Part shown: piece by piece, positions 1 to 64,000 of the stretch | Position numbering within the stretch: position 1 is the first letter of the stretch | Layout: each line of letters begins with the position of its first letter | Assembly (NCBI RefSeq): GCF_026210795.1 | Contig: NC_089434.1 | Location: 1,488,001-1,552,000 of the forward strand | Direction of reading: 5' to 3' | DNA length: 64,000 bases | From: Rhizophagus irregularis | Taxonomy: Eukaryota | Translations under genes and position numbers: made by a program | The notes under the pieces: model-generated | Told to the model about the DNA's origin: nothing | What the model saw: only the letters and a program-made list of their open reading frames with translations | Databases searched by the model: none

Positions 1-2736
1 TTCAGGTAGACGAAGATAGCACCAATTTCTCTAAGTACCTGCACTACATGCATACCTTTATTATTATTTGAATCTTATTCGCTATCATTTATTCAATTGG
101 TAGCATCAAATTTAAATAAATGTTTTTGTCATTGTTCTTTAATAATAAAAGAATCGTATGTTATATAATGTCATATGTTTATCGCTCAATTTTGAATATT
201 TTTATTTAATACAATGATAATAGATGACTACAGGACCTTCATATGTATTCGATAAAAAAACTGGACGAAAGACTAAAAGATATATACAGTATTTTTTGTG
301 ATTTAAAGGTTACAAAATAAAATATTTCATATTCTTTTGATATCTTTAATAATAATTACCTCGAACTTTTGGTATAGCGATAAAATATATTACGCAGCTG
401 TTGAAGAAATTGGAAAGAATTACGTTTTACAGTTTGACGCTTCATCTAGATAGTAATCATCAATACTTAAAGTTATTTATTGATGGAAGTGAGATCACAC
501 TTATAAACAAATTTAAAAAACTACACCAAAATCAAGAAAAGTATGTTCGCTACATTCTTTTAATGGCTTGTTATTTTGGCTTGTTATTTACTAATATCTT
601 TAAAGAAAATCCCGAATATATCATTTTTATGTAGTAATTAATATTGATGATAAAAATAAATTTTCAGTGTTAAAAAATAAATAATGGAATTAAATGAAAA
701 ATAAGAGTGAAATTTCGAGAATTTTTATTTTTTTAAAAATAAGCTCAACTTTTAGAACAAATACGAGATTGATTGTAGTACAGTTAAATAATCTGGTTTT
801 AAAGTAGTTACAGTAACAGTATTTATACATAAATACATACTTCCCTTCGCAGATTACACCAGCCACTCATGCATTAACGGATATGATGATGAATGAGTTC
901 TAAAAGACAACAATTAAATGAGTTGAAAGATTTGGAAGACAAACCCTAGTAATAAAAATAATAATAAAAGAGTAGAAATTATTGCTTATACGCTTTATTT
1001 TATTCATAAGAGAAAACAATCCATAGAGATTTACTTGTTAAAAATAAAAACTCAACGCATTTAAAGATTTTAAGAGTTGCCAAAAAATCTACAAAAGTAA
1101 CAATCGTAAAGAAAAAGCACAAGTCGATGTCTGATTGCTGGATCAAGAAATGAATAATGCAATTGTGAACGTCGAATTGCAATTGTTAAGCGAGTGCTTA
1201 CATTTTGTAGACTTGCAGATACAACAATCATAATTCATTTCTGCTGTATCAAATATGCTGCGTGACCATCCCACGATGGACACAATTAATGGTACGAGAC
1301 CAAAAATTGTAACGGAAGGCCGATTTTATTACGATTAACATACAGTACAAGTAAAATCTTATAGTATATTAATTATTTTATTTGTCTGTTATAATAATTT
1401 TTTTTATTTAGGTCGAGATTCATAATAATCCAAATCTTCACCAAGAACAAAATGGTTAGATAATTCTTTAAAATTATATAAAAAGGAAATAATACACTTT
1501 TTATCTTAGTTTGTAAATTTAAATAATTTTATGTATACAATATAAAATCATTTGTTTTACGTATCTCGAATTTTCTTGTATGTTCGACTCTTAAGGAGGA
1601 ATTTTATTTAAAAGTGGCGCAACTTGGTGCATGATTTGTTAATTCCGCCTGATACTCCTTTAAACTATCGCAGAAATTAAGAAAGATTATAGGGATTTTA
1701 CTATTTTACTAATGTGATGACCTAAGGGGTGCATCATAAAAAGGGGGGGAACTTACACAAATTATATTTTTATAAAATTCATATGCAAAATATTAATTGT
1801 GCTCATAACCTCGAATTTATTTTTGTGACATTATTTACATTATTTATATTATTTATATTATTTATATTAAATGCGGGAGAAATTGGCTATTATAAGTTTA
1901 TAATAGAATATTATTTCGATCGTCAATTCGCATTATATATAATCATCATTAACGAAGGTATCACAACATTCATTGGACGAGATCCACGTTTTTGTGGCAT
2001 TTATCAATAAAAGAAAATGTCGGCGCAGCACACAGACCAATTAAAGTATATCCTACCTTTAAAGGGAAACAGAAGACTCCGATTATTAAATATGTTCATC
2101 GCCACTCATGCAGCCTTTCTATATTTTAATAGAATTCTTTGTGACTGTTACGTGTGGAGAAGATCATAATCTAAATTTGGGGATTGAAATTTTAATTTTT
2201 ATATAAACTCTAGATTTACTTTTTGTATCCCTTCACTCTCTTTATTTTTTTCGCTTAGTTCCCTTTAAGTAATAGAGACGTATCATATATTTTATCCTCC
2301 TTTTTATTATCGTCATTAAATTAATAGATAAATTGCATGTTATGTTTGTTACATTTTTTGATTTAAATAGAATTCTATAGTAAATTTCCAAAAATTGTTT
2401 GTCATTATTACGACTATTGCATTATTAACATTTGCATCATATTTGCATCAAAAAAGTTGTTTTTTTTTTTTTTTGAAAAAAAGAGAAACCTTATTTTTTT
2501 TTGGAAGATAATTTTAGTTTCTCCTTAACATTATTACATAAAAATATCGCATAAATTACCACGTTACAAAAAAAAACTACACTTTTACTCACACAAATAT
2601 TAACCATACACAAAAGATCATATTTCTTCTTTCAATGTCATAATTCTACATTCTTTTATTTTCCAACGGGGGAAGAAATAAATAAATAAATAAAAACATC
2701 CCTTTTTTAAAAAATTATTTATTTCCTAAAAAAATC

Positions 2737-5222
2737 ATGATGACTGGCCCCTTTTCTTCAAAAAAAATATCGATATGTAATTTAATATTTAGTTTTTTAT
2801 TATTATTTGGAAATTATTATATAAATTATGTTGATGCAAAATTATTATTATATGACAAAGAAAATAATGAGATTGATTCTTTAAAAAATTTTGATTTATC
2901 ATTTTTAAAAAATTCTGATAAAAATAATTATTATAATAATGACGTTATTATTAGAGGAAAAATAGAATTTGCTAAATTTATAGAGAGAGATCAAAATGAA
3001 TCTGATGGTTTATTATTTGCTCCTTGTACTCTAAATCCTATTCCAATAGGAGTTGCTTTATTGGTTATTCCTTTTGGTAGTGTTAATGGTACCCAATCTT
3101 GTGATACATTGTCTGACTTGATATTAAGGTGAGTTGGTAAGTTTAAGTTATTTGAACTTTAAAATTTTTTTCTCTTGTAAGAAATTAAATAATTTTTTCC
3201 TTGCAGGAATAAATGGATAACACAAGATTTGATCTTACCCGATAATTTTCAAAATGGTTTGCCCGAAGGAACGACAATATTACCTAATGGAACGTATTCA
3301 ATACCACAAAATAATCCATCATTACTATCAACAAAAACATTTTCAAAAAGAAATGAACATTTTATAAATAGAAATGAAATGAATAATAAGATCATAATGA
3401 GAAAACGAGGAGAGTCAACTTCTGGAGTACCGCAAGTTATTTTATTTACATCTATGAATAATGGAGATCCCGGAATTAAAGAACCATTTGCGGTTGATCG
3501 TGATTTATTTAAAGATTTTAAAGTGGGCGTAACCCTGCTCCTTAGAAATGACATGTTACATTTGGAATCTCTGACTTCAACAATAGATAATGTTGTTATT
3601 ACCTCAGGTAAGAGAAAAATTAATCTATTTTTAATAATAAATTTATAGCCATTTCACCTACCCCGCAATCTTTTCTTACCTTTATCTTTTTTTATCTTTA
3701 TAAAGATGTTGGTCCATGGATGAGGTTAATTAATAGTCAAGATTTACTAGCATGGACAATTAATTGGGGAGTAACTTTTGGTGCTATATTTGCATTTACA
3801 ATATATTCCATAATATGCTTCCTTGATTTATGGGATTTTGTCCTTAATAATCCAAACATGTATATTCTGCCAGGAATAGCATTTAGTTCTCTCGGTAATT
3901 AGATTTTTTTCTGCTATTTAATTTATTTTAATATGACATTAAGATTAAATATACTTACATAATTTAAAACTTTATATAGCATCACTAATCATATTGGTTG
4001 TTGATCCTGACAACGTACGAGAACGTTTTTCATTAGTTGGATTCACTATTTTTAGTGAACTTAATTATTTAATTTTATGTTTACTTTACGTGATATTACT
4101 ATTTTCATGGTAATTTATTTATTTTATCTTATTTATTTTTTCAAAATCTCCAATTAAATAATTTATTAATAAATTTTTTCTTAAATAGGGTTAGAGCGGC
4201 GAGAGAAATAACATTGTTTGATATAAGATTATCATCGGTCGTCAGAATTTCAACACGCATTTATCGCCATGTTTTATATTTAAATATATTATTAATTTTA
4301 ATAACATTTATCATTCGCATATTGGAACGAACAAATTTAAATATTGAAAATATATTTATTCCATCAATTATATGGGAAATTATTTTCATTGCATTAATGA
4401 ATATTGGATTTTTATCATTTGGTATATTTATGATATTGGCTTTGGCGACTGACCGAGAGGTTAAACAAAAAATTGGTGAATCTTTGGTTTTCAAATTTTC
4501 TAACAAGGCTGATAAAGAGAAAGCTATTAAAGTAAGGAAATATGCTATATTTTTTTTATCTTTTTTATAGTCTGAATCAAGAGTAATAATAATCTTTTTT
4601 TTTTATATTTACCGTATATATTAGGTATTTATTATAATGACTATTTTCATGGTTTCATTTTCATTCTTGACCATCTCGAATGTATTTGTATCATCACTTT
4701 CTCCAACTGTATCGAACTTTTGGAAATCTAGAGTAAGTTACAATAATTATATTCGTCTTGTCGGATTTAGTCTTTTTTTTTTACTAATCCATTATTTTTT
4801 CGAATTTTCCTTAGACCACAAAAGATACGTCAACCTCATTGTCAATGATTTCAATGTTATTTTTACTTCGATCAAAGTCATTTTCACGATACTTGGTTAA
4901 TCCATCATCATCATTACTTACTACACGTCCATCATCGCGTTCGTTAATACCAACACCAGAACAAATAGCAGAAGATGAAAGGAGGAATTCTGCAGCTTAT
5001 ACAATACGTACAGCTGTTGTTCGTCCCGAACCATCTTATAAAATGAACCCGAATCGTATTTCTGTTGATATGTCATTAGGAACGGGTGAAATTAGAAACA
5101 ATTCTCCATCTATAGCATTAATAAATAATAATAATGGTACTATAAGTGACGGTGATGGAAGAAAGAAAGATAATTTCCTTAAAAGTGAAGGGAATGGTAA
5201 TTTTGATGTTATTGATCTTTGA
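2737..5222 (+). CDS. Multi-exon membrane protein: signal peptide, extracellular domain, ~7 TM helices and Ser-rich cytoplasmic tail (GPCR-like, family unassigned)
   Basis: ORFs 2737, 3229, 3720, 4214, 4637 and 4839 are joined by GT..AG introns (e.g. gtgagt 3129, ttgcag 3206, gtaaga 3608). Hydrophobic N-terminus LIFSFLLLFG; several TM-like stretches in the later exons. Confidence 0.7.
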
Positions 5223-6651
5223 TTTTCATATGATCATTTTATGAACTATTGAACAATATTATTATCATCTTATCATCATAAATTTTTTTTTTTATTTTTT
5301 TGTCAAGTAGATTACATTTGATCTTTGAGAAGATTATTCTATTATTGTATAGTTTTTTTTATCATCTTGTATTTAAAATAATTTTTTTTTATCTTACTGA
5401 GCATTTTTCATTTTTCATTTTTTTATTTAATTTTTTTAAAAAAAATTCAGTTCCTAAATTATAATATTTTTTTTTTATTTTTTAGAAAGAATTTTTATTA
5501 CCATGTTTTTAGAATTAAAATTTTTTAAAAAATAGACCATAAAGATCATAAAAAAAAAAGAAAGATTTTTTTTATATAAATGAATCCTTTTCTTGATTAT
5601 CCTTTTTATTTTTATTTTTTACTTTTATTAATTTTATTTAATTTTTTTTTAAAAAAAAAATGAATTAATGAAATAATTTTTTTATTTCTATTTTCAATTA
5701 TCATTATTTATTCTTTTTTTTTCTTTTTCTTTTTCTGTAATTTAATTTAATATAAAAACTATACGATAATTTCTTTTTACGCGTTTTGGCATTATCTTTA
5801 TTAAAGTTGCCGATTTTGACACTAACATTTCAATTATTCATGTGATCGATTAAGCAATCTATTCCGTTTTCATACGAAACTTGATATCCTGAGCCAAAGA
5901 ACCTACTTTGATGCATTTTATTAGACAAATCGAATGGTAGTAAGATCATCTTTCTACGATCAATATTGGCAGAGTTATGATACAATAAAGATTTTAAGTA
6001 TAATTTTTTAGTCAAAATTATGTTAATTTTTGATCAAGTAATGTATCTCACATTTTTTAGCAGGAAAATGTCAAGGGTTTGATAACAAAATGAATGAATT
6101 GGCTTTTTTTTTGTCACAACCTTTATCTGTGCACGTAATCAGCTTCAATTATTATAAAAAGCTTTTGAAATAACTACTGAATCTTTGATATAAAACAAAT
6201 ATGATTTAGATTTTAAAATACATTAGACACATAATACTTTAATTTTATTTGGTAAAAAAAAAGCGGAAATAGAAATAAAAAAAAATCTTATTAAAAATCT
6301 TACATACAAAAAGCGATGGTATTTTCTAATGAACGATAAGAATGATATGTTACAAAAAAAATAAAGTTCAAATAGTTCAAATTCGTAATATGTGAGTTAA
6401 TTGAAATAATAAAAAAAAAAATGATAAAATATTATTAGTGTGAAATTAAAAATTTTTACAATAGACTCAACAATCACGAAAAAGTTTGCGCTTGCAAGTT
6501 ATTTATATTTTCTTTTTGCCCTTTTTTTGTTTTTTTTTGTTTTTTTTCTTTTTTTTCTTTTTTTTATAATTATAAAAAAATGATAAATAATAAAGAAGGA
6601 AAGTTAGGACAAGAAACGAACCATTTTCTCAGTATTAAAATATATGTAGTA

Positions 6652-9600
6652 TTACAGAAAATGAGTAGGACATTCTCTCCCTTTCCCTTTATTGAACCAA
6701 TCTTGTAAACAATGATTGTGGTATGAACAAAAACAGTTCAGTCTTGCGACGTCTTCGCCTATAAAAATAAATATAAATTTTTTTTTTAAAAAAAAAAACA
6801 TAAAAAACATAACAATAATATGGTTTCTTGCTGGTAGAAAAAGGATAATAATTCAAAATCTGATTTTATGTTAATAAATATATGATATTGAAATAATCAA
6901 CAAAAAAATGTTGATTTAAATCGTTGATTTTAACATTTAAATCAGATTTAAATTCTTGAATTTCTAAATTATCACCCTTCCTAATTACAAGTGCCCATAT
7001 AATTGGATAATTAATACTTACCGGAAAGGAATTCTTCGAGACAAATGGGACATTCTTGACCAACGAGGGGGTTATTTTGAGGGAGTTTGTAGACTGTAAA
7101 TAAAATGATTCCGATTTGATGTGGCATGTGAATGGTTGAATGGGGAAAAATAAAGGAATGTGGTAGAAGTGTACCAACACAAAGGAAGCAAGACAAGAAA
7201 CCGCGAATAAGTTATAATAATGTTTTTTTTTTTCGCCAATGAGATATATAGTTCTTTCTTGCTACCCTGTAATTTGTTCCTCACCCACATATTTATAACC
7301 GCTAATTCCGTTGCCGCTGTTGTTATCGACACAATTGCTGATGTGTTCTTGAGCAGATTTTCCTCCCGATAATGGTACATTACAGACAGGACATTCGGTC
7401 ATGGTAGAGTTATTGCTCATACGTCTTCTATGATTCATGGTAGATGAACTAGAAACAATTGTTGCCGAAGTAAAGCTATTGGATCTCGGTCGAGATCGCA
7501 ACGATTGGTAACATGTATCACACACGCGATGGTGGTGATGAGGCTGACTTGCTTCCCCACTTTGAGATGGATCAGTAAGCACTTGATCTGACGGTAAAGA
7601 AACTCTTGCCGTAGAACACCTATCACAAACCACTTGACCACATCGTCTAGTTTAGTTCATAAAAAAAAAATTCAAAAAATAATAATATTAAAAAGAAAAA
7701 AAAAATACTATTATCCATATCGACTTTTTTGATTTTTTTTATAAAAATTTATTAGTCTCATCTTTACGAACCTGCAATGATGTCTCCTAATCCATAAACC
7801 AAACTTCTTACGACATCTTCGACACTCTTGTACATCTTCATCATTCTCCCATTTACCAAAAGGAGTAATATTATTTGCTTGCACATTTGCAACGGTTAAA
7901 CCTAGTTGAGCATGTGCACGTGTTGGAGATACCACGGATGATTCACCAAAAAATGTAACCGCGTCATCACTTTGAAAAGTATGATTCCATGGACTTTCCG
8001 TTGTTTCATTACTTTTAAGACTTAATGTCGATGGAGCATGTAAGTTCGTTATTGTGGGAGCAACACTATTTGGTCGACTAGCTGGAGTTACAGGAGATGA
8101 TTCTATCCTAAATGGAGTTGGTGATGACGACTTTGAGATTGTTGGGGTTATTGGGACATCTTTAAAGCTTGGACTAGTAGGAGCTGTACCAGTATCAATT
8201 CTTTTTATTCTATTATCTAAATGCTCAGCATGAGCCAAAAAAGTATTTGCAAGAGATTTGGCTTCTTCTTTACGTGTTTGATTAGTATCATCTAAAATTG
8301 AAAGAATAATAAAAGTATAAATAAATATTTATAAAAGGATTATTCTTCCTAATCTAAAGGAAAAAAAAAAAAGTAAAAACATACTTTTGCTTCCAGATAA
8401 TAAAATATCTATTGCTTCCGTATATTGTGCTAATTGATCAGCTTCACTAGCAGATTTTTTATTAATAATCGATTCAGCTCGCTTAACATAATCGACACCA
8501 TCAATTTGAGTATTGTTTTCTGAAACAAATTGTAAAACATTTCCTCCATCTTTTGAAACATCAACAACACGTTTCATGACACGAACCCATCTTCTTCTTC
8601 TGACCCAACTTCCGCTATTGGTTAATGGTGAAGTGTACCAATTTTTTTCATTTTCTTCAAAATTTTTAGCATATTGCCACCCTTGCGAGTCAACACGTGG
8701 ATGTGTCATATCAATTTGCCAATCAGTTACCCAGAACCAAGAATTGCGTGATTTTGAAGCAGTTGCATTAGAAATAGTTGAAGCAGATGATGAAATAGCA
8801 GCAACAGGTAATTTAACTTCATCTTTTGTAGTAGGTCTACCATCGGGAAGTGACCAAGGTCCTCGAAAATCATTTTTCAATAAGTTATTAGAAGAATATT
8901 TTGGTGATCCACGAAGAGACAAACCAAATGAAGTAGCAGAACGTTGGTTTTCATGAATAATGACGGGAACAGTAATATGGCAATCATTAACATTATAGGG
9001 TTTATCAAAGTTTGGCATATCAGCAAGTTCTTTAAATGATGTGGCTATAAATTATAAAAAAGGTAAATTAAATTCATTTATATAAAAACGTAAATTAATA
9101 AAACTAATACATACGATTGGGTAATGCTCTTTTTCCTTTCCACCATTCGCGTTCTGCTTTTTCTAATAATCCACAAATATATATTTCTTGACTTGTAGCG
9201 GCAACATCATATGCATTTTCATTAAGTCTATTTTTTATGAAAGGATTTGAATGATGGTCTAAAAGGTATTCAACAGTTTCAATATTTCCTTTTGATGCAG
9301 CATTCACTAAAAATAAATGAAATAATATTTAGAAATCAAAAGAGGATCAATTTTAATTAGCAAAAATTAACAAATTATACACTTACTTAATGGAGTATAA
9401 CCTTTACTACTCTTCACATCAATATCAGCTTTAGTATATTCAATAAAATATTTTACGATCTTTAAATGACCTTGAGCGGAAGCATTATGCAATGCAGTCC
9501 AACCATCATTGTCTCTCAAAGAAACATTAGCATCCTTTTGTATAAGTAAAGCAACAACTGAAGAATGACCATTATAAGAAGCTTTTAGGAGAGCCGTCTA

Positions 9601-10099
9601 AAAGGGAGAAAAAAAAATCTTAATCTAATGAAGATCATCTTAATAAAAGCAAAAGATCAAGCTCACGTACTTCTCCAGTTTGATCCTCAAGATCAACAAT
9701 AGCTCCAGCATCAATCAACCATTTAACAATATCATAATGGCCACGCGAAGCAGCATAATGAAGAGGTGTCAGACCAGAAGAAGGACTGAAATCATTTGCA
9801 AGCAAAAATGCGGATGATGTTTCACCGGAACCTTGAGGAGCAAGTAACTCTTTAACCCTAGTGAAATTACCAGCAGCTGCTGCATCATGAATATCTAGGT
9901 CGCCTTCGATTGAACCGTCCTCAGAATATCGAGGATAACTTGTTGTAGTAGTTCCACGAAGATTATTATTATTAGGAAGCTTAAGTTGTTTCAAGTGAAT
10001 GTTCCCATAATAACGATGAGCTTCCCCAGCAATGGGAGGAATCACCACCTCAGGGATCTCAGGGATCCGCATTGGAGCGAGTAACGGAGAAGATACCAT
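6652..10099 (-). CDS. Ankyrin-repeat + dysferlin/Pex24-type (DysF) + FYVE + RING-H2 protein (Pib1-like C-terminus)
   Basis: Ankyrin repeats (GLTPLHYAASRGH, GWTALHNASAQGH, GYTPLMNAASKG). DysF signature WFWVTDWQID..GWQYA..WVRRRRWVR. FYVE WENDEDVQECRRC..RRHHCR..RVCDTC. RING ECPICLEEF..RLNCFCSYHNHCLQDWF..ECPTH. Stop at 6652-6654. Confidence 0.85.
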
Positions 10100-11423
10100 C
10101 TTCTAAAAGTATTTTTAGTATCTTCTTTAAATTCAGTAGAAATATTATTATTCACGTTGAATCGTTGATTTAGTTTCAAAAGTGTCGTTATAACTTTTTT
10201 ATATATATTAATGCAGTATAATATTTAGACCTTTATTTTTTTCTCTGTATTTTTAAGTTTTTAAACATCAGTGATTTGATTCACAGTAGCGTGACAAATA
10301 GACAATCCATATTCCATGGTTTTTTTTGCTGGACCCTATTTGGGATACAAATAGGAATGCAGCATTTCAGCCATATGGCATGAATATTAGTATAATTGGT
10401 CGGTACAATGATACAATAGCACGTATTACATGTTGTGATACCAAAAAACTTGCGTTTATGCAGATATCGCTAAAAAATTCTATTTATCAAAAAAAAAAAA
10501 AAAATATTATTAAAAAATAAAAATAAATGAAAATTATAGAAAAAATCCGCGTAATTTGAAGTTACTCCGAGAATTTAATCAAAACATTAAAATAAAAGTC
10601 TCAATTTCCTAATTATGGTATATATGTTAAATTAAAATCATCATATAATCATATAAAATTTCTATAATTAGTAAAAAAAAAATACGGAGTTTTTGCTCCG
10701 TAATCTTTTTTCTTAAATTTGGAAAAGTAGAGTAAAACCCCTAATCATTTTGGTAAACCAAATGACCAAAATGGGAGATCCAATAATATTTTTGCGCAAA
10801 AAAGTTCGTCCATTTAAACTAACTTTGAAATAATCAATTATATAATTATTAAAGTTGAATAAGGAAATTTTTTAAGTCAAAATTATTTTATAAGTTCATG
10901 AACTCGTGATCTCTTTTAAATTTTAACAAAAAAGATAAAGATTCTTTGAAAACAATATTAAACAACAATATTTATCAAGTAATACAATCTTTTTGATGCA
11001 ATTTTCTGCAATTAAAAAAAAACTTGCTTTTAACAGTTACTTTTTTTTTTAAAATAAATAATAATTTTAATTTAAAATAAATAAATTATTTTTTTTCGCT
11101 TTGATAAATGATATTAAAATTTAACAAATGATATTAAAATGGAATATTATTATTTGATAATGATAAATGATTTGAATGATATATAATAAATTAATTAATT
11201 GATAAGATTAAAAATATGTAATTATGATAACTATTTACATTTTTTTTTAAAAAAAAAAATAAGAAAGATCTGCTATTATTATTAGATTATTGATGTTTTA
11301 ACTTAATTGTAAAAAATTTTTTTTCCATAGTATTTTTTGATACCCCGATCACAAAACTCGAAAGTTAAAAGTAATCGAGTAACCAAAAAAAAAATTATTT
11401 ATTATTTAAAAAAAAATTTTTTA

Positions 11424-13856
11424 CTACCTTATAAATATGCATATATATGTTATGTTGATGAATAATAATATGTACACATAATGTCGTGTATCAAGCATGA
11501 AAAAAATATGCCATGCAACAATGTGACTTGATTTTAGCCAGATTTTTACATGAAATGCTTTTCTAAGCTTGATGTCTGTTGTTTTGGTTGGTTTCATAAT
11601 TTTGTGGTGGTGGAAACTTTCATTAATGTGGTGATTTTTATGATTTTTGCGATTTTTAAGGACATAGTTTGGAAAGACACCAAGCACCAATTCCAAGAAC
11701 TACTACGCCAATCGATCCCTATTAATCATAAAAAGAATTTAGTAAATTGTTTTAATTATTTTTAGAAAATTTTTTTTCATTATTTAACAAATTTTACTCA
11801 CCTTAACGAATAGAGATCTTTTGAACTTCTTATTAAATCTTTTATCTTCCACATTTACAGTTTCCGTTGTACGATCGTTGGTCATTTCACATTCTTTGAT
11901 AGGTTCGGATTCTTGCTTCTTGTGACGGCGCCACATTCCTTCATGTGAGCAGGTTAACCGTCGTACTTCTTCCTCAACTCTTATATCAAATTCCACTTGT
12001 AAATTTTTCGCTCGTTCCCGTTCCTTATCAGCTTCATCCTTTAAGTTTTTATTAAGGGATTCGATTTTCATCAATTGCTCGACAAGGAAAGAGTATTCGG
12101 TATCATTCTTTCTAGCCGCTTCTTCAAGATGTTGTATGCGAGATAAGAGAGTAATCCTCTCTTCATCAAATTTCTTAATAGCTTCATCTCGGTTTTCTAT
12201 TCGGTTTCCATATGATTCTCCAACAGAACGAAGTTCCTCAATAGTTTTCATAGCTTCATTATATTTATTTGCATATAACTGAAACTCTCTACACTTCTTT
12301 TGTGACGCGTGAAGTTCTTTTTCGGCTCTCTTGAGTTGATCACGAGCATCTTCAAGAAAATATTGAGTATTTGATAATTCATCCGTTATTTTCGTGAGTT
12401 GTTCCTCTAAATCCTTAGATTGACTAGTTTCCGTTTGACTATGACCTGCGCCTTTTAATAGATCTTCTAGAGCTCTAATCTTAGATTCGGACTCTTTGCA
12501 CTTGTCTTCGAGTTCGGATGTTTTCTGATTAGAATATTTACACTTTTGTTCAAGATGAATAACTTTATTATCAGATTCCTTGTACTTTTCTTCCAACTCG
12601 GTAATTTTATTTTCGGATATGGTACATTTTTGTTCTAATTCAGTAACTCTTTTCTCAGAGGCAGCGCATTTTTCTTTTAATTCAACAACTTTTTTATCAG
12701 ATACCATAAATTTTTCTTTATACTCTCTTTGAGAACTTATGGCCTCATTTAATTTCATTTCCGTTTCTTTAAGTCTAATTTGAGCTTCTTCGAGTTTTGA
12801 ATTAGATTCTTCATAGAATCGAAGATCCATTGCCTTATCAGCAAAAGTTACCTATATAGAAAAAAATAAATAATGAATAAGATAAAATAAATAAATAAAT
12901 AGAAATTTCAAACTAAATATAAAAATCATTACTTACTCGTTTGCCTCTTGATTCTAATGTATTAGTAGCATCATTAAACATGCTACCAAGTTCTGAAAGG
13001 TATCGCGACTCAGCGCGTGCACGTTCTAATTCAGTCTGAAAATAATACAATGATTTAACACGTTATATAAATCAAAATAAAGAAAAATCCTTTGAAATAT
13101 TCATACCTCTAACATTGTTAATAAAGAATTTTCGGTATTGGAAGAAGGATGTTGAGTTCTGTTGCCACGTCGCTTAGTACTCATCTGAATGATAAAAAGA
13201 TTGAAGATTAGTTTATTTTATACGAAAAAAAAAAAATATATATATTTTTTTTTATAAATAACTTAAATAAATTTTTATAAAACAACTTGATAAATAACTT
13301 GATAAATTTTTATACATACATGACCATTTGTAATAACTTTTTGATGTTCCATTCCATTCATTCCATTCGCTCCATTGACCCCAACATCATAAAGTTCATT
13401 CCCGGCTTGCGAGAAGTAAACTTTTGCGGCAACTTTACGGAACATCAATTTCTTATCTTGTTCATTAACAATATCAACTCCAAATTCCAAATCATCACCA
13501 TGTCTGAGTTCAATAGGACTACTCTCTTTACCTTCAGCACTTAATCTTTTACCATTTATGAACGTACCGTTACTAGATTTCGAATCTTTGATAAAAACTT
13601 GATTATTACGAAAAATAATTTCAGCATGGTATCTTGATAGTACCTTGCTATCAAAATAACCATTTGACTCCGCTGGAGCCGTGTTTTTATTAGTCATTCT
13701 ACCAATTCTAATACTATTTCCATCAGTTAAAGTTATTCTCTTTTGTTGAAAAGTATCATTAACTGGGTCAAGTATTATTGTGATCCCTCCTCCATAGGTT
13801 TGGTTTTGGTTTTGTCTTTGACCTTGAATCCACATTTTATCAATCGTTAAATCCAT
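11424..13856 (-). CDS. FHA-domain coiled-coil protein with C-terminal hydrophobic tail (Far9/Far10/Vps64/SLMAP-like, STRIPAK subunit)
   Basis: FHA motif IGR..NGYFDSKVLSRYHAEI..IKDSKSSNGTFING; long coiled coil (ORF 11784-12830); hydrophobic C-terminus. The 3' end is approximate. Confidence 0.8.
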
Positions 13857-14816
13857 ATTGCGTATATTTAAATATATTTTAAGAACGGAGGACCTAATAC
13901 AAGAAGAAAAACGCGCAAAAAAAAAAAAAAAAAATATTATAATCTCGAAATAACATTTTACGTTCTTTTTAATAATTCTATGAAAAATTCCCACACTTTA
14001 TATTCTTTATGATAATTCAAACATATCAATATATTCCTTAGTTTATAAAGTTATGAAAATTTCAACTTACTTTTTGGATTTTTTTTTGGAATTTTTAAAG
14101 AAGGGTATTTTCTATCTATCTTTTTTTTTTTTTATCAAGGAAAGTTTTTTAAATAAAAATTTTTTTTTTCTTTTCTTTTTCTTTGTTTATATAAATAAAA
14201 AATTTATACAAATAAGAGAAAAAATAAATAACTTGATCGTAGAAATTTTTTCTCCGGGAAGGAAAGAAAAAACTTTTATTTACTTTCAAGTTATTGTACG
14301 TAAAAAAAAAACAAAACGTTTTTGGGTAATCAAAATAATAATTACAAAAAAAAAAAATTTGTGTAATAATAATAATTTTTCAACATGAGCAACAACATGA
14401 CCAACAGGATTTTTGTAAATCGCTTCGAAAAATGATATTGTTAATTATTTGTAATTATTGTTACAAAGTATGTCAGATTAAAATCAGGTGACCCGTTAAA
14501 ACACGGGAAATTCAAAATTTCTTTAACTATTTTTTTTTTTTCGAACCATTTTCGGTATATTTTCTGTTAAAGAAATTCCGTAAAAAAAAACAAAAAACAC
14601 TTTAACACAATCATTTTTAAAATTTCAATTCTTCTTTCTTCGGAAAGGAAAGGATTAGTGATTTTGAAATATTTTTTTGTGATTCAATATGAATCATTTA
14701 CAAAATACAGAAAAATACAGATTTACAAACTTTTTTCATATTGTAACATTAATTTTTTTTCTTCTAAAGAATTTAAGAATTTTAAAATTTTTCTTATGAT
14801 GATAATAGATTATGAT

Positions 14817-14877
14817 TTACTTTTGTACTTTTTGTACTTTTTGTTACTTTTTTGTTACTTTTTGTTACTTTTTGTTA
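14817..14877. repeat. Short tandem repeat (TACTTTTTG/TACTTTTTTGT) x ~6
   Basis: Directly visible 9-11 bp units. Confidence 0.8.
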
Positions 14878-29312: not shown

Positions 29313-30635
29313 ATATATCCCTTAAGCCGTAACTGAAAAAAAAAATAAAACACCGAAATGAAACCTAGAATCGGTTTATAAAAACTCGGGCATGTGATCT
29401 AGATGTGACGCCCAAGTTTTGATTGGTCCGTGTAATATCGCGACGTATTTTTTTTCAAAAGAAAATATCTTTATAGTAAAAAAGAAACTTGTAAAATTTA
29501 TTTAAGAGATAAATCGTTTTTGAATGGGAGAAATAAGAAAAAATAGACATCTTAAACTAAGAATAATAACACCCGAAACGAGTTTGAGACAGCTTGGATT
29601 CCTAATATTCTTCGTTTCAGAAACGAATTATCTCTTTTAAACATTTAAAATAGCTTAATTAATTTATTTATTCATTCATTTATTTGCGGTAATAACACAC
29701 ATTTCGACGATGACATGTGCAGTATATTCTGATTATTCGTTCGAGAATCAAAGGTAAAGTATTTAGAGTGTGATTAGGGAATTGTTCATTATAATATTCT
29801 TAATAAAAATTTCATTGTCAAATTAAGCAATGATAGTAAACATTATATTTTATTTAAACGAACGATTACTAAAAAGGCCTAAACTTTGTTGCCAAATATT
29901 GAGACGTGCGAAAATACACATTCCTCATTAAAAAAATAATCGTGTAAAATTTAATTGAGTATAATTTATTTGATACATTATTAAGGGCATATATTTTTTG
30001 GCTTAAATGTATTAAGTGAGTTCAGTATATATGGCATCATCATCAAAGGACTTCTCTACGAAATTTTTGATGATAAAAATCAATTTTTTATTTTTTAAAA
30101 AAAGATAGAGCATTAAAGATTCTGCGAGATAATAAATATTTCTATATGAATTTTTTACAAAAAGTGATAATTGGTAATGATTTTGTTGATATTAATAGTC
30201 TTTCACTTAAAATAAAACTCTTCTAATAAAGATTTTGATTGAAGATATTTGATATACTGCAAGTATTTATTTCATTATAAATAAAAATTTTAGTATGATA
30301 ATAATTCGTTATAAAGATAACCAATGAGTAATGACAATTAAGTATCTGTTGGTACCATGAAACATTTCCCACACTTAGTCAAATACGGTCAACCGTACGA
30401 CCGAAAAATTTTTTATTAATCATTTCTTTCGCATAAATTTTTTACCGATAAATTCTATTTTTCGAAGTACCTATATCGCCATTATAAGCCACTGATCAAG
30501 TCTATTTTATTATTAATCATGATGAATTCGGAAAGGTTTTTACAAGTATATATATATCCTCAAACTTTTTCAAAACTTCTTAAGAAACACTTCTTTCTCT
30601 GAAAGTCTTTTATGCTTTACAGAATTATTTACAAA

Positions 30636-33161
30636 ATGTTTGCGTCACTAAATTGTTTACTCTTAGGAAAGACTTCTTTTGATGATGTTTTTACGGTTAA
30701 CGTTGATGATAATAACGAGATTAATAATGTTAATGTCAAAATTGATAATTTAAAGATTCACATCTCAAATTCCTTATTCCTTATTTGGAATAATAAAAAA
30801 GATACGTTAGGAATCAATGATCCTGACATTATGAAGCTTTGGAAGGTTGTCATCGGTTACGAATTACGATGATGAAGACAAGCTTAAACATGTTACTACC
30901 GAAGATGATATTAAAAAAATTCTTATGGCGAGAGGTTGTTACCTATCTTCCTGGTTAAGAAACTTTTTTCGTAACAGCTGCTTGTAGATGAAAACATTTA
31001 CGTCATCGTACAAATGCCCGCCGCTTGCTGGTAAGTGTCTCTCAATGTTTAATCGAAATTTACAGTTGGAAAAAAATACCTTTATTTAATTTTTAACCTT
31101 GCACTGTATCATATTCTTTTTTTAATTACCTTTCATATATTTGTAGCCCTGGTAAGTGTCTCAATGTTTTACCTCTCGAATGAGAAATTTGCAGTAACAA
31201 AATATCGATTTGGTCATTTATTAAAAATATCGAATATGCTTCCTCCTTGTCACTACAACCATTAGAGTTCGGGCGGAAAAGGAGGAACACGGAAGTAGAA
31301 AGTAAGAAATATGCTTGTTTTTACACGTAGCTATATATTTCATATTCTTACAAATGTTTTTTCTCTACAACAACAAGTGGAAAGAGAAAAAGATGGACGG
31401 TTAATAGAGTACCATTATGAATGAAGTGCGTCGTCATTCAGTATACTTTGTTGATCAAATGGAAGCGATTGGACCACTTTATGACATGATTCAGAAAGGA
31501 GAATTTGTAGCTTCATACGGTGCACGAGCTTCCGGGAAGTCTACACGGGTGGATCAAGCTATGTTTGAGTTGGAAAGAAGAGGTATGTTTGCATTTGGTA
31601 AGTTCTATTTAGTCAATATAACTGTTGCTTACATTTCTTTTTTTCTTCGGAGCAGTATATCTTTTGAAGGAGTAAATATGAAAACTATAAACACATTCTG
31701 GTCCGCTGGTCGGCAATTGTCATTAATGCTCCAAAATATTTTAAATTATATGATGTCAAATCTGCCGATGATTTCATGTCAAAGTTTCAGAAAAGTAATT
31801 GGAAATCTGATGTTCTCTTCATTAACGAGTATGATACATCACTTGTAGCAGATGATGACGTTAAAACCTCATTTCTTGGAGCAATTCGTAACATTAAAAA
31901 TTCAAAAAGACACTATGCACTCTGGTCTGCTGTGGTCATCGGTCCCCTAAGTATTTTATTTCTGAAATCAGACAAAATGAATATCTCGCCATTAAACGTT
32001 AAGGAGCCATTTAGGAACCCAAATTTCACTCTGGCACAAGTGGAGTCATAATATAAAGATTATGAGGAGACGCCAAATTGACCATTGTGGATGTCATTAA
32101 GGATATTTACGGATGGACAAACGGGTATGTGAAGCTGGCCGGAAGTAATATTAAATCAATACTAAAATTTGTTTTTCTGTTATTTGACAGGCATGCTGGC
32201 CTTGTCTGCCTTTGTGGCAAGGCTATCAGTTCTTTAGAAAGAACTTGACGAAAGAAGATCTTGATTTCGTACTCTGGTCAAACTTCGTTGCCAGTTTACA
32301 ACTAACAGTTCGTATGATTACTTATAACACATTTAAAAAGATGGTTGACAATCTTATTACGCTTGATATTGCTAAGGGAGCTTTGGACCTTCTCCGATCT
32401 GTATTTTTAGGATTTTTCGATTTTATACAAATTCATGACCTTGAAGAAGAAGACAAGCAGATTTCCTAACTTCTGAGGGGGTGCTTATGAAGGAAAGTGA
32501 CAGCAAGTTTAGTTACATGATGTCGTCTTTTTTGTTGATGAATTGATTCGGCGACAAGTTATTCTTGAAGTATACTGGTCCGCCCCAAAATGTGCAGTCC
32601 CCAAAAAAAACAATGGTTCTCTGGACACTCTCGAAGTTTTGAAGGGGCTATCCGTTGTTTTGACAAAGAAATAATTTCTAGAGCATTTTCTTGGTCATTT
32701 AAAGTTGCAAAAATGTACTTATGAAAGGTCAAAAAAATTATCATGTCCCTCGTGAAAGCGTATACGACACTGAGTTGAACAGGATACTTGTTAACTGGAT
32801 TGTCAAGCAAGATGCATATGAGATCATCCGAAAAGGATAAACATTATTACAGCGTAATTAAAAAATTGTCTCAAACAATCATTCTTGAATTATTAGCAAC
32901 TTCAACAAAATCAAACCTCAATGAACACTTTTCACGAGCGCTTAAATATGCAGATAATCTGTCTGTAAACGAAATATGGATAGTACACTTTATGTGCGAG
33001 GATTGAAACCTCATTACCCACCTATTAATGAAGAATTTGAAAGACTTAACATTGTACACTTTTTGCATAATGAAAAGTTTGATAAAGTACAAATGAGTGC
33101 AAAATTCAAGAATACCTTTGGTGCTATTACTTATATTATCAATAAACAGATTATACCTTAA
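30636..33161 (+). pseudogene. Crinkler (CRN)-type pseudogene: CRN N-terminal ubiquitin-like header, P-loop NTPase and PD-(D/E)xK-like nuclease
   Basis: SLNCLLLGK..F.V, LWKV and YVIVQMP header motifs; Walker A GARASGKS; Walker B-like LFINEYD; C-terminal IILELLATS..EHFSRALKYA..WIVHF. Multiple frameshifts and stops. Confidence 0.8.
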
Positions 33162-33793
33162 TTAATTCATCTTGTATTCTCTTTGCTTGGCTTGGTGCTG
33201 ATTAGTTCTTAATTTAGTGATAGTTGGAGAGGCTTGCACTACATTTTCATCTTATCGACTGTATTGAAGTATATCTTGGAGACGCAATATTATATTGACG
33301 AGGACTATTGGGTGAAGCAAATTCTCTTGAAGGAGGCATAGAATACCGATGATTAGGAACATTATTATACAATAACCTTACTCCTTAAAATTTTTTTTGT
33401 CTTAGAATATCTTCGAGCGCAAACTTTTACAAATGCACCACAATTTAATAATCATTTTATTATATGTATTAATATATGTATTTTAATTATATCAAGTTTA
33501 AGTAATAAAATCGCATTTCTCGTTATTACCAAGAAAAATAAAAATCACGTGCACGTGAACAATTGTTCACACCGATCACTTTCGCCAAGAACAAATTTTT
33601 ATGAAATTCGGGACACATTCTGGGATTCATTACGTCTATGCTATTACTCCTCCTCTTTTTCGAAATACCCCTAAACCTTAGGTATAACTGAAAGTAGATG
33701 AATAAGAGATAAATAAAAATAAAGGACAACTTTAAAAATCCACCTGAACGTATAGTTTTTGATTTGATAATAATATTATATACAGTATATTAT

Positions 33794-33971
33794 ATTTTTA
33801 TTTTATTTCAGAGAGGAGTAACCAATGACGAAAACATAATAGAAGTAAACAACTACAGGTAGTGAATAACTATACTATTAGGGGTGCTGTGGTTATTAAT
33901 CCCGTATAACAGGACCTCACCCTCCGGGCGGAACTACTCTAACAGTAAAACTACGCTACTGATAAAGAAAG
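33794..33971 (-). mobile_element. 5'-truncated non-LTR retroposon (LINE/SINE) insertion
   Basis: 15-bp TSD TATACAGTATATTAT (33779-33793 and 33972-33986); T-rich left end corresponds to an A-rich tail on the minus strand; empty site at ~28600-28620. Confidence 0.8.
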
Positions 33972-33996
33972 TATACAGTATATTATTTAATAATCG

Positions 33997-34096
33997 CCCT
34001 ATGAAAAATTTTTCAGAAAAATGATCACGTGTCTGAGTTTCTTCGGAATAAAAACTAGAAAAATGATCATTTATCGCCAGAATTTTTTTTATAGGG
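33997..34096. mobile_element. 100-bp MITE with piggyBac-like CCCT..AGGG ends
   Basis: TIR CCCTATGAAAAA / TTTTTATAGGG; flanks ATCG and ATCT; the empty paralogous site TAATCTATC is at ~28621. Confidence 0.7.
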
Positions 34097-34429
34097 ATCT
34101 ATCTACTCATGATTTATAATAATTATGCCATAAAATTCATAAAATTTATTTTATATCCGTAAAATTAAAATTTCCATCAAATTATTTAATTTTTTTTTGT
34201 AGTTATTGTCGAAACAAATAAAAAGGTTACTATAAATTTTTTTTCTGATAATTTATATATTTAATAATTTGAATAAATTTATTATACAATTATTTAAATT
34301 ACAAACTAAGAAAATTGTAAAAAATTTTACTACTCTAGTCTTAATGTTTAAATAATTCAAAATAAACATAAATAATAAAAGATAGAAATTTAAAAATATA
34401 AAAAAATTGTTAATTTATCAAAAGATAAT

Positions 34430-36721
34430 TTAAAATCCATCTAAGGAATAAATAAATAACAGATAATAGTAACAGGTTAGTAAATAAAATAAATAAAATA
34501 TCGTAAAAATATAAGAATAATAAAGTAATTAAGAACTTACCATCAGGAATTTCAAATTCATCTTGTTCATTTGAATGAAGATTTGGATTATTATGTATAT
34601 CATCATCATCATCTATAAATAAATAAATAAATATAATATAATGTAATTAAAGTTAGCTATTATTATGTAAGATTTTGCTTACCATCAATATTAATATTTT
34701 GCTTTTTTGTTTGTTTTTGAGTTATTTCTTTTTCATCATCTAAATTTTTTAAATAAATGACGTGTTTAATAAATGAAATTAGTAATTTACTTACTATTTG
34801 AATTTATTTGCAACTTTTTAAATACTTTAGATAATCTTTTACTGCTACCTAAATTAGGATTTTGATTTAATATTAAATTCAAATTCAATTATTTCTAACA
34901 TATAATTCAAATAAATATTACCTTTAAAAATATTAATTATTTTCGATGATTTGCTACTATTCTGTTTATTTGACCCGTTAAAATCATTAACTGAAAACAA
35001 ATATTAATTTATAAACATTGTTATGAAAAAAATTCAACAATATAGCGTTAAATACTTACTATCATCAGGAATGTTAAAATCATATGATTTACTATGAAAT
35101 TCTATTATAAAAAATAAACTATTTTAATATTAAATTGTTGATAATTAAAAAATAGCAAAAAATTATTAATACCTTCTTGTTCTTCTATTATAATTAATTT
35201 TAATTAAGAAATAATAATGTTAATTTATTTTAAAATAAACAAAAAAGATTAATAAAATATTATACACTTATACCTTCTGTTGCATTTCTTGGTTCAGGTA
35301 GATTTTCAAAGTTGTGAATTTTACTTGTAAATAATCTGCTACTCGTATAATTTCCTTTTACTTTATTCATTTCTAAATTATCTATTTTTGATTGGAAAAA
35401 TTCATCTGACATATTTTGACAATCTATATTAAATCTTTGCATTTTTTTCTCAAATGTATAAATATCAGGCCTTTTTAATGGATCAGCATCCCAACATTGT
35501 ACCATTAAATTTTTATATTCTAATGGAGTTCCTGACACAATTTTTGGCCTTATACCATTAATAATGTTCATTGCAAGATCATAATCATGTTCATAATTTA
35601 TAAATGGTGGTTGTCCAGATGAAATTTCCCACATAAGTATTGCAATACTATAAATATCAGATGCAAAAGTACATTCCCTTCCAACAATAACTTCGGGTGC
35701 TATATAAGGAAGATTTCCATATATACTTGTTGATGATTTATTAGCAGGTCCACAAAATCCTAGATCACTAATGTCCCAAGCATCATTTAATTGTGAATAT
35801 AATATGTTTCCAGAATGCAAATCTCTATGAATTGCATTTTCACTATGAATATGATAAAGTGCAAGAATTATTTCATCAGCAATCCTAATTCTATCTTTCC
35901 ATGTAAGTTGATTATGATTTTGCTGTAAATATTTTCTTAAATCTATATCCCTTTTCGCTATTACAAGCATATAATTTCCATTTGATATATCTTGTGTCAA
36001 TCCATAACATCGAACAATTTCTGCCCATTTATTACTTATGGTTAAATGTGATTTAGCCTAAATGACATGTTATTTGTTATTATAAAAACTCCAAATTTTA
36101 TAAATAAATTTCAAATAAAATTATACAAACCTCTTCAAACCAACTTTGATTTACACTCTCAACATTTTCTAACCTTTTAAGTATTACTTCAAATGTTCCA
36201 GCTCTTTTTAATTGTTTTTTTTCAGAATCCCATTCATCATAACGTCCATTAATCCAGTCTGCTGTATAAATTTCAGAAAATCCACCTTTTGTTAAATATT
36301 TAATATTTATTAAATTGCTGTAAGGAATCCATTCAACTACCATATTTGGCATAAGTGTTTCCATTTGACATTTCTGTATTAATTTATCAATATTATCATT
36401 TCCGGATGTCCAATTTGAAAAATTTTCTATTAAATAATTTCGAACACATTTTTCACAATATAATGTAGCTAAACATTCTTGATTACAATTTTCACAATTT
36501 CTTTTTGTACCATCATTATGCATAATTTTATTTCGATCATAACTTTTAGTTAATAATCTTATTGCGTAAGTTTTTTCATTTTTTGTAAGACTTTTATCAG
36601 CAAGAACTGTTTGTTTTTGAAATTCAAATTGTTTGTGTATATCATTGTAAATATTAGTATCTAATAATGAAAGCGTCCTGTTATTTGCTGCATAAATTAA
36701 TTCATATCGAAGAGTGGACAT
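34430..36721 (-). CDS. TKL-like protein kinase, copy 2
   Basis: Intact kinase motifs (HRDLHSGN, DLG, APE); two large exons plus 3' micro-exons ending DGF*. Confidence 0.9.
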
Positions 36722-37008
36722 AATGTAATTAATAAATTAAAAGGAAAGAAAGAATTGTGTTTCAAGTTCGTTACTCCGAGATAAATTAGTAAATGCAAAT
36801 TGTTGATCAAAACTTGTACCACTCTTGTACCACCATGTGAATTTAAATTCTGTGATCAGTATTCGACGCTCAAATAAAATAAGTACGGTATTTTACAATT
36901 AATAGAAAACATAATCTGTGTGACAAACTTTATTTCTATACTTAATAAATAAATAATTTATTATTTGGTTCAAATTGATTAATATATTCTATTTAAATAA
37001 ACAACATA

Positions 37009-37430
37009 TTTTTATTTTTATTTTTATATGAGATGCTGTAAAGTACACGCACAAGAATTCTATAGTGCCTAACCAAATTGGTAGATAAACTACTAAAGTA
37101 CGTCATAATGTATAAAAAAAGCCATCCAAGATGACCTCAACACGATGAAATAGGCAGCTTAGGTACGACCAAGCATTAACGTTAAATGCCAGCCAACCTA
37201 AGAAAATCTGTGACCTGATTAGCCTGTACGGATAAAGTTAGTATATAAAATAAAGACTAATTTTATGGAAAACTAAAATTAAGGGTAAGGAAGGGAATAT
37301 TACAAAGGAAAGGAAAAAAAAGAATACAAATAAGAAATGAAGTAAACTAAAAATTCTGTTAGCTAAAGACCCTGAATAGTTACATCAACTAGTACGCCAT
37401 CTACTTCAACTTGGTCAAGAGGCAGGAAAA
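37009..37430 (-). mobile_element. Probable retroelement remnant
   Basis: Interrupts the conserved kinase upstream region after AACAACATAT; T-rich left end and higher GC; no TSD found. Confidence 0.4.
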
Positions 37431-38406
37431 ATATTAAAACTCATTAAAAAATCGTACATAAAAAACAAATACTTGTAGTATCTTTTCTAAGAGAGTTAAA
37501 ATTAGGTTATAGTATTGCTTCTTGTTTATTTATTAAAAAAATAAACCATTTTGCTCCAAATAAACAATAAAAAAAAATATTTCATGCTTTTTTTTCTATT
37601 TGATTAAGAATAATTTTTTTTTTGTTTATGATTATATTGTTAAATATTTTTAAAATATATTGATTAAGTTTAAAGTTTCCAAATCTTTTTTTTTAAAAAA
37701 GAAATTATACTGTAAATTACTTATTGCGTTGTAATTTTTTTAAAACTCTGTATCATACAGGTATTTTTAACTTTTTTCTCACAAACTGCGACTCTAAGAA
37801 TTTAAGCTTTTAAAAAATAAAAAGCATTTTTAAATATAATTTTTTAAATGTTATTATATAAAGTAAATTATACTACGAAAGATGAATTAAATTAAGAACC
37901 AAGAATCTTGATATATTGTGTTTATTACGTGTATGTATGAAATCTTTTTGACGACGATATACAGTGCGCGCAATACAAAAGCGTTTGTTTGTCTTTGCTG
38001 TGCGTCTCAATCGTCTCATGTATAAATTACTGTAGCGATACAAAGTACAAAATCCTGATTGCTCAGAGAGTCGCCAGACCGGAGTAGGTTCTTAATCGAA
38101 TCAATCAAACTTCGATCATAAAATATTGGCCTCGATTAAAATCGAACTAGGTTTTGATCGATCACATTGATTGATCATGGAAATGTGATGAAAATTGAAA
38201 AAAAATCGATTGATCAACCAAGGTTTTTGGACCTGCAATTTCTCGAGGGTAATTTTTAGAATCAATTAAATACCATACGCTAGAGATCTTTTAATAGTTT
38301 AAGTAAAAAAAAAAAAATATTGACACATAAAAATTCATTCAGCTGAATATTTTTTGCACTTACTGATTTTGTTGTAGATTTTATTCCGGATTACCATTTT
38401 ATATAG

Positions 38407-38551
38407 TTATTGGGTAAGAAGTATTCAATATGAAGATTTATGACCGTCGATGTTAAATGATTGGCCGTTATTGTGCCACGTAGTGGCACAATGGCCAATC
38501 ATATAATGTTGATGGTCAAAATGGTAATATTGAATACTTCTTACCTAATAA
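38407..38551. repeat. 145-bp imperfect inverted repeat (hairpin), loop GTA
   Basis: TTATTGGGTAAGAAGTATTCAATAT..TGACCGTCGATGTTA.ATGATTGGCC..ATTGTGCCAC-GTA-GTGGCACAAT-GGCCAATCAT.TAATGTTGATGGTCA..ATATTGAATACTTCTTACCTAATAA. Confidence 0.95.
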
Positions 38552-38810
38552 TGATTTTATTGTGGCAGACCACCAAGATCATGTTTTAAAAGTTTATTTA
38601 AACTTTCTTTTAAATTTCAATTTTTACGCGTCTTTTTCTTTACGCGTTTAAAAGTTTATTTAAACTTTCTTTTAAATCCACTCATTTGTACACATTTTTT
38701 CTTTACGCGTTTTTTCTTTTACACATTCTTTTTTATATACACTTTTTAAATACCCTACTTTTTCTTTACACATTTTTTTCTTTCAACCTATTCTATTATT
38801 TATTTTAATA

Positions 38811-40438
38811 ATGAAGGAAAAAACTAACAAAAATAAAATAAATAATGATAAAGTATGTTGTTATTATTACCAAAATATTGTTATATTAATTTGCTAATAC
38901 AATATTTTCTATTCAAGTTTTATTTACCTACAGAAGACGAAATAAATTTTTTCAAAAAGAAGTCAAGAGTAGTAAATACAGATAAATCCACAGCAAATTG
39001 GGTTCACCAATTTGAAAACTTTCGTGAAAAAGCTGGATTTACTGGTAAAAGCATAGATATTACTGATAGAAAGGAATTAGAAAGTCAAATCTGTAGTTTC
39101 GTAACAGTTATGAAGACTAATTCTGGTGAAGAATACAAGGCTAGATCTATCCTCAGTGCTATACATGCATTAAACCGACATTTAAATGATTTATCATCAC
39201 TATCTCCAATGGATTTTACTTCAAGAAAACAATTTCCAATATTATATGATGTATTAGATGGCAAAATGAAACATGTAGCAGAACAAGGAAAGGCCAATGT
39301 TCAAGGAGCTGATGGTCTTTCTGTTGAAGAATGTAAAAAAATACTGTATTCACCAGTATTAAACATTGACACACCCACTGGATTGTTAAAAAAAGTCTTT
39401 TTTTTAAATGCATTATTCTTAGCTCTTAGAGGTGGTGAGCACTATTCATTACAATATTCTCATTTTAAGTTTAGAGCTGATGGTCAGGGTTTTGATGTAA
39501 ATATTCCTCGAAGTAAAACAAATCAAAGGGGTATTAATGGCTCATTAAATGATGAAAAATTAAGAATTCCATATCATCCAATGATAATGGAAACTTATAA
39601 CAAATATTTTTCTAAAAGACCAGGTAATGCCGATAAAGAATTCTATTTAAGAGAATATGTGTCTGAAGATGGTGAGTTCAATGTACTTTATCATTTTATG
39701 CTATTTTTTTCAGTAATATGACATTTATTAGTTAACTTATTTATTTATTTATAGATTATATTATTTATAATCGTTGGTTTCAAAAGTTTCATGTTGGTGA
39801 AAAGCGATTAAAAAATTTTTTACATGAAATTGTAATAGAATGTGGTATTGATATTGGCAATCGAAAGATCAGCAACCATAGCGCCCGAAAAAGTTTAGTA
39901 GGAATATTGAAAGAACTTGGTACTAGTGACAATGAAGTTATGGCAATTACCCGGCATAAATCAAATTCAGGATTTACTAGCTATGAAAGAACTAAAGAAA
40001 AAATGCAGAATGTTAGTTTAAACAACTTAATGAACGTTCTTATAGATAATGATCAAATGGAAGGCTCGGGTGAGTTTTAATTTTAATTTTTAAATTGATT
40101 TTCAATATACTAATTATACAATATGGAATTTTAGATGTTTTAGAACCTTTGCCACATTTTTCAATGCCAGATAAGCAAGCATTAACACCAATTGAACTTA
40201 AATCAACTTTTACTAGTGCACGCGAAATTTTTAAAGGTAATTTATTAATAGTTTGTTTTATTTTATTTTATTTTATTGATTTCTATTAATAAAATTAGCT
40301 GAAATCAATCAAGAAAGCCGAATTCCATTTTCTAACAAATCCAACAAATTGACAATAAATGAAACTGAAACTTTACAGGATATTTTTAAAGGAAACGGAT
40401 CAATTTTCAATAATTGTACATTTGTATTCAATAGATAA
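38811..40438 (+). CDS. Tyrosine recombinase, Crypton/DUF3504-type, apparently intact, 5 exons
   Basis: Exons 38811-38852, 38918-39671, 39755-40069, 40135-40236 and 40299-40438 splice in frame. Catalytic R (LALRGGEH), K (SKTNQ), HxxR (NHSARK), H (RHKS) and Y (FTSYER); C-terminal FNNCTF motif. Confidence 0.88.
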
Positions 40439-43400
40439 TACTAATATAGTTTAAGTAACAGTTTTTCAAATTGCTGTACAGTATTAAGCTAAACTAATGT
40501 AAATGATATTTGGTAAATGACGTAATGCGTTAGCAATATTGAGCGGAAATTAAATAACATGATCCTATAGGGATGCCCAATAAAAATTATTATGCGTCTC
40601 GAATTTCGTTTTTTTTTTTGGAAAGATTCGCTTTATAATTTCAGCAATTTATTGTCAGCAGTTCATTGAATTTAGTTCCTTTGACTAATATTAAATTTAC
40701 ATATGCAACTTATTTTTTTATTACTAATCAAATATAATAAAATTTTATACTTTAACTCTGAGTCAAATTTCGTTTTGTTGAGTTACAATTTCTTTCTTTG
40801 TAATTTACGTTCTTAAATTTTGATTTCGTAAATAATTATAATATTACCTTCTACTTTTATCTCAATGATGAATAGGTATTATAATAATAAAAAATTTTAA
40901 TTTTCAGTTTTAACTAAAACAAAAAAATTCACTTAAGTCACACCAAAAAAAAATCACGATTTATTACAATTTATTACATAATTTTATATAATTAGGAATT
41001 TTTTTATCCCTTCCGTTTGCAAATAAAACCGATCTTTAATATTTATTGCTTTCTTCTCATTCCCTTATCTACAAATTAGCATCAAAATATTTGTTTTTAA
41101 AATTTAAATATTAATGTTAAAAAGCAGCAATTCTACTCAAGTAATAAGAGTATTTATGTAGAAACTCAAATGAAATAAAATAAAATATTTATCAACAACG
41201 TAATTTTAAATGAGAAATATAAACTTATCAAAGTTTCAAATATTATGTTTATGAACAAAAAAATTAACTCCAAAAATCATACAAGTTAATTATTGGTATT
41301 CAAATTCTTACATTGGTTTATTATGATCGAAATTTATTTTATTAAGGATAGATTAAATCACTTTAATTAGTCAAATTGATTTTAAAAAGACAAAGAACGA
41401 GACCAAGAACTAGAAAATGCTGAATTAACTACGGTTTGGTCGGATTTTACTGACCACCGATATTTCTATATATTGAAATCAGTATTAATAGCATTAATTC
41501 CTATTGGACACCGTAGTATTCTTAATTGTCAGTTATTGTATAGAGATATCGATATCTCTATTCCTCCGTCCAATCATTTGAAAACATCATATCACAGAAA
41601 ACTGTTTTTCAGTAAATATTTTAATATTTTTCTACCATTAATTTACCTATAATGGTTAATTTCAGTTACAGTATATAGTATAATATTGAATTTTTTTTTA
41701 ACAGATATTTTACAAATAATTAACTCTCAATTGTAATTTAGCATAGATAAAAAAATTTTTTAAGTATCTTACCAAGAATAAATATAGATTGAATGATTAA
41801 CTGAGCTTCATAATGACGTATAAAATGAATTTTTATTATTCCTGACCAGATACCGTTTCTTTAAAGGAAAACTCGTTAATATATTAAATATTTAAATATC
41901 TTGTCAATGAAAGAATTATCAATACGCCACAGCTTATCATGACCTATTATAAAAACAATTATCTAAACGGATAAATGTCAACAGAAATATTTTACATTAT
42001 AGTTTGATTTTTTATTTTTATCAATGAATGGATTATAATTTAACTTTTTACATTTAAGTGTTTGACGAAATAAGCTTATTGAATGAAAATCGTAAATCTA
42101 GTTACCACCTGTCAATTCTCAGTTTGATAAATTCTTTCATGTGAGGATTTGCTTTTTGACAAAAATAGGGAATTATGATATTTATAAAATGGTAAAACAT
42201 TTAACCTGGTTCTAGTCGATAGATCAAATGAAACACAACATTGTCTTAACGTACACTTTAATCTTAACTTTGGGTTTCATTGTATTCCTGATAAACTATT
42301 TCAATATAAACCACAAGCTTTATCTATATATTATAATTTTATTATGACATAAAAAGTATATTAATACAGTAATAGTTAAATAAAATCATCCATAGAAAAA
42401 TTTAATTTGTACGTAAGCATAATTATCTTCAGTTGGGAGAATCTCATGATTGCCAATAGCTTTTGGTACTTTATCACGAAAATTTTATTACGTGTATTTT
42501 ATTGGACCGATATAGTATTTTAAGTTTATATCGTATTACTTAGTTATTTAAAAAGGTTTTAAATTCATTTCAAAAAACTCTATTTAGGTTTTTAATAATT
42601 GTATGGGATACTTAATTAAGCTATAATATAGCTTGCGTTAATATAATTAAAAATATCTAAAATAGATAAATAAATTATAATGTGAGAAAATATATCATAT
42701 AAATTTATTAAAAAATATTATTATATAGTGTTTACAATTTTAATCATAATATATTCATTTAAAATTACTTTTTTATTTCACAAATCACATTAAATTAATA
42801 TGAACTTTGAAATTATAAATATAAGAAATATAAGAATGTAACAAAACATAATAATTTTATATCATATGAAAATATAAGTATTTAGATTATAATTAAAGAA
42901 TTTCAAGATACATAATACCTTGCAATTCAAATTTTTTTTAAAATATTAATATTATTTTAATTATTCAAAATCCATCTTAAAATTCATTATTATTAGATAA
43001 AAACAATAACATTTATTAACTAAAGAATCAACAATTTATTAATATATTTTCATTATCATAAGTCTTTCGCTCGTATCACGCACATGCAAAATTTACTTTA
43101 CTATAAATAATAACAGCAAAAATATATATATATTTTTTTCAAAAAAAAAATTGTCTTTAACAAATGTTATCCAAATAAACTAAGTTATAAATATGATAAT
43201 GGAAAATTAATGATGCAGTAACTTTTAACTTTATTAAGTTTATTTAAAATCAAAAAATCAAACTCGAAAATTAATTCCTAATATTCAGCAAAACCAAATA
43301 TTTAATGAAATACGCTTTTTATAGTATTACCGTTACGTAATATTTTAATTTCGTAGAACCATACACTGTAACTAGTAGCGATATACAAAATTTATAGAGA

Positions 43401-45162
43401 TTCATAAAATTTTTATGATTTGATTGATAAATTTACAACTTAAAATATTTGAATTGTTATTACTAAAAAATTTACATATACAACAAGAATGTCTTCATTT
43501 ACAATTCTATACCAAATTAAATCTAATGATTAGATGGTTTATCAATGGTTTAGTATATTATATGTTTGAAACCTGGAAATTTAAGATTTTTTCAATTGTA
43601 GAGTATTAATGCTATTTTTATTATTTATTATTATTGAATATAGATACTCATCAAAAAATGCAATCCAAAACATTAAATATTTTCATAATTTCTGGCTATA
43701 ATAAAATTTTACCTATAAATAAAAAAATATATATTCTTCAAATTCAGAAAGATTTCTTGTTAAGTCATTATTGCCTAAGGTAATCTATAAAATAAAAAAT
43801 ATGATAAAAATATATTAGAAGACTCGAGTACTCTAAGTAAGCTTTGTAGAAAAGACAGATTCAAGCCCCCATGCCTACTATCAACTGACATTAACGATAT
43901 ATTGTGAGTGATCAAACTCGTGCAGAGGTACTGTCACATTGATAATAAGACATGAGACCCACCACACCAAAGGGAAGGGCCCCACATACAGAAGTCTGCG
44001 ACATAGCTTGAGATATTATTATTTTCTCATTTAAGGTAACCAAACTTCTAGAAGAGGAGGATAACCAAAGCACTCTAGGTGCACAAATCCCTTATACATC
44101 CCAGCTTAGTCATTTCCACTTACCAAAATAATAAAAACCCCAAGATATTTATCATGTTTAAATAGAAATCTTCTAAAGTCTTTTACAATAACAAAAGTCT
44201 TATATGTATTTAATAAATAAAAATATAAGTTTGAGAAGTTATACTATAATAGATATTATATTAAAGAAATATAGCAAATATTGTATTAAAAGAAGACAAA
44301 AGTAAATTAAAAGGGAAAAAATTTTGAAAGTTAAAAAGTCTAATGAGAAAAAAAGTGACTTTATAAATAATTTTTCATGGGAAAATCATTAAAATCAGTC
44401 AAATCAGTCATTGTGATTAGTATGATGTAAGATTGTTTACGCGTTATACTGTGCACTAGGGAATTACGCGTATTGATCACGTTGGTTAATATTAATTAAG
44501 TACTTACTCTCACTCTTAAAGTTGAACTTAATCATAAAAATGAAAATTAAAGGTAATAGATGAACTCAACTTCAAAATAGAGTAAATATACATTTGTAAC
44601 TTTTTTTTTTCAATAACACATAATAAATTTCTTTATCAAGCATTTTTTGTTAACGGGTTGTCATAATTCTAATAATAACGAAAAATATTTTCACTTAATA
44701 TATTAATTGAATGAAAAACTTACCTTTTTTGTAATCTCTCGAGTTGTCAAAATTTCTTATGTGCGATTAGCTTTATATATAATGCTGGTTTTATTATTAG
44801 AATACAGTTAGTAACTTTGTCCAAAAAAATCTTATATCTAAGAGTTAGAGTATCAATTCTTTAATGTTATGAGATATAATTTACATTATTTTGGTAACGT
44901 AATTCCTCAATCCACAGATACCCAATAAATATATTATCCACTAAAATGAAAAAAATTCAAATATCAATAAACGAGAATCAAGAATTTATCAACACTTTGC
45001 AAAATGAGACGATGTTGTATACATTAATCTCGTAATTTTTCGCACGTGGTTATCTATCAATTTTATTAATCACGGTCGGTCTCTTATTAATAACTGGAAA
45101 ACCAATTCAATAATCATTTTTTAAAATTTTATACTTAAGATGTTTAAAAGTTTTTTTATTAT

Positions 45163-45312
45163 ATATTATTGTATAGGGGAGGAGCAATATCACTTATTTT
45201 AGTATAGGTCAATGTATGATTGGTTTTAATTTTGCCACGTCAGTGGCAAAATTAGTAACCAATCATACATTGACCTATAAAATAAGTGATTTTGCCCCCT
45301 GTACAATAATAT
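45163..45312. repeat. 150-bp imperfect inverted repeat (hairpin), loop GTCA
   Basis: ATATTATTGTATAGGGG..ATCACTTATTT..TATAGGTCAATGTATGATTGGTT.TAATTTTGCCAC-GTCA-GTGGCAAAATTA..AACCAATCATACATTGACCTATA-AAATAAGTGAT..CCCCTGTACAATAATAT. Confidence 0.95.
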
Positions 45313-47201
45313 TATTATCGTTTGGAACTGACCATAACATTTAAAAGCTTAAAAAAGTTTATTTAAAAGTTTAATTTTTTACTGTTTATATTGAAAAAAT
45401 GATTTACAAATTATGCTTTTTTCTCTTGCTGACTCTTTAGTATTTTTATAATAATGCCACCACAAAAATCTCAAAAGTAATATTTATTTGTATTCATTCA
45501 GTTAATATTTTATTTTATTTTTTTTTTGCATTTTATTAAAGATTTTTTTTTAGAATAAAAAAACTTTCACATATATGGCCCCTACTGAAGAAAAAATAAA
45601 AAGTATGCAAACAGCAGCTCGTGGCAAAGCTACACATAATTCTACAAGTACTTGGACTAATGCACTTGAAACTTTTCGTAAGTATATTGGATTACCTGGA
45701 AAAATAGATGATGTGAATTCTAAAGAAGAGTTAGAGCGTCAACTTGTTTTATTTTTTGTTTCATGTAAGCAGCAAAATGGAGCTGAATATTCAGTACAAT
45801 CAATAAAATCAGCAAGATTTGCTATTGCACGACATATCAACACATATTCTAAAATTCGTCCACAAGAAATTACAAATAAAAATATATATTCTGAATTATA
45901 TAACGCAATTACTGGCAAGATCAAACTTTTAACTGATTAGGGATTAGGTGAAATACATGGTGCAGATGCTTTTACTCAAGATGAGATTAGGAAAATTATT
46001 AATCATCCCACAATGCAACCAGATTTACCAAAAGGACTTATACGACACATATTTTGGCATAATACTTTTGAATTAGCTCTTCGAGGTGGAGAGCATTATA
46101 ATCTAAAGATACAACAATTTAAAAAAAGAAAGGATGGTGGTATTGACGTTACATTTTATAGATCTAAGTGTAATTAGAGATCTTTAAGTGAATCTAATTC
46201 TAAAGCTGAAGTAATTTCAATACCTGCTGATAATGCTGTTATTCAAGATTATGAGCTTTATTTTAGTAAAAGACCACCAATTTGTGAAGATGCATTTTAC
46301 TTGCAACCTTGCAACAATAATGAAGGTAATTATTTATTATGTAGTAAATTATTATTTTTTTTACCTTTCTTTTAATTTCAAATAGTTGAGTTTACAGGTT
46401 ATTGGTTCAAATCTGCTCAAATGAGAGGAAAATCGGTAAAAGGACTTATGAAAGAAATTGCAACATTAACTGAAATCGATTGTGATAAAAGAAAGTTCAC
46501 AAATCATAGTGGACAAAAAACCTTAATTCAAATTTCAAAAAGTGAAGGAATTAGTGATAATGATGTGATGTCTGTGTCACGGCATAAAAATCCTCACTCT
46601 TTGGCTTATTATGAACGTCCCAAGTCTATATTGCAGCAAAATACATTATCGCAAATTAATTCTTTAATTTATAATGGTAAGAAAAGAATTGCACCTGTGG
46701 TTTTAATGTAAAAGTAATATACAATATATTTATTATTTTTCTTTTCATTAGATACATTATTGTCAAATGACAAAAACTGCAAATTCTTTTTCTTCAGCCT
46801 TAGAAATTTTCAATGGTAAGATTTAAATTATGAACTAATAATTCTTATGGTATAAAAAATTTTATTTTTTTTTAGAATCACGGTCACCACTTCAGCAGCT
46901 CAACTCAAATGATTTAAACGAATTAAATGATGATCAACAAAATCAAGAAATTAACGGAAATGATGAGACCATTAAAAAAATTCTCCATGGGAATGTTTTT
47001 CAGAATTGTAATATTACATTTAATGTGAATAAATGATTTTTATACGAATTTTATTATATGTACACTTATAAATAGCTTATTTTAATAATATAAAGTATAA
47101 ATAGTTTATATAAAGTATAAATGGTTTATTATGATATTATAAAGTATAAATAAAATATCTAAAAATATAGTATGTTATGATCATATGTACCTGAACGATA
47201 A
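45166..47201 (+). mobile_element. Crypton-like tyrosine-recombinase element 2 (hairpin module plus TIR-bounded YR module)
   Basis: Hairpin 45163-45312; TIR-L 45314-45340; YR pseudogene; TIR-R 47172-47202. Confidence 0.8.
45454..47036 (+). pseudogene. Crypton/DUF3504-type tyrosine recombinase pseudogene
   Basis: LALRGGEHY, RSKCN*R, NHSGQK, RHKN, AYYER and FQNCNI motifs; in-frame TAG at 45938 and 46175; intron layout equivalent to element 1. Confidence 0.85.
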
Positions 47202-49096
47202 TTGCTTTTATTGCAACTTTTATCTTAAAAGCACTAATTACAAATATAATGATTATTATATAATAAAGTAATTCATTAAGGAAAATAAGAACAGAGTTTC
47301 CAATAGCATATCTAACATTATGAAAATTTAATATGTATTATAAATTTTATAACCAAAAGGATAACATTACTAGCCCTATTCCGCACGTTATCTAACTGTT
47401 TCCTTTATAGCTAAGTTTATCATTTTGTAGCAAAATCGCATAAATTTTTACCAAATATTCTTTAAGATTAAATCTTTTTTATTCAAGTATTTATAATATC
47501 ACTTGAAATTTTTTCCCATAAGACTATAAGGTTAGATTTTATTGTAACAAGTATTAGACGTATTAGACATCAATATTGTACAAATCTAGAAATGTTGAGC
47601 GAAATACTTAAACATCGTCAATTAGCTAAATTTTGGCAGTATTTCTTCATAAATTAGTTTGCGTCCCTTTTTTTTGTCTTATAAATAAAAATATCTCAGA
47701 AGCCTTAAATTATATATGTATATATATATATATACAGTACTTATATCTGCTACTATATTCTTTAAAAAAAATTAAGTAAAAAAGCTTTTATTTATGTTTT
47801 AATGGCGTTAAAACAGCAAAAATTAGTACCGCAAATTTTCCATTTTTTCCATTTTTTTATTTGGAATTTTCCAACTTTTTGATTTTTCAAGCTAAATAAC
47901 TTCGCAAAAATCAAATTTGAAGCTTTAAAATATACTGCATCGCCCTAAATTACATATTCTGAATATAATACAAAGTGTTTATTTTTAGATTATTAAGTTT
48001 AAAATGGGGTTTCAATTAGCGTATTAGCAATTAAATAATAAAACAAATGATGATTGGCAAATTAGTAATCTATAATTAAGATATCCTACCAGATATTACT
48101 GTATCACCCATAAAATGAATTAATTAGTTTTAGTCTAATATAAATTATATAGTTAAATAGGTCAGTTTCGGATTGTAGATCTGACGACATTATATCTGGT
48201 AAAGTTTGATCTTCCCGCCCTTTTTTCTTTTCTTTTTTTGTTCAAGCTATGCTTTATTGTATATTATATTAAACCATCATGAAATGATCGATTTGGAAGA
48301 ATTATAAAAAAAAAGAAATAGTATTGTTTTAAAAAACATACTAATTTGATACTATATATGATAGTAGCAAGATACAGTATAATCAGATTACAAAATATCA
48401 AGGTTCATCAAATATAAGGCATGATTTGAAATACAAATCTTAAGATATCATAAATATAAGATAACTCTTAATTTGTTGTCTAATTAAAAATTTTTTCTAA
48501 TCATACATAATTAAAGTTTTGTCTTAACGAATAATATAATTACAATAATATTTTGTAACCGATAAATTTTCATCTTCATAAATAGTCAATAGATATAAAA
48601 TCTGTAATATTAAATATTATTATTCAAAAATTTTTGTAATTAAATAAATTTAGAGTCAAAATCTCAAAAATTGATATATGGTTTTGGATACAACATATAA
48701 TTCTTTTAAACTTCAGTTAAGTTTCGCAAATAATTAAAAGATTTATGATATCTGCTGAACATGTCAATAGCTAGAAAATCAGTTTCAGCAAATGTGTTCG
48801 GTTACAATGGTATGAGATGAAATAGACAAATGATTCGAATGATCAATTCTCAAGTACCAAATGTGATATTAATTATGGCTTTTTTATTTAAAATCATATG
48901 GTAAGTTATCAACCAATCAAAATGAAATGATTATGAAATTAAGCAAATCCTTTAAATGGTTAAATGACTAAACACTGTAGAAAATAACTAGAAATATCAG
49001 AATAATCATAGATAAAATCAGTATTGTATTGTATAATTGTCTCAAGAATGGGTTTTTTTTTAATATTATACCCGTCATGTGAATCACTAAAAATTT

Positions 49097-49271
49097 CTGA
49101 TTATCAATGGAGAATTATGGAATCAAGAATAATACTTTTTTTTCCCCTGATTATCAATGGAGAATTACGGAATCAAGAATAATTCTTTTTTTTTCCTGAT
49201 TATCAATGGAGAATTACGGAATCAAGAATAATTCTTTTTTTTTTCTGATTATCAATGGAGAATTACGGAAT
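49097..49271. repeat. Tandem repeat, ~49-50 bp x 3.5, just upstream of the F-box gene
   Basis: Units CTGATTATCAATGGAGAATTACGGAATCAAGAATAATTCT(n) start at 49097, 49147, 49196 and 49245. Confidence 0.9.
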
Positions 49272-49336
49272 TATGAATCACAGTATACAGTACATGCCAA
49301 TGCAAATCTCCCTCTCCTCTTCATTCTTCCTCTAAA

Positions 49337-50755
49337 ATGTCTTTACCTATTTTAAATTCAGATATTATTCTTGAGATTATCAAGAATTCAAAAGATAATA
49401 CGGGTAGTTTATTTAACTTTCTTTTTGTAAATAAATATTTCAGTAAAGTAGCTGTATCAGTTCTCTGGGAAAATCCATTTAAATATCGTAATTTATTAAG
49501 TAGGGACAGTCAAAATTATTCGATCATACAAACTTATATTAACTTTTTTAATGAAGAGGAATGTAATGAAATCAACCAAATCTTTAAAAATATTAATGAA
49601 GTCTTTAAATTTAATAATGAACAAGAAAAATCACTTCGTTTTCATTATGGAAAATATTTAAAAGAATTTAATTTTCAAGTTACAAGGAAAGCAATAGATT
49701 CATGGTATAGTATTTTTAAAGAAAAGAATAATATAAAAAATGGTAGTTCACGTTATAATATTGAAGAATGTATCATGAAATCAATTATGAGACAATGTCA
49801 AAAATTAGATTCCTTGAATTGGGGGATATGTTTAGTGAATGAAGGTTTATTAAAAATTATGCAAGATAAAATTAAGGATTTGAAATATTTTACAATAGAT
49901 CATTATTATAGTATTAACTATGAAAAAAGTATTTTTGGTTATTTAAAAAATCACTGTAAAAATATTTCATGTTTAACAATAGATGATTATCATGATATAT
50001 GTGGTGATAAACTTACAGAAGAATTTATTTCTTTTATTGAATTACAAAATGGTCTAAATGAATTCATCCTTGATCATGCGGAAGAAGAATATGAGTATAA
50101 AGATCTTATCACAAGCACATTAGAATTTCAAGCTAATAATTTAACTAAAGTGATATTAAATGGAGTGGATTTTAGCGATATATCATTTGATTATATTGAC
50201 AAGTGTATTAATTTAAAAGTATTAGGATTAAGATATAACAAAGGGTTAATATTTGATGATATGGATTTATATACTTCATTTAAAAATCTTAAAATATTGG
50301 ATTTAAGTTATAATGAATGGTCATCTGAAGTAACTACTTTGATTATTAAGAAAGCAGGAAAGAGTTTAACTTCTTTGACAATTGGAGAAAATAATATTAA
50401 ACAAGCAATTAATGATGATACTTTAATTGCTTTGACAAATTCTTGCCCAAATATTCGTTCATTATCAATTTCCAAAACTTCTAGTGAAAGCATTAAAATG
50501 GTTCTATCATATCTTAAAGATTTGAAATTAGTTACTTTACAATTATTTCAAATTGAAAAAAAAGGTACAGTTATGAAATCTGAAGATCTGTTGAATTACA
50601 TAGAAAATGAAAAATCTCTATTTAAATTGGGATTAGGTAAAAATGACAAGTATTGGGATTATTATAATGAAAGACGTAGAAATTTTGAAAAATTTTTGAA
50701 AAAGCATAATGTTAAGTTGATCGCATATAAACCAAAAAATAACAACGTATTATGA
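49337..50755 (+). CDS. F-box / RNI-like LRR protein, single exon
   Basis: LNSDIILEII..SLFNFLFVNKYFSKVAVSVLWENPF F-box start, followed by LRR-like repeats (LKILDLSYN, CPNIRSLSI). Confidence 0.85.
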   Translation: MSLPILNSDIILEIIKNSKDNTGSLFNFLFVNKYFSKVAVSVLWENPFKYRNLLSRDSQNYSIIQTYINFFNEEECNEINQIFKNINEVFKFNNEQEKSLRFHYGKYLKEFNFQVTRKAIDSWYSIFKEKNNIKNGSSRYNIEECIMKSIMRQCQKLDSLNWGICLVNEGLLKIMQDKIKDLKYFTIDHYYSINYEKSIFGYLKNHCKNISCLTIDDYHDICGDKLTEEFISFIELQNGLNEFILDHAEEEYEYKDLITSTLEFQANNLTKVILNGVDFSDISFDYIDKCINLKVLGLRYNKGLIFDDMDLYTSFKNLKILDLSYNEWSSEVTTLIIKKAGKSLTSLTIGENNIKQAINDDTLIALTNSCPNIRSLSISKTSSESIKMVLSYLKDLKLVTLQLFQIEKKGTVMKSEDLLNYIENEKSLFKLGLGKNDKYWDYYNERRRNFEKFLKKHNVKLIAYKPKNNNVL

Positions 50756-51767
50756 AGTTATGGATTGTTACATTTACTATTTCATATTATATGAGAATAA
50801 TTTGTTAGTCAATGATTTAACTATACAGTACTTTTTAATTGTTGAAATAAATAAAATCTATATTTGAAATAAAGCGTATTACTATTTGTAGTTTGCAATG
50901 TAAGATACAAAGTAAAGAAATAAATTAAGCTATGATATATATAAAATTTAAAAATCTATTAATAGTTTTATTTCATACATGAATAATTACAACATTTTCA
51001 TACAAGTATAATATCAATATTAACTTACCATAATATAAATTTTATTCGTGTTATCAAAGATTTGTTTGTTAATTCCAATGTTTTTACAGAAATTTAACTA
51101 TTAAGTTTGGTAATTTAGTAAAATACAATTTAACGAAATATTAGTTATCCTGTAATTGAAACAGATTTTAATCCAATTAAAAAATTTTGTCAATAAGTCA
51201 ATAAGATAAATTGTAATCCATGCAGATTAATGTATTATCGGTTCTAACTGTAAAATCTTATTTAGGAAATTGAACTATTTAAAGACAACTTTGCAATTTT
51301 CTTTGTTCAAAGTTGAACTTAATGTGTTTGTAATTAAATATATGGTAATCTTAAATTGGAATGGTTATACTATTTTAAGATAATTTTTTGATTTCTAACG
51401 AACAATCTTTTATCCTTTAATTTAAAAATATTATTCAACCATTCTATAATTTAAGATAAAATCTATTGGTAATTCTGTCAATACTTAACTCAATTTTATT
51501 ATTAAAAAACAAGTAAACGTTTAACAGAACAGTGAGTTTCTGACTAATAATCAGAAAAAATGTGTATTTATATACTAATTGCAATCAAAATACATTATTT
51601 TTGAATAAAATCATTTATTAATTCTATTACTAATTAAAAAAATATATGGTATAAAAAAAGATAACAAATAAGTTCATTGATTTTATTTGAATCACATCAG
51701 TGAGTGGTATACTACTCTGTAATATAAATTATATTATAGAGTGCTATACTACTTGCAATAGCTTATA

Positions 51768-51920
51768 ATACCACTCTATAATCTGAGTACCACTTTATAA
51801 TCTGACACTTTATAATCTGAATATCCACTTTATAGTCCGAATACCACTTTATAATCTGAGTACCATTCTATTACCACTCTATAATCTAATTCTGTAATCT
51901 AAATACCACTCTATAATCTA
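51768..51920. repeat. Degenerate ~20-bp tandem repeat (TACCACTYTATAATCTGAR)
   Basis: About 7 visible units. Confidence 0.8.
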
Positions 51921-52557
51921 CCTACATTCTTTCATCGGTTATCGTTTGTATTCTAATTATTTCTTTAGGTCTTTATAACTTGTTTCTTGTTTCTACTTTG
52001 TTTACAAGTCAAATTATATGTTGTGATTGTTAACCTTCTATACCTGTTTGGCTTATATTGAGGGTGTAGACCTCCCGACCTCCCGTGCCTGCTTGGTTGC
52101 CTTTCAAAGTACCAAGATGGTGTAAAAAAAAGGTGTCAGGTGGCACAGTAAATTTGTGCTGGCACTATGCTATAATTCTAGCCAATCTTTTGGGCACATA
52201 ATTGCGCCCATTCATTTGTTAAAACAATCTTTTGAAATAAAGATCAACTATAAAATATCAATCACCTGATTGATAGCTATAAAAATTTCTTTTATTTTAT
52301 ATTCGGAAAATTAAAATTTCCATCAAATTATTTAATAATATTTCTTGTAGTTTTACTAAAAAATTTGTTTTTACTGATAATTGTATATTTAATAATTCAA
52401 ATAAATTTATTATACAATTATTTAAATTACAAACTAAGAAAATTGTAAAAAATTTTACTGCTCTAGTCTTAGTGTTTAAATAATTTAAAATAAATCATAA
52501 ATAATAAATGATAGAAATTTAAAATATAAAAAAATTGTTAATTTATAAAAAGATAAA

Positions 52558-54868
52558 TTAAAATCCATCTAAGGAATAAATAAATAACAGATAATAGTAA
52601 CAGGTTAGTAAATAAAATAAATAAAATAGTAAAAATAAAGAATAATAAATTAATTAAGAACTTACCATCAGGAATTTCAAATTCATCTTGTTCATTTGAA
52701 TGAAGATTTGGATTATTATGTATATCATCATCATCTATAAAAAAATAAATAAATAGAATTAAAAATGGTATTAATGTTAACTATTATTATGTAAGATTTC
52801 GCTTACCATCAATATTAATATTTTGCTTTTTTGTTTGTTGTTGTTGAGTTATTTCTTTTTCATCATCTATATTTTTAAATAAATGGCGTGTTTTAATAAA
52901 TGAAATTAATATAATAGCGACTTAATTTGTTTGTAATTCACTTACTATTTGAATTCATTTGCAACTTTTTAAATACTTTAGATAATCTTTTACTGCTACC
53001 TAAATTTGATATTAAATTCAATTTCAATTTATTATTTCTAACATATAATTCAAATAAATATTACCTTTAAAAATATCAATTATTTTCGATGATTTGCCAC
53101 TATTCTGCTTATTTGACCCGTTAAAATCATTAACTGAAAACAAATATTAATTTATAAACATTGTTATGAAAAAAATTCAATAATGTAGTGTTAAATACTT
53201 ACTATCATCAGGAATGTTAAAATCATATGATTTACTATGAAATGCTATTATAAAAATAAATTATTTCAATATTAAATTGTTGATAATTAAAAAAATAACA
53301 AGAAATTATTAATACCTTCTTGTTCTTCTATTATAATTAATTTTAATTAAGAAATAATAATGTTAATTTAATTTAAAATAAACAAAAAAGATTAATAAAA
53401 TATTATACACTTATACCTTCTGTTGCATTTTTTGGTTCGGGTAGATTTTCAGCAAATTGATGAATTTTACTTGTAAATAATCTGCTACTCGCATAATTTC
53501 CTTTTACTTTATTCATTTCTAAATTATCTATTTCTGGTTGAAATGATTTATCTGACATATTTTGATAATCTAAAATAAGTCTTTTCATTTTGGTCGCAAG
53601 TGCGTCAGCATCAAGTCTCTTTAATGGATCAGCATCCCAACATTGTATCATTAAATTTTTATATTCTAATGGAGTTCCTGTCACAATTTTTGGCCTTATA
53701 CCATTAATAATGTTCATTGCAAGGTCATAATCATGTTCATAATTTATGAATGGTGGTTGTCCAGATGAGATTTCCCACATAAGCATTGCAATACTATAAA
53801 TATCAGATGCAAAAGTACATTCTCTTCCAACAATAATTTCAGGTGCTATGTAAGGAAGATTCCCATATATACTTTTTGATGATTTATCTGCAGGTCCACA
53901 AAATCCAAGATCACTAATATGCCAAGAATCATTAAATTGTGAATATAATATATTTCCAGAATGCAAATCTCTATGAATTGCATTTTCACAATAAATATAA
54001 TAAAGTGAAAGAATTATCTCATAAGCAATCCCAATTCTTTCTTTCCATGTGAGTTGATTATGATTTTGTTGTAAATATTTTCTTAAATCTATATCCATTT
54101 TCATCATTACAAGCATATAATTTCCATTTGATATATCTTGTGTCAATCCATAACATTGAACAATATCTGGCCATTTATTACTTATGGTTAAATGTGATTT
54201 AGCCTAAATGAAAACATGCTATTGTTAATAGAAGAAATATAAATTTTTAAATAAATTTCAAATAAAATTATACAAACCTCTTCAAACCAACCTTGATTTG
54301 CACTTTTAACATTTTCTAACCTTTTAAGTATTACATTTTCATCTCCAAATCTTATTAATTGTTGTCTCTTAGAATCCCATTCATCATAACTTCCATTAAT
54401 CCAGTCTGCTGTATAGATTTCAGATAATCCACCTTTTGTTAAATATTTAATATTTTTTAAATTACTATATGGGATCCATTCAACTATCACATTTGGTCTA
54501 ATTGTTTCCAATTGACAATTCTGTATTAAATCATCAATACCATCATTTCCAGACGTCCAATTTGAGAAATTTTCTTTTAAATAATTTCGAACACAATATT
54601 CACAATATAATGTAGCTAAACATTCTTGGTTACAATTTTCACAAATTCTTCTTGTACCATCATTAAGCATAACTTTATCTCGATCATAATTTTTAGTTAA
54701 TGACCTTATTGCAAAAGTTTTTTCTTCACTTGTAAGAATTTTATCAGCAAGAAGTATTTGTTGTTGGAACACAAATCGCATATGTATATCATTATGAATA
54801 TTAGTATCTGTTAACATTACTATTCTATTCTTTGTTGCATAAATTAAATCATATCGAAGAGTGGACAT
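52558..54868 (-). CDS. TKL-like protein kinase, copy 3
   Basis: Same exon structure and kinase motifs as copy 2. Confidence 0.9.
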
Positions 54869-55024
54869 AATGTAATTAATAAATTAAAAGGAAAGAAAGA
54901 ATTGTGTTTCAAGTTTGTTACTCCGAGATAAATTAGTAAATGCAAGTTGTTGATCAAACTTGTACCACTCTTGTACCACCATGTGAATTTAAATTCTGAG
55001 ATCTTAAGGCGCGGCAGTACCGAC

Positions 55025-55618
55025 TGTTACGCAGTAAAATGTTGCGCAGCAATCATGTGATATAACTGGACCCGTGATGCCGATCAATGTAGCAAATGTC
55101 GAATATGTTTGACATGTTCGATATGTCGCATATGTCCGATATGTAGAATATATAGAATATATGGAACATGTAGCATATATGAGATATATAGAACATGTAG
55201 CATATATGGGATATATAGAACATGTAGTATATATGGAATATATAGAACATATAGCATATATAGGATATATAGCATATGTAGCATATGTTAAACATTTTTA
55301 GTTTGGAAATTTATGTATATATAGACCTATAATTAGACCTAAATTCAATATAGAACGTGTGTGAAGAATTTAATTAATAAAATGTTTACCCTTTAATATA
55401 CACCTTAATTTTAAGTTTGGTTTTATATGGTTAATCTGCCTTCCCTTATTTGTGTCTGATTGTATGCGCCAGTGTGAAGCGATACTCTATTCACATCTGA
55501 TTGGATTGATTTTAACATATACTGACGTTGATCCTTAAAATTACCTTCTGCTTTATTAAATATAAACATTTTTTAATGTATAGCTTATTTTTAAGCTTAT
55601 AAGAACTGACCTCTAACA
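55025..55618. mobile_element. Solo LTR (or Ginger-type element), 594 bp
   Basis: TGTTA..TAACA ends; 4-bp TSD CGAC (55021-55024 and 55619-55622); empty site CAGTACCGACGCTC at ~59033; internal 27-bp repeats at ~55140-55290. Confidence 0.85.
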
Positions 55619-56542
55619 CGACGCTCAAATAAAAAATGAGTACGAAATTAATACTTGTGTGACAAAATCTTTCTCAATAATTAATACTAGTATTTATTAT
55701 TTTATTTCATATTGATTAATATTTTATTTTGACGAAACAAAAAAATCTAAACTTTCGAAGTGATTGTGTCTTTAATAGATTAAATTAATTAATTGTATTA
55801 TTTAAAATTAACAACATATCGAGTAACGGATATTAGAAATTATAAGAAGCCATATTCAAGTTAGAAAGGAACTTTAGTAGAACCATCATTTCTTTTTTTG
55901 TAATTATGGATTACGATTAAATTAAATATATAACTTGATATAAGCAAATTAAATAATAAATGAAAGAAATCATTACGTTGAGATTTAAGAATTTAGTATG
56001 TAGTAACTTCACAATAATAACATTTCTGTTCAATCTAAAATTGCAATTAATTTTTTTAAAAATGTTAGTGACTTAATGTAGTGATATATATTCAGAAATT
56101 TTTATACGCGCAAAATGTAAATTAGCCTTGAAAAATTTTATGCAATCATATGTGAGAGTAAATAATTATAGCGGCAATTAATCATTGGGCTAAAACAAAA
56201 TCTTTTGAAATAAAGATTATCACCTGGTTGTTAGCTATAAAATTCCTTTCATATTCGGAAAATTAATATTTTCATCAAATTATTTAATAATTTTTCTTGC
56301 AGTTTAATACTGGATAGAACAAATAAAAATCGTTACTATAGAATTATTTTTTACTGATAATTTATATAGTATTTAATAATTTGAATGAATTTATTATACA
56401 ATTATTTAAATTACAAACTAAGAAAATTGTAAAAAATTTTACTACTCTAGTCTTAGTGTTTAAATAATTCAAAATAAATTATAAATAATAAATGATAGAA
56501 ATTTAAAAATATAAAAAAATTGTTAATTTATAAAAAGATAAT

Positions 56543-58893
56543 TTAAAATCCATCTAAATAACAGATATCATAATAGTAACAGGTTAGTAAATAAAATAAA
56601 TAAAATATAGTAGTAAAAATAAAGAATAATAAAGTAATTAAGAACTTACCATCAGGAATTTCAAATTCATCTTGTTCATTTGAATGAAGATTTGGATTAT
56701 TATGTATATCATCATCATCATCTATAAAAAATAAATAAATAAATAGAATTAAAAATAGTATAAAGTTAACTATTATTATGTAAGACTTCGCTTACCATCA
56801 ATATTAATATTTTGCTTTTTTGTTTGTTGTTGAGTTATTTCTTTTTCATCATCTAAATTTTTAAATAAATGATGTGTTCAATAAATGAAATTAATATAAT
56901 AGCGACTTTATTTGTTTGTAATTTACTTACTATTTGAATTTATTTGCAACTTTTTAAATACTTTAGATAATCTTTTACTGCTACCTAAATTAGGATTAAT
57001 ATTAAATTCAGTTTCAATTTATTATTTCTAATAATATATATATATATTATAATTCAAATAAATATTACCTTTAAAACTATTAATTACTTTTGATGATTTG
57101 CTACTATTTTGCTTATTTGACCCGTTAAAATCATTAACTGAAAACAAATATTAATTTATAAACATTGTTGTGAAAAAAAATTCAACAACTGAATGTAGTG
57201 TTAAATACTTACTATCATCAGGAATGTTAAAATCATATGATTTACTATGAAATGCTATTATAAAAAATAAACTATTTCAATATTAAATTGTTGATAATTA
57301 AAAAATAACAAAAAATTATTAATACCTTCTTGTTCTTCTATTATAATTAATTTTAATTAAGAAATAATAGTAATGTTAATTTATTTTAAATAAACTAAAA
57401 ATAAATAAGCTAAAAAGATTAATAAAATATTATACACTTATACCTTCTGTTGCATTTCTTGGTTCAAATAGATTTTCAAAATTGTGAATTTTACTTGTAA
57501 ATAATCTGCTACTTGTACAATTTCCTCTTACTTTATTCATTTCTAAATTATCTATTTCTGATTGAAATGATTTATCTGACATATTTTGATAATCTAAAGT
57601 AATTCTTTCCATTTTGTCCTCAAGTGCATAAACATCAAGTCTTTTTAATGGATCAGCATCCCAACATTGTATCATTAAATTTTTATATTCTAATGGAGTT
57701 CCTGGCACAATTTTTGGCCTTATACCATTAATAATGTTCATTGCAAGATCATAATCATGTTCATAATTTATAAATGGTGGTTGTCCAGATGAGATTTCCC
57801 ACATAAGCATTGCAATACTATAAATATCAGATGCAAAAGTACATTCCCTTCCAGCAATAACTTCCGGTGCTATATAAGGAAGATTTCCATATATACTTTT
57901 TGATGATTTATCAGCAGGTCCACAAAATCCAAGATCACTAATAAACCAACGATCATTAAACTGTGAATATAATATATTTCCAGAATGCAAATCTCTATGG
58001 TTTGCATTTTCACCATGAATACGATAAAGTGCAAGAATTATTTCATAAGCAATCCCAATTCTTTCTTTCCATGTAAGTTGATTATGATTTTGTTGTAAAT
58101 ACTTTCTTAAATCTATATCCATTTCCATCATTACAAGCATATAATTTCCATTTGTTGGATTTTGTGTCAATCCATAACATTGAACAATTTCTGCCCGTTT
58201 ATTACTTATGGTTAAATGTGATTTAGCCTAAATGACAACATGTTATTGTTAATAGAAAAAACATTAAATTTTTAAATAAATTTAGAATAAAATTATACAA
58301 ACCTCTTCAAACCAACTTTGATTTGCACTCTCAACATTTTCTAATTTTTTAAGTATTACATTATTATTTTTCAATCTTATTAATTGTTTTTTTACAGAAT
58401 CCCATTCATCATATTCTCCATTAATCCAATCTGCTGTATAAATTTCAGAAAATCCACCTTTTGTTAAATATTTAATATTTTCTAAATTACTATATGGGAT
58501 CCATTCAACTACTTTACTTGGCATAAGTGTTGCCATTTGACATTTCTGTATTAAATTATCAATATCTTCATTACCAGATGTCCAATTTGAAAAATTTTCT
58601 TTTAAATAATTTCGAACACAATATTCACAATATAATGTAGCTAAACATTTTTGGTTACAATTTTCACAAATTCTTCTTGTACCATCATTATAAAAAATTT
58701 TATTTCGATCATAATTTTCAGTTAAATCTCTTATTGCTTCAGTTTTTTCTTCACTTGTAAGAATTTTATCAGCAAGAAGTGTTTGTTGTTGGAACTTAAA
58801 TCGTTTATGTATATCATTATGAATATTAGTATCTGTTAACATTATTATTCTATTCTTTGTTGCATAAATTAATTCATATCGAAGAGTGGACAT
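56543..58893 (-). CDS. TKL-like protein kinase, copy 4
   Basis: Same exon structure and kinase motifs; start MSTLRYE at 58893. Confidence 0.9.
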
Positions 58894-60006
58894 AATGTAA
58901 TATAAATTAAAAGGAAAGAAAGAATTGTGTTTCAAGTTCGTTACTCAGAGAAAATTAGTAAATGCAAATTGTTGATCAAAACTTGTACCACTCATGTACC
59001 ACCATGTGAATTTAAATTGAGATCTTAAGGCGCAGTACCGACGCTCAAATAAAAAATGAGTACGGTATTTTTTAAATTATTAAAAAACATTTGTGTGACA
59101 AAATCTTTCTCAATAAATTAATAGTATCTATTATTTGATTTCATATTGATTAATATTTTATTTTGACGAAACAAAAAAATCCAAGCTTTTAAAGTGATTG
59201 TGTCTTTAAACGATTAAATTAATTAGTTGTATTATTTAAAATTAACAACATATCGAGTGATGGATATTAGAAATTATAAGAAGCCATTCAATTTATTATT
59301 TTCTTTAAAGAAGCCATATTCAAGTTAGGAAGGAACTTTAGAAGAACCATCATTTCTTTTTTTGTAATTATGGATTACGAATAAATTAAATATATAATTT
59401 GATATAAGCAAATTAATAATAAATGAAAAAAATCATTACATTGAGATTTAAGAATTTAGTATGTAGTAACTTCACAATAATAGCATTGCCGTTTAGTAAT
59501 CTATAATTGTAATTAATTTTTTAAAAACTGTTAGTGACTTAATGTAGTGATATATATTCAAAAAATTTTATACGCGCAAAATGTAAAGCCTTGAAAAATT
59601 TTATGCGGTCATATGTGTGAGTAAATAATTATAACAGCATCCATTCATTGGGTTAAAACAAAATCTTTTGAAATAAAGATATACTTTAAAATATCAATCA
59701 CCTGGTTGATAGCTATAAAATTTTTTTTATATTCGGAAAATTAAAATTTTCATCAAATTATTTAATAATTTTCTTGACTGGGTAGAACAAATAAAAATCG
59801 TTACTATAGAATTTTTTTTACTGATTATTTTATATATTTAATAATTTGAATAAATTTATTATTCAATTATTTAAATTACAAACTAAGAAAATTGCAAAAT
59901 ATTTTACTACTCTAGTCTTAGTGTTTAAATAATTTAAAATAAATTATAAATAATAAATGATAGAAATTTAAAATATAAAAAAATTGTTAATTTATAAAAA
60001 GATAAT

Positions 60007-62319
60007 TTAAAATCCATCTAAATAACAGATATCATAATAGTAACAGGTTAGTAAATAAAATAAATAAAATATAGTAGTAAAAATAAAGAATAATAAAGTA
60101 ATTAAGAACTTACCATCAGGAATTTCAAATTCATCTTGTTCATTTGAATGAAGATTTGGATTATTATGTATATCATCATCATCATCTATAAAAAATAAAT
60201 AATTAAATAGAATTAAAAATAGTATAAAGTTAACTATTATTATGTAAGACTTCGCTTACCATCAATATTAATATTTTGCTTTTTTGTTTGTTGTTGAGTT
60301 ATTTCTTTTTCATCATCTAAATTTTTAAATAAATGATGTGTTCAATAAATGAAATTAATATAATAGCGATTTTATTTGTTTGTAATTTACTTACTATTTG
60401 AATTTATTTGCAACTTTTTAAATACTTGAGATAATTCTTTACTGCTACCTAAATTTAAGATTTTGATTTAATATTAAATTCAAATTCAATTTATTATTTC
60501 TAACATTTAATTCAAATAAATATTACCTTTAAAAATATCAATTATTTTTGATGATTTGCTACTATTCTGTTTATTTGACCCATTAAAATCATTAACTGAA
60601 AACAAATATTAATTTATAAACATTGTTATGGAAAAAATTCAACAATGTAGTGTTAAATACTTACTATCATCAGGAATGCTAAAATCATATGATTTACTAT
60701 GAAATGCTATTATAAAAAAAAAAATAAACTTTTTTAATACTAAATTGTTGATAATTAAAAAATAATAAAAATTATTAATACCTTCTTGTTCTTCTATTAT
60801 AATTAATTTTAATTAAGAAATAATAATGTTAAATTTATTTTAAAATAAACAAAAAAGATTAATAAAATATTATACAATTATACCTTCTGTTGCATTTTTT
60901 GGTTCAGGTAGATTTTCAAAGTTGTGAATTTTACTTGTAAATAATCTGCTACTCGTATAATTCGTTTCTAAATTACTATCTATTTCTGATTGAAATGATT
61001 TATCTGACATATTTTGATAATCTAAAGTAATTCTTTCCATTTTTTTCTCAAATGTATAAATATCAGGCCTTTTTAATGGATCAGCATCCCAACATTGTAC
61101 CATTAAATTTTTATATTCTAATGGAGTTCCTGGCACAATTTTTGGCCTTATACCATTAATAATGTTCATTGCAAGATCATAATCATGTTCATAATTTATA
61201 AATGGTGGTTGTCCAGATGAAATTTCCCACATAAGTATTGCAATACTATAAATATCAGATGCAAAAGTACATTCCCTTCCAACAATAATTTCGGGTGCTA
61301 TATAAGGAAGATTTCCATATATACTTGTTGATGATTTATTAGCAGGTCCACAAAATCCTAGATCACTAATGTCCCAAGAATCATTTAATTGTGAATATAA
61401 TATGTTTCCAGAATGCAAATCTCTATGAATTGCATTTTCACTATGAATATGATAAAGTGCAAGAATTATTTCATCAGCAATCCTAATTCTATCTTTCCAT
61501 GTAAGTTGATTATGATTTTGCTGTAAATATTTTCTTAAATCTCCATCCCTTTTCGCTATTACAAGCATATAATTTCCATTTGATATATCTTGTGTCAATC
61601 CATAACATCGAACAATAACTGTCTGTTTATTACTTATGGTTAAATGTGATTTAGCCTAAATGACATGCTATTTGTTATTATAAAAACTCTAAGTTTTATA
61701 AATAAATTTCAAATAAAATTATACAAACCTCTTCAAACCAACTTTGATTTGCACTTTCAACATTTTCTAATTTTTTAAGTATTACAGTTTCATCGCCAAA
61801 TCTTATTAATTGTTTTTCCTTAGAATCCCATTCTTCATAATTTCCATTAATCCAGTCTGCTGTATAAATTTCAGAAAATCCACCTTTTGTTAAATATTTA
61901 ATATTTTCTAAATTATTATATGGGATCCATTCAACTATCATATTTGGCATAATTGTTTCCATTTGACATTTCTGGATTAAATTATCAATATCTTCATTAC
62001 CAGATGTCCAATTTGAAAAATTTTCATTTAAATAATTTCGAACACAATATTCACAATATAATGTAGCTAAACATTTTTGGTTACAATTTTCACAAATTCT
62101 TCTTGTACCATCATTATCCATAACTTTATTTCGATCATAATCTTTAGTTAAATATCTTATTGTTTCAGTTTTTTCTTCACTTGTAAGAATTTTATCAGCA
62201 AGGACTGTTTGTTGTTGGAACACAAATTGTTTATGTATATCATTATGAATATTAGTATCTGTTAACATTATTACTCTACTCTTTGTTGCAGCAATTAAGT
62301 CATATCGAAGAGTGGACAT
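60007..62319 (-). CDS. TKL-like protein kinase, copy 5
   Basis: Same exon structure and kinase motifs; start MSTLRYD at 62319. Confidence 0.9.
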
Positions 62320-64000
62320 AATGTAATATAAATTAAAAGGAAAGAAAGAATTTCGGTGTTTCAAGTTCGTTACTCCGAGATAAATTAGTAAATGCAAATT
62401 GTTGATCAAAACTTGTACCACTCCTATACCACCATGTGAATTTAAATTCTGTGATCTCAAGGCGCAGTATCGACGCTCAAATAAAATGAGTACGGTATTT
62501 TTAAATTAATAGAAAACATAAATCTGTGTGACAAAAACTTTCTCAATAAATTAATAGTATTTATTATTTGATTTCATATTGATTAATATTTTATTTTGAC
62601 GAAACAAAAAAATCTAATCTTTCAAAGTGATAGTGTAAATTAGTAATTAATTGTATTATTTAAAATTCAATATAAATATGACTGGTAAATTAAGAAAAAA
62701 TTCATCTTTTTGGATATTTTCAATTGAATTTATTCAATAAACAACAACATATCGAGTAACGGATATTAAAAATTATAAGAAGCCATTCAATTTATTATTA
62801 AACCATATTTAAGTTAGAGAGGAACTGAACTTTTGTAGAACTATCATTTCTTTTTTTGTAGATATGGATTACGAAATAATGATTTGAATTAAAAATATAT
62901 AATTTGATAAAAGCACATTAAAAATTAAATGAATGAGAAAGAAACCATCACTTTGAAATAAATAAACGTAGTAAGCTTCAGTACGTATGGAATGTACTAG
63001 TTCCATTATAGTCGGTATTACTGTTTAATAATAATGTTGTTTCCCAATTAATAAATTTCAATTTAACGTTACGGAAAAATTAAAAATTATTCTTTCAGAA
63101 AAATAATCATAAGCTTCTAAAACTTATTTAAATGATTTGGTAAATACAAACGTCGAATGTAAGTCTAACCTAATTTAATTACATAAATTAGTCATTTAAG
63201 AATAAACAAAATCATTGTTTAAAAAAATATAGATTAAATAAGTGTTAAGCCTCAAAAGGGTGTAAATAATAATGAATCTTATTATTATACTTGGTCAGTT
63301 ACCATTTGATACTTTTGCTTCTTTAAAAGACAAAACCATCGACGTTTTTAATTTTTATATGTTTTATCGATAAAAAAAAAAGTTTAAAAAATACTTGCAA
63401 TGTTTATCAATCATAATAGGATAAGAATTTTGTTGTGCGCAAACGATAATTAATTGCTAGCTTAGCCTTTTTAATGATATAATAAATTGAAAAGCAAATG
63501 AGCGGTAGTCATTAATTTATAAATAAATAATCATCAGATTTTTTAAAAAAAATATTTTGTATTAAATTTTTTTTTGATAATGATATGGTTAAATATTTAT
63601 TGATGTTTCATAATAAATCTATATGTTTTTTATAATTAATTTTTCATCCAAACTTATAATAATAGCCATAGTAACTATCACATTAAAGTTTTTGAGTTTC
63701 TACATTTAATAATTTTTAAAAACGTGACCTTAAATTTTTAATCAACTCGTCAAGTCTCACAATGAGTAACCAGATTTTATCTAATGAGATCGATAAAACA
63801 AATGATTATGCCTATTACGAATCTATACCCACCAATGATAGGGTCGAGTTGATTTAAGTATTATTATTCATCAAGACATCAGGATATTTCACATATGCAT
63901 AATCTTCCATAAAAACAATAAACTGAATTTCAATCATATTTTCATTTTCTAAAATTAAACAAGATACAAGAGAAATTCATATTTATATTTATATTACCAT

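What the first reader, a model, noticed from the sequence alone, without database searches (positions are those of the whole stretch)
38407..47202. Two divergent tyrosine-recombinase elements share a 'hairpin - 5 bp - TIR[YR]TIR' layout resembling a folded ssDNA att site
Seen in sequence: both elements have four half-sites in the same order. Element 1 has TTATTG(38407)..hairpin..TAATAA(38551), spacer TGATT, then TTATTGTGGCA-N9-GATCATGTT(38557-38585)..YR..AACATGATC-N9-TGCCCAATAA(40556-40583). Element 2 has TTATTG(45166)..hairpin..CAATAA(45309), spacer TATTA, then TTATCGTT..TGACCATAACAT(45315-45340)..YR..ATGTTATGATCA..AACGATAA(47172-47201). The arm sequences differ between the elements, but the geometry, the 5-bp spacer and the TTATYG/YRATAA half-site are kept. 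Established: tyrosine recombinases act on inverted binding sites around a short spacer, and integron attC and CTXphi attP are used as folded single strands. Inference: in a circularised single strand, the hairpin stem and the paired TIRs would stack across the spacers into one complete recombination site. That would imply ssDNA-hairpin-based transposition in a eukaryote. Alternatively, the two modules could be excised or inverted separately. Cryptons are known to have subterminal inverted repeats, but I do not know this four-half-site arrangement as described.
Basis: partly seen in the sequence, partly recalled or inferred. Interest (0 to 1): 0.9.

Follow-up and report, generated by a model that had tools for sequence, protein, structure and literature searches.

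The report
Hairpin-ended integron-like fungal jumping gene
These are two copies of a mycorrhizal-fungus jumping gene (a CryptonA/Glomhopper recombinase) that moves as one unit with a 145-base DNA hairpin at its front end, and the junctions suggest it likely inserts as a folded single strand, as bacterial integron cassettes do, a route we did not find described for eukaryotic transposons.

Summary
The layout is real. E1 (38400-40583) carries an intact 450-aa DUF3504 tyrosine recombinase (YR). E2 (about 45159-47201) is a broken copy of another family. The proteins are Glomhoppers (CryptonA); that paper could not define their ends. Hairpin and gene move as one unit: two isolates lack both at this locus, with no target duplication, and 5-11 near-identical copies per isolate run unbroken from a fixed leader through hairpin, spacer and left repeat. 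Three more families (40-51% aa to E1) show hairpin, 5-nt spacer and left repeat; 24 of 53 stem pairs covary. The fixed left and variable right spacer fit exchange of the top strand only. Best model (0.55): a folded single-strand site, like integron attC or CTX attP. No circle or activity was shown. This scan noted similar hairpin-ended YR elements in other genomes (unchecked).

The parts
38400..38406 (+). E1 7-nt leader TATATAG, owned by the element; predicted to be the spacer of the circle junction
   Evidence: Absent from both empty alleles. The multi-copy contigs begin at 38399-38402 with 0-1 differences in X7, X16, X17 and X19 and at 38399 in X18.
38407..38551 (+). E1 hairpin a...a' (left arm 73 nt, loop 3, right arm 69 nt)
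   Evidence: Depth close to that of the gene in X16, X17 and X7.
38458..38487 (+). Conserved hairpin core: inverted CCAAT box, 10 nt, then GCCACG-loop-GTGGC
   Evidence: Shared by E1, E2, L002 and L005. That these resemble NF-Y and bZIP sites is recalled, not tested.
38552..38556 (+). E1 internal 5-nt spacer TGATT
   Evidence: 5 nt in 5 of 5 intact left ends.
38557..38585 (+). E1 left (inner) inverted repeat b, one base longer than b'
38811..40438 (+). Intact DUF3504 tyrosine recombinase gene, 450 aa; predicted exons 38811-38852, 38918-39671, 39755-40069, 40135-40236, 40299-40438; RGGE, SKT, HxxR, RHK and Y motifs present
   Evidence: 4 GT-AG introns of 62-83 nt, a single stop at the end.
40556..40583 (+). 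E1 right inverted repeat b' and right end of the element
   Evidence: Empty alleles rejoin at 40584; family contigs end at 40584-40586.
40584..40595 (+). Host target half: 6 nt, then a TTATG half-site mimic
   Evidence: Present in both empty alleles; same register in E2, L002 and L005.
45159..45165 (+). E2 leader TTATATA (length inferred by analogy with E1)
   Evidence: no empty site was seen for E2.
45166..45309 (+). E2 hairpin (arms 73 and 67 nt)
   Evidence: A contig of another copy runs 45212-46337 across hairpin, spacer and gene (X18 record 20).
45310..45314 (+). E2 internal spacer TATTA
45315..45340 (+). E2 left inverted repeat b (4 nt shorter than b')
45454..47036 (+). E2 recombinase pseudogene: exon 1 out of frame, stops at 45938 and 46175, HSGQ where relatives have HSGR, a further frameshift near the 3' end
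   Evidence: 36-37% aa identity to E1.
47172..47201 (+). E2 right inverted repeat b' and right end
   Evidence: A family contig stops matching at 47202 (X18 record 22).
47202..47213 (+). E2 host target half: 6 nt, then TTATTG

Best explanation
Each unit (leader, hairpin, 5-nt spacer, inverted repeat, recombinase gene, inverted repeat) is one CryptonA/Glomhopper DNA transposon, and it likely transposes like a self-mobile integron cassette, by exchanging only its top strand at a site formed when that strand folds. SHOWN: the unit's ends, insertion without target duplication, a fixed left leader, a host-derived right spacer and conserved pairing of the hairpin. INFERRED: (1) The recombinase nicks the top strand at host|leader and at b'|host and joins b' to the leader, copying out a circle. 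(2) In that circle b'-leader-a...a'-spacer-b is contiguous and folds into one long stem with a central 7x5 bubble, as single-stranded DNA or as a cruciform. (3) The enzyme cuts at b'|leader and exchanges one strand with a double-stranded host site that looks like a core site (arm mimic, 6 nt, TTAT). (4) Replication resolves the junction. The outer arms a and b' probably also act as ordinary double-stranded binding sites; the inner arms a' and b probably serve mainly as pairing partners.
For: One unit: empty alleles join 38394 (X17) and 38386 (X16) to 40584 with 5 letters between, which places the insert at 38400-40583. Family contigs cross hairpin, spacer and left repeat unbroken in X16, X17 and X7; hairpin versus gene depth is 214/247, 808/700 and 2595/2485. 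The same left end appears in L002, L004 and L005. Strand asymmetry: the leader is shared by the roughly 5-11 copies per run and the right spacer is host DNA. The crossover b'|leader is the position where a YR cuts the top strand (chemistry as in PMC4246890 passages). Target: TTAT starts exactly 7 nt after b' in 4 of 7 flanks (p 4e-6, or 3e-4 allowing 3 offsets; post hoc). The first host base is complementary to the last spacer base in 4 of 4 complete elements, but equals the first leader base in only 2 of 4. Structure over sequence: 24 of 53 pairs change on both sides across 4 families, with 0 of 500 shuffles as high. G·T pairs favour the top strand 11 to 2 (p 0.011), and the top strand folds better in 5 of 5 hairpins. 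Unpaired extra bases sit on the left arm 23 to 2; the left arm is 72-73 nt in four families while the right arm varies from 66 to 70. In-silico circle junctions fold with b paired to b' in 4 of 4.
Against: No circle or tandem junction (40583 back to 38400) is among the 5 joints, though contigs drop rare forms. There is no replication protein to make single strands, and CTX integration is irreversible, so the excision step departs from that model. The first-base rule is also met if the leader slips one base (leader base 2 pairs with spacer base 5 in 4 of 5). 3 of 7 flanks lack TTAT. One run (X16) shares only 5 of the 7 leader bases among all its copies. Both empty alleles differ from the window next to the site (substitutions; an 8-bp deletion in X16), so the crossover could be off by a base. 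G·T bias fits an RNA hairpin equally well; 5 of the 11 pairs come from E1, and E1 and L002 are related. E2's circle junction folds slightly better on the bottom strand. The fold is closest to Cre (Z 21.4), not IntI (16.6). The invariant CCAAT/GCCACG core points to an added sequence-specific role. L003 has the gene and right end without hairpin or left repeat, and animal-like L008 shows no clear match to the layout.
Confidence: 0.55

Rival explanations
1. One mobile unit, but it moves through a double-stranded circle with strand-biased exchange at the outer ends only (Crypton, Tn916 or SE style). The palindrome serves as a promoter or a protein-binding, DNA-bending accessory module rather than as a recombination substrate.
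For: The standard Crypton model is a double-stranded circle (PMC13565253 passage). SEs show top-strand-only circularisation, yet their circles are double-stranded and nicked (PMC10214605). The CCAAT/GCCACG core is invariant at a fixed distance from the left end. The fold is Cre-like.
Against: It does not explain pairing kept over about 70 bp where sequence is not conserved, an inner junction fixed at 5 nt in 5 of 5, inner arms that drift in length yet stay complementary, or strand-biased G·T pairs. In SEs the 6-bp spacer comes from the donor flank and lands on the right; here it is family-fixed and on the left.
Confidence: 0.27
2. The hairpin works as RNA (a transcribed stem-loop that regulates or guides the recombinase), and the DNA reaction uses only the outer ends.
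For: The top strand is the coding strand, so G·T (G·U) bias and compensatory changes fit RNA equally well.
Against: The hairpin arms begin with the same half-site as the repeats (E1 a TTATTGGGTA versus b' TTATTGGGCA) and end in recombination-site register. There is no Rfam match. A 70-bp RNA stem would be expected to invite silencing (general knowledge). Transcription was not tested.
Confidence: 0.08
3. The hairpin is a separate non-autonomous element that is co-mobilised or targets these ends, and the modules excise or invert independently.
For: All four arms are similar half-sites, so extra recombination routes are possible on paper. Hairpin MITEs are common here (22190-22315; L002 362-519). 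Hairpin depth exceeds gene depth by up to about one copy in X17 and X7.
Against: Both empty alleles lack both modules; contigs do not branch at 38551-38557 in X16, X17 or X7; depths match within about one copy; order and orientation are the same in 5 of 5. The loose-end table hid 103 rows, so rare separate copies are not excluded.
Confidence: 0.05
4. The palindrome is a telomere-resolution site that the enzyme converts into hairpin ends of a linear intermediate.
For: Protelomerases are YR relatives that act on palindromes, and the centre of the palindrome is conserved.
Against: The model matches Cre (Z 21.4) far better than TelA or TelK (7.5, 6.8). The loop varies between 3 and 4 nt, L004 has a different centre, and the observed crossover is at the element ends.
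Confidence: 0.03

Closest known systems
Glomhopper / CryptonA (DUF3504 YR transposons; PMC13465315, PMC3212892)
   Same: A single intron-containing DUF3504 recombinase gene with catalytic residues, in an AM-fungal repeat-rich region beside kinase repeats, multicopy and polymorphic among isolates.
   Different: Those papers define no ends ('no detectable repeats'; no terminal repeats in animal Cryptons, listed n.d.). Here the ends, inverted repeats, terminal hairpin, leader and target are defined, and the 4-6 bp direct repeats of other Cryptons are absent. An intron-bearing copy is intact and recently mobile, against the suggestion that intron-rich copies are less likely to be active.
Integron gene cassette with attC (PMC2727003, passages)
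   Same: A gene between one pair of arms and a hairpin between a second pair; unpaired central spacer, extra bases on one arm, structure conserved over sequence; one strand recombined (inferred here).
   Different: The element encodes its own recombinase; there is no attI platform or array; it is eukaryotic; the enzyme is not IntI; bulge positions are not fixed across families.
CTX phage attP(+) (PMC4246890, passages)
   Same: Two inverted core sites with unequal central regions (12 and 5-7 bp there; 7 and 5 here) around a stem, about 150 nt; single strand exchange resolved by replication (inferred here).
   Different: CTX uses host XerCD at one dif site, makes single strands by rolling-circle replication and integrates irreversibly. 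This element has its own enzyme, many loose targets and no Rep.
[quoted passage not shown]
   Same: YR elements with imperfect terminal inverted repeats and top-strand-only circularisation.
   Different: They have four core genes, a donor-derived 6-bp spacer moved to the right end and double-stranded nicked circles; no long hairpin appears in the passages read.
CryptonF-1_cRei (PMC9977147) and Starships
   Same: Eukaryotic YR transposons; CryptonF excises cleanly yet rises in copy number.
   Different: They use a short terminal motif homologous to the target (CACCG/CAYCG); the words palindrome and inverted repeat do not occur in that paper's main text. For Starships I saw only search listings and the Glomhopper paper's summary.

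Membership tests
Glomhopper / CryptonA | DUF3504-type tyrosine recombinase as the only gene | tested here: met
   PF12012 E 1.3e-5 on exon 2 alone (below Pfam's cut-off) plus QRICH1 and Phage_integrase hits; homologues carry PF12012; one spliced ORF.
Glomhopper / CryptonA | Catalytic R-K-H-R-H-Y residues kept | tested here: met
   E1 has all of them; E2 has Q in place of the second R, and stops.
Glomhopper / CryptonA | Glomeromycota host | tested here: met
   Top named hits are Rhizophagus, Gigaspora and Funneliformis proteins; two match E1 segments at 100%.
Glomhopper / CryptonA | Placement in the Glomhopper clade on a YR tree | not tested
   No tree was built; the assignment rests on similarity.
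Crypton (general definition) | 4-6 bp direct repeats at both ends | tested here: not met
   The E1 empty sites show no duplication, and the flanks of E1, E2, L002 and L005 show no direct repeat. The feature was never shown for CryptonA.
Crypton (general definition) | No terminal inverted repeats | tested here: not met
   Inverted repeats flank the gene in E1, E2, L002 and L005.
Crypton (general definition) | Circular intermediate | tested here: inconclusive
   No circle joint in the contigs of four runs; contigs cannot show absence.
Integron cassette / attC | Four arms that fold into a site with an unpaired centre and one-sided extra bases | tested here: met
   In-silico circle junctions fold this way; extra bases 23 left to 2 right. 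Predicted folding only.
Integron cassette / attC | IntI integrase, attI platform, GTTRRRY R boxes | tested here: not met
   The protein is DUF3504 type, the arms start TTAT or ATAT, and there is no array. It may work like an integron cassette, but it is not one.
Integron cassette / attC | Enzyme recombines only one folded strand | not testable with these tools
   Needs biochemistry; only junction asymmetry is in hand.
CTX-type IMEX | Host XerCD, dif target, rolling-circle Rep | tested here: not met
   It has its own recombinase, varied targets and no second ORF inside the ends.
SE elements | Four core genes and a donor-derived 6-bp spacer placed at the right end | tested here: not met
   One gene; the leader is family-fixed and on the left.
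Protelomerase system | TelA/TelK/ResT-like fold | tested here: inconclusive
   A homologue's model lists TelA at Z 7.5 and TelK at 6.8, against Cre at 21.4; a weaker match does not exclude the activity.

The most novel reading that the evidence does not exclude
CryptonA/Glomhopper elements are eukaryotic self-mobile 'integron cassettes'. Their own tyrosine recombinase copies out the coding strand and integrates it through a folded single-strand att site by one strand exchange and replication, a transposition route not described in eukaryotes. Unchecked notes from this scan suggest that the same end architecture may extend to coral and protist YR transposons.
Probability: 0.5. Interest if true: 0.92.

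Novelty: new variant of a known kind. Interest (0 to 1): 0.8.

Why it matters
A 2026 review says the Crypton mechanism has not been shown experimentally (PMC13565253), and the Glomhopper paper could not find element boundaries. These results give exact ends, a target rule and an intact, recently mobile copy with an identical family sequence, so the question becomes directly testable. They also allow about 1,800 reported copies to be re-annotated. If the folded-strand model holds, structure-defined recombination sites, so far known from bacterial integrons and filamentous phages, also work in eukaryotic nuclei. That bears on the origin of the DUF3504 genes ZMYM, QRICH1 and KCTD1, and could yield a compact integrase with loose targets and no double-strand break. 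AM fungi are also hard to transform, and a native active element is a possible tool.

Tried and rejected
No whole genome was held for the window, so no genome-wide census was possible.

Hairpin-core patterns gave 0 matches in viral contigs. A looser pattern gave 4 viral and 4 prokaryotic matches; none folds into the long hairpin. The four viral loci gave only one weak tblastn hit (E about 0.003) and the bacterial loci none, so I rejected them as chance. The YR alignment found 0 relatives among 35 candidates in viral contigs.

The metagenome scan gave 8 loci from 86 candidates. L001 and L007 are too short upstream. L006 starts 4 nt before its left repeat. L003 has lost its left end next to another TIR element. 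L008 (GC 45%, animal-like) has only a weak 54-nt hairpin downstream, so it is inconclusive. L004's right end was not identified in its contig.

No circle or tandem junction appeared in contigs; this is not evidence of absence. No empty site for E2 was among the 15 joints shown (99 hidden). The X19 break at 38570-38580 falls at a GATC, as do other breaks in that run, so I read it as a library effect, not a boundary (inference).

There is no Rfam match. The fold search does not separate IntI-like from Cre-like use, and I did not test for an IntI-type extra helix. ATon elements (PMC3422177 passages) insert at A|T without duplication, but no recombinase or hairpin is mentioned, so I did not adopt them as a relative. 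The junction motif alone is near chance.


Full report
SETTING. The window is AT-rich eukaryotic DNA with tandem kinase genes. Named homologues of the recombinase come from Rhizophagus, Gigaspora and Funneliformis, and two match E1 segments at 100%. It is therefore an arbuscular mycorrhizal fungus, most likely Rhizophagus irregularis or a close relative (inference).

OBSERVATION. The hairpins are far beyond chance (z -15.9 and -17.1) and are the strongest folds in the window scan. E1's repeat pair is the best of 63,961 positions; E2's is matched or beaten by 14.

GENE. E1 splices through four GT-AG introns to 450 aa with all catalytic motifs (splicing predicted, not seen in RNA). E2 has two internal stops, HSGQ for HSGR and frame breaks; other copies of its family carry 13 more bases in exon 1. 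Pfam gives DUF3504 below the cut-off on a single exon. A model of a full-length homologue (P0022, 53% identical to E1 exon 2; pLDDT 91) matches Cre best (Z 21.4, rmsd 3.4, 304 aligned), then XerH (17.3) and integron integrase (16.6). These are Glomhoppers, the fungal CryptonA subfamily of PMC13465315.

ONE MOBILE UNIT. Twenty of 24 listed runs hold part of the stretch. I laid five different runs in two calls: X16-X19 on both elements and X7, X16, X17, X19 on E1. All are contigs. E1 depth is about 5.5 times (X17), 6.5 times (X16) and about 10-11 times (X7, X19) the flank depth, with almost no differences, so the family is young; depth is only a rough copy estimate. X17 and X16 have single-copy contigs joining 38394 and 38386 to 40584 with five letters between (TAATT, TATTT), which align to window 38395-38399. 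The insert is therefore 38400-40583, including hairpin and gene, between T and A, with no duplication. Both alleles also differ from the window next to the site, so a one-base uncertainty remains. High-depth contigs begin at 38399 (X7, X19, X18), 38400 (X17) or 38402 (X16) and run through hairpin, spacer and left repeat to 38614 in X7, X16, X17 and X18; X19 breaks at a GATC. On the right they end at 40584-40586 (X18 at 40591). Hairpin and gene depths agree within about one copy in X16, X17 and X7. The leader TATATAG is thus element DNA, while the bases after b' are host DNA. For E2 the family is about 12-fold in X16, one contig links hairpin to gene, and one ends at 47202; no empty site was seen.

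OTHER FAMILIES. The metagenome scan returned 8 loci. Five have enough upstream DNA. Three of these (L002, L004, L005) have hairpin, 5-nt spacer and left repeat; L003 lost its left end beside another element; L008 is animal-like and unclear. L006 starts just before a recognisable left repeat. L002, L003 and L005 have the right repeat, and L002 and L003 (99.4% identical) diverge one base after it. The five intact left ends belong to recombinases only about 36-56% identical in their best aligned segments. Across E1, L002, E2 and L005, 24 of 53 pairs change on both sides. With four related sequences and a structure derived from them, this shows maintained complementarity, not function.

ASYMMETRIES. 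The left arm is 73, 73, 72 and 73 nt; the right arm is 69, 67, 66 and 70. Unpaired extra bases lie left 23 to 2, G·T pairs favour the top strand 11 to 2, and the top strand folds better in 5 of 5. The GATCATG-like motif lies at +20 in b' of E1, E2, L002 and L003 (best match +17 in L005), but at +15 to +21 in b. Outer arms therefore look spacing-constrained and inner arms pairing-constrained (inference). In the host, TTAT begins exactly 7 nt after b' in E1, E2, L002 and L005, but not in L003 or in two other E1 flanks read from loose ends (4 of 7). If a 7-nt leader is assumed for all families, the leader starts with T in 5 of 5, and the host left flank ends in AATAA or AATAT, like an arm, in 3 of 5.

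MECHANISM. [quoted passage not shown] The crossover b'|leader is that position on the top strand only. Two-strand exchange between unlike spacers would be expected to leave the element's spacer left or right and to randomise it over cycles (inference from Tn916-type excision as summarised); instead it is fixed and always left. Joining the ends in silico makes b'-leader-a...a'-spacer-b one contiguous stem with a 7x5 centre. This is the geometry of folded attC (PMC2727003) and of CTX attP. In such a site the incoming host base must pair with the last spacer base, which holds in 4 of 4 complete elements, whereas identity with the first leader base holds in 2 of 4; a one-base slip of the leader would also satisfy it. 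I commit to top-strand copy-out followed by integration of a folded site. Rough odds: single mobile unit 0.93, top-strand-only exchange 0.7, folded substrate 0.55. How the circle is released is unknown. The main rival (0.27) is a double-stranded circle with the palindrome as promoter or accessory site; SEs show that strand bias does not prove a single-stranded intermediate.

LITERATURE. I ran nine full-text searches; none listed a paper describing this end structure for Cryptons. What I saw of each paper: PMC13465315, parts 1-5 of 9 (abstract to most methods) plus a term search with 0 hits for hairpin, stem and circular. Its supplement is cut; I saw part 1 and a term search, and not the flank table that the text cites, which may bear on novelty. 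PMC3212892, passages and a supplement term search (CryptonA ends 'n.d.' in the two rows shown). Passages only: PMC3422177, PMC9345347, PMC10214605, PMC2727003, PMC4246890, PMC9977147, PMC13565253, PMC11075540. Not seen: Goodwin 2003, Repbase entries and most subscription journals. The labels NF-Y, bZIP and MCB are recalled, not tested.

EARLIER NOTES OF THIS SCAN. Three unchecked AI notes describe hairpin-plus-inverted-repeat YR elements in coral, a euglenid-like genome and one other genome. I had reached my reading before seeing them, and they are not counted as evidence. Searches by sequence and by place found nothing.

VERDICT. This is a real, conserved and apparently undescribed terminal architecture on a known transposon family. 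It comes with an intact, recently mobile copy and a specific, testable mechanism that is still inferred. New variant of a known kind; interest 0.8.

Noticed in passing
window 38626-38710; L001 27-111; L005 800-953: Clusters of ACGCGT between the left repeat and the start codon (3 in E1, 3 in L001, 5 in L005, partly in tandem repeats); none listed for L002, L003, L004 or L006, and none inside E2. It resembles the fungal G1/S MCB box (recalled), which would tie expression to S phase.
   Followed up: partly
window 24974-27513, 34139-37004, 52208-62607: Five related copies of a kinase-like gene, 78-90% identical, three of them in a tandem run.
   Followed up: no
window about 22190-22315: A small MITE-like element with about 30-bp GC-rich inverted ends; no recombinase nearby.
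   Followed up: partly
window 43786-44112: A very high-copy repeat between the two elements (depth roughly 50-180 times the flank in four runs); unidentified.
   Followed up: no
window 41470-41526 and 43118-43150: Short repeated segments with many loose ends in other isolates, probably ends of other mobile elements.
   Followed up: no
L002 362-519: A second, unrelated 158-nt hairpin element about 110 nt upstream of the Glomhopper hairpin.
   Followed up: partly
L003 153-718: An element with TACAGT-type inverted ends sits where the Glomhopper left end should be.
   Followed up: partly
L008 1860-1990: An animal-like CryptonA locus with an ATGATCATAAC motif, a 54-nt hairpin and a CCAAT box downstream of the gene; may be a decayed or reversed version of the layout.
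   Followed up: partly
window 40586 (run X17 loose end): One other E1 insertion is followed by AATATAG-TTA, nearly the element's own leader and arm start, suggesting that targets resembling the circle junction are used.
   Followed up: no
window 49277-50755: A single-exon 492-aa leucine-rich-repeat ORF next to E2.
   Followed up: no

Follow-up and report, generated by a model that had tools for sequence, protein, structure and literature searches.

An imperfect hairpin at the left end of a CryptonA/Glomhopper transposon in Rhizophagus irregularis and its possible role as a folded single DNA strand

The window, i.e., the whole stretch of 64,000 nucleotides of Rhizophagus irregularis DNA that was analysed (contig NC_089434.1, positions 1,488,001 to 1,552,000), is AT-rich, with introns and five kinase repeats (Table 1). 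The latter are dispersed copies of a two-exon Ser/Thr/Tyr kinase gene, 88–97% alike and all on the minus strand. Smaller repeats are a MITE-like structure with 46-base inverted arms, a 67-base middle and no strand bias (22176–22334), a short, highly repeated element with a contig depth of 21,000 against about 240 in DNA run X13 (43808–44139), and two short tandem, partly self-complementary arrays in which the + strand folds better (55090–55260 and 29045–29210). The strongest hairpin in the window, hairpin 1, stands at the left end of element 1, and the second strongest, hairpin 2, precedes a broken recombinase gene of the same kind in element 2. Neither a third element copy nor a paralogue of either flank was found in the 64-kb window.

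Table 1. Positions of the described features within the window.
Feature	Position	Strand	Description
Kinase gene copies	24900-27400, 34250-36740, 52380-54880, 56360-58940, 59830-62500	-	Repeats
Element 1	38401..40584	+	Young, intact-looking CryptonA/Glomhopper tyrosine-recombinase transposon, about 2.18 kb, about 10 near-identical copies
Left 6-base spacer	38401..38406	+	ATATAG; putatively owned by the element and crossover region
Hairpin 1	38407..38551	+	73-nt 5' arm starting with terminal half-site TTATTG, loop GTA, 69-nt 3' arm
Sequence-conserved apex	38457..38502	+	ATGATTGG, 11 bases from ATTGG to CCACG, GCCAC-GTA-GTGGC, CCAATCAT; also in hairpin 2
Internal recombinase-type core site	38544..38563	+	At the hairpin base: CCTAATAA, 5-base spacer, TTATTGT
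Left inner inverted repeat	38557..38582	+	Boxes TTATYGT and GATCAT, non-matching middle; scores highest as inverted match to the right end (44; controls 21-25)
Tyrosine recombinase gene	38811..40439	+	4 predicted exons (38811-38852, 38918-39671, 39755-40069, from 40135); putative start and end
Right inverted repeat	40559..40583	+	Ends in CCCAATAA; agrees with the end of the multi-copy contig
Right 6-base spacer and host half-site	40584..40594	+	AAATTA, then host TTATG half-site; first base common to the left spacer
Element 2	45160..47202	+	Decayed copy of a second multi-copy subfamily; recombinase frame with a stop, one catalytic arginine missing in this copy
Hairpin 2	45166..45309	+	73-nt 5' arm, loop c-GTCA-g, 2 G.T, 0 A.C, 1 T.T
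Right end of element 2	47177..47213	+	ATGATC...ACGATAA, spacer TTGCTT, host TTATTG

Read contigs were examined over positions 37500–47450 in two DNA runs, X13 and X4, the latter of which may be the source sample of the window. Contig depth over element 1 is 2485–2528 against 213–245 in the flanks in X13 and 63–69 against 6–7 in X4, and the number of copies given in Table 1 was estimated from these depths. Flank contigs break off at 38425/38426 on the left and start again at 40556/40558 on the right, the element 1 contig ends at 40584, and the element 1 contigs listed (38648–40584) have zero differences from the window. A roughly tenfold depth with sharp edges at the hairpin and at the right repeat thus identifies the hairpin as the left end of a CryptonA/Glomhopper transposon that was amplified recently, and we regard it as nearly certain that hairpin 1 is the terminal structure of a transposon. 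Element 2 has a depth of about 2400 against about 240, again about tenfold. Contigs joining 45148 to 47200 (X4 and X13) and 45129 to 47216 (X13) look like empty sites in related host repeats and leave the boundary of element 2 imprecise at the single-base level. Element 2 is itself nested in another dispersed repeat (44700–45160 and 47202–47450), of which uninserted related copies show as contig joints.

The DUF3504-type recombinase gene of element 1 follows hairpin 1 after a gap of 260 bases. Exon 2 matches DUF3504 with an E value of 2.5e-5 and 24.8 bits, under the cut-off of 29.7 bits, which the recombinase of the metagenome copy L117 exceeds (32.6 bits), and exon 3 matches Phage_integrase (E 0.0015). 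The closest named homologues come from R. irregularis and are annotated as DUF3504, the catalytic R, K, H-x-x-R, H and Y, read from translation and alignment, are all kept, and the last intron is spanned by an RNA contig. A modelled homologue (P0008, pLDDT 60) has the Cre fold with Cre as the nearest structure, an integron integrase appearing only at rank 39. Between the ends of element 1, open reading frames and a domain search gave recombinase frames alone, reverse transcriptase and a second mobility gene being absent. By its domain, catalytic residues, host and context the gene would be filed under CryptonA/Glomhopper, with which the element shares a single DUF3504-type gene, introns, intact catalytic residues, occurrence in Glomeromycota, neighbouring kinase repeats and, as in animal CryptonA, a length of about 2 kb.

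As DNA the + strand of hairpin 1 folds at -48.8 kcal/mol (z -17.8; 0 of 200 shuffles as good) and the minus strand at -42.3 kcal/mol, and as RNA the values are -85.8 and -67.4, so that the folding of both strands called for in the preliminary description favours the + strand with either set of parameters. The limits of the hairpin coincide exactly with the terminal TTAT half-site of the element and its complement. A strand-neutral alignment of the arms gave 60 matches, five G.T pairs (38412/38546, 38446/38513, 38449/38510, 38451/38508 and 38452/38507), no A.C pair, four purine.purine mismatches and four bulged bases. The A.A pair (38456/38503), the GTT bulge, the internal loop of GAAG opposite GGTA and the loop c-GTA-g at 38480–38482 were likewise recovered, which confirms the inventory of mismatches first drawn up for this hairpin except that one single-T bulge had been missed. 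Among 40 of 330 rows of differences no fixed difference falls in hairpin 1, which suggests that it represents the family consensus. The apex of hairpin 2 is that of hairpin 1, i.e., ATGATTGG and CCAATCAT around GCCAC-GT(C)A-GTGGC, and where hairpin 2 has its T.T a contig of the family in run X4 has T.G. The loops of hairpins 1 and 2, GTA and GTCA, were found without use of a loop pattern and are both G...A loops closed by C-G. The likeness to the very stable DNA GNA mini-hairpin that had been proposed holds for c(GNA)g and fails for the full GCGNAGC (PMC13037366), since the next pair is A-T (AC-GTA-GT); of the mini-hairpin motif GCGNAGC/GCGNNAGC the C-G-closed G...A loop is thus present and the second closing pair, G-C, is not. 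Loops of the seven metagenome copies were dictated by the search pattern and are excluded as evidence on the loop.

Further copies were obtained by scanning metagenome contigs on both strands with the apex pattern, allowing a spacing of 9–13 between ATTGG and CCACG. Of the 45 loci found, seven are long AT-rich hairpins, 16 belong to a single unrelated repeat family and 22 are unrelated hits. A recombinase lies downstream on the same strand in five of the seven AT-rich loci; the contig of L139 ends about 200 bases on, and L154 is a geneless copy of 387 bases. None of the 22 unrelated hits has an AT-rich long hairpin or a downstream recombinase. L117, L124 and L137 have differing flanks, and homology among them starts at the base of the hairpin. 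Four subfamilies are sampled in all and the sites counted are not fully independent; L138, which is truncated by the start of its contig, was excluded from the folding of eight copies, from the mismatch and bulge counts with one copy per subfamily and from the count of consensus pairs. Between subfamilies the sequence of the stem is free and the pairing is kept: 31 of 58 consensus pairs are changed on both sides across the eight copies (the alignment between subfamilies being uncertain), and in the clearest case, which does not depend on a deep alignment, four of the 146 hairpin positions distinguish L117 from L124 and form two compensatory couples (1e-4 by position alone), with 83% identity in the region downstream of the hairpin. 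Repair of one arm from the other could also give these compensatory changes, yet it needs the fold as well. Tandem G.A appositions can be read beside the CCAAT box in the L117 and L128 subfamilies, and there are none in hairpins 1 and 2.

Outside these copies, two pattern scans of viral contigs gave 111 and 13 matches, of which the best-folding 15 of the first and all 13 of the second are GC-rich with no such hairpin, and two protein scans of viral contigs gave no match. In prokaryote genomes there are five distant recombinase matches with 36–38% identity over about 55 residues; matches in actinobacterial genome bins (L170–L174) centre on SKTNQRG. Three further observations concern short motifs. 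ACGCGT, which we take to match the fungal MluI cell-cycle box, occurs three times before the gene of element 1 (38626–38710; seven times in the window) and five times between hairpin and start codon in L117, and is absent from element 2 and L128; if it is the MluI box it would link expression of the recombinase with S phase. AAGTTTATTT, presumably forkhead-like, follows the inner repeat in 6/6 copies checked, forward at window positions 38589, 38651 and 45354 and reversed in L117, L124, L137 and L128. In the single-copy flank before element 1, a cluster of short motifs rich in ATCGAT/GATC lies 200–300 bases upstream of the element (38090–38230). Immediately past the short copy L154 there is a possible neighbouring or nested Crypton remnant at 500–640 (match orientation) with the further inner-repeat-like motifs TTATCATGTGAC and TTATCGTT.

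The copies have a common layout, namely a 6-base spacer, a TTATWG half-site, the hairpin, CWATAA, a 5-base spacer, TTATYGT with a second box, the gene, inverted boxes ending in ACGATAA, and a variable 6-base spacer. The left spacer is nearly constant within a subfamily (TATAAR in 3/3 copies of one, TATATA or ATATAT in 3/3 of another), and covariation links its last base to the base that opens the inner 5-base spacer (A-T, G.T and G-C in L117, L124 and L137); on both counts it behaves as part of the element, and its constancy could partly be a preference for TA-rich targets. The inner spacer is 5 bases long in all nine copies, and the core-site pattern occurs twice in the window, once in each element. 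The 3' base of the hairpin bears a second complete site, ATAA-N5-TTATCGT, the inner half of which is an inverted copy of the right end. Five copies have a right end (L128, L137, L138 and L139 are without one). Its inverted match lies above controls in elements 1, 2 and L154 and not in L117 and L124 (29–30 against 25–34), so that in the last two the right end rests on the break in homology. The multi-copy contig of element 1 and the homology between L117 and L124, which ends one base past ACGATAA, both stop after the first base of the right spacer. The two inverted repeats do not pair in their middles, where by eye the top-strand mismatches include A.C. A host TTAT lies six bases beyond the right end in three of the five right ends (p 6e-5 by the window's own frequency) and TTA in four; the left and right spacers differ in 5/5 copies and have the same first base in 4/5, both the host TTAT and the shared base being missing in L154. 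As the spacers differ in 5/5, direct repeats of 4–6 bases at both ends are absent. The ends of the element are thus resolved to within a base or two and the target rule is TTAT six bases on.

Other classes of structure were considered and rejected. A MITE with terminal inverted repeats does not apply as the hairpin is one end of a gene-bearing element, and a Helitron 3' hairpin is wrong in size and enzyme. A telomere-resolvase site at the apex does not agree with recombinase-type half-sites located at the base, nor an assembly artefact with nine loci of the same design and imperfect arms.

Conservation of the apex differs from that of the stem. ATTGG and CCACG are 11 bases apart in all nine fungal copies, the seven AT-rich metagenome loci among them, and the mirror spacing varies; a spacing conserved on the 5' arm only fits binding of a protein to duplex DNA. 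It is therefore conceivable that recombination proceeds on two strands via a duplex circle and that the palindrome is a platform for host factors (two CCAAT boxes and an ACGT core) which drives the recombinase gene or bends the end, with template switching keeping the symmetry. CCAAT boxes pair with E-box/bZIP sites 10–12 bases away. The 5' arms, 73 bases in three subfamilies and 63–64 in the fourth (the 3' arms have 60–70), differ by one helical turn, and an RNA contig of the element 2 family extends to 45328, just past the hairpin, which agrees with such a platform even though contigs cannot show a start. An unrelated reverse-transcriptase element that has no long stem moreover bears ATTGG-N11-CCACG in its terminal repeat. 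The platform account, however, offers no reason for the exact coincidence of the stem end with the terminal half-site, for the presence of a second full site with its fixed 5-base spacer at the base of the stem, or for the constancy of the left spacers. About 45 base pairs of stem are kept though the sequences of the subfamilies are unrelated, and template switching itself requires the fold. We consider it quite unlikely as the explanation of the hairpin; a duplex platform for promoter activity or bending may be a second function of the apex.

The repeat family that bears this apex is represented by 16 loci with 19 matches (L114:2480-3186 in match orientation, L115, L126, L127, L129, L131, L133, L136, L140–L142, L145, L146, L151, L153 and L156), with a GC content of about 0.4 and no long stem. 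Its element, of Ngaro/DIRS type, has reverse transcriptase and tyrosine-recombinase-like frames and, at its end, a split direct repeat of 241 bases in which GATTGG-N-GGCCAC-GTGA-GTGGCC...CCAATC lies; the spacing from ATTGG to CCACG is 11 in 17/19 matches. An apex common to two classes of recombinase element may reflect a common host factor and counts as one event.

It had been proposed that the excess of G.T over A.C mismatches in hairpin 1 betrays selection on the folded + strand, and that a count across the family would tell. In hairpin 1 alone the ratio is 5:0 (one-sided p 0.031), this hairpin having been chosen for the trait. With one copy per subfamily G.T:A.C is 10:2 (p 0.019), falling to 5:2 (p 0.23) without hairpin 1, and over all nine copies it is 17:10 (13:8 with stricter scoring), so that the family count agrees with the proposal in the first form and weakens it in the other two. 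Purine.purine against pyrimidine.pyrimidine mismatches number 10:3 with one copy per subfamily, and G.T and purine.purine combined against A.C and pyrimidine.pyrimidine 20:5 (p 0.002), or 11:5 (p 0.11) without hairpin 1. Among the bulged bases purines outnumber pyrimidines 18:6 when each subfamily is represented by one copy, and 16:4 (p 0.006) without hairpin 1. Folded as DNA, the top strand is the more stable in 8/8 copies with a gap of 1.0–6.5 kcal/mol, and folded as RNA in 6/8. Two control inverted repeats in the window have G.T:A.C of 0:1 and 2:0, too few to use. The strand signal is real and modest, and G.T is not its strongest part: selection on the folded + strand is borne out mainly by the compensatory changes, the eight DNA folds and the purine bulges, the G.T bias being weak without hairpin 1.

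Deamination may account for part of this pattern. Four of the five G.T pairs of hairpin 1 carry their T in TpG, CG methylation of transposons in this fungus is reported to be high (PMC8647823), and CpG deamination probably made these four pairs. The origin foreseen in the preliminary description as a refutation of selection thus fits four of five pairs, and their placement on one strand is not explained by deamination itself. Decay of element 2 struck both strands (8 G>A and 5 C>T among the rows listed), as duplex deamination should, so that four deamination-type pairs all on the top strand (4:0, p 0.06) reflect either chance or selection. One could hold that the fold matters and that the G.T excess of hairpin 1 is an accident of CpG deamination in a founder, carrying no strand signal. 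The ratio of 5:2 without hairpin 1, 2:2 in the L117-type copies and 0:1 in L154 lean that way. On the other hand the A.C appositions of the L117-type copies lie within a 3x3 loop and that of L139/L154 beside bulges, whereas G.T pairs are mostly embedded in the stem (a sorting made post hoc), and the T.G of the X4 contig at the T.T of hairpin 2 also speaks against it. We judge such an accident somewhat unlikely, and it can be combined with the explanation that we prefer.

The preliminary description had left it open whether the folded strand acts as single-stranded DNA or as RNA, and the evidence favours DNA, with a role at the end of the transposon. An RNA function would place the hairpin at the 5' end of the element transcript, as a small-RNA precursor or in control of translation. 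Its length and bulges resemble those of a microRNA precursor, the G.U pairs are what give hairpin 1 its large strand gap as RNA, and passages of the literature report that the fungus makes transposon-derived small RNAs (PMC8647823) and has ten miRNA-like loci (PMC6399891). Against this, the RNA strand gap is 0 in L139 and +3.9 in L154, the stem is in register with the recombinase half-sites, and an Rfam search gave 0 matches. The GTA triloop and GTCA tetraloop fit the G...A loops of DNA and not the GNRA loops of RNA, and the RNA versions of the mini-hairpin are described as much less stable in the part of the source consulted (PMC13037366). Six short motifs of the two hairpins are absent from nine supplements of PMC6399891. 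A function as RNA is accordingly improbable in our view. The RNA contigs of X15 and X17 cover exons and two introns, and none of the pieces listed lies on a hairpin; as hairpins block reverse transcription, this carries no weight against a transcribed hairpin.

Judged from the sequence, the role of the hairpin would be that of folded DNA through which the top strand could rebuild the recognition site of the recombinase by itself, a single-strand mechanism to which we give a somewhat better than even chance. The recombinase would join the right end to the left spacer and so form a circle whose top strand reads ACGATAA-N6-TTATWG. This stretch of the junction would be complementary to the internal site on the same strand, and folding of the top strand, either as a free strand or by cruciform extrusion, would produce a duplex site whose centre is mismatched (6 against 5 bases) and which is flanked by the hairpin and, on the opposite side, by the two inverted repeats. 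One exchange of this strand with a target carrying TTAT at a distance of six bases, followed by replication, would yield an insertion like those observed, in which the left spacer comes from the element and the right one from the host, a single base is shared and the target is not duplicated. The strand used would be marked by the G.T pairs, the purine-rich bulges and the G...A loop. Computed circle junctions fold through the spacer into the inverted repeats in 5/5 copies; the top strand is favoured in four of them, and element 2 favours the bottom strand. For ordinary excision of both strands between the two ends of the element a hairpin is unnecessary.

After circularization the junction and internal sites would be inverted copies of each other, which could make the hairpin an invertible segment whose flipping aids amplification. 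The Flp sites of the yeast 2-micron circle bound such a segment. The orientation of the loop relative to the inner repeat is however identical in 9/9 copies from a scan that covered both strands, and we hold inversion to be extremely unlikely. Returning to the single-strand mechanism, it is tempting to speculate that CryptonA elements at large are DNA transposons of eukaryotes moving in the form of a single folded DNA strand, the terminal hairpin duplicating the site and the recombinase exchanging that strand only, with copying into targets of almost no homology; this wider proposal is tentative, with somewhat less than an even chance of being right.

The closest parallel is with integrons. 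The attC hairpin works as one folded strand with replicative resolution, according to the parts of two sources consulted (PMC5027507; PMC3458562), the first of which gives its recombined strand a skew to G.T and purines and which add the CTX phage and IS200/605 as further single-strand cases. Like attC, the present structure is an imperfect hairpin with kept structure and free sequence, and an unpaired central spacer between two binding sites; a skew of G.T and purines to one strand is indicated by ratios of 10:2 and 18:6, which become 5:2 and 16:4 without hairpin 1, and a single-strand exchange resolved by replication is predicted for it by analogy. It differs in being eukaryotic, with the recombinase encoded on the mobile unit itself and no cassette array, in having TTAT-type half-sites and a DUF3504 protein instead of the RYYYAAC/GTTRRRY core and the IntI integrase, and in that the site would be complete only after the ends join. 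The hairpin may thus work like attC; it is not an attC. In the covered part of the work on Tn916/Tn1549, a non-homologous crossover of 5–7 bases between AT-rich inverted arms, with one-base homology and a target motif six bases apart, may resemble what is found here, and a terminal hairpin or internal duplicate site is not described there (PMC5871717). The spacer pattern of this type with one-base homology fits 4/5 ends; the left spacer is here constant within a subfamily and there are no conjugation genes. DIRS/Ngaro elements, as treated in passages of PMC13465315, likewise have a tyrosine recombinase, a single-stranded DNA stage and internal complementarity to the ends, whereas the present elements have no reverse transcriptase and build the complementarity as one terminal hairpin.

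Within the Cryptons themselves the ends have been elusive. Repeats or boundaries are given as undetectable in the passages covered of the 2026 Glomhopper paper, the Starfish and minimap2 tables of which may bear on the ends (PMC13465315), and in the animal Crypton paper, in the part covered, terminal repeats are entered as 'n.d.' in all eight CryptonA entries (PMC3212892). A Crypton-A consensus has been curated for this fungus, its ends being undescribed in the passages covered (PMC8647823). The terms 'hairpin' and 'palindrom' occur 0 times in the main texts of PMC13465315 and PMC3212892, and a literature search, which did not reach Repbase Reports or most of the subscription journals, listed no work that deals with a terminal hairpin in Cryptons. 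Relative to Glomhopper/CryptonA as described, the ends are resolved here and consist of one terminal hairpin, an internal second site and two-box inverted repeats with no direct repeats; the general model of CryptonF/S has direct repeats of 4–6 bases, and the CryptonA entries list none either. According to the sections consulted of a 2026 review, the mechanism of Crypton transposition is not demonstrated experimentally and the model assumes a double-stranded circle (PMC13565253). The vertebrate relics Eulor5/Eulor6 are non-autonomous CryptonA-related repeats with conserved termini, and hairpins go unmentioned in the part of PMC5753468 that was covered. The end structure of element 1 is, in this light, undescribed before, and a young, intact copy is at hand together with a specific proposed mechanism that is open to oligonucleotide assays. 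Some Eulor families are reportedly called self-complementary in Repbase/Dfam notes, and if this is true the hairpin has already been seen in animals, without a mechanism.

If the single-strand mechanism is correct, a eukaryotic recombinase would read the structure of DNA as integron integrases do, as a counterpart of integron and CTX-phage chemistry. It would then bear on the reshuffling of genomes in mycorrhizal fungi, on the origin of the ZMYM/QRICH1 genes and on tools for integration with low homology.

Follow-up and report, generated by a model that had tools for sequence, protein, structure and literature searches.

Long hairpins of fixed layout form the left ends of YR transposons in Rhizophagus irregularis

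The window, which is the whole 64,000-nucleotide stretch of Rhizophagus irregularis contig NC_089434.1 that was analyzed (positions 1,488,001 to 1,552,000, forward strand), has a GC content of ~24% and includes kinase arrays. Two long hairpins on the + strand, hairpin 1 (38407..38551) and hairpin 2 (45163..45312, arms A and A′), are each followed, in the same orientation, by a tyrosine-recombinase (YR) gene that contains introns. The ~2.1 kb elements that are opened by these hairpins, each with one DUF3504 YR gene, are designated E1 and E2, respectively. The YR gene of E1 (38811..40070, +) was read as three exons, with more 3′ exons probable, and includes the full set of R-H-R-Y catalytic residues (R, H-x-x-R, H and Y). 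The gene of E2 (45454..46680, +), for which the start and small exons are predicted, possesses two in-frame stops (45938 and 46175) and a Q in place of the second catalytic R (46515). At these three positions, the bases with most of the depth in the runs are C, C and G, which corresponds to intact codons, and other copies of the element have R at the latter site. No other long ORF was found in E1 or E2, and reverse transcriptase and RNase H are absent from both.

The main exon of the E1 gene scored 24.7 bits against DUF3504 (PF12012), which is under the 29.7 cut-off, and the domain is split by an intron in this gene. The equivalent exon of L040, a metagenomic relative described below, scored 34.1 bits, and the C-terminal exon of E1 gave a weak Phage_integrase match. 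The pieces of the E2 gene matched DUF3504 weakly, but are 38-39% identical to the E1 protein. PF12012 was detected in six of 17 homologs of E1. All of the species-named homologs (15 of the 17) are from Glomeromycota, the closest named proteins being those of Rhizophagus, Cetraspora and Gigaspora. A structure model of a truncated YR homolog was poor (pLDDT 59.8, pTM 0.47) and was set aside. The available text of the Glomhopper description, which counts about 1,800 copies in 72 genomes, similarly portrays elements with a single intron-bearing DUF3504 YR gene that has the catalytic residues, in regions rich in kinase arrays (PMC13465315). That text reports no common intron positions, whereas the intron that splits the YR domain is found at corresponding places in E1, E2 and L040 (38918-40070 and 45575-46680 in the window). 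Judged by their gene sequences, E1 and E2 are assigned to the Glomhopper subfamily of CryptonA in Glomeromycota.

Hairpin 2 folded as DNA with an energy of -60.1 kcal/mol (z -17.8; 0/200 shuffles) and hairpin 1 with an energy of -48.8 kcal/mol (z -17.8). The conserved core of hairpin 2 (45216..45266, +) consists of ATGATTGG, 9 nt, TGCCAC, the loop GTCA (45239-45242), GTGGCA, 10 nt and CCAATCAT; that of hairpin 1 is at 38457-38502 with the loop GTA at 38480-38482. An initial annotation of the locus proposed that the two hairpins share this core, and the full pattern ATGATTGG-N7-12-TGCCAC-N3-4-GTGGCA-N3-12-CCAATCAT indeed occurs at exactly these two places in the window; the ~4e-12 matches expected from base composition overstate the significance as the pattern was built from these two copies. 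A covariance model search revealed no third copy in the window. The near-equal lengths that were noted also hold, but the values of 145 and 150 are replaced by 145 nt for hairpin 1 and 144 nt for hairpin 2 when measured from base box to base box. The assertion that the outer arms differ completely is correct for the 44 nt that separate base box from core and align at shuffle level (218/500 score as high), but not for the arm ends: both hairpins start with TTATTG and finish with (C/T)AATAA. Moreover, the metagenome copy L024 partly bridges the two sets of arms, with 3/500 shuffles as high for E2 against L024 as the best of five cross-family comparisons of this kind. The TTATTG box that opens arm A of hairpin 2 (45166..45171, +) is invariant in 7/7 hairpins and is a putative YR half-site.

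The ends of the elements were mapped by aligning contigs, which are the form of the data, from four runs to 37500-47500. One contig per run in 4/4 runs joins 45148 to 47200 (among 15 of 89 joints listed), which represents the empty site of E2. The joint has 52 letters on its shorter side, and the identity of the letters between was not read. E2 thereby spans 45149..47199 (+), with the left end within 45149-45161 and the right end at 47199-47201. As the contigs skip 45149-47199, hairpin 2 lies 14-17 nt within the left end. Thus, hairpin 2 is the left end of a ~2-kb YR transposon, which the initial annotation overlooked; the recombination boxes are likely to be at the base of the hairpin, opposite a segment that repeats the right end in inverted orientation. 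E1 represents a second family. Single-copy contigs stop at 38425-38426 and resume at 40556-40561, and a multi-copy contig stops at 40585; from these breaks of single-copy into multi-copy contigs, and from 31-letter words that place the common span at ~38397-40585, E1 is estimated to occupy 38397..40585 (+). Overall, the hairpins begin 10-17 nt inside the left ends. Contig depth over E1 and E2 was ~6-10x that of the flanks, which is taken as a hint only. A 1131-nt multi-copy contig of E1 showed no differences in two runs, and the E1 copies are apparently young and intact. The elements are mobile and multi-copy: the empty site was seen in 4/4 runs and one family is inserted at three different left flanks. 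A clear terminal direct repeat was not found at the element ends, where only AT-rich matches at chance level occur. The trinucleotide TAT is at +8 to +10 past the right end in 4/4 right flanks, which might point to a target resembling the half-site, but this is a post hoc observation with no mirror image in the left flanks and was not counted. Tandem TATAAAGTATAAAT-like units are present at 47080-47150 just within the right end of E2. Upstream of this element, a short GC-richer stretch at 43846-44179 had the top contig depth in all four runs and is probably a fragment of a high-copy repeat.

Immediately beyond the hairpin is a segment of ~28 nt, termed B, that is an inverted copy of the right end, B′. 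B begins five bases past the hairpin in 4/4 elements for which both ends were available. In E1, B (38557..38585, +) follows the 5-nt spacer and is matched by B′ at 40556..40583 (+). In E2, the corresponding segments are at 45315..45340 and 47172..47201 (both +). The inverted matches in L040 and L024 place B′ at 2704-2731 and 898-927 of these contigs, respectively. When the following 4000 nt were searched, the best inverted match of B ended at 40583 in E1 compared to the contig-defined end at 40585, and at 47201 in E2 compared to 47199-47200. The chance that a B′ match falls within +-5 nt of the contig-defined end is ~0.003 for each of E1 and E2. The scores for B with B′ were equaled by six, six, ten and none of 300 shuffles for E1, E2, L040 and L024, respectively (Fisher p ~6e-5). 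The scores by themselves are modest; the E1 and E2 matches are within 2 nt of ends that were found independently. B and B′ agree at only ~70-80% of positions and do not match in the middle.

The layout is therefore A-loop-A′, 5 nt, B, gene, B′, and it follows that A′ plus B repeats, in inverted orientation, the sequence made by joining B′ to A. The end of A′ faces the start of B over 5 nt in 4/4 families. In E2 this internal site (45304..45320, +) reads CAATAA, a 5-nt spacer and TTATCG, and is predicted to be a complete YR site. A TTAT(T/C)G-like box is present on all four arm ends, other than the B segment of L040 that has ATATCC, and these boxes are candidate YR half-sites. In 4/4 elements, putative binding boxes are present as two inverted pairs that could come together as a single folded site. 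Compared with the average for 200 interior controls, joining the ends in silico deepened the fold by ~10-13 kcal/mol; no control was as good in any of the four elements, but this gain follows from the B/B′ repeat and is not independent evidence. The authors of the Glomhopper description could not define boundaries or repeats, and its available text contains none of the terms 'hairpin', 'palindrom' and 'stem-loop' (PMC13465315, 2026). In contrast, both ends are defined here, and the A-loop-A′-B...B′ arrangement provides this transposon family with the boundaries that were missing from its first description.

Scanning both strands of metagenome contigs with a half-pattern produced 47 loci. Five that are AT-rich (L021, L024, L035, L040 and L041) all possess the full hairpin, with the core retained in these further members of the family, as the initial annotation had anticipated. 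The remaining 42 are chance half-motifs with a GC content of 0.36-0.68, no CCAAT arm, no YR and weak folds. L035 and L041 have a common flank, so the five matches correspond to four loci. A YR gene is located downstream of the hairpin in L040. In L021, L035 and L041, the element stops or is broken no more than ~200 nt away from the hairpin, and L024 (718-926, starting on the - strand) is a gene-less element of 357 nt with the full hairpin, B and B′ that represents a fourth family. The expected association of the core with YR genes is thus evident for both window copies and for L040, the sole match that is long enough and not gene-less. L021, L035 and L040 are common in sequence from 10 nt ahead of the hairpin and diverge further left, and this divergence point confirms the left end independently. 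From ~1179, L035 departs from the L040/L041 sequence at TA followed by CAGTGG, probably due to insertion of another transposon. Searches of viral contigs for a relative of the YR yielded two pattern matches with a single protein and 17 with an alignment, none of which was confirmed, and no match to the hairpin motif; in prokaryotic genomes, none of 41 pattern matches was confirmed.

The arms retain their structure despite sequence change. Across seven hairpins from four families, 23 of 64 pairs change on both sides, compared to 0/500 shuffles and 3-11 in slid controls, counts that are inflated by relatedness (four of the seven sequences are near-identical) and by uncertain alignment of E2 and L024. 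L035 and L040 differ at four of 141 hairpin positions, which constitute two exactly compensated pairs. The hairpins also bear strand-specific structural marks. In a bias-free arm alignment with one copy per family, the ratio of G.T to A.C pairs on the + strand was 5:0, 2:0, 2:0 and 2:0 for E1, E2, L040 and L024, respectively, giving a sum of 11:0 (p ~0.001) from which L035 and L041 (2:0 each) and the decayed L021 (6:2) were left out. The two G.T pairs that had been assigned to the + strand of hairpin 2 were recovered in this analysis with no A.C pair, and the preference for this strand extends to the other families. Unpaired bases numbered 20 on arm A compared to two on A′ in the four families. 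The loops are C-GNA-G or C-GNNA-G in all seven hairpins, with GCA in the five metagenome copies and GTA and GTCA in the window; the loop was left free in the search, and a G..A loop occurred in 0/42 chance matches. Among 64 triloops, GNA is the only type that forms a DNA mini-hairpin and its RNA form is much weaker, as set out in the accessible text of PMC13037366. The isolated mini-hairpin requires two G.C pairs according to the same text, and here the pair beyond the C.G closing pair is A.T. The hairpin has one orientation relative to B in 6/6 loci (p 0.03) and in 4/4 families (p 0.125).

From the observed element span, layout, covariation, strand asymmetry and loop type, we infer a course of folding, cleavage and circle formation to which we assign roughly even odds: the + strand of the hairpin end would fold as single-stranded DNA into a double-stranded site that is cut by the element's own YR. 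The + strand, which is the non-template strand of the YR gene, would be unpaired at a replication fork or displaced by transcription of that gene, and the stable C-GNA-G loop would nucleate its folding. Pairing of A with A′ and of B′ with B would then build the recombinase site. Cleavage by the YR at the boxes followed by a single strand exchange would join B′ to A and release a single-stranded circle, and the other strand would template repair such that copy number can rise. The copy number of an active Crypton rose even though its excision was clean (10.1101/2022.05.23.493040), and single-strand exit with template repair would fit this gain. The ~220-nt fold-back of the circle would serve as the attachment site and recombine with an AT-rich chromosomal site by single strand exchange, and integration would be resolved by replication, as with CTXphi attP(+). 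Retention of the whole layout by the gene-less L024 counts in favor of this mechanism. Against it, the 10-17 nt ahead of box A are unexplained, ~10 nt of which are common among copies whereas the empty site of E2 leaves 17. Given these nucleotides ahead of box A, the joined ends may lack the neat 5-nt spacer that was assumed in the joined-end fold. RNA folding, or deamination of a non-template strand, also gives rise to G.T bias, and L021, a decayed copy, shows 6:2. Furthermore, the DNA energies of hairpin 2 are nearly equal on the two strands (-60.1 on + and -59.1 kcal/mol on -), the outer closing pair is A.T, B and B′ are mismatched in the middle, and the evidence derives from four families and seven sequences only. 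A Rep or helicase that might generate single strands is not encoded by the element. The wider proposal that CryptonA-type and other eukaryotic YR-only transposons move via a folded single-stranded DNA circle, with A-loop-A′-B-gene-B′ as an overlooked general end signature, is more tentative and we lean somewhat against it.

The main rival is excision and integration in double-stranded form, as in the Goodwin model, in which the boxes are duplex sites for the YR or accessory proteins and the YR gene is driven from the hairpin, a palindrome that may form a cruciform and carries CCAAT-like and CCACG promoter sites in pairs. The core motifs are read, presumably, as CCAAT-box and bZIP-type sites. 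The spacing from ATGATTGG to TGCCAC on arm A is 9 nt in 7/7 copies but in only 7/42 chance matches, as for a composite factor site, while that on arm A′ varies from 5 to 10 nt. The distance from apex to predicted start codon is ~215 nt in E2 and 212 in L040, but ~330 nt in E1. The core was also compared to the ER-stress element ERSE, which is CCAAT-N9-CCACG, and was rejected as such: ATTGG is 11 nt ahead of CCACG in place of CCAAT and CCACG 9 nt apart on one strand. Bacterial SE elements recombine one strand and yet have double-stranded circles in the available account (PMC10214605), which suits the duplex alternative. However, this explanation does not account for 70-bp arms that are kept by compensatory change, for the asymmetry of the G..A loop or for retention of the hairpin in L024, and overall we regard it as unlikely, though a serious competitor. 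A promoter function is separable from it: the fixed-spacing CCAAT-like and CCACG core is likely to be the element promoter as a second role alongside single-strand folding.

A device for priming or for regenerating ends is less probable again. A single-stranded circle might have its second-strand origin at the apex, or fold-back synthesis with A′ plus B as template might rebuild the ends, a role put forward for the internal complementary region (ICR) of DIRS elements, the complementarity of which is the same in the text available (PMC8969392). Single-strand origins of phages carry mini-hairpins (PMC13037366, accessible text), and the arms of near-identical copies change in concert. Nevertheless, the persistence of bulges and G.T pairs and the differences in the middle of B and B′ imply that the ends are not recopied every cycle, and no reverse transcriptase or primase is encoded; this proposal is, moreover, compatible with the folded-strand explanation instead of exclusive of it. 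That the hairpin acts as RNA, either as a 5′ leader or as the precursor of small RNAs by which the element is silenced, appears quite improbable. RNA folding of the + strand was better than that of the - strand by 7-19 kcal/mol in 7/7 hairpins, and G.U pairs would fit, but GUA, GCA and GUCA are not GNRA loops and the hairpin begins so close to the element end (10-17 nt) that an upstream promoter has no space. In addition, no Rfam match was found within 38300-47300, and an RNA role leaves B and B′ unexplained. Last in likelihood, and hardly credible, is a protelomerase-like target, a rolling-hairpin end or an invertible segment in the style of 2-micron. The location of a YR gene beside a long palindrome is in keeping with these possibilities and a circle would hold two inverted sites. 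Protelomerase targets have a symmetric palindromic center, and rolling-hairpin or flip-flop mechanisms flip the hairpin. Here, in contrast, the center is a non-palindromic loop of 3-4 nt (GTA, GCA or GTCA, 7/7), 6/6 loci are in one orientation when both strands were searched, and the element is an integrated one for which an empty site exists; the protelomerase-type apex entertained in the initial annotation is thus not upheld.

The single-strand folding mechanism can be placed beside characterized systems, in each case as far as the available text of the cited sources extends. Cryptons and animal CryptonA also are ~2-kb YR-only elements with short non-autonomous derivatives (PMC3212892, PMC8969392). 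In these sources CryptonA are described without terminal repeats and Cryptons with only short direct repeats of 4-6 bp at both termini, none of which is clear here. CTXphi attP(+), formed from attP1 and attP2, likewise arises when YR boxes, arranged as two inverted pairs, fold within a single strand and leave an overlap unpaired (PMC3442271). As in the integron attC site (PMC3053210), the strand in CTXphi is set by asymmetric bulges, and the sequence is variable whereas the structure is kept. In contrast, both systems are bacterial, and CTXphi employs host XerC/D, single strands from its own relaxase and the dif target (PMC3442271), whereas folding and single-strand exchange are conjectural in the fungal elements. 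DIRS elements resemble these in that they, too, are YR elements with an internal region, the ICR, whose sequence complements the beginning of the left end and the finish of the right one, but DIRS are retroelements with a reverse transcriptase and a 3′ ICR, whereas no reverse transcriptase is present here and the complementary stretch is right after the left arm (PMC8969392). Helitron2 ends also combine a terminal hairpin with asymmetric inverted repeats, but differ in the HUH Rep-helicase, repeats of 8-15 bp and short hairpins (PMC3627910). No description of the present end layout was found in the open-access text of the Crypton literature. The family is already described, and the end structure is new relative to the open-access text searched.

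How Cryptons move and gain copies is a still-open question in the field. For Glomhoppers, whose description had no ends, the layout is a rule by which full-length and gene-less copies can be delimited. It also names candidate recombinase boxes, by which the mechanism becomes a simple oligonucleotide test. The apparently intact E1 copies provide candidate substrates and might also be used for gene delivery into transformation-resistant fungi. If true, the folded single-stranded circle would give eukaryotes an equivalent of CTXphi and integron recombination.

Additional repeats are evident elsewhere in the window. A sequence at 22176-22334 with inverted arms of 46 nt (87% complementary) and internal GCCGAAA units was considered as a relative of the YR hairpins and is unrelated; it looks like a miniature inverted-repeat transposon. 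Repeats of ~42 nt are arranged in tandem at 49094-49278, just upstream of a leucine-rich-repeat ORF (49277-50755). Five protein-kinase gene units that are 78-90% identical are located at 24974-27513, 34139-37004, 52208-55024, 55619-59243 and 59039-62667, three of which are in tandem.
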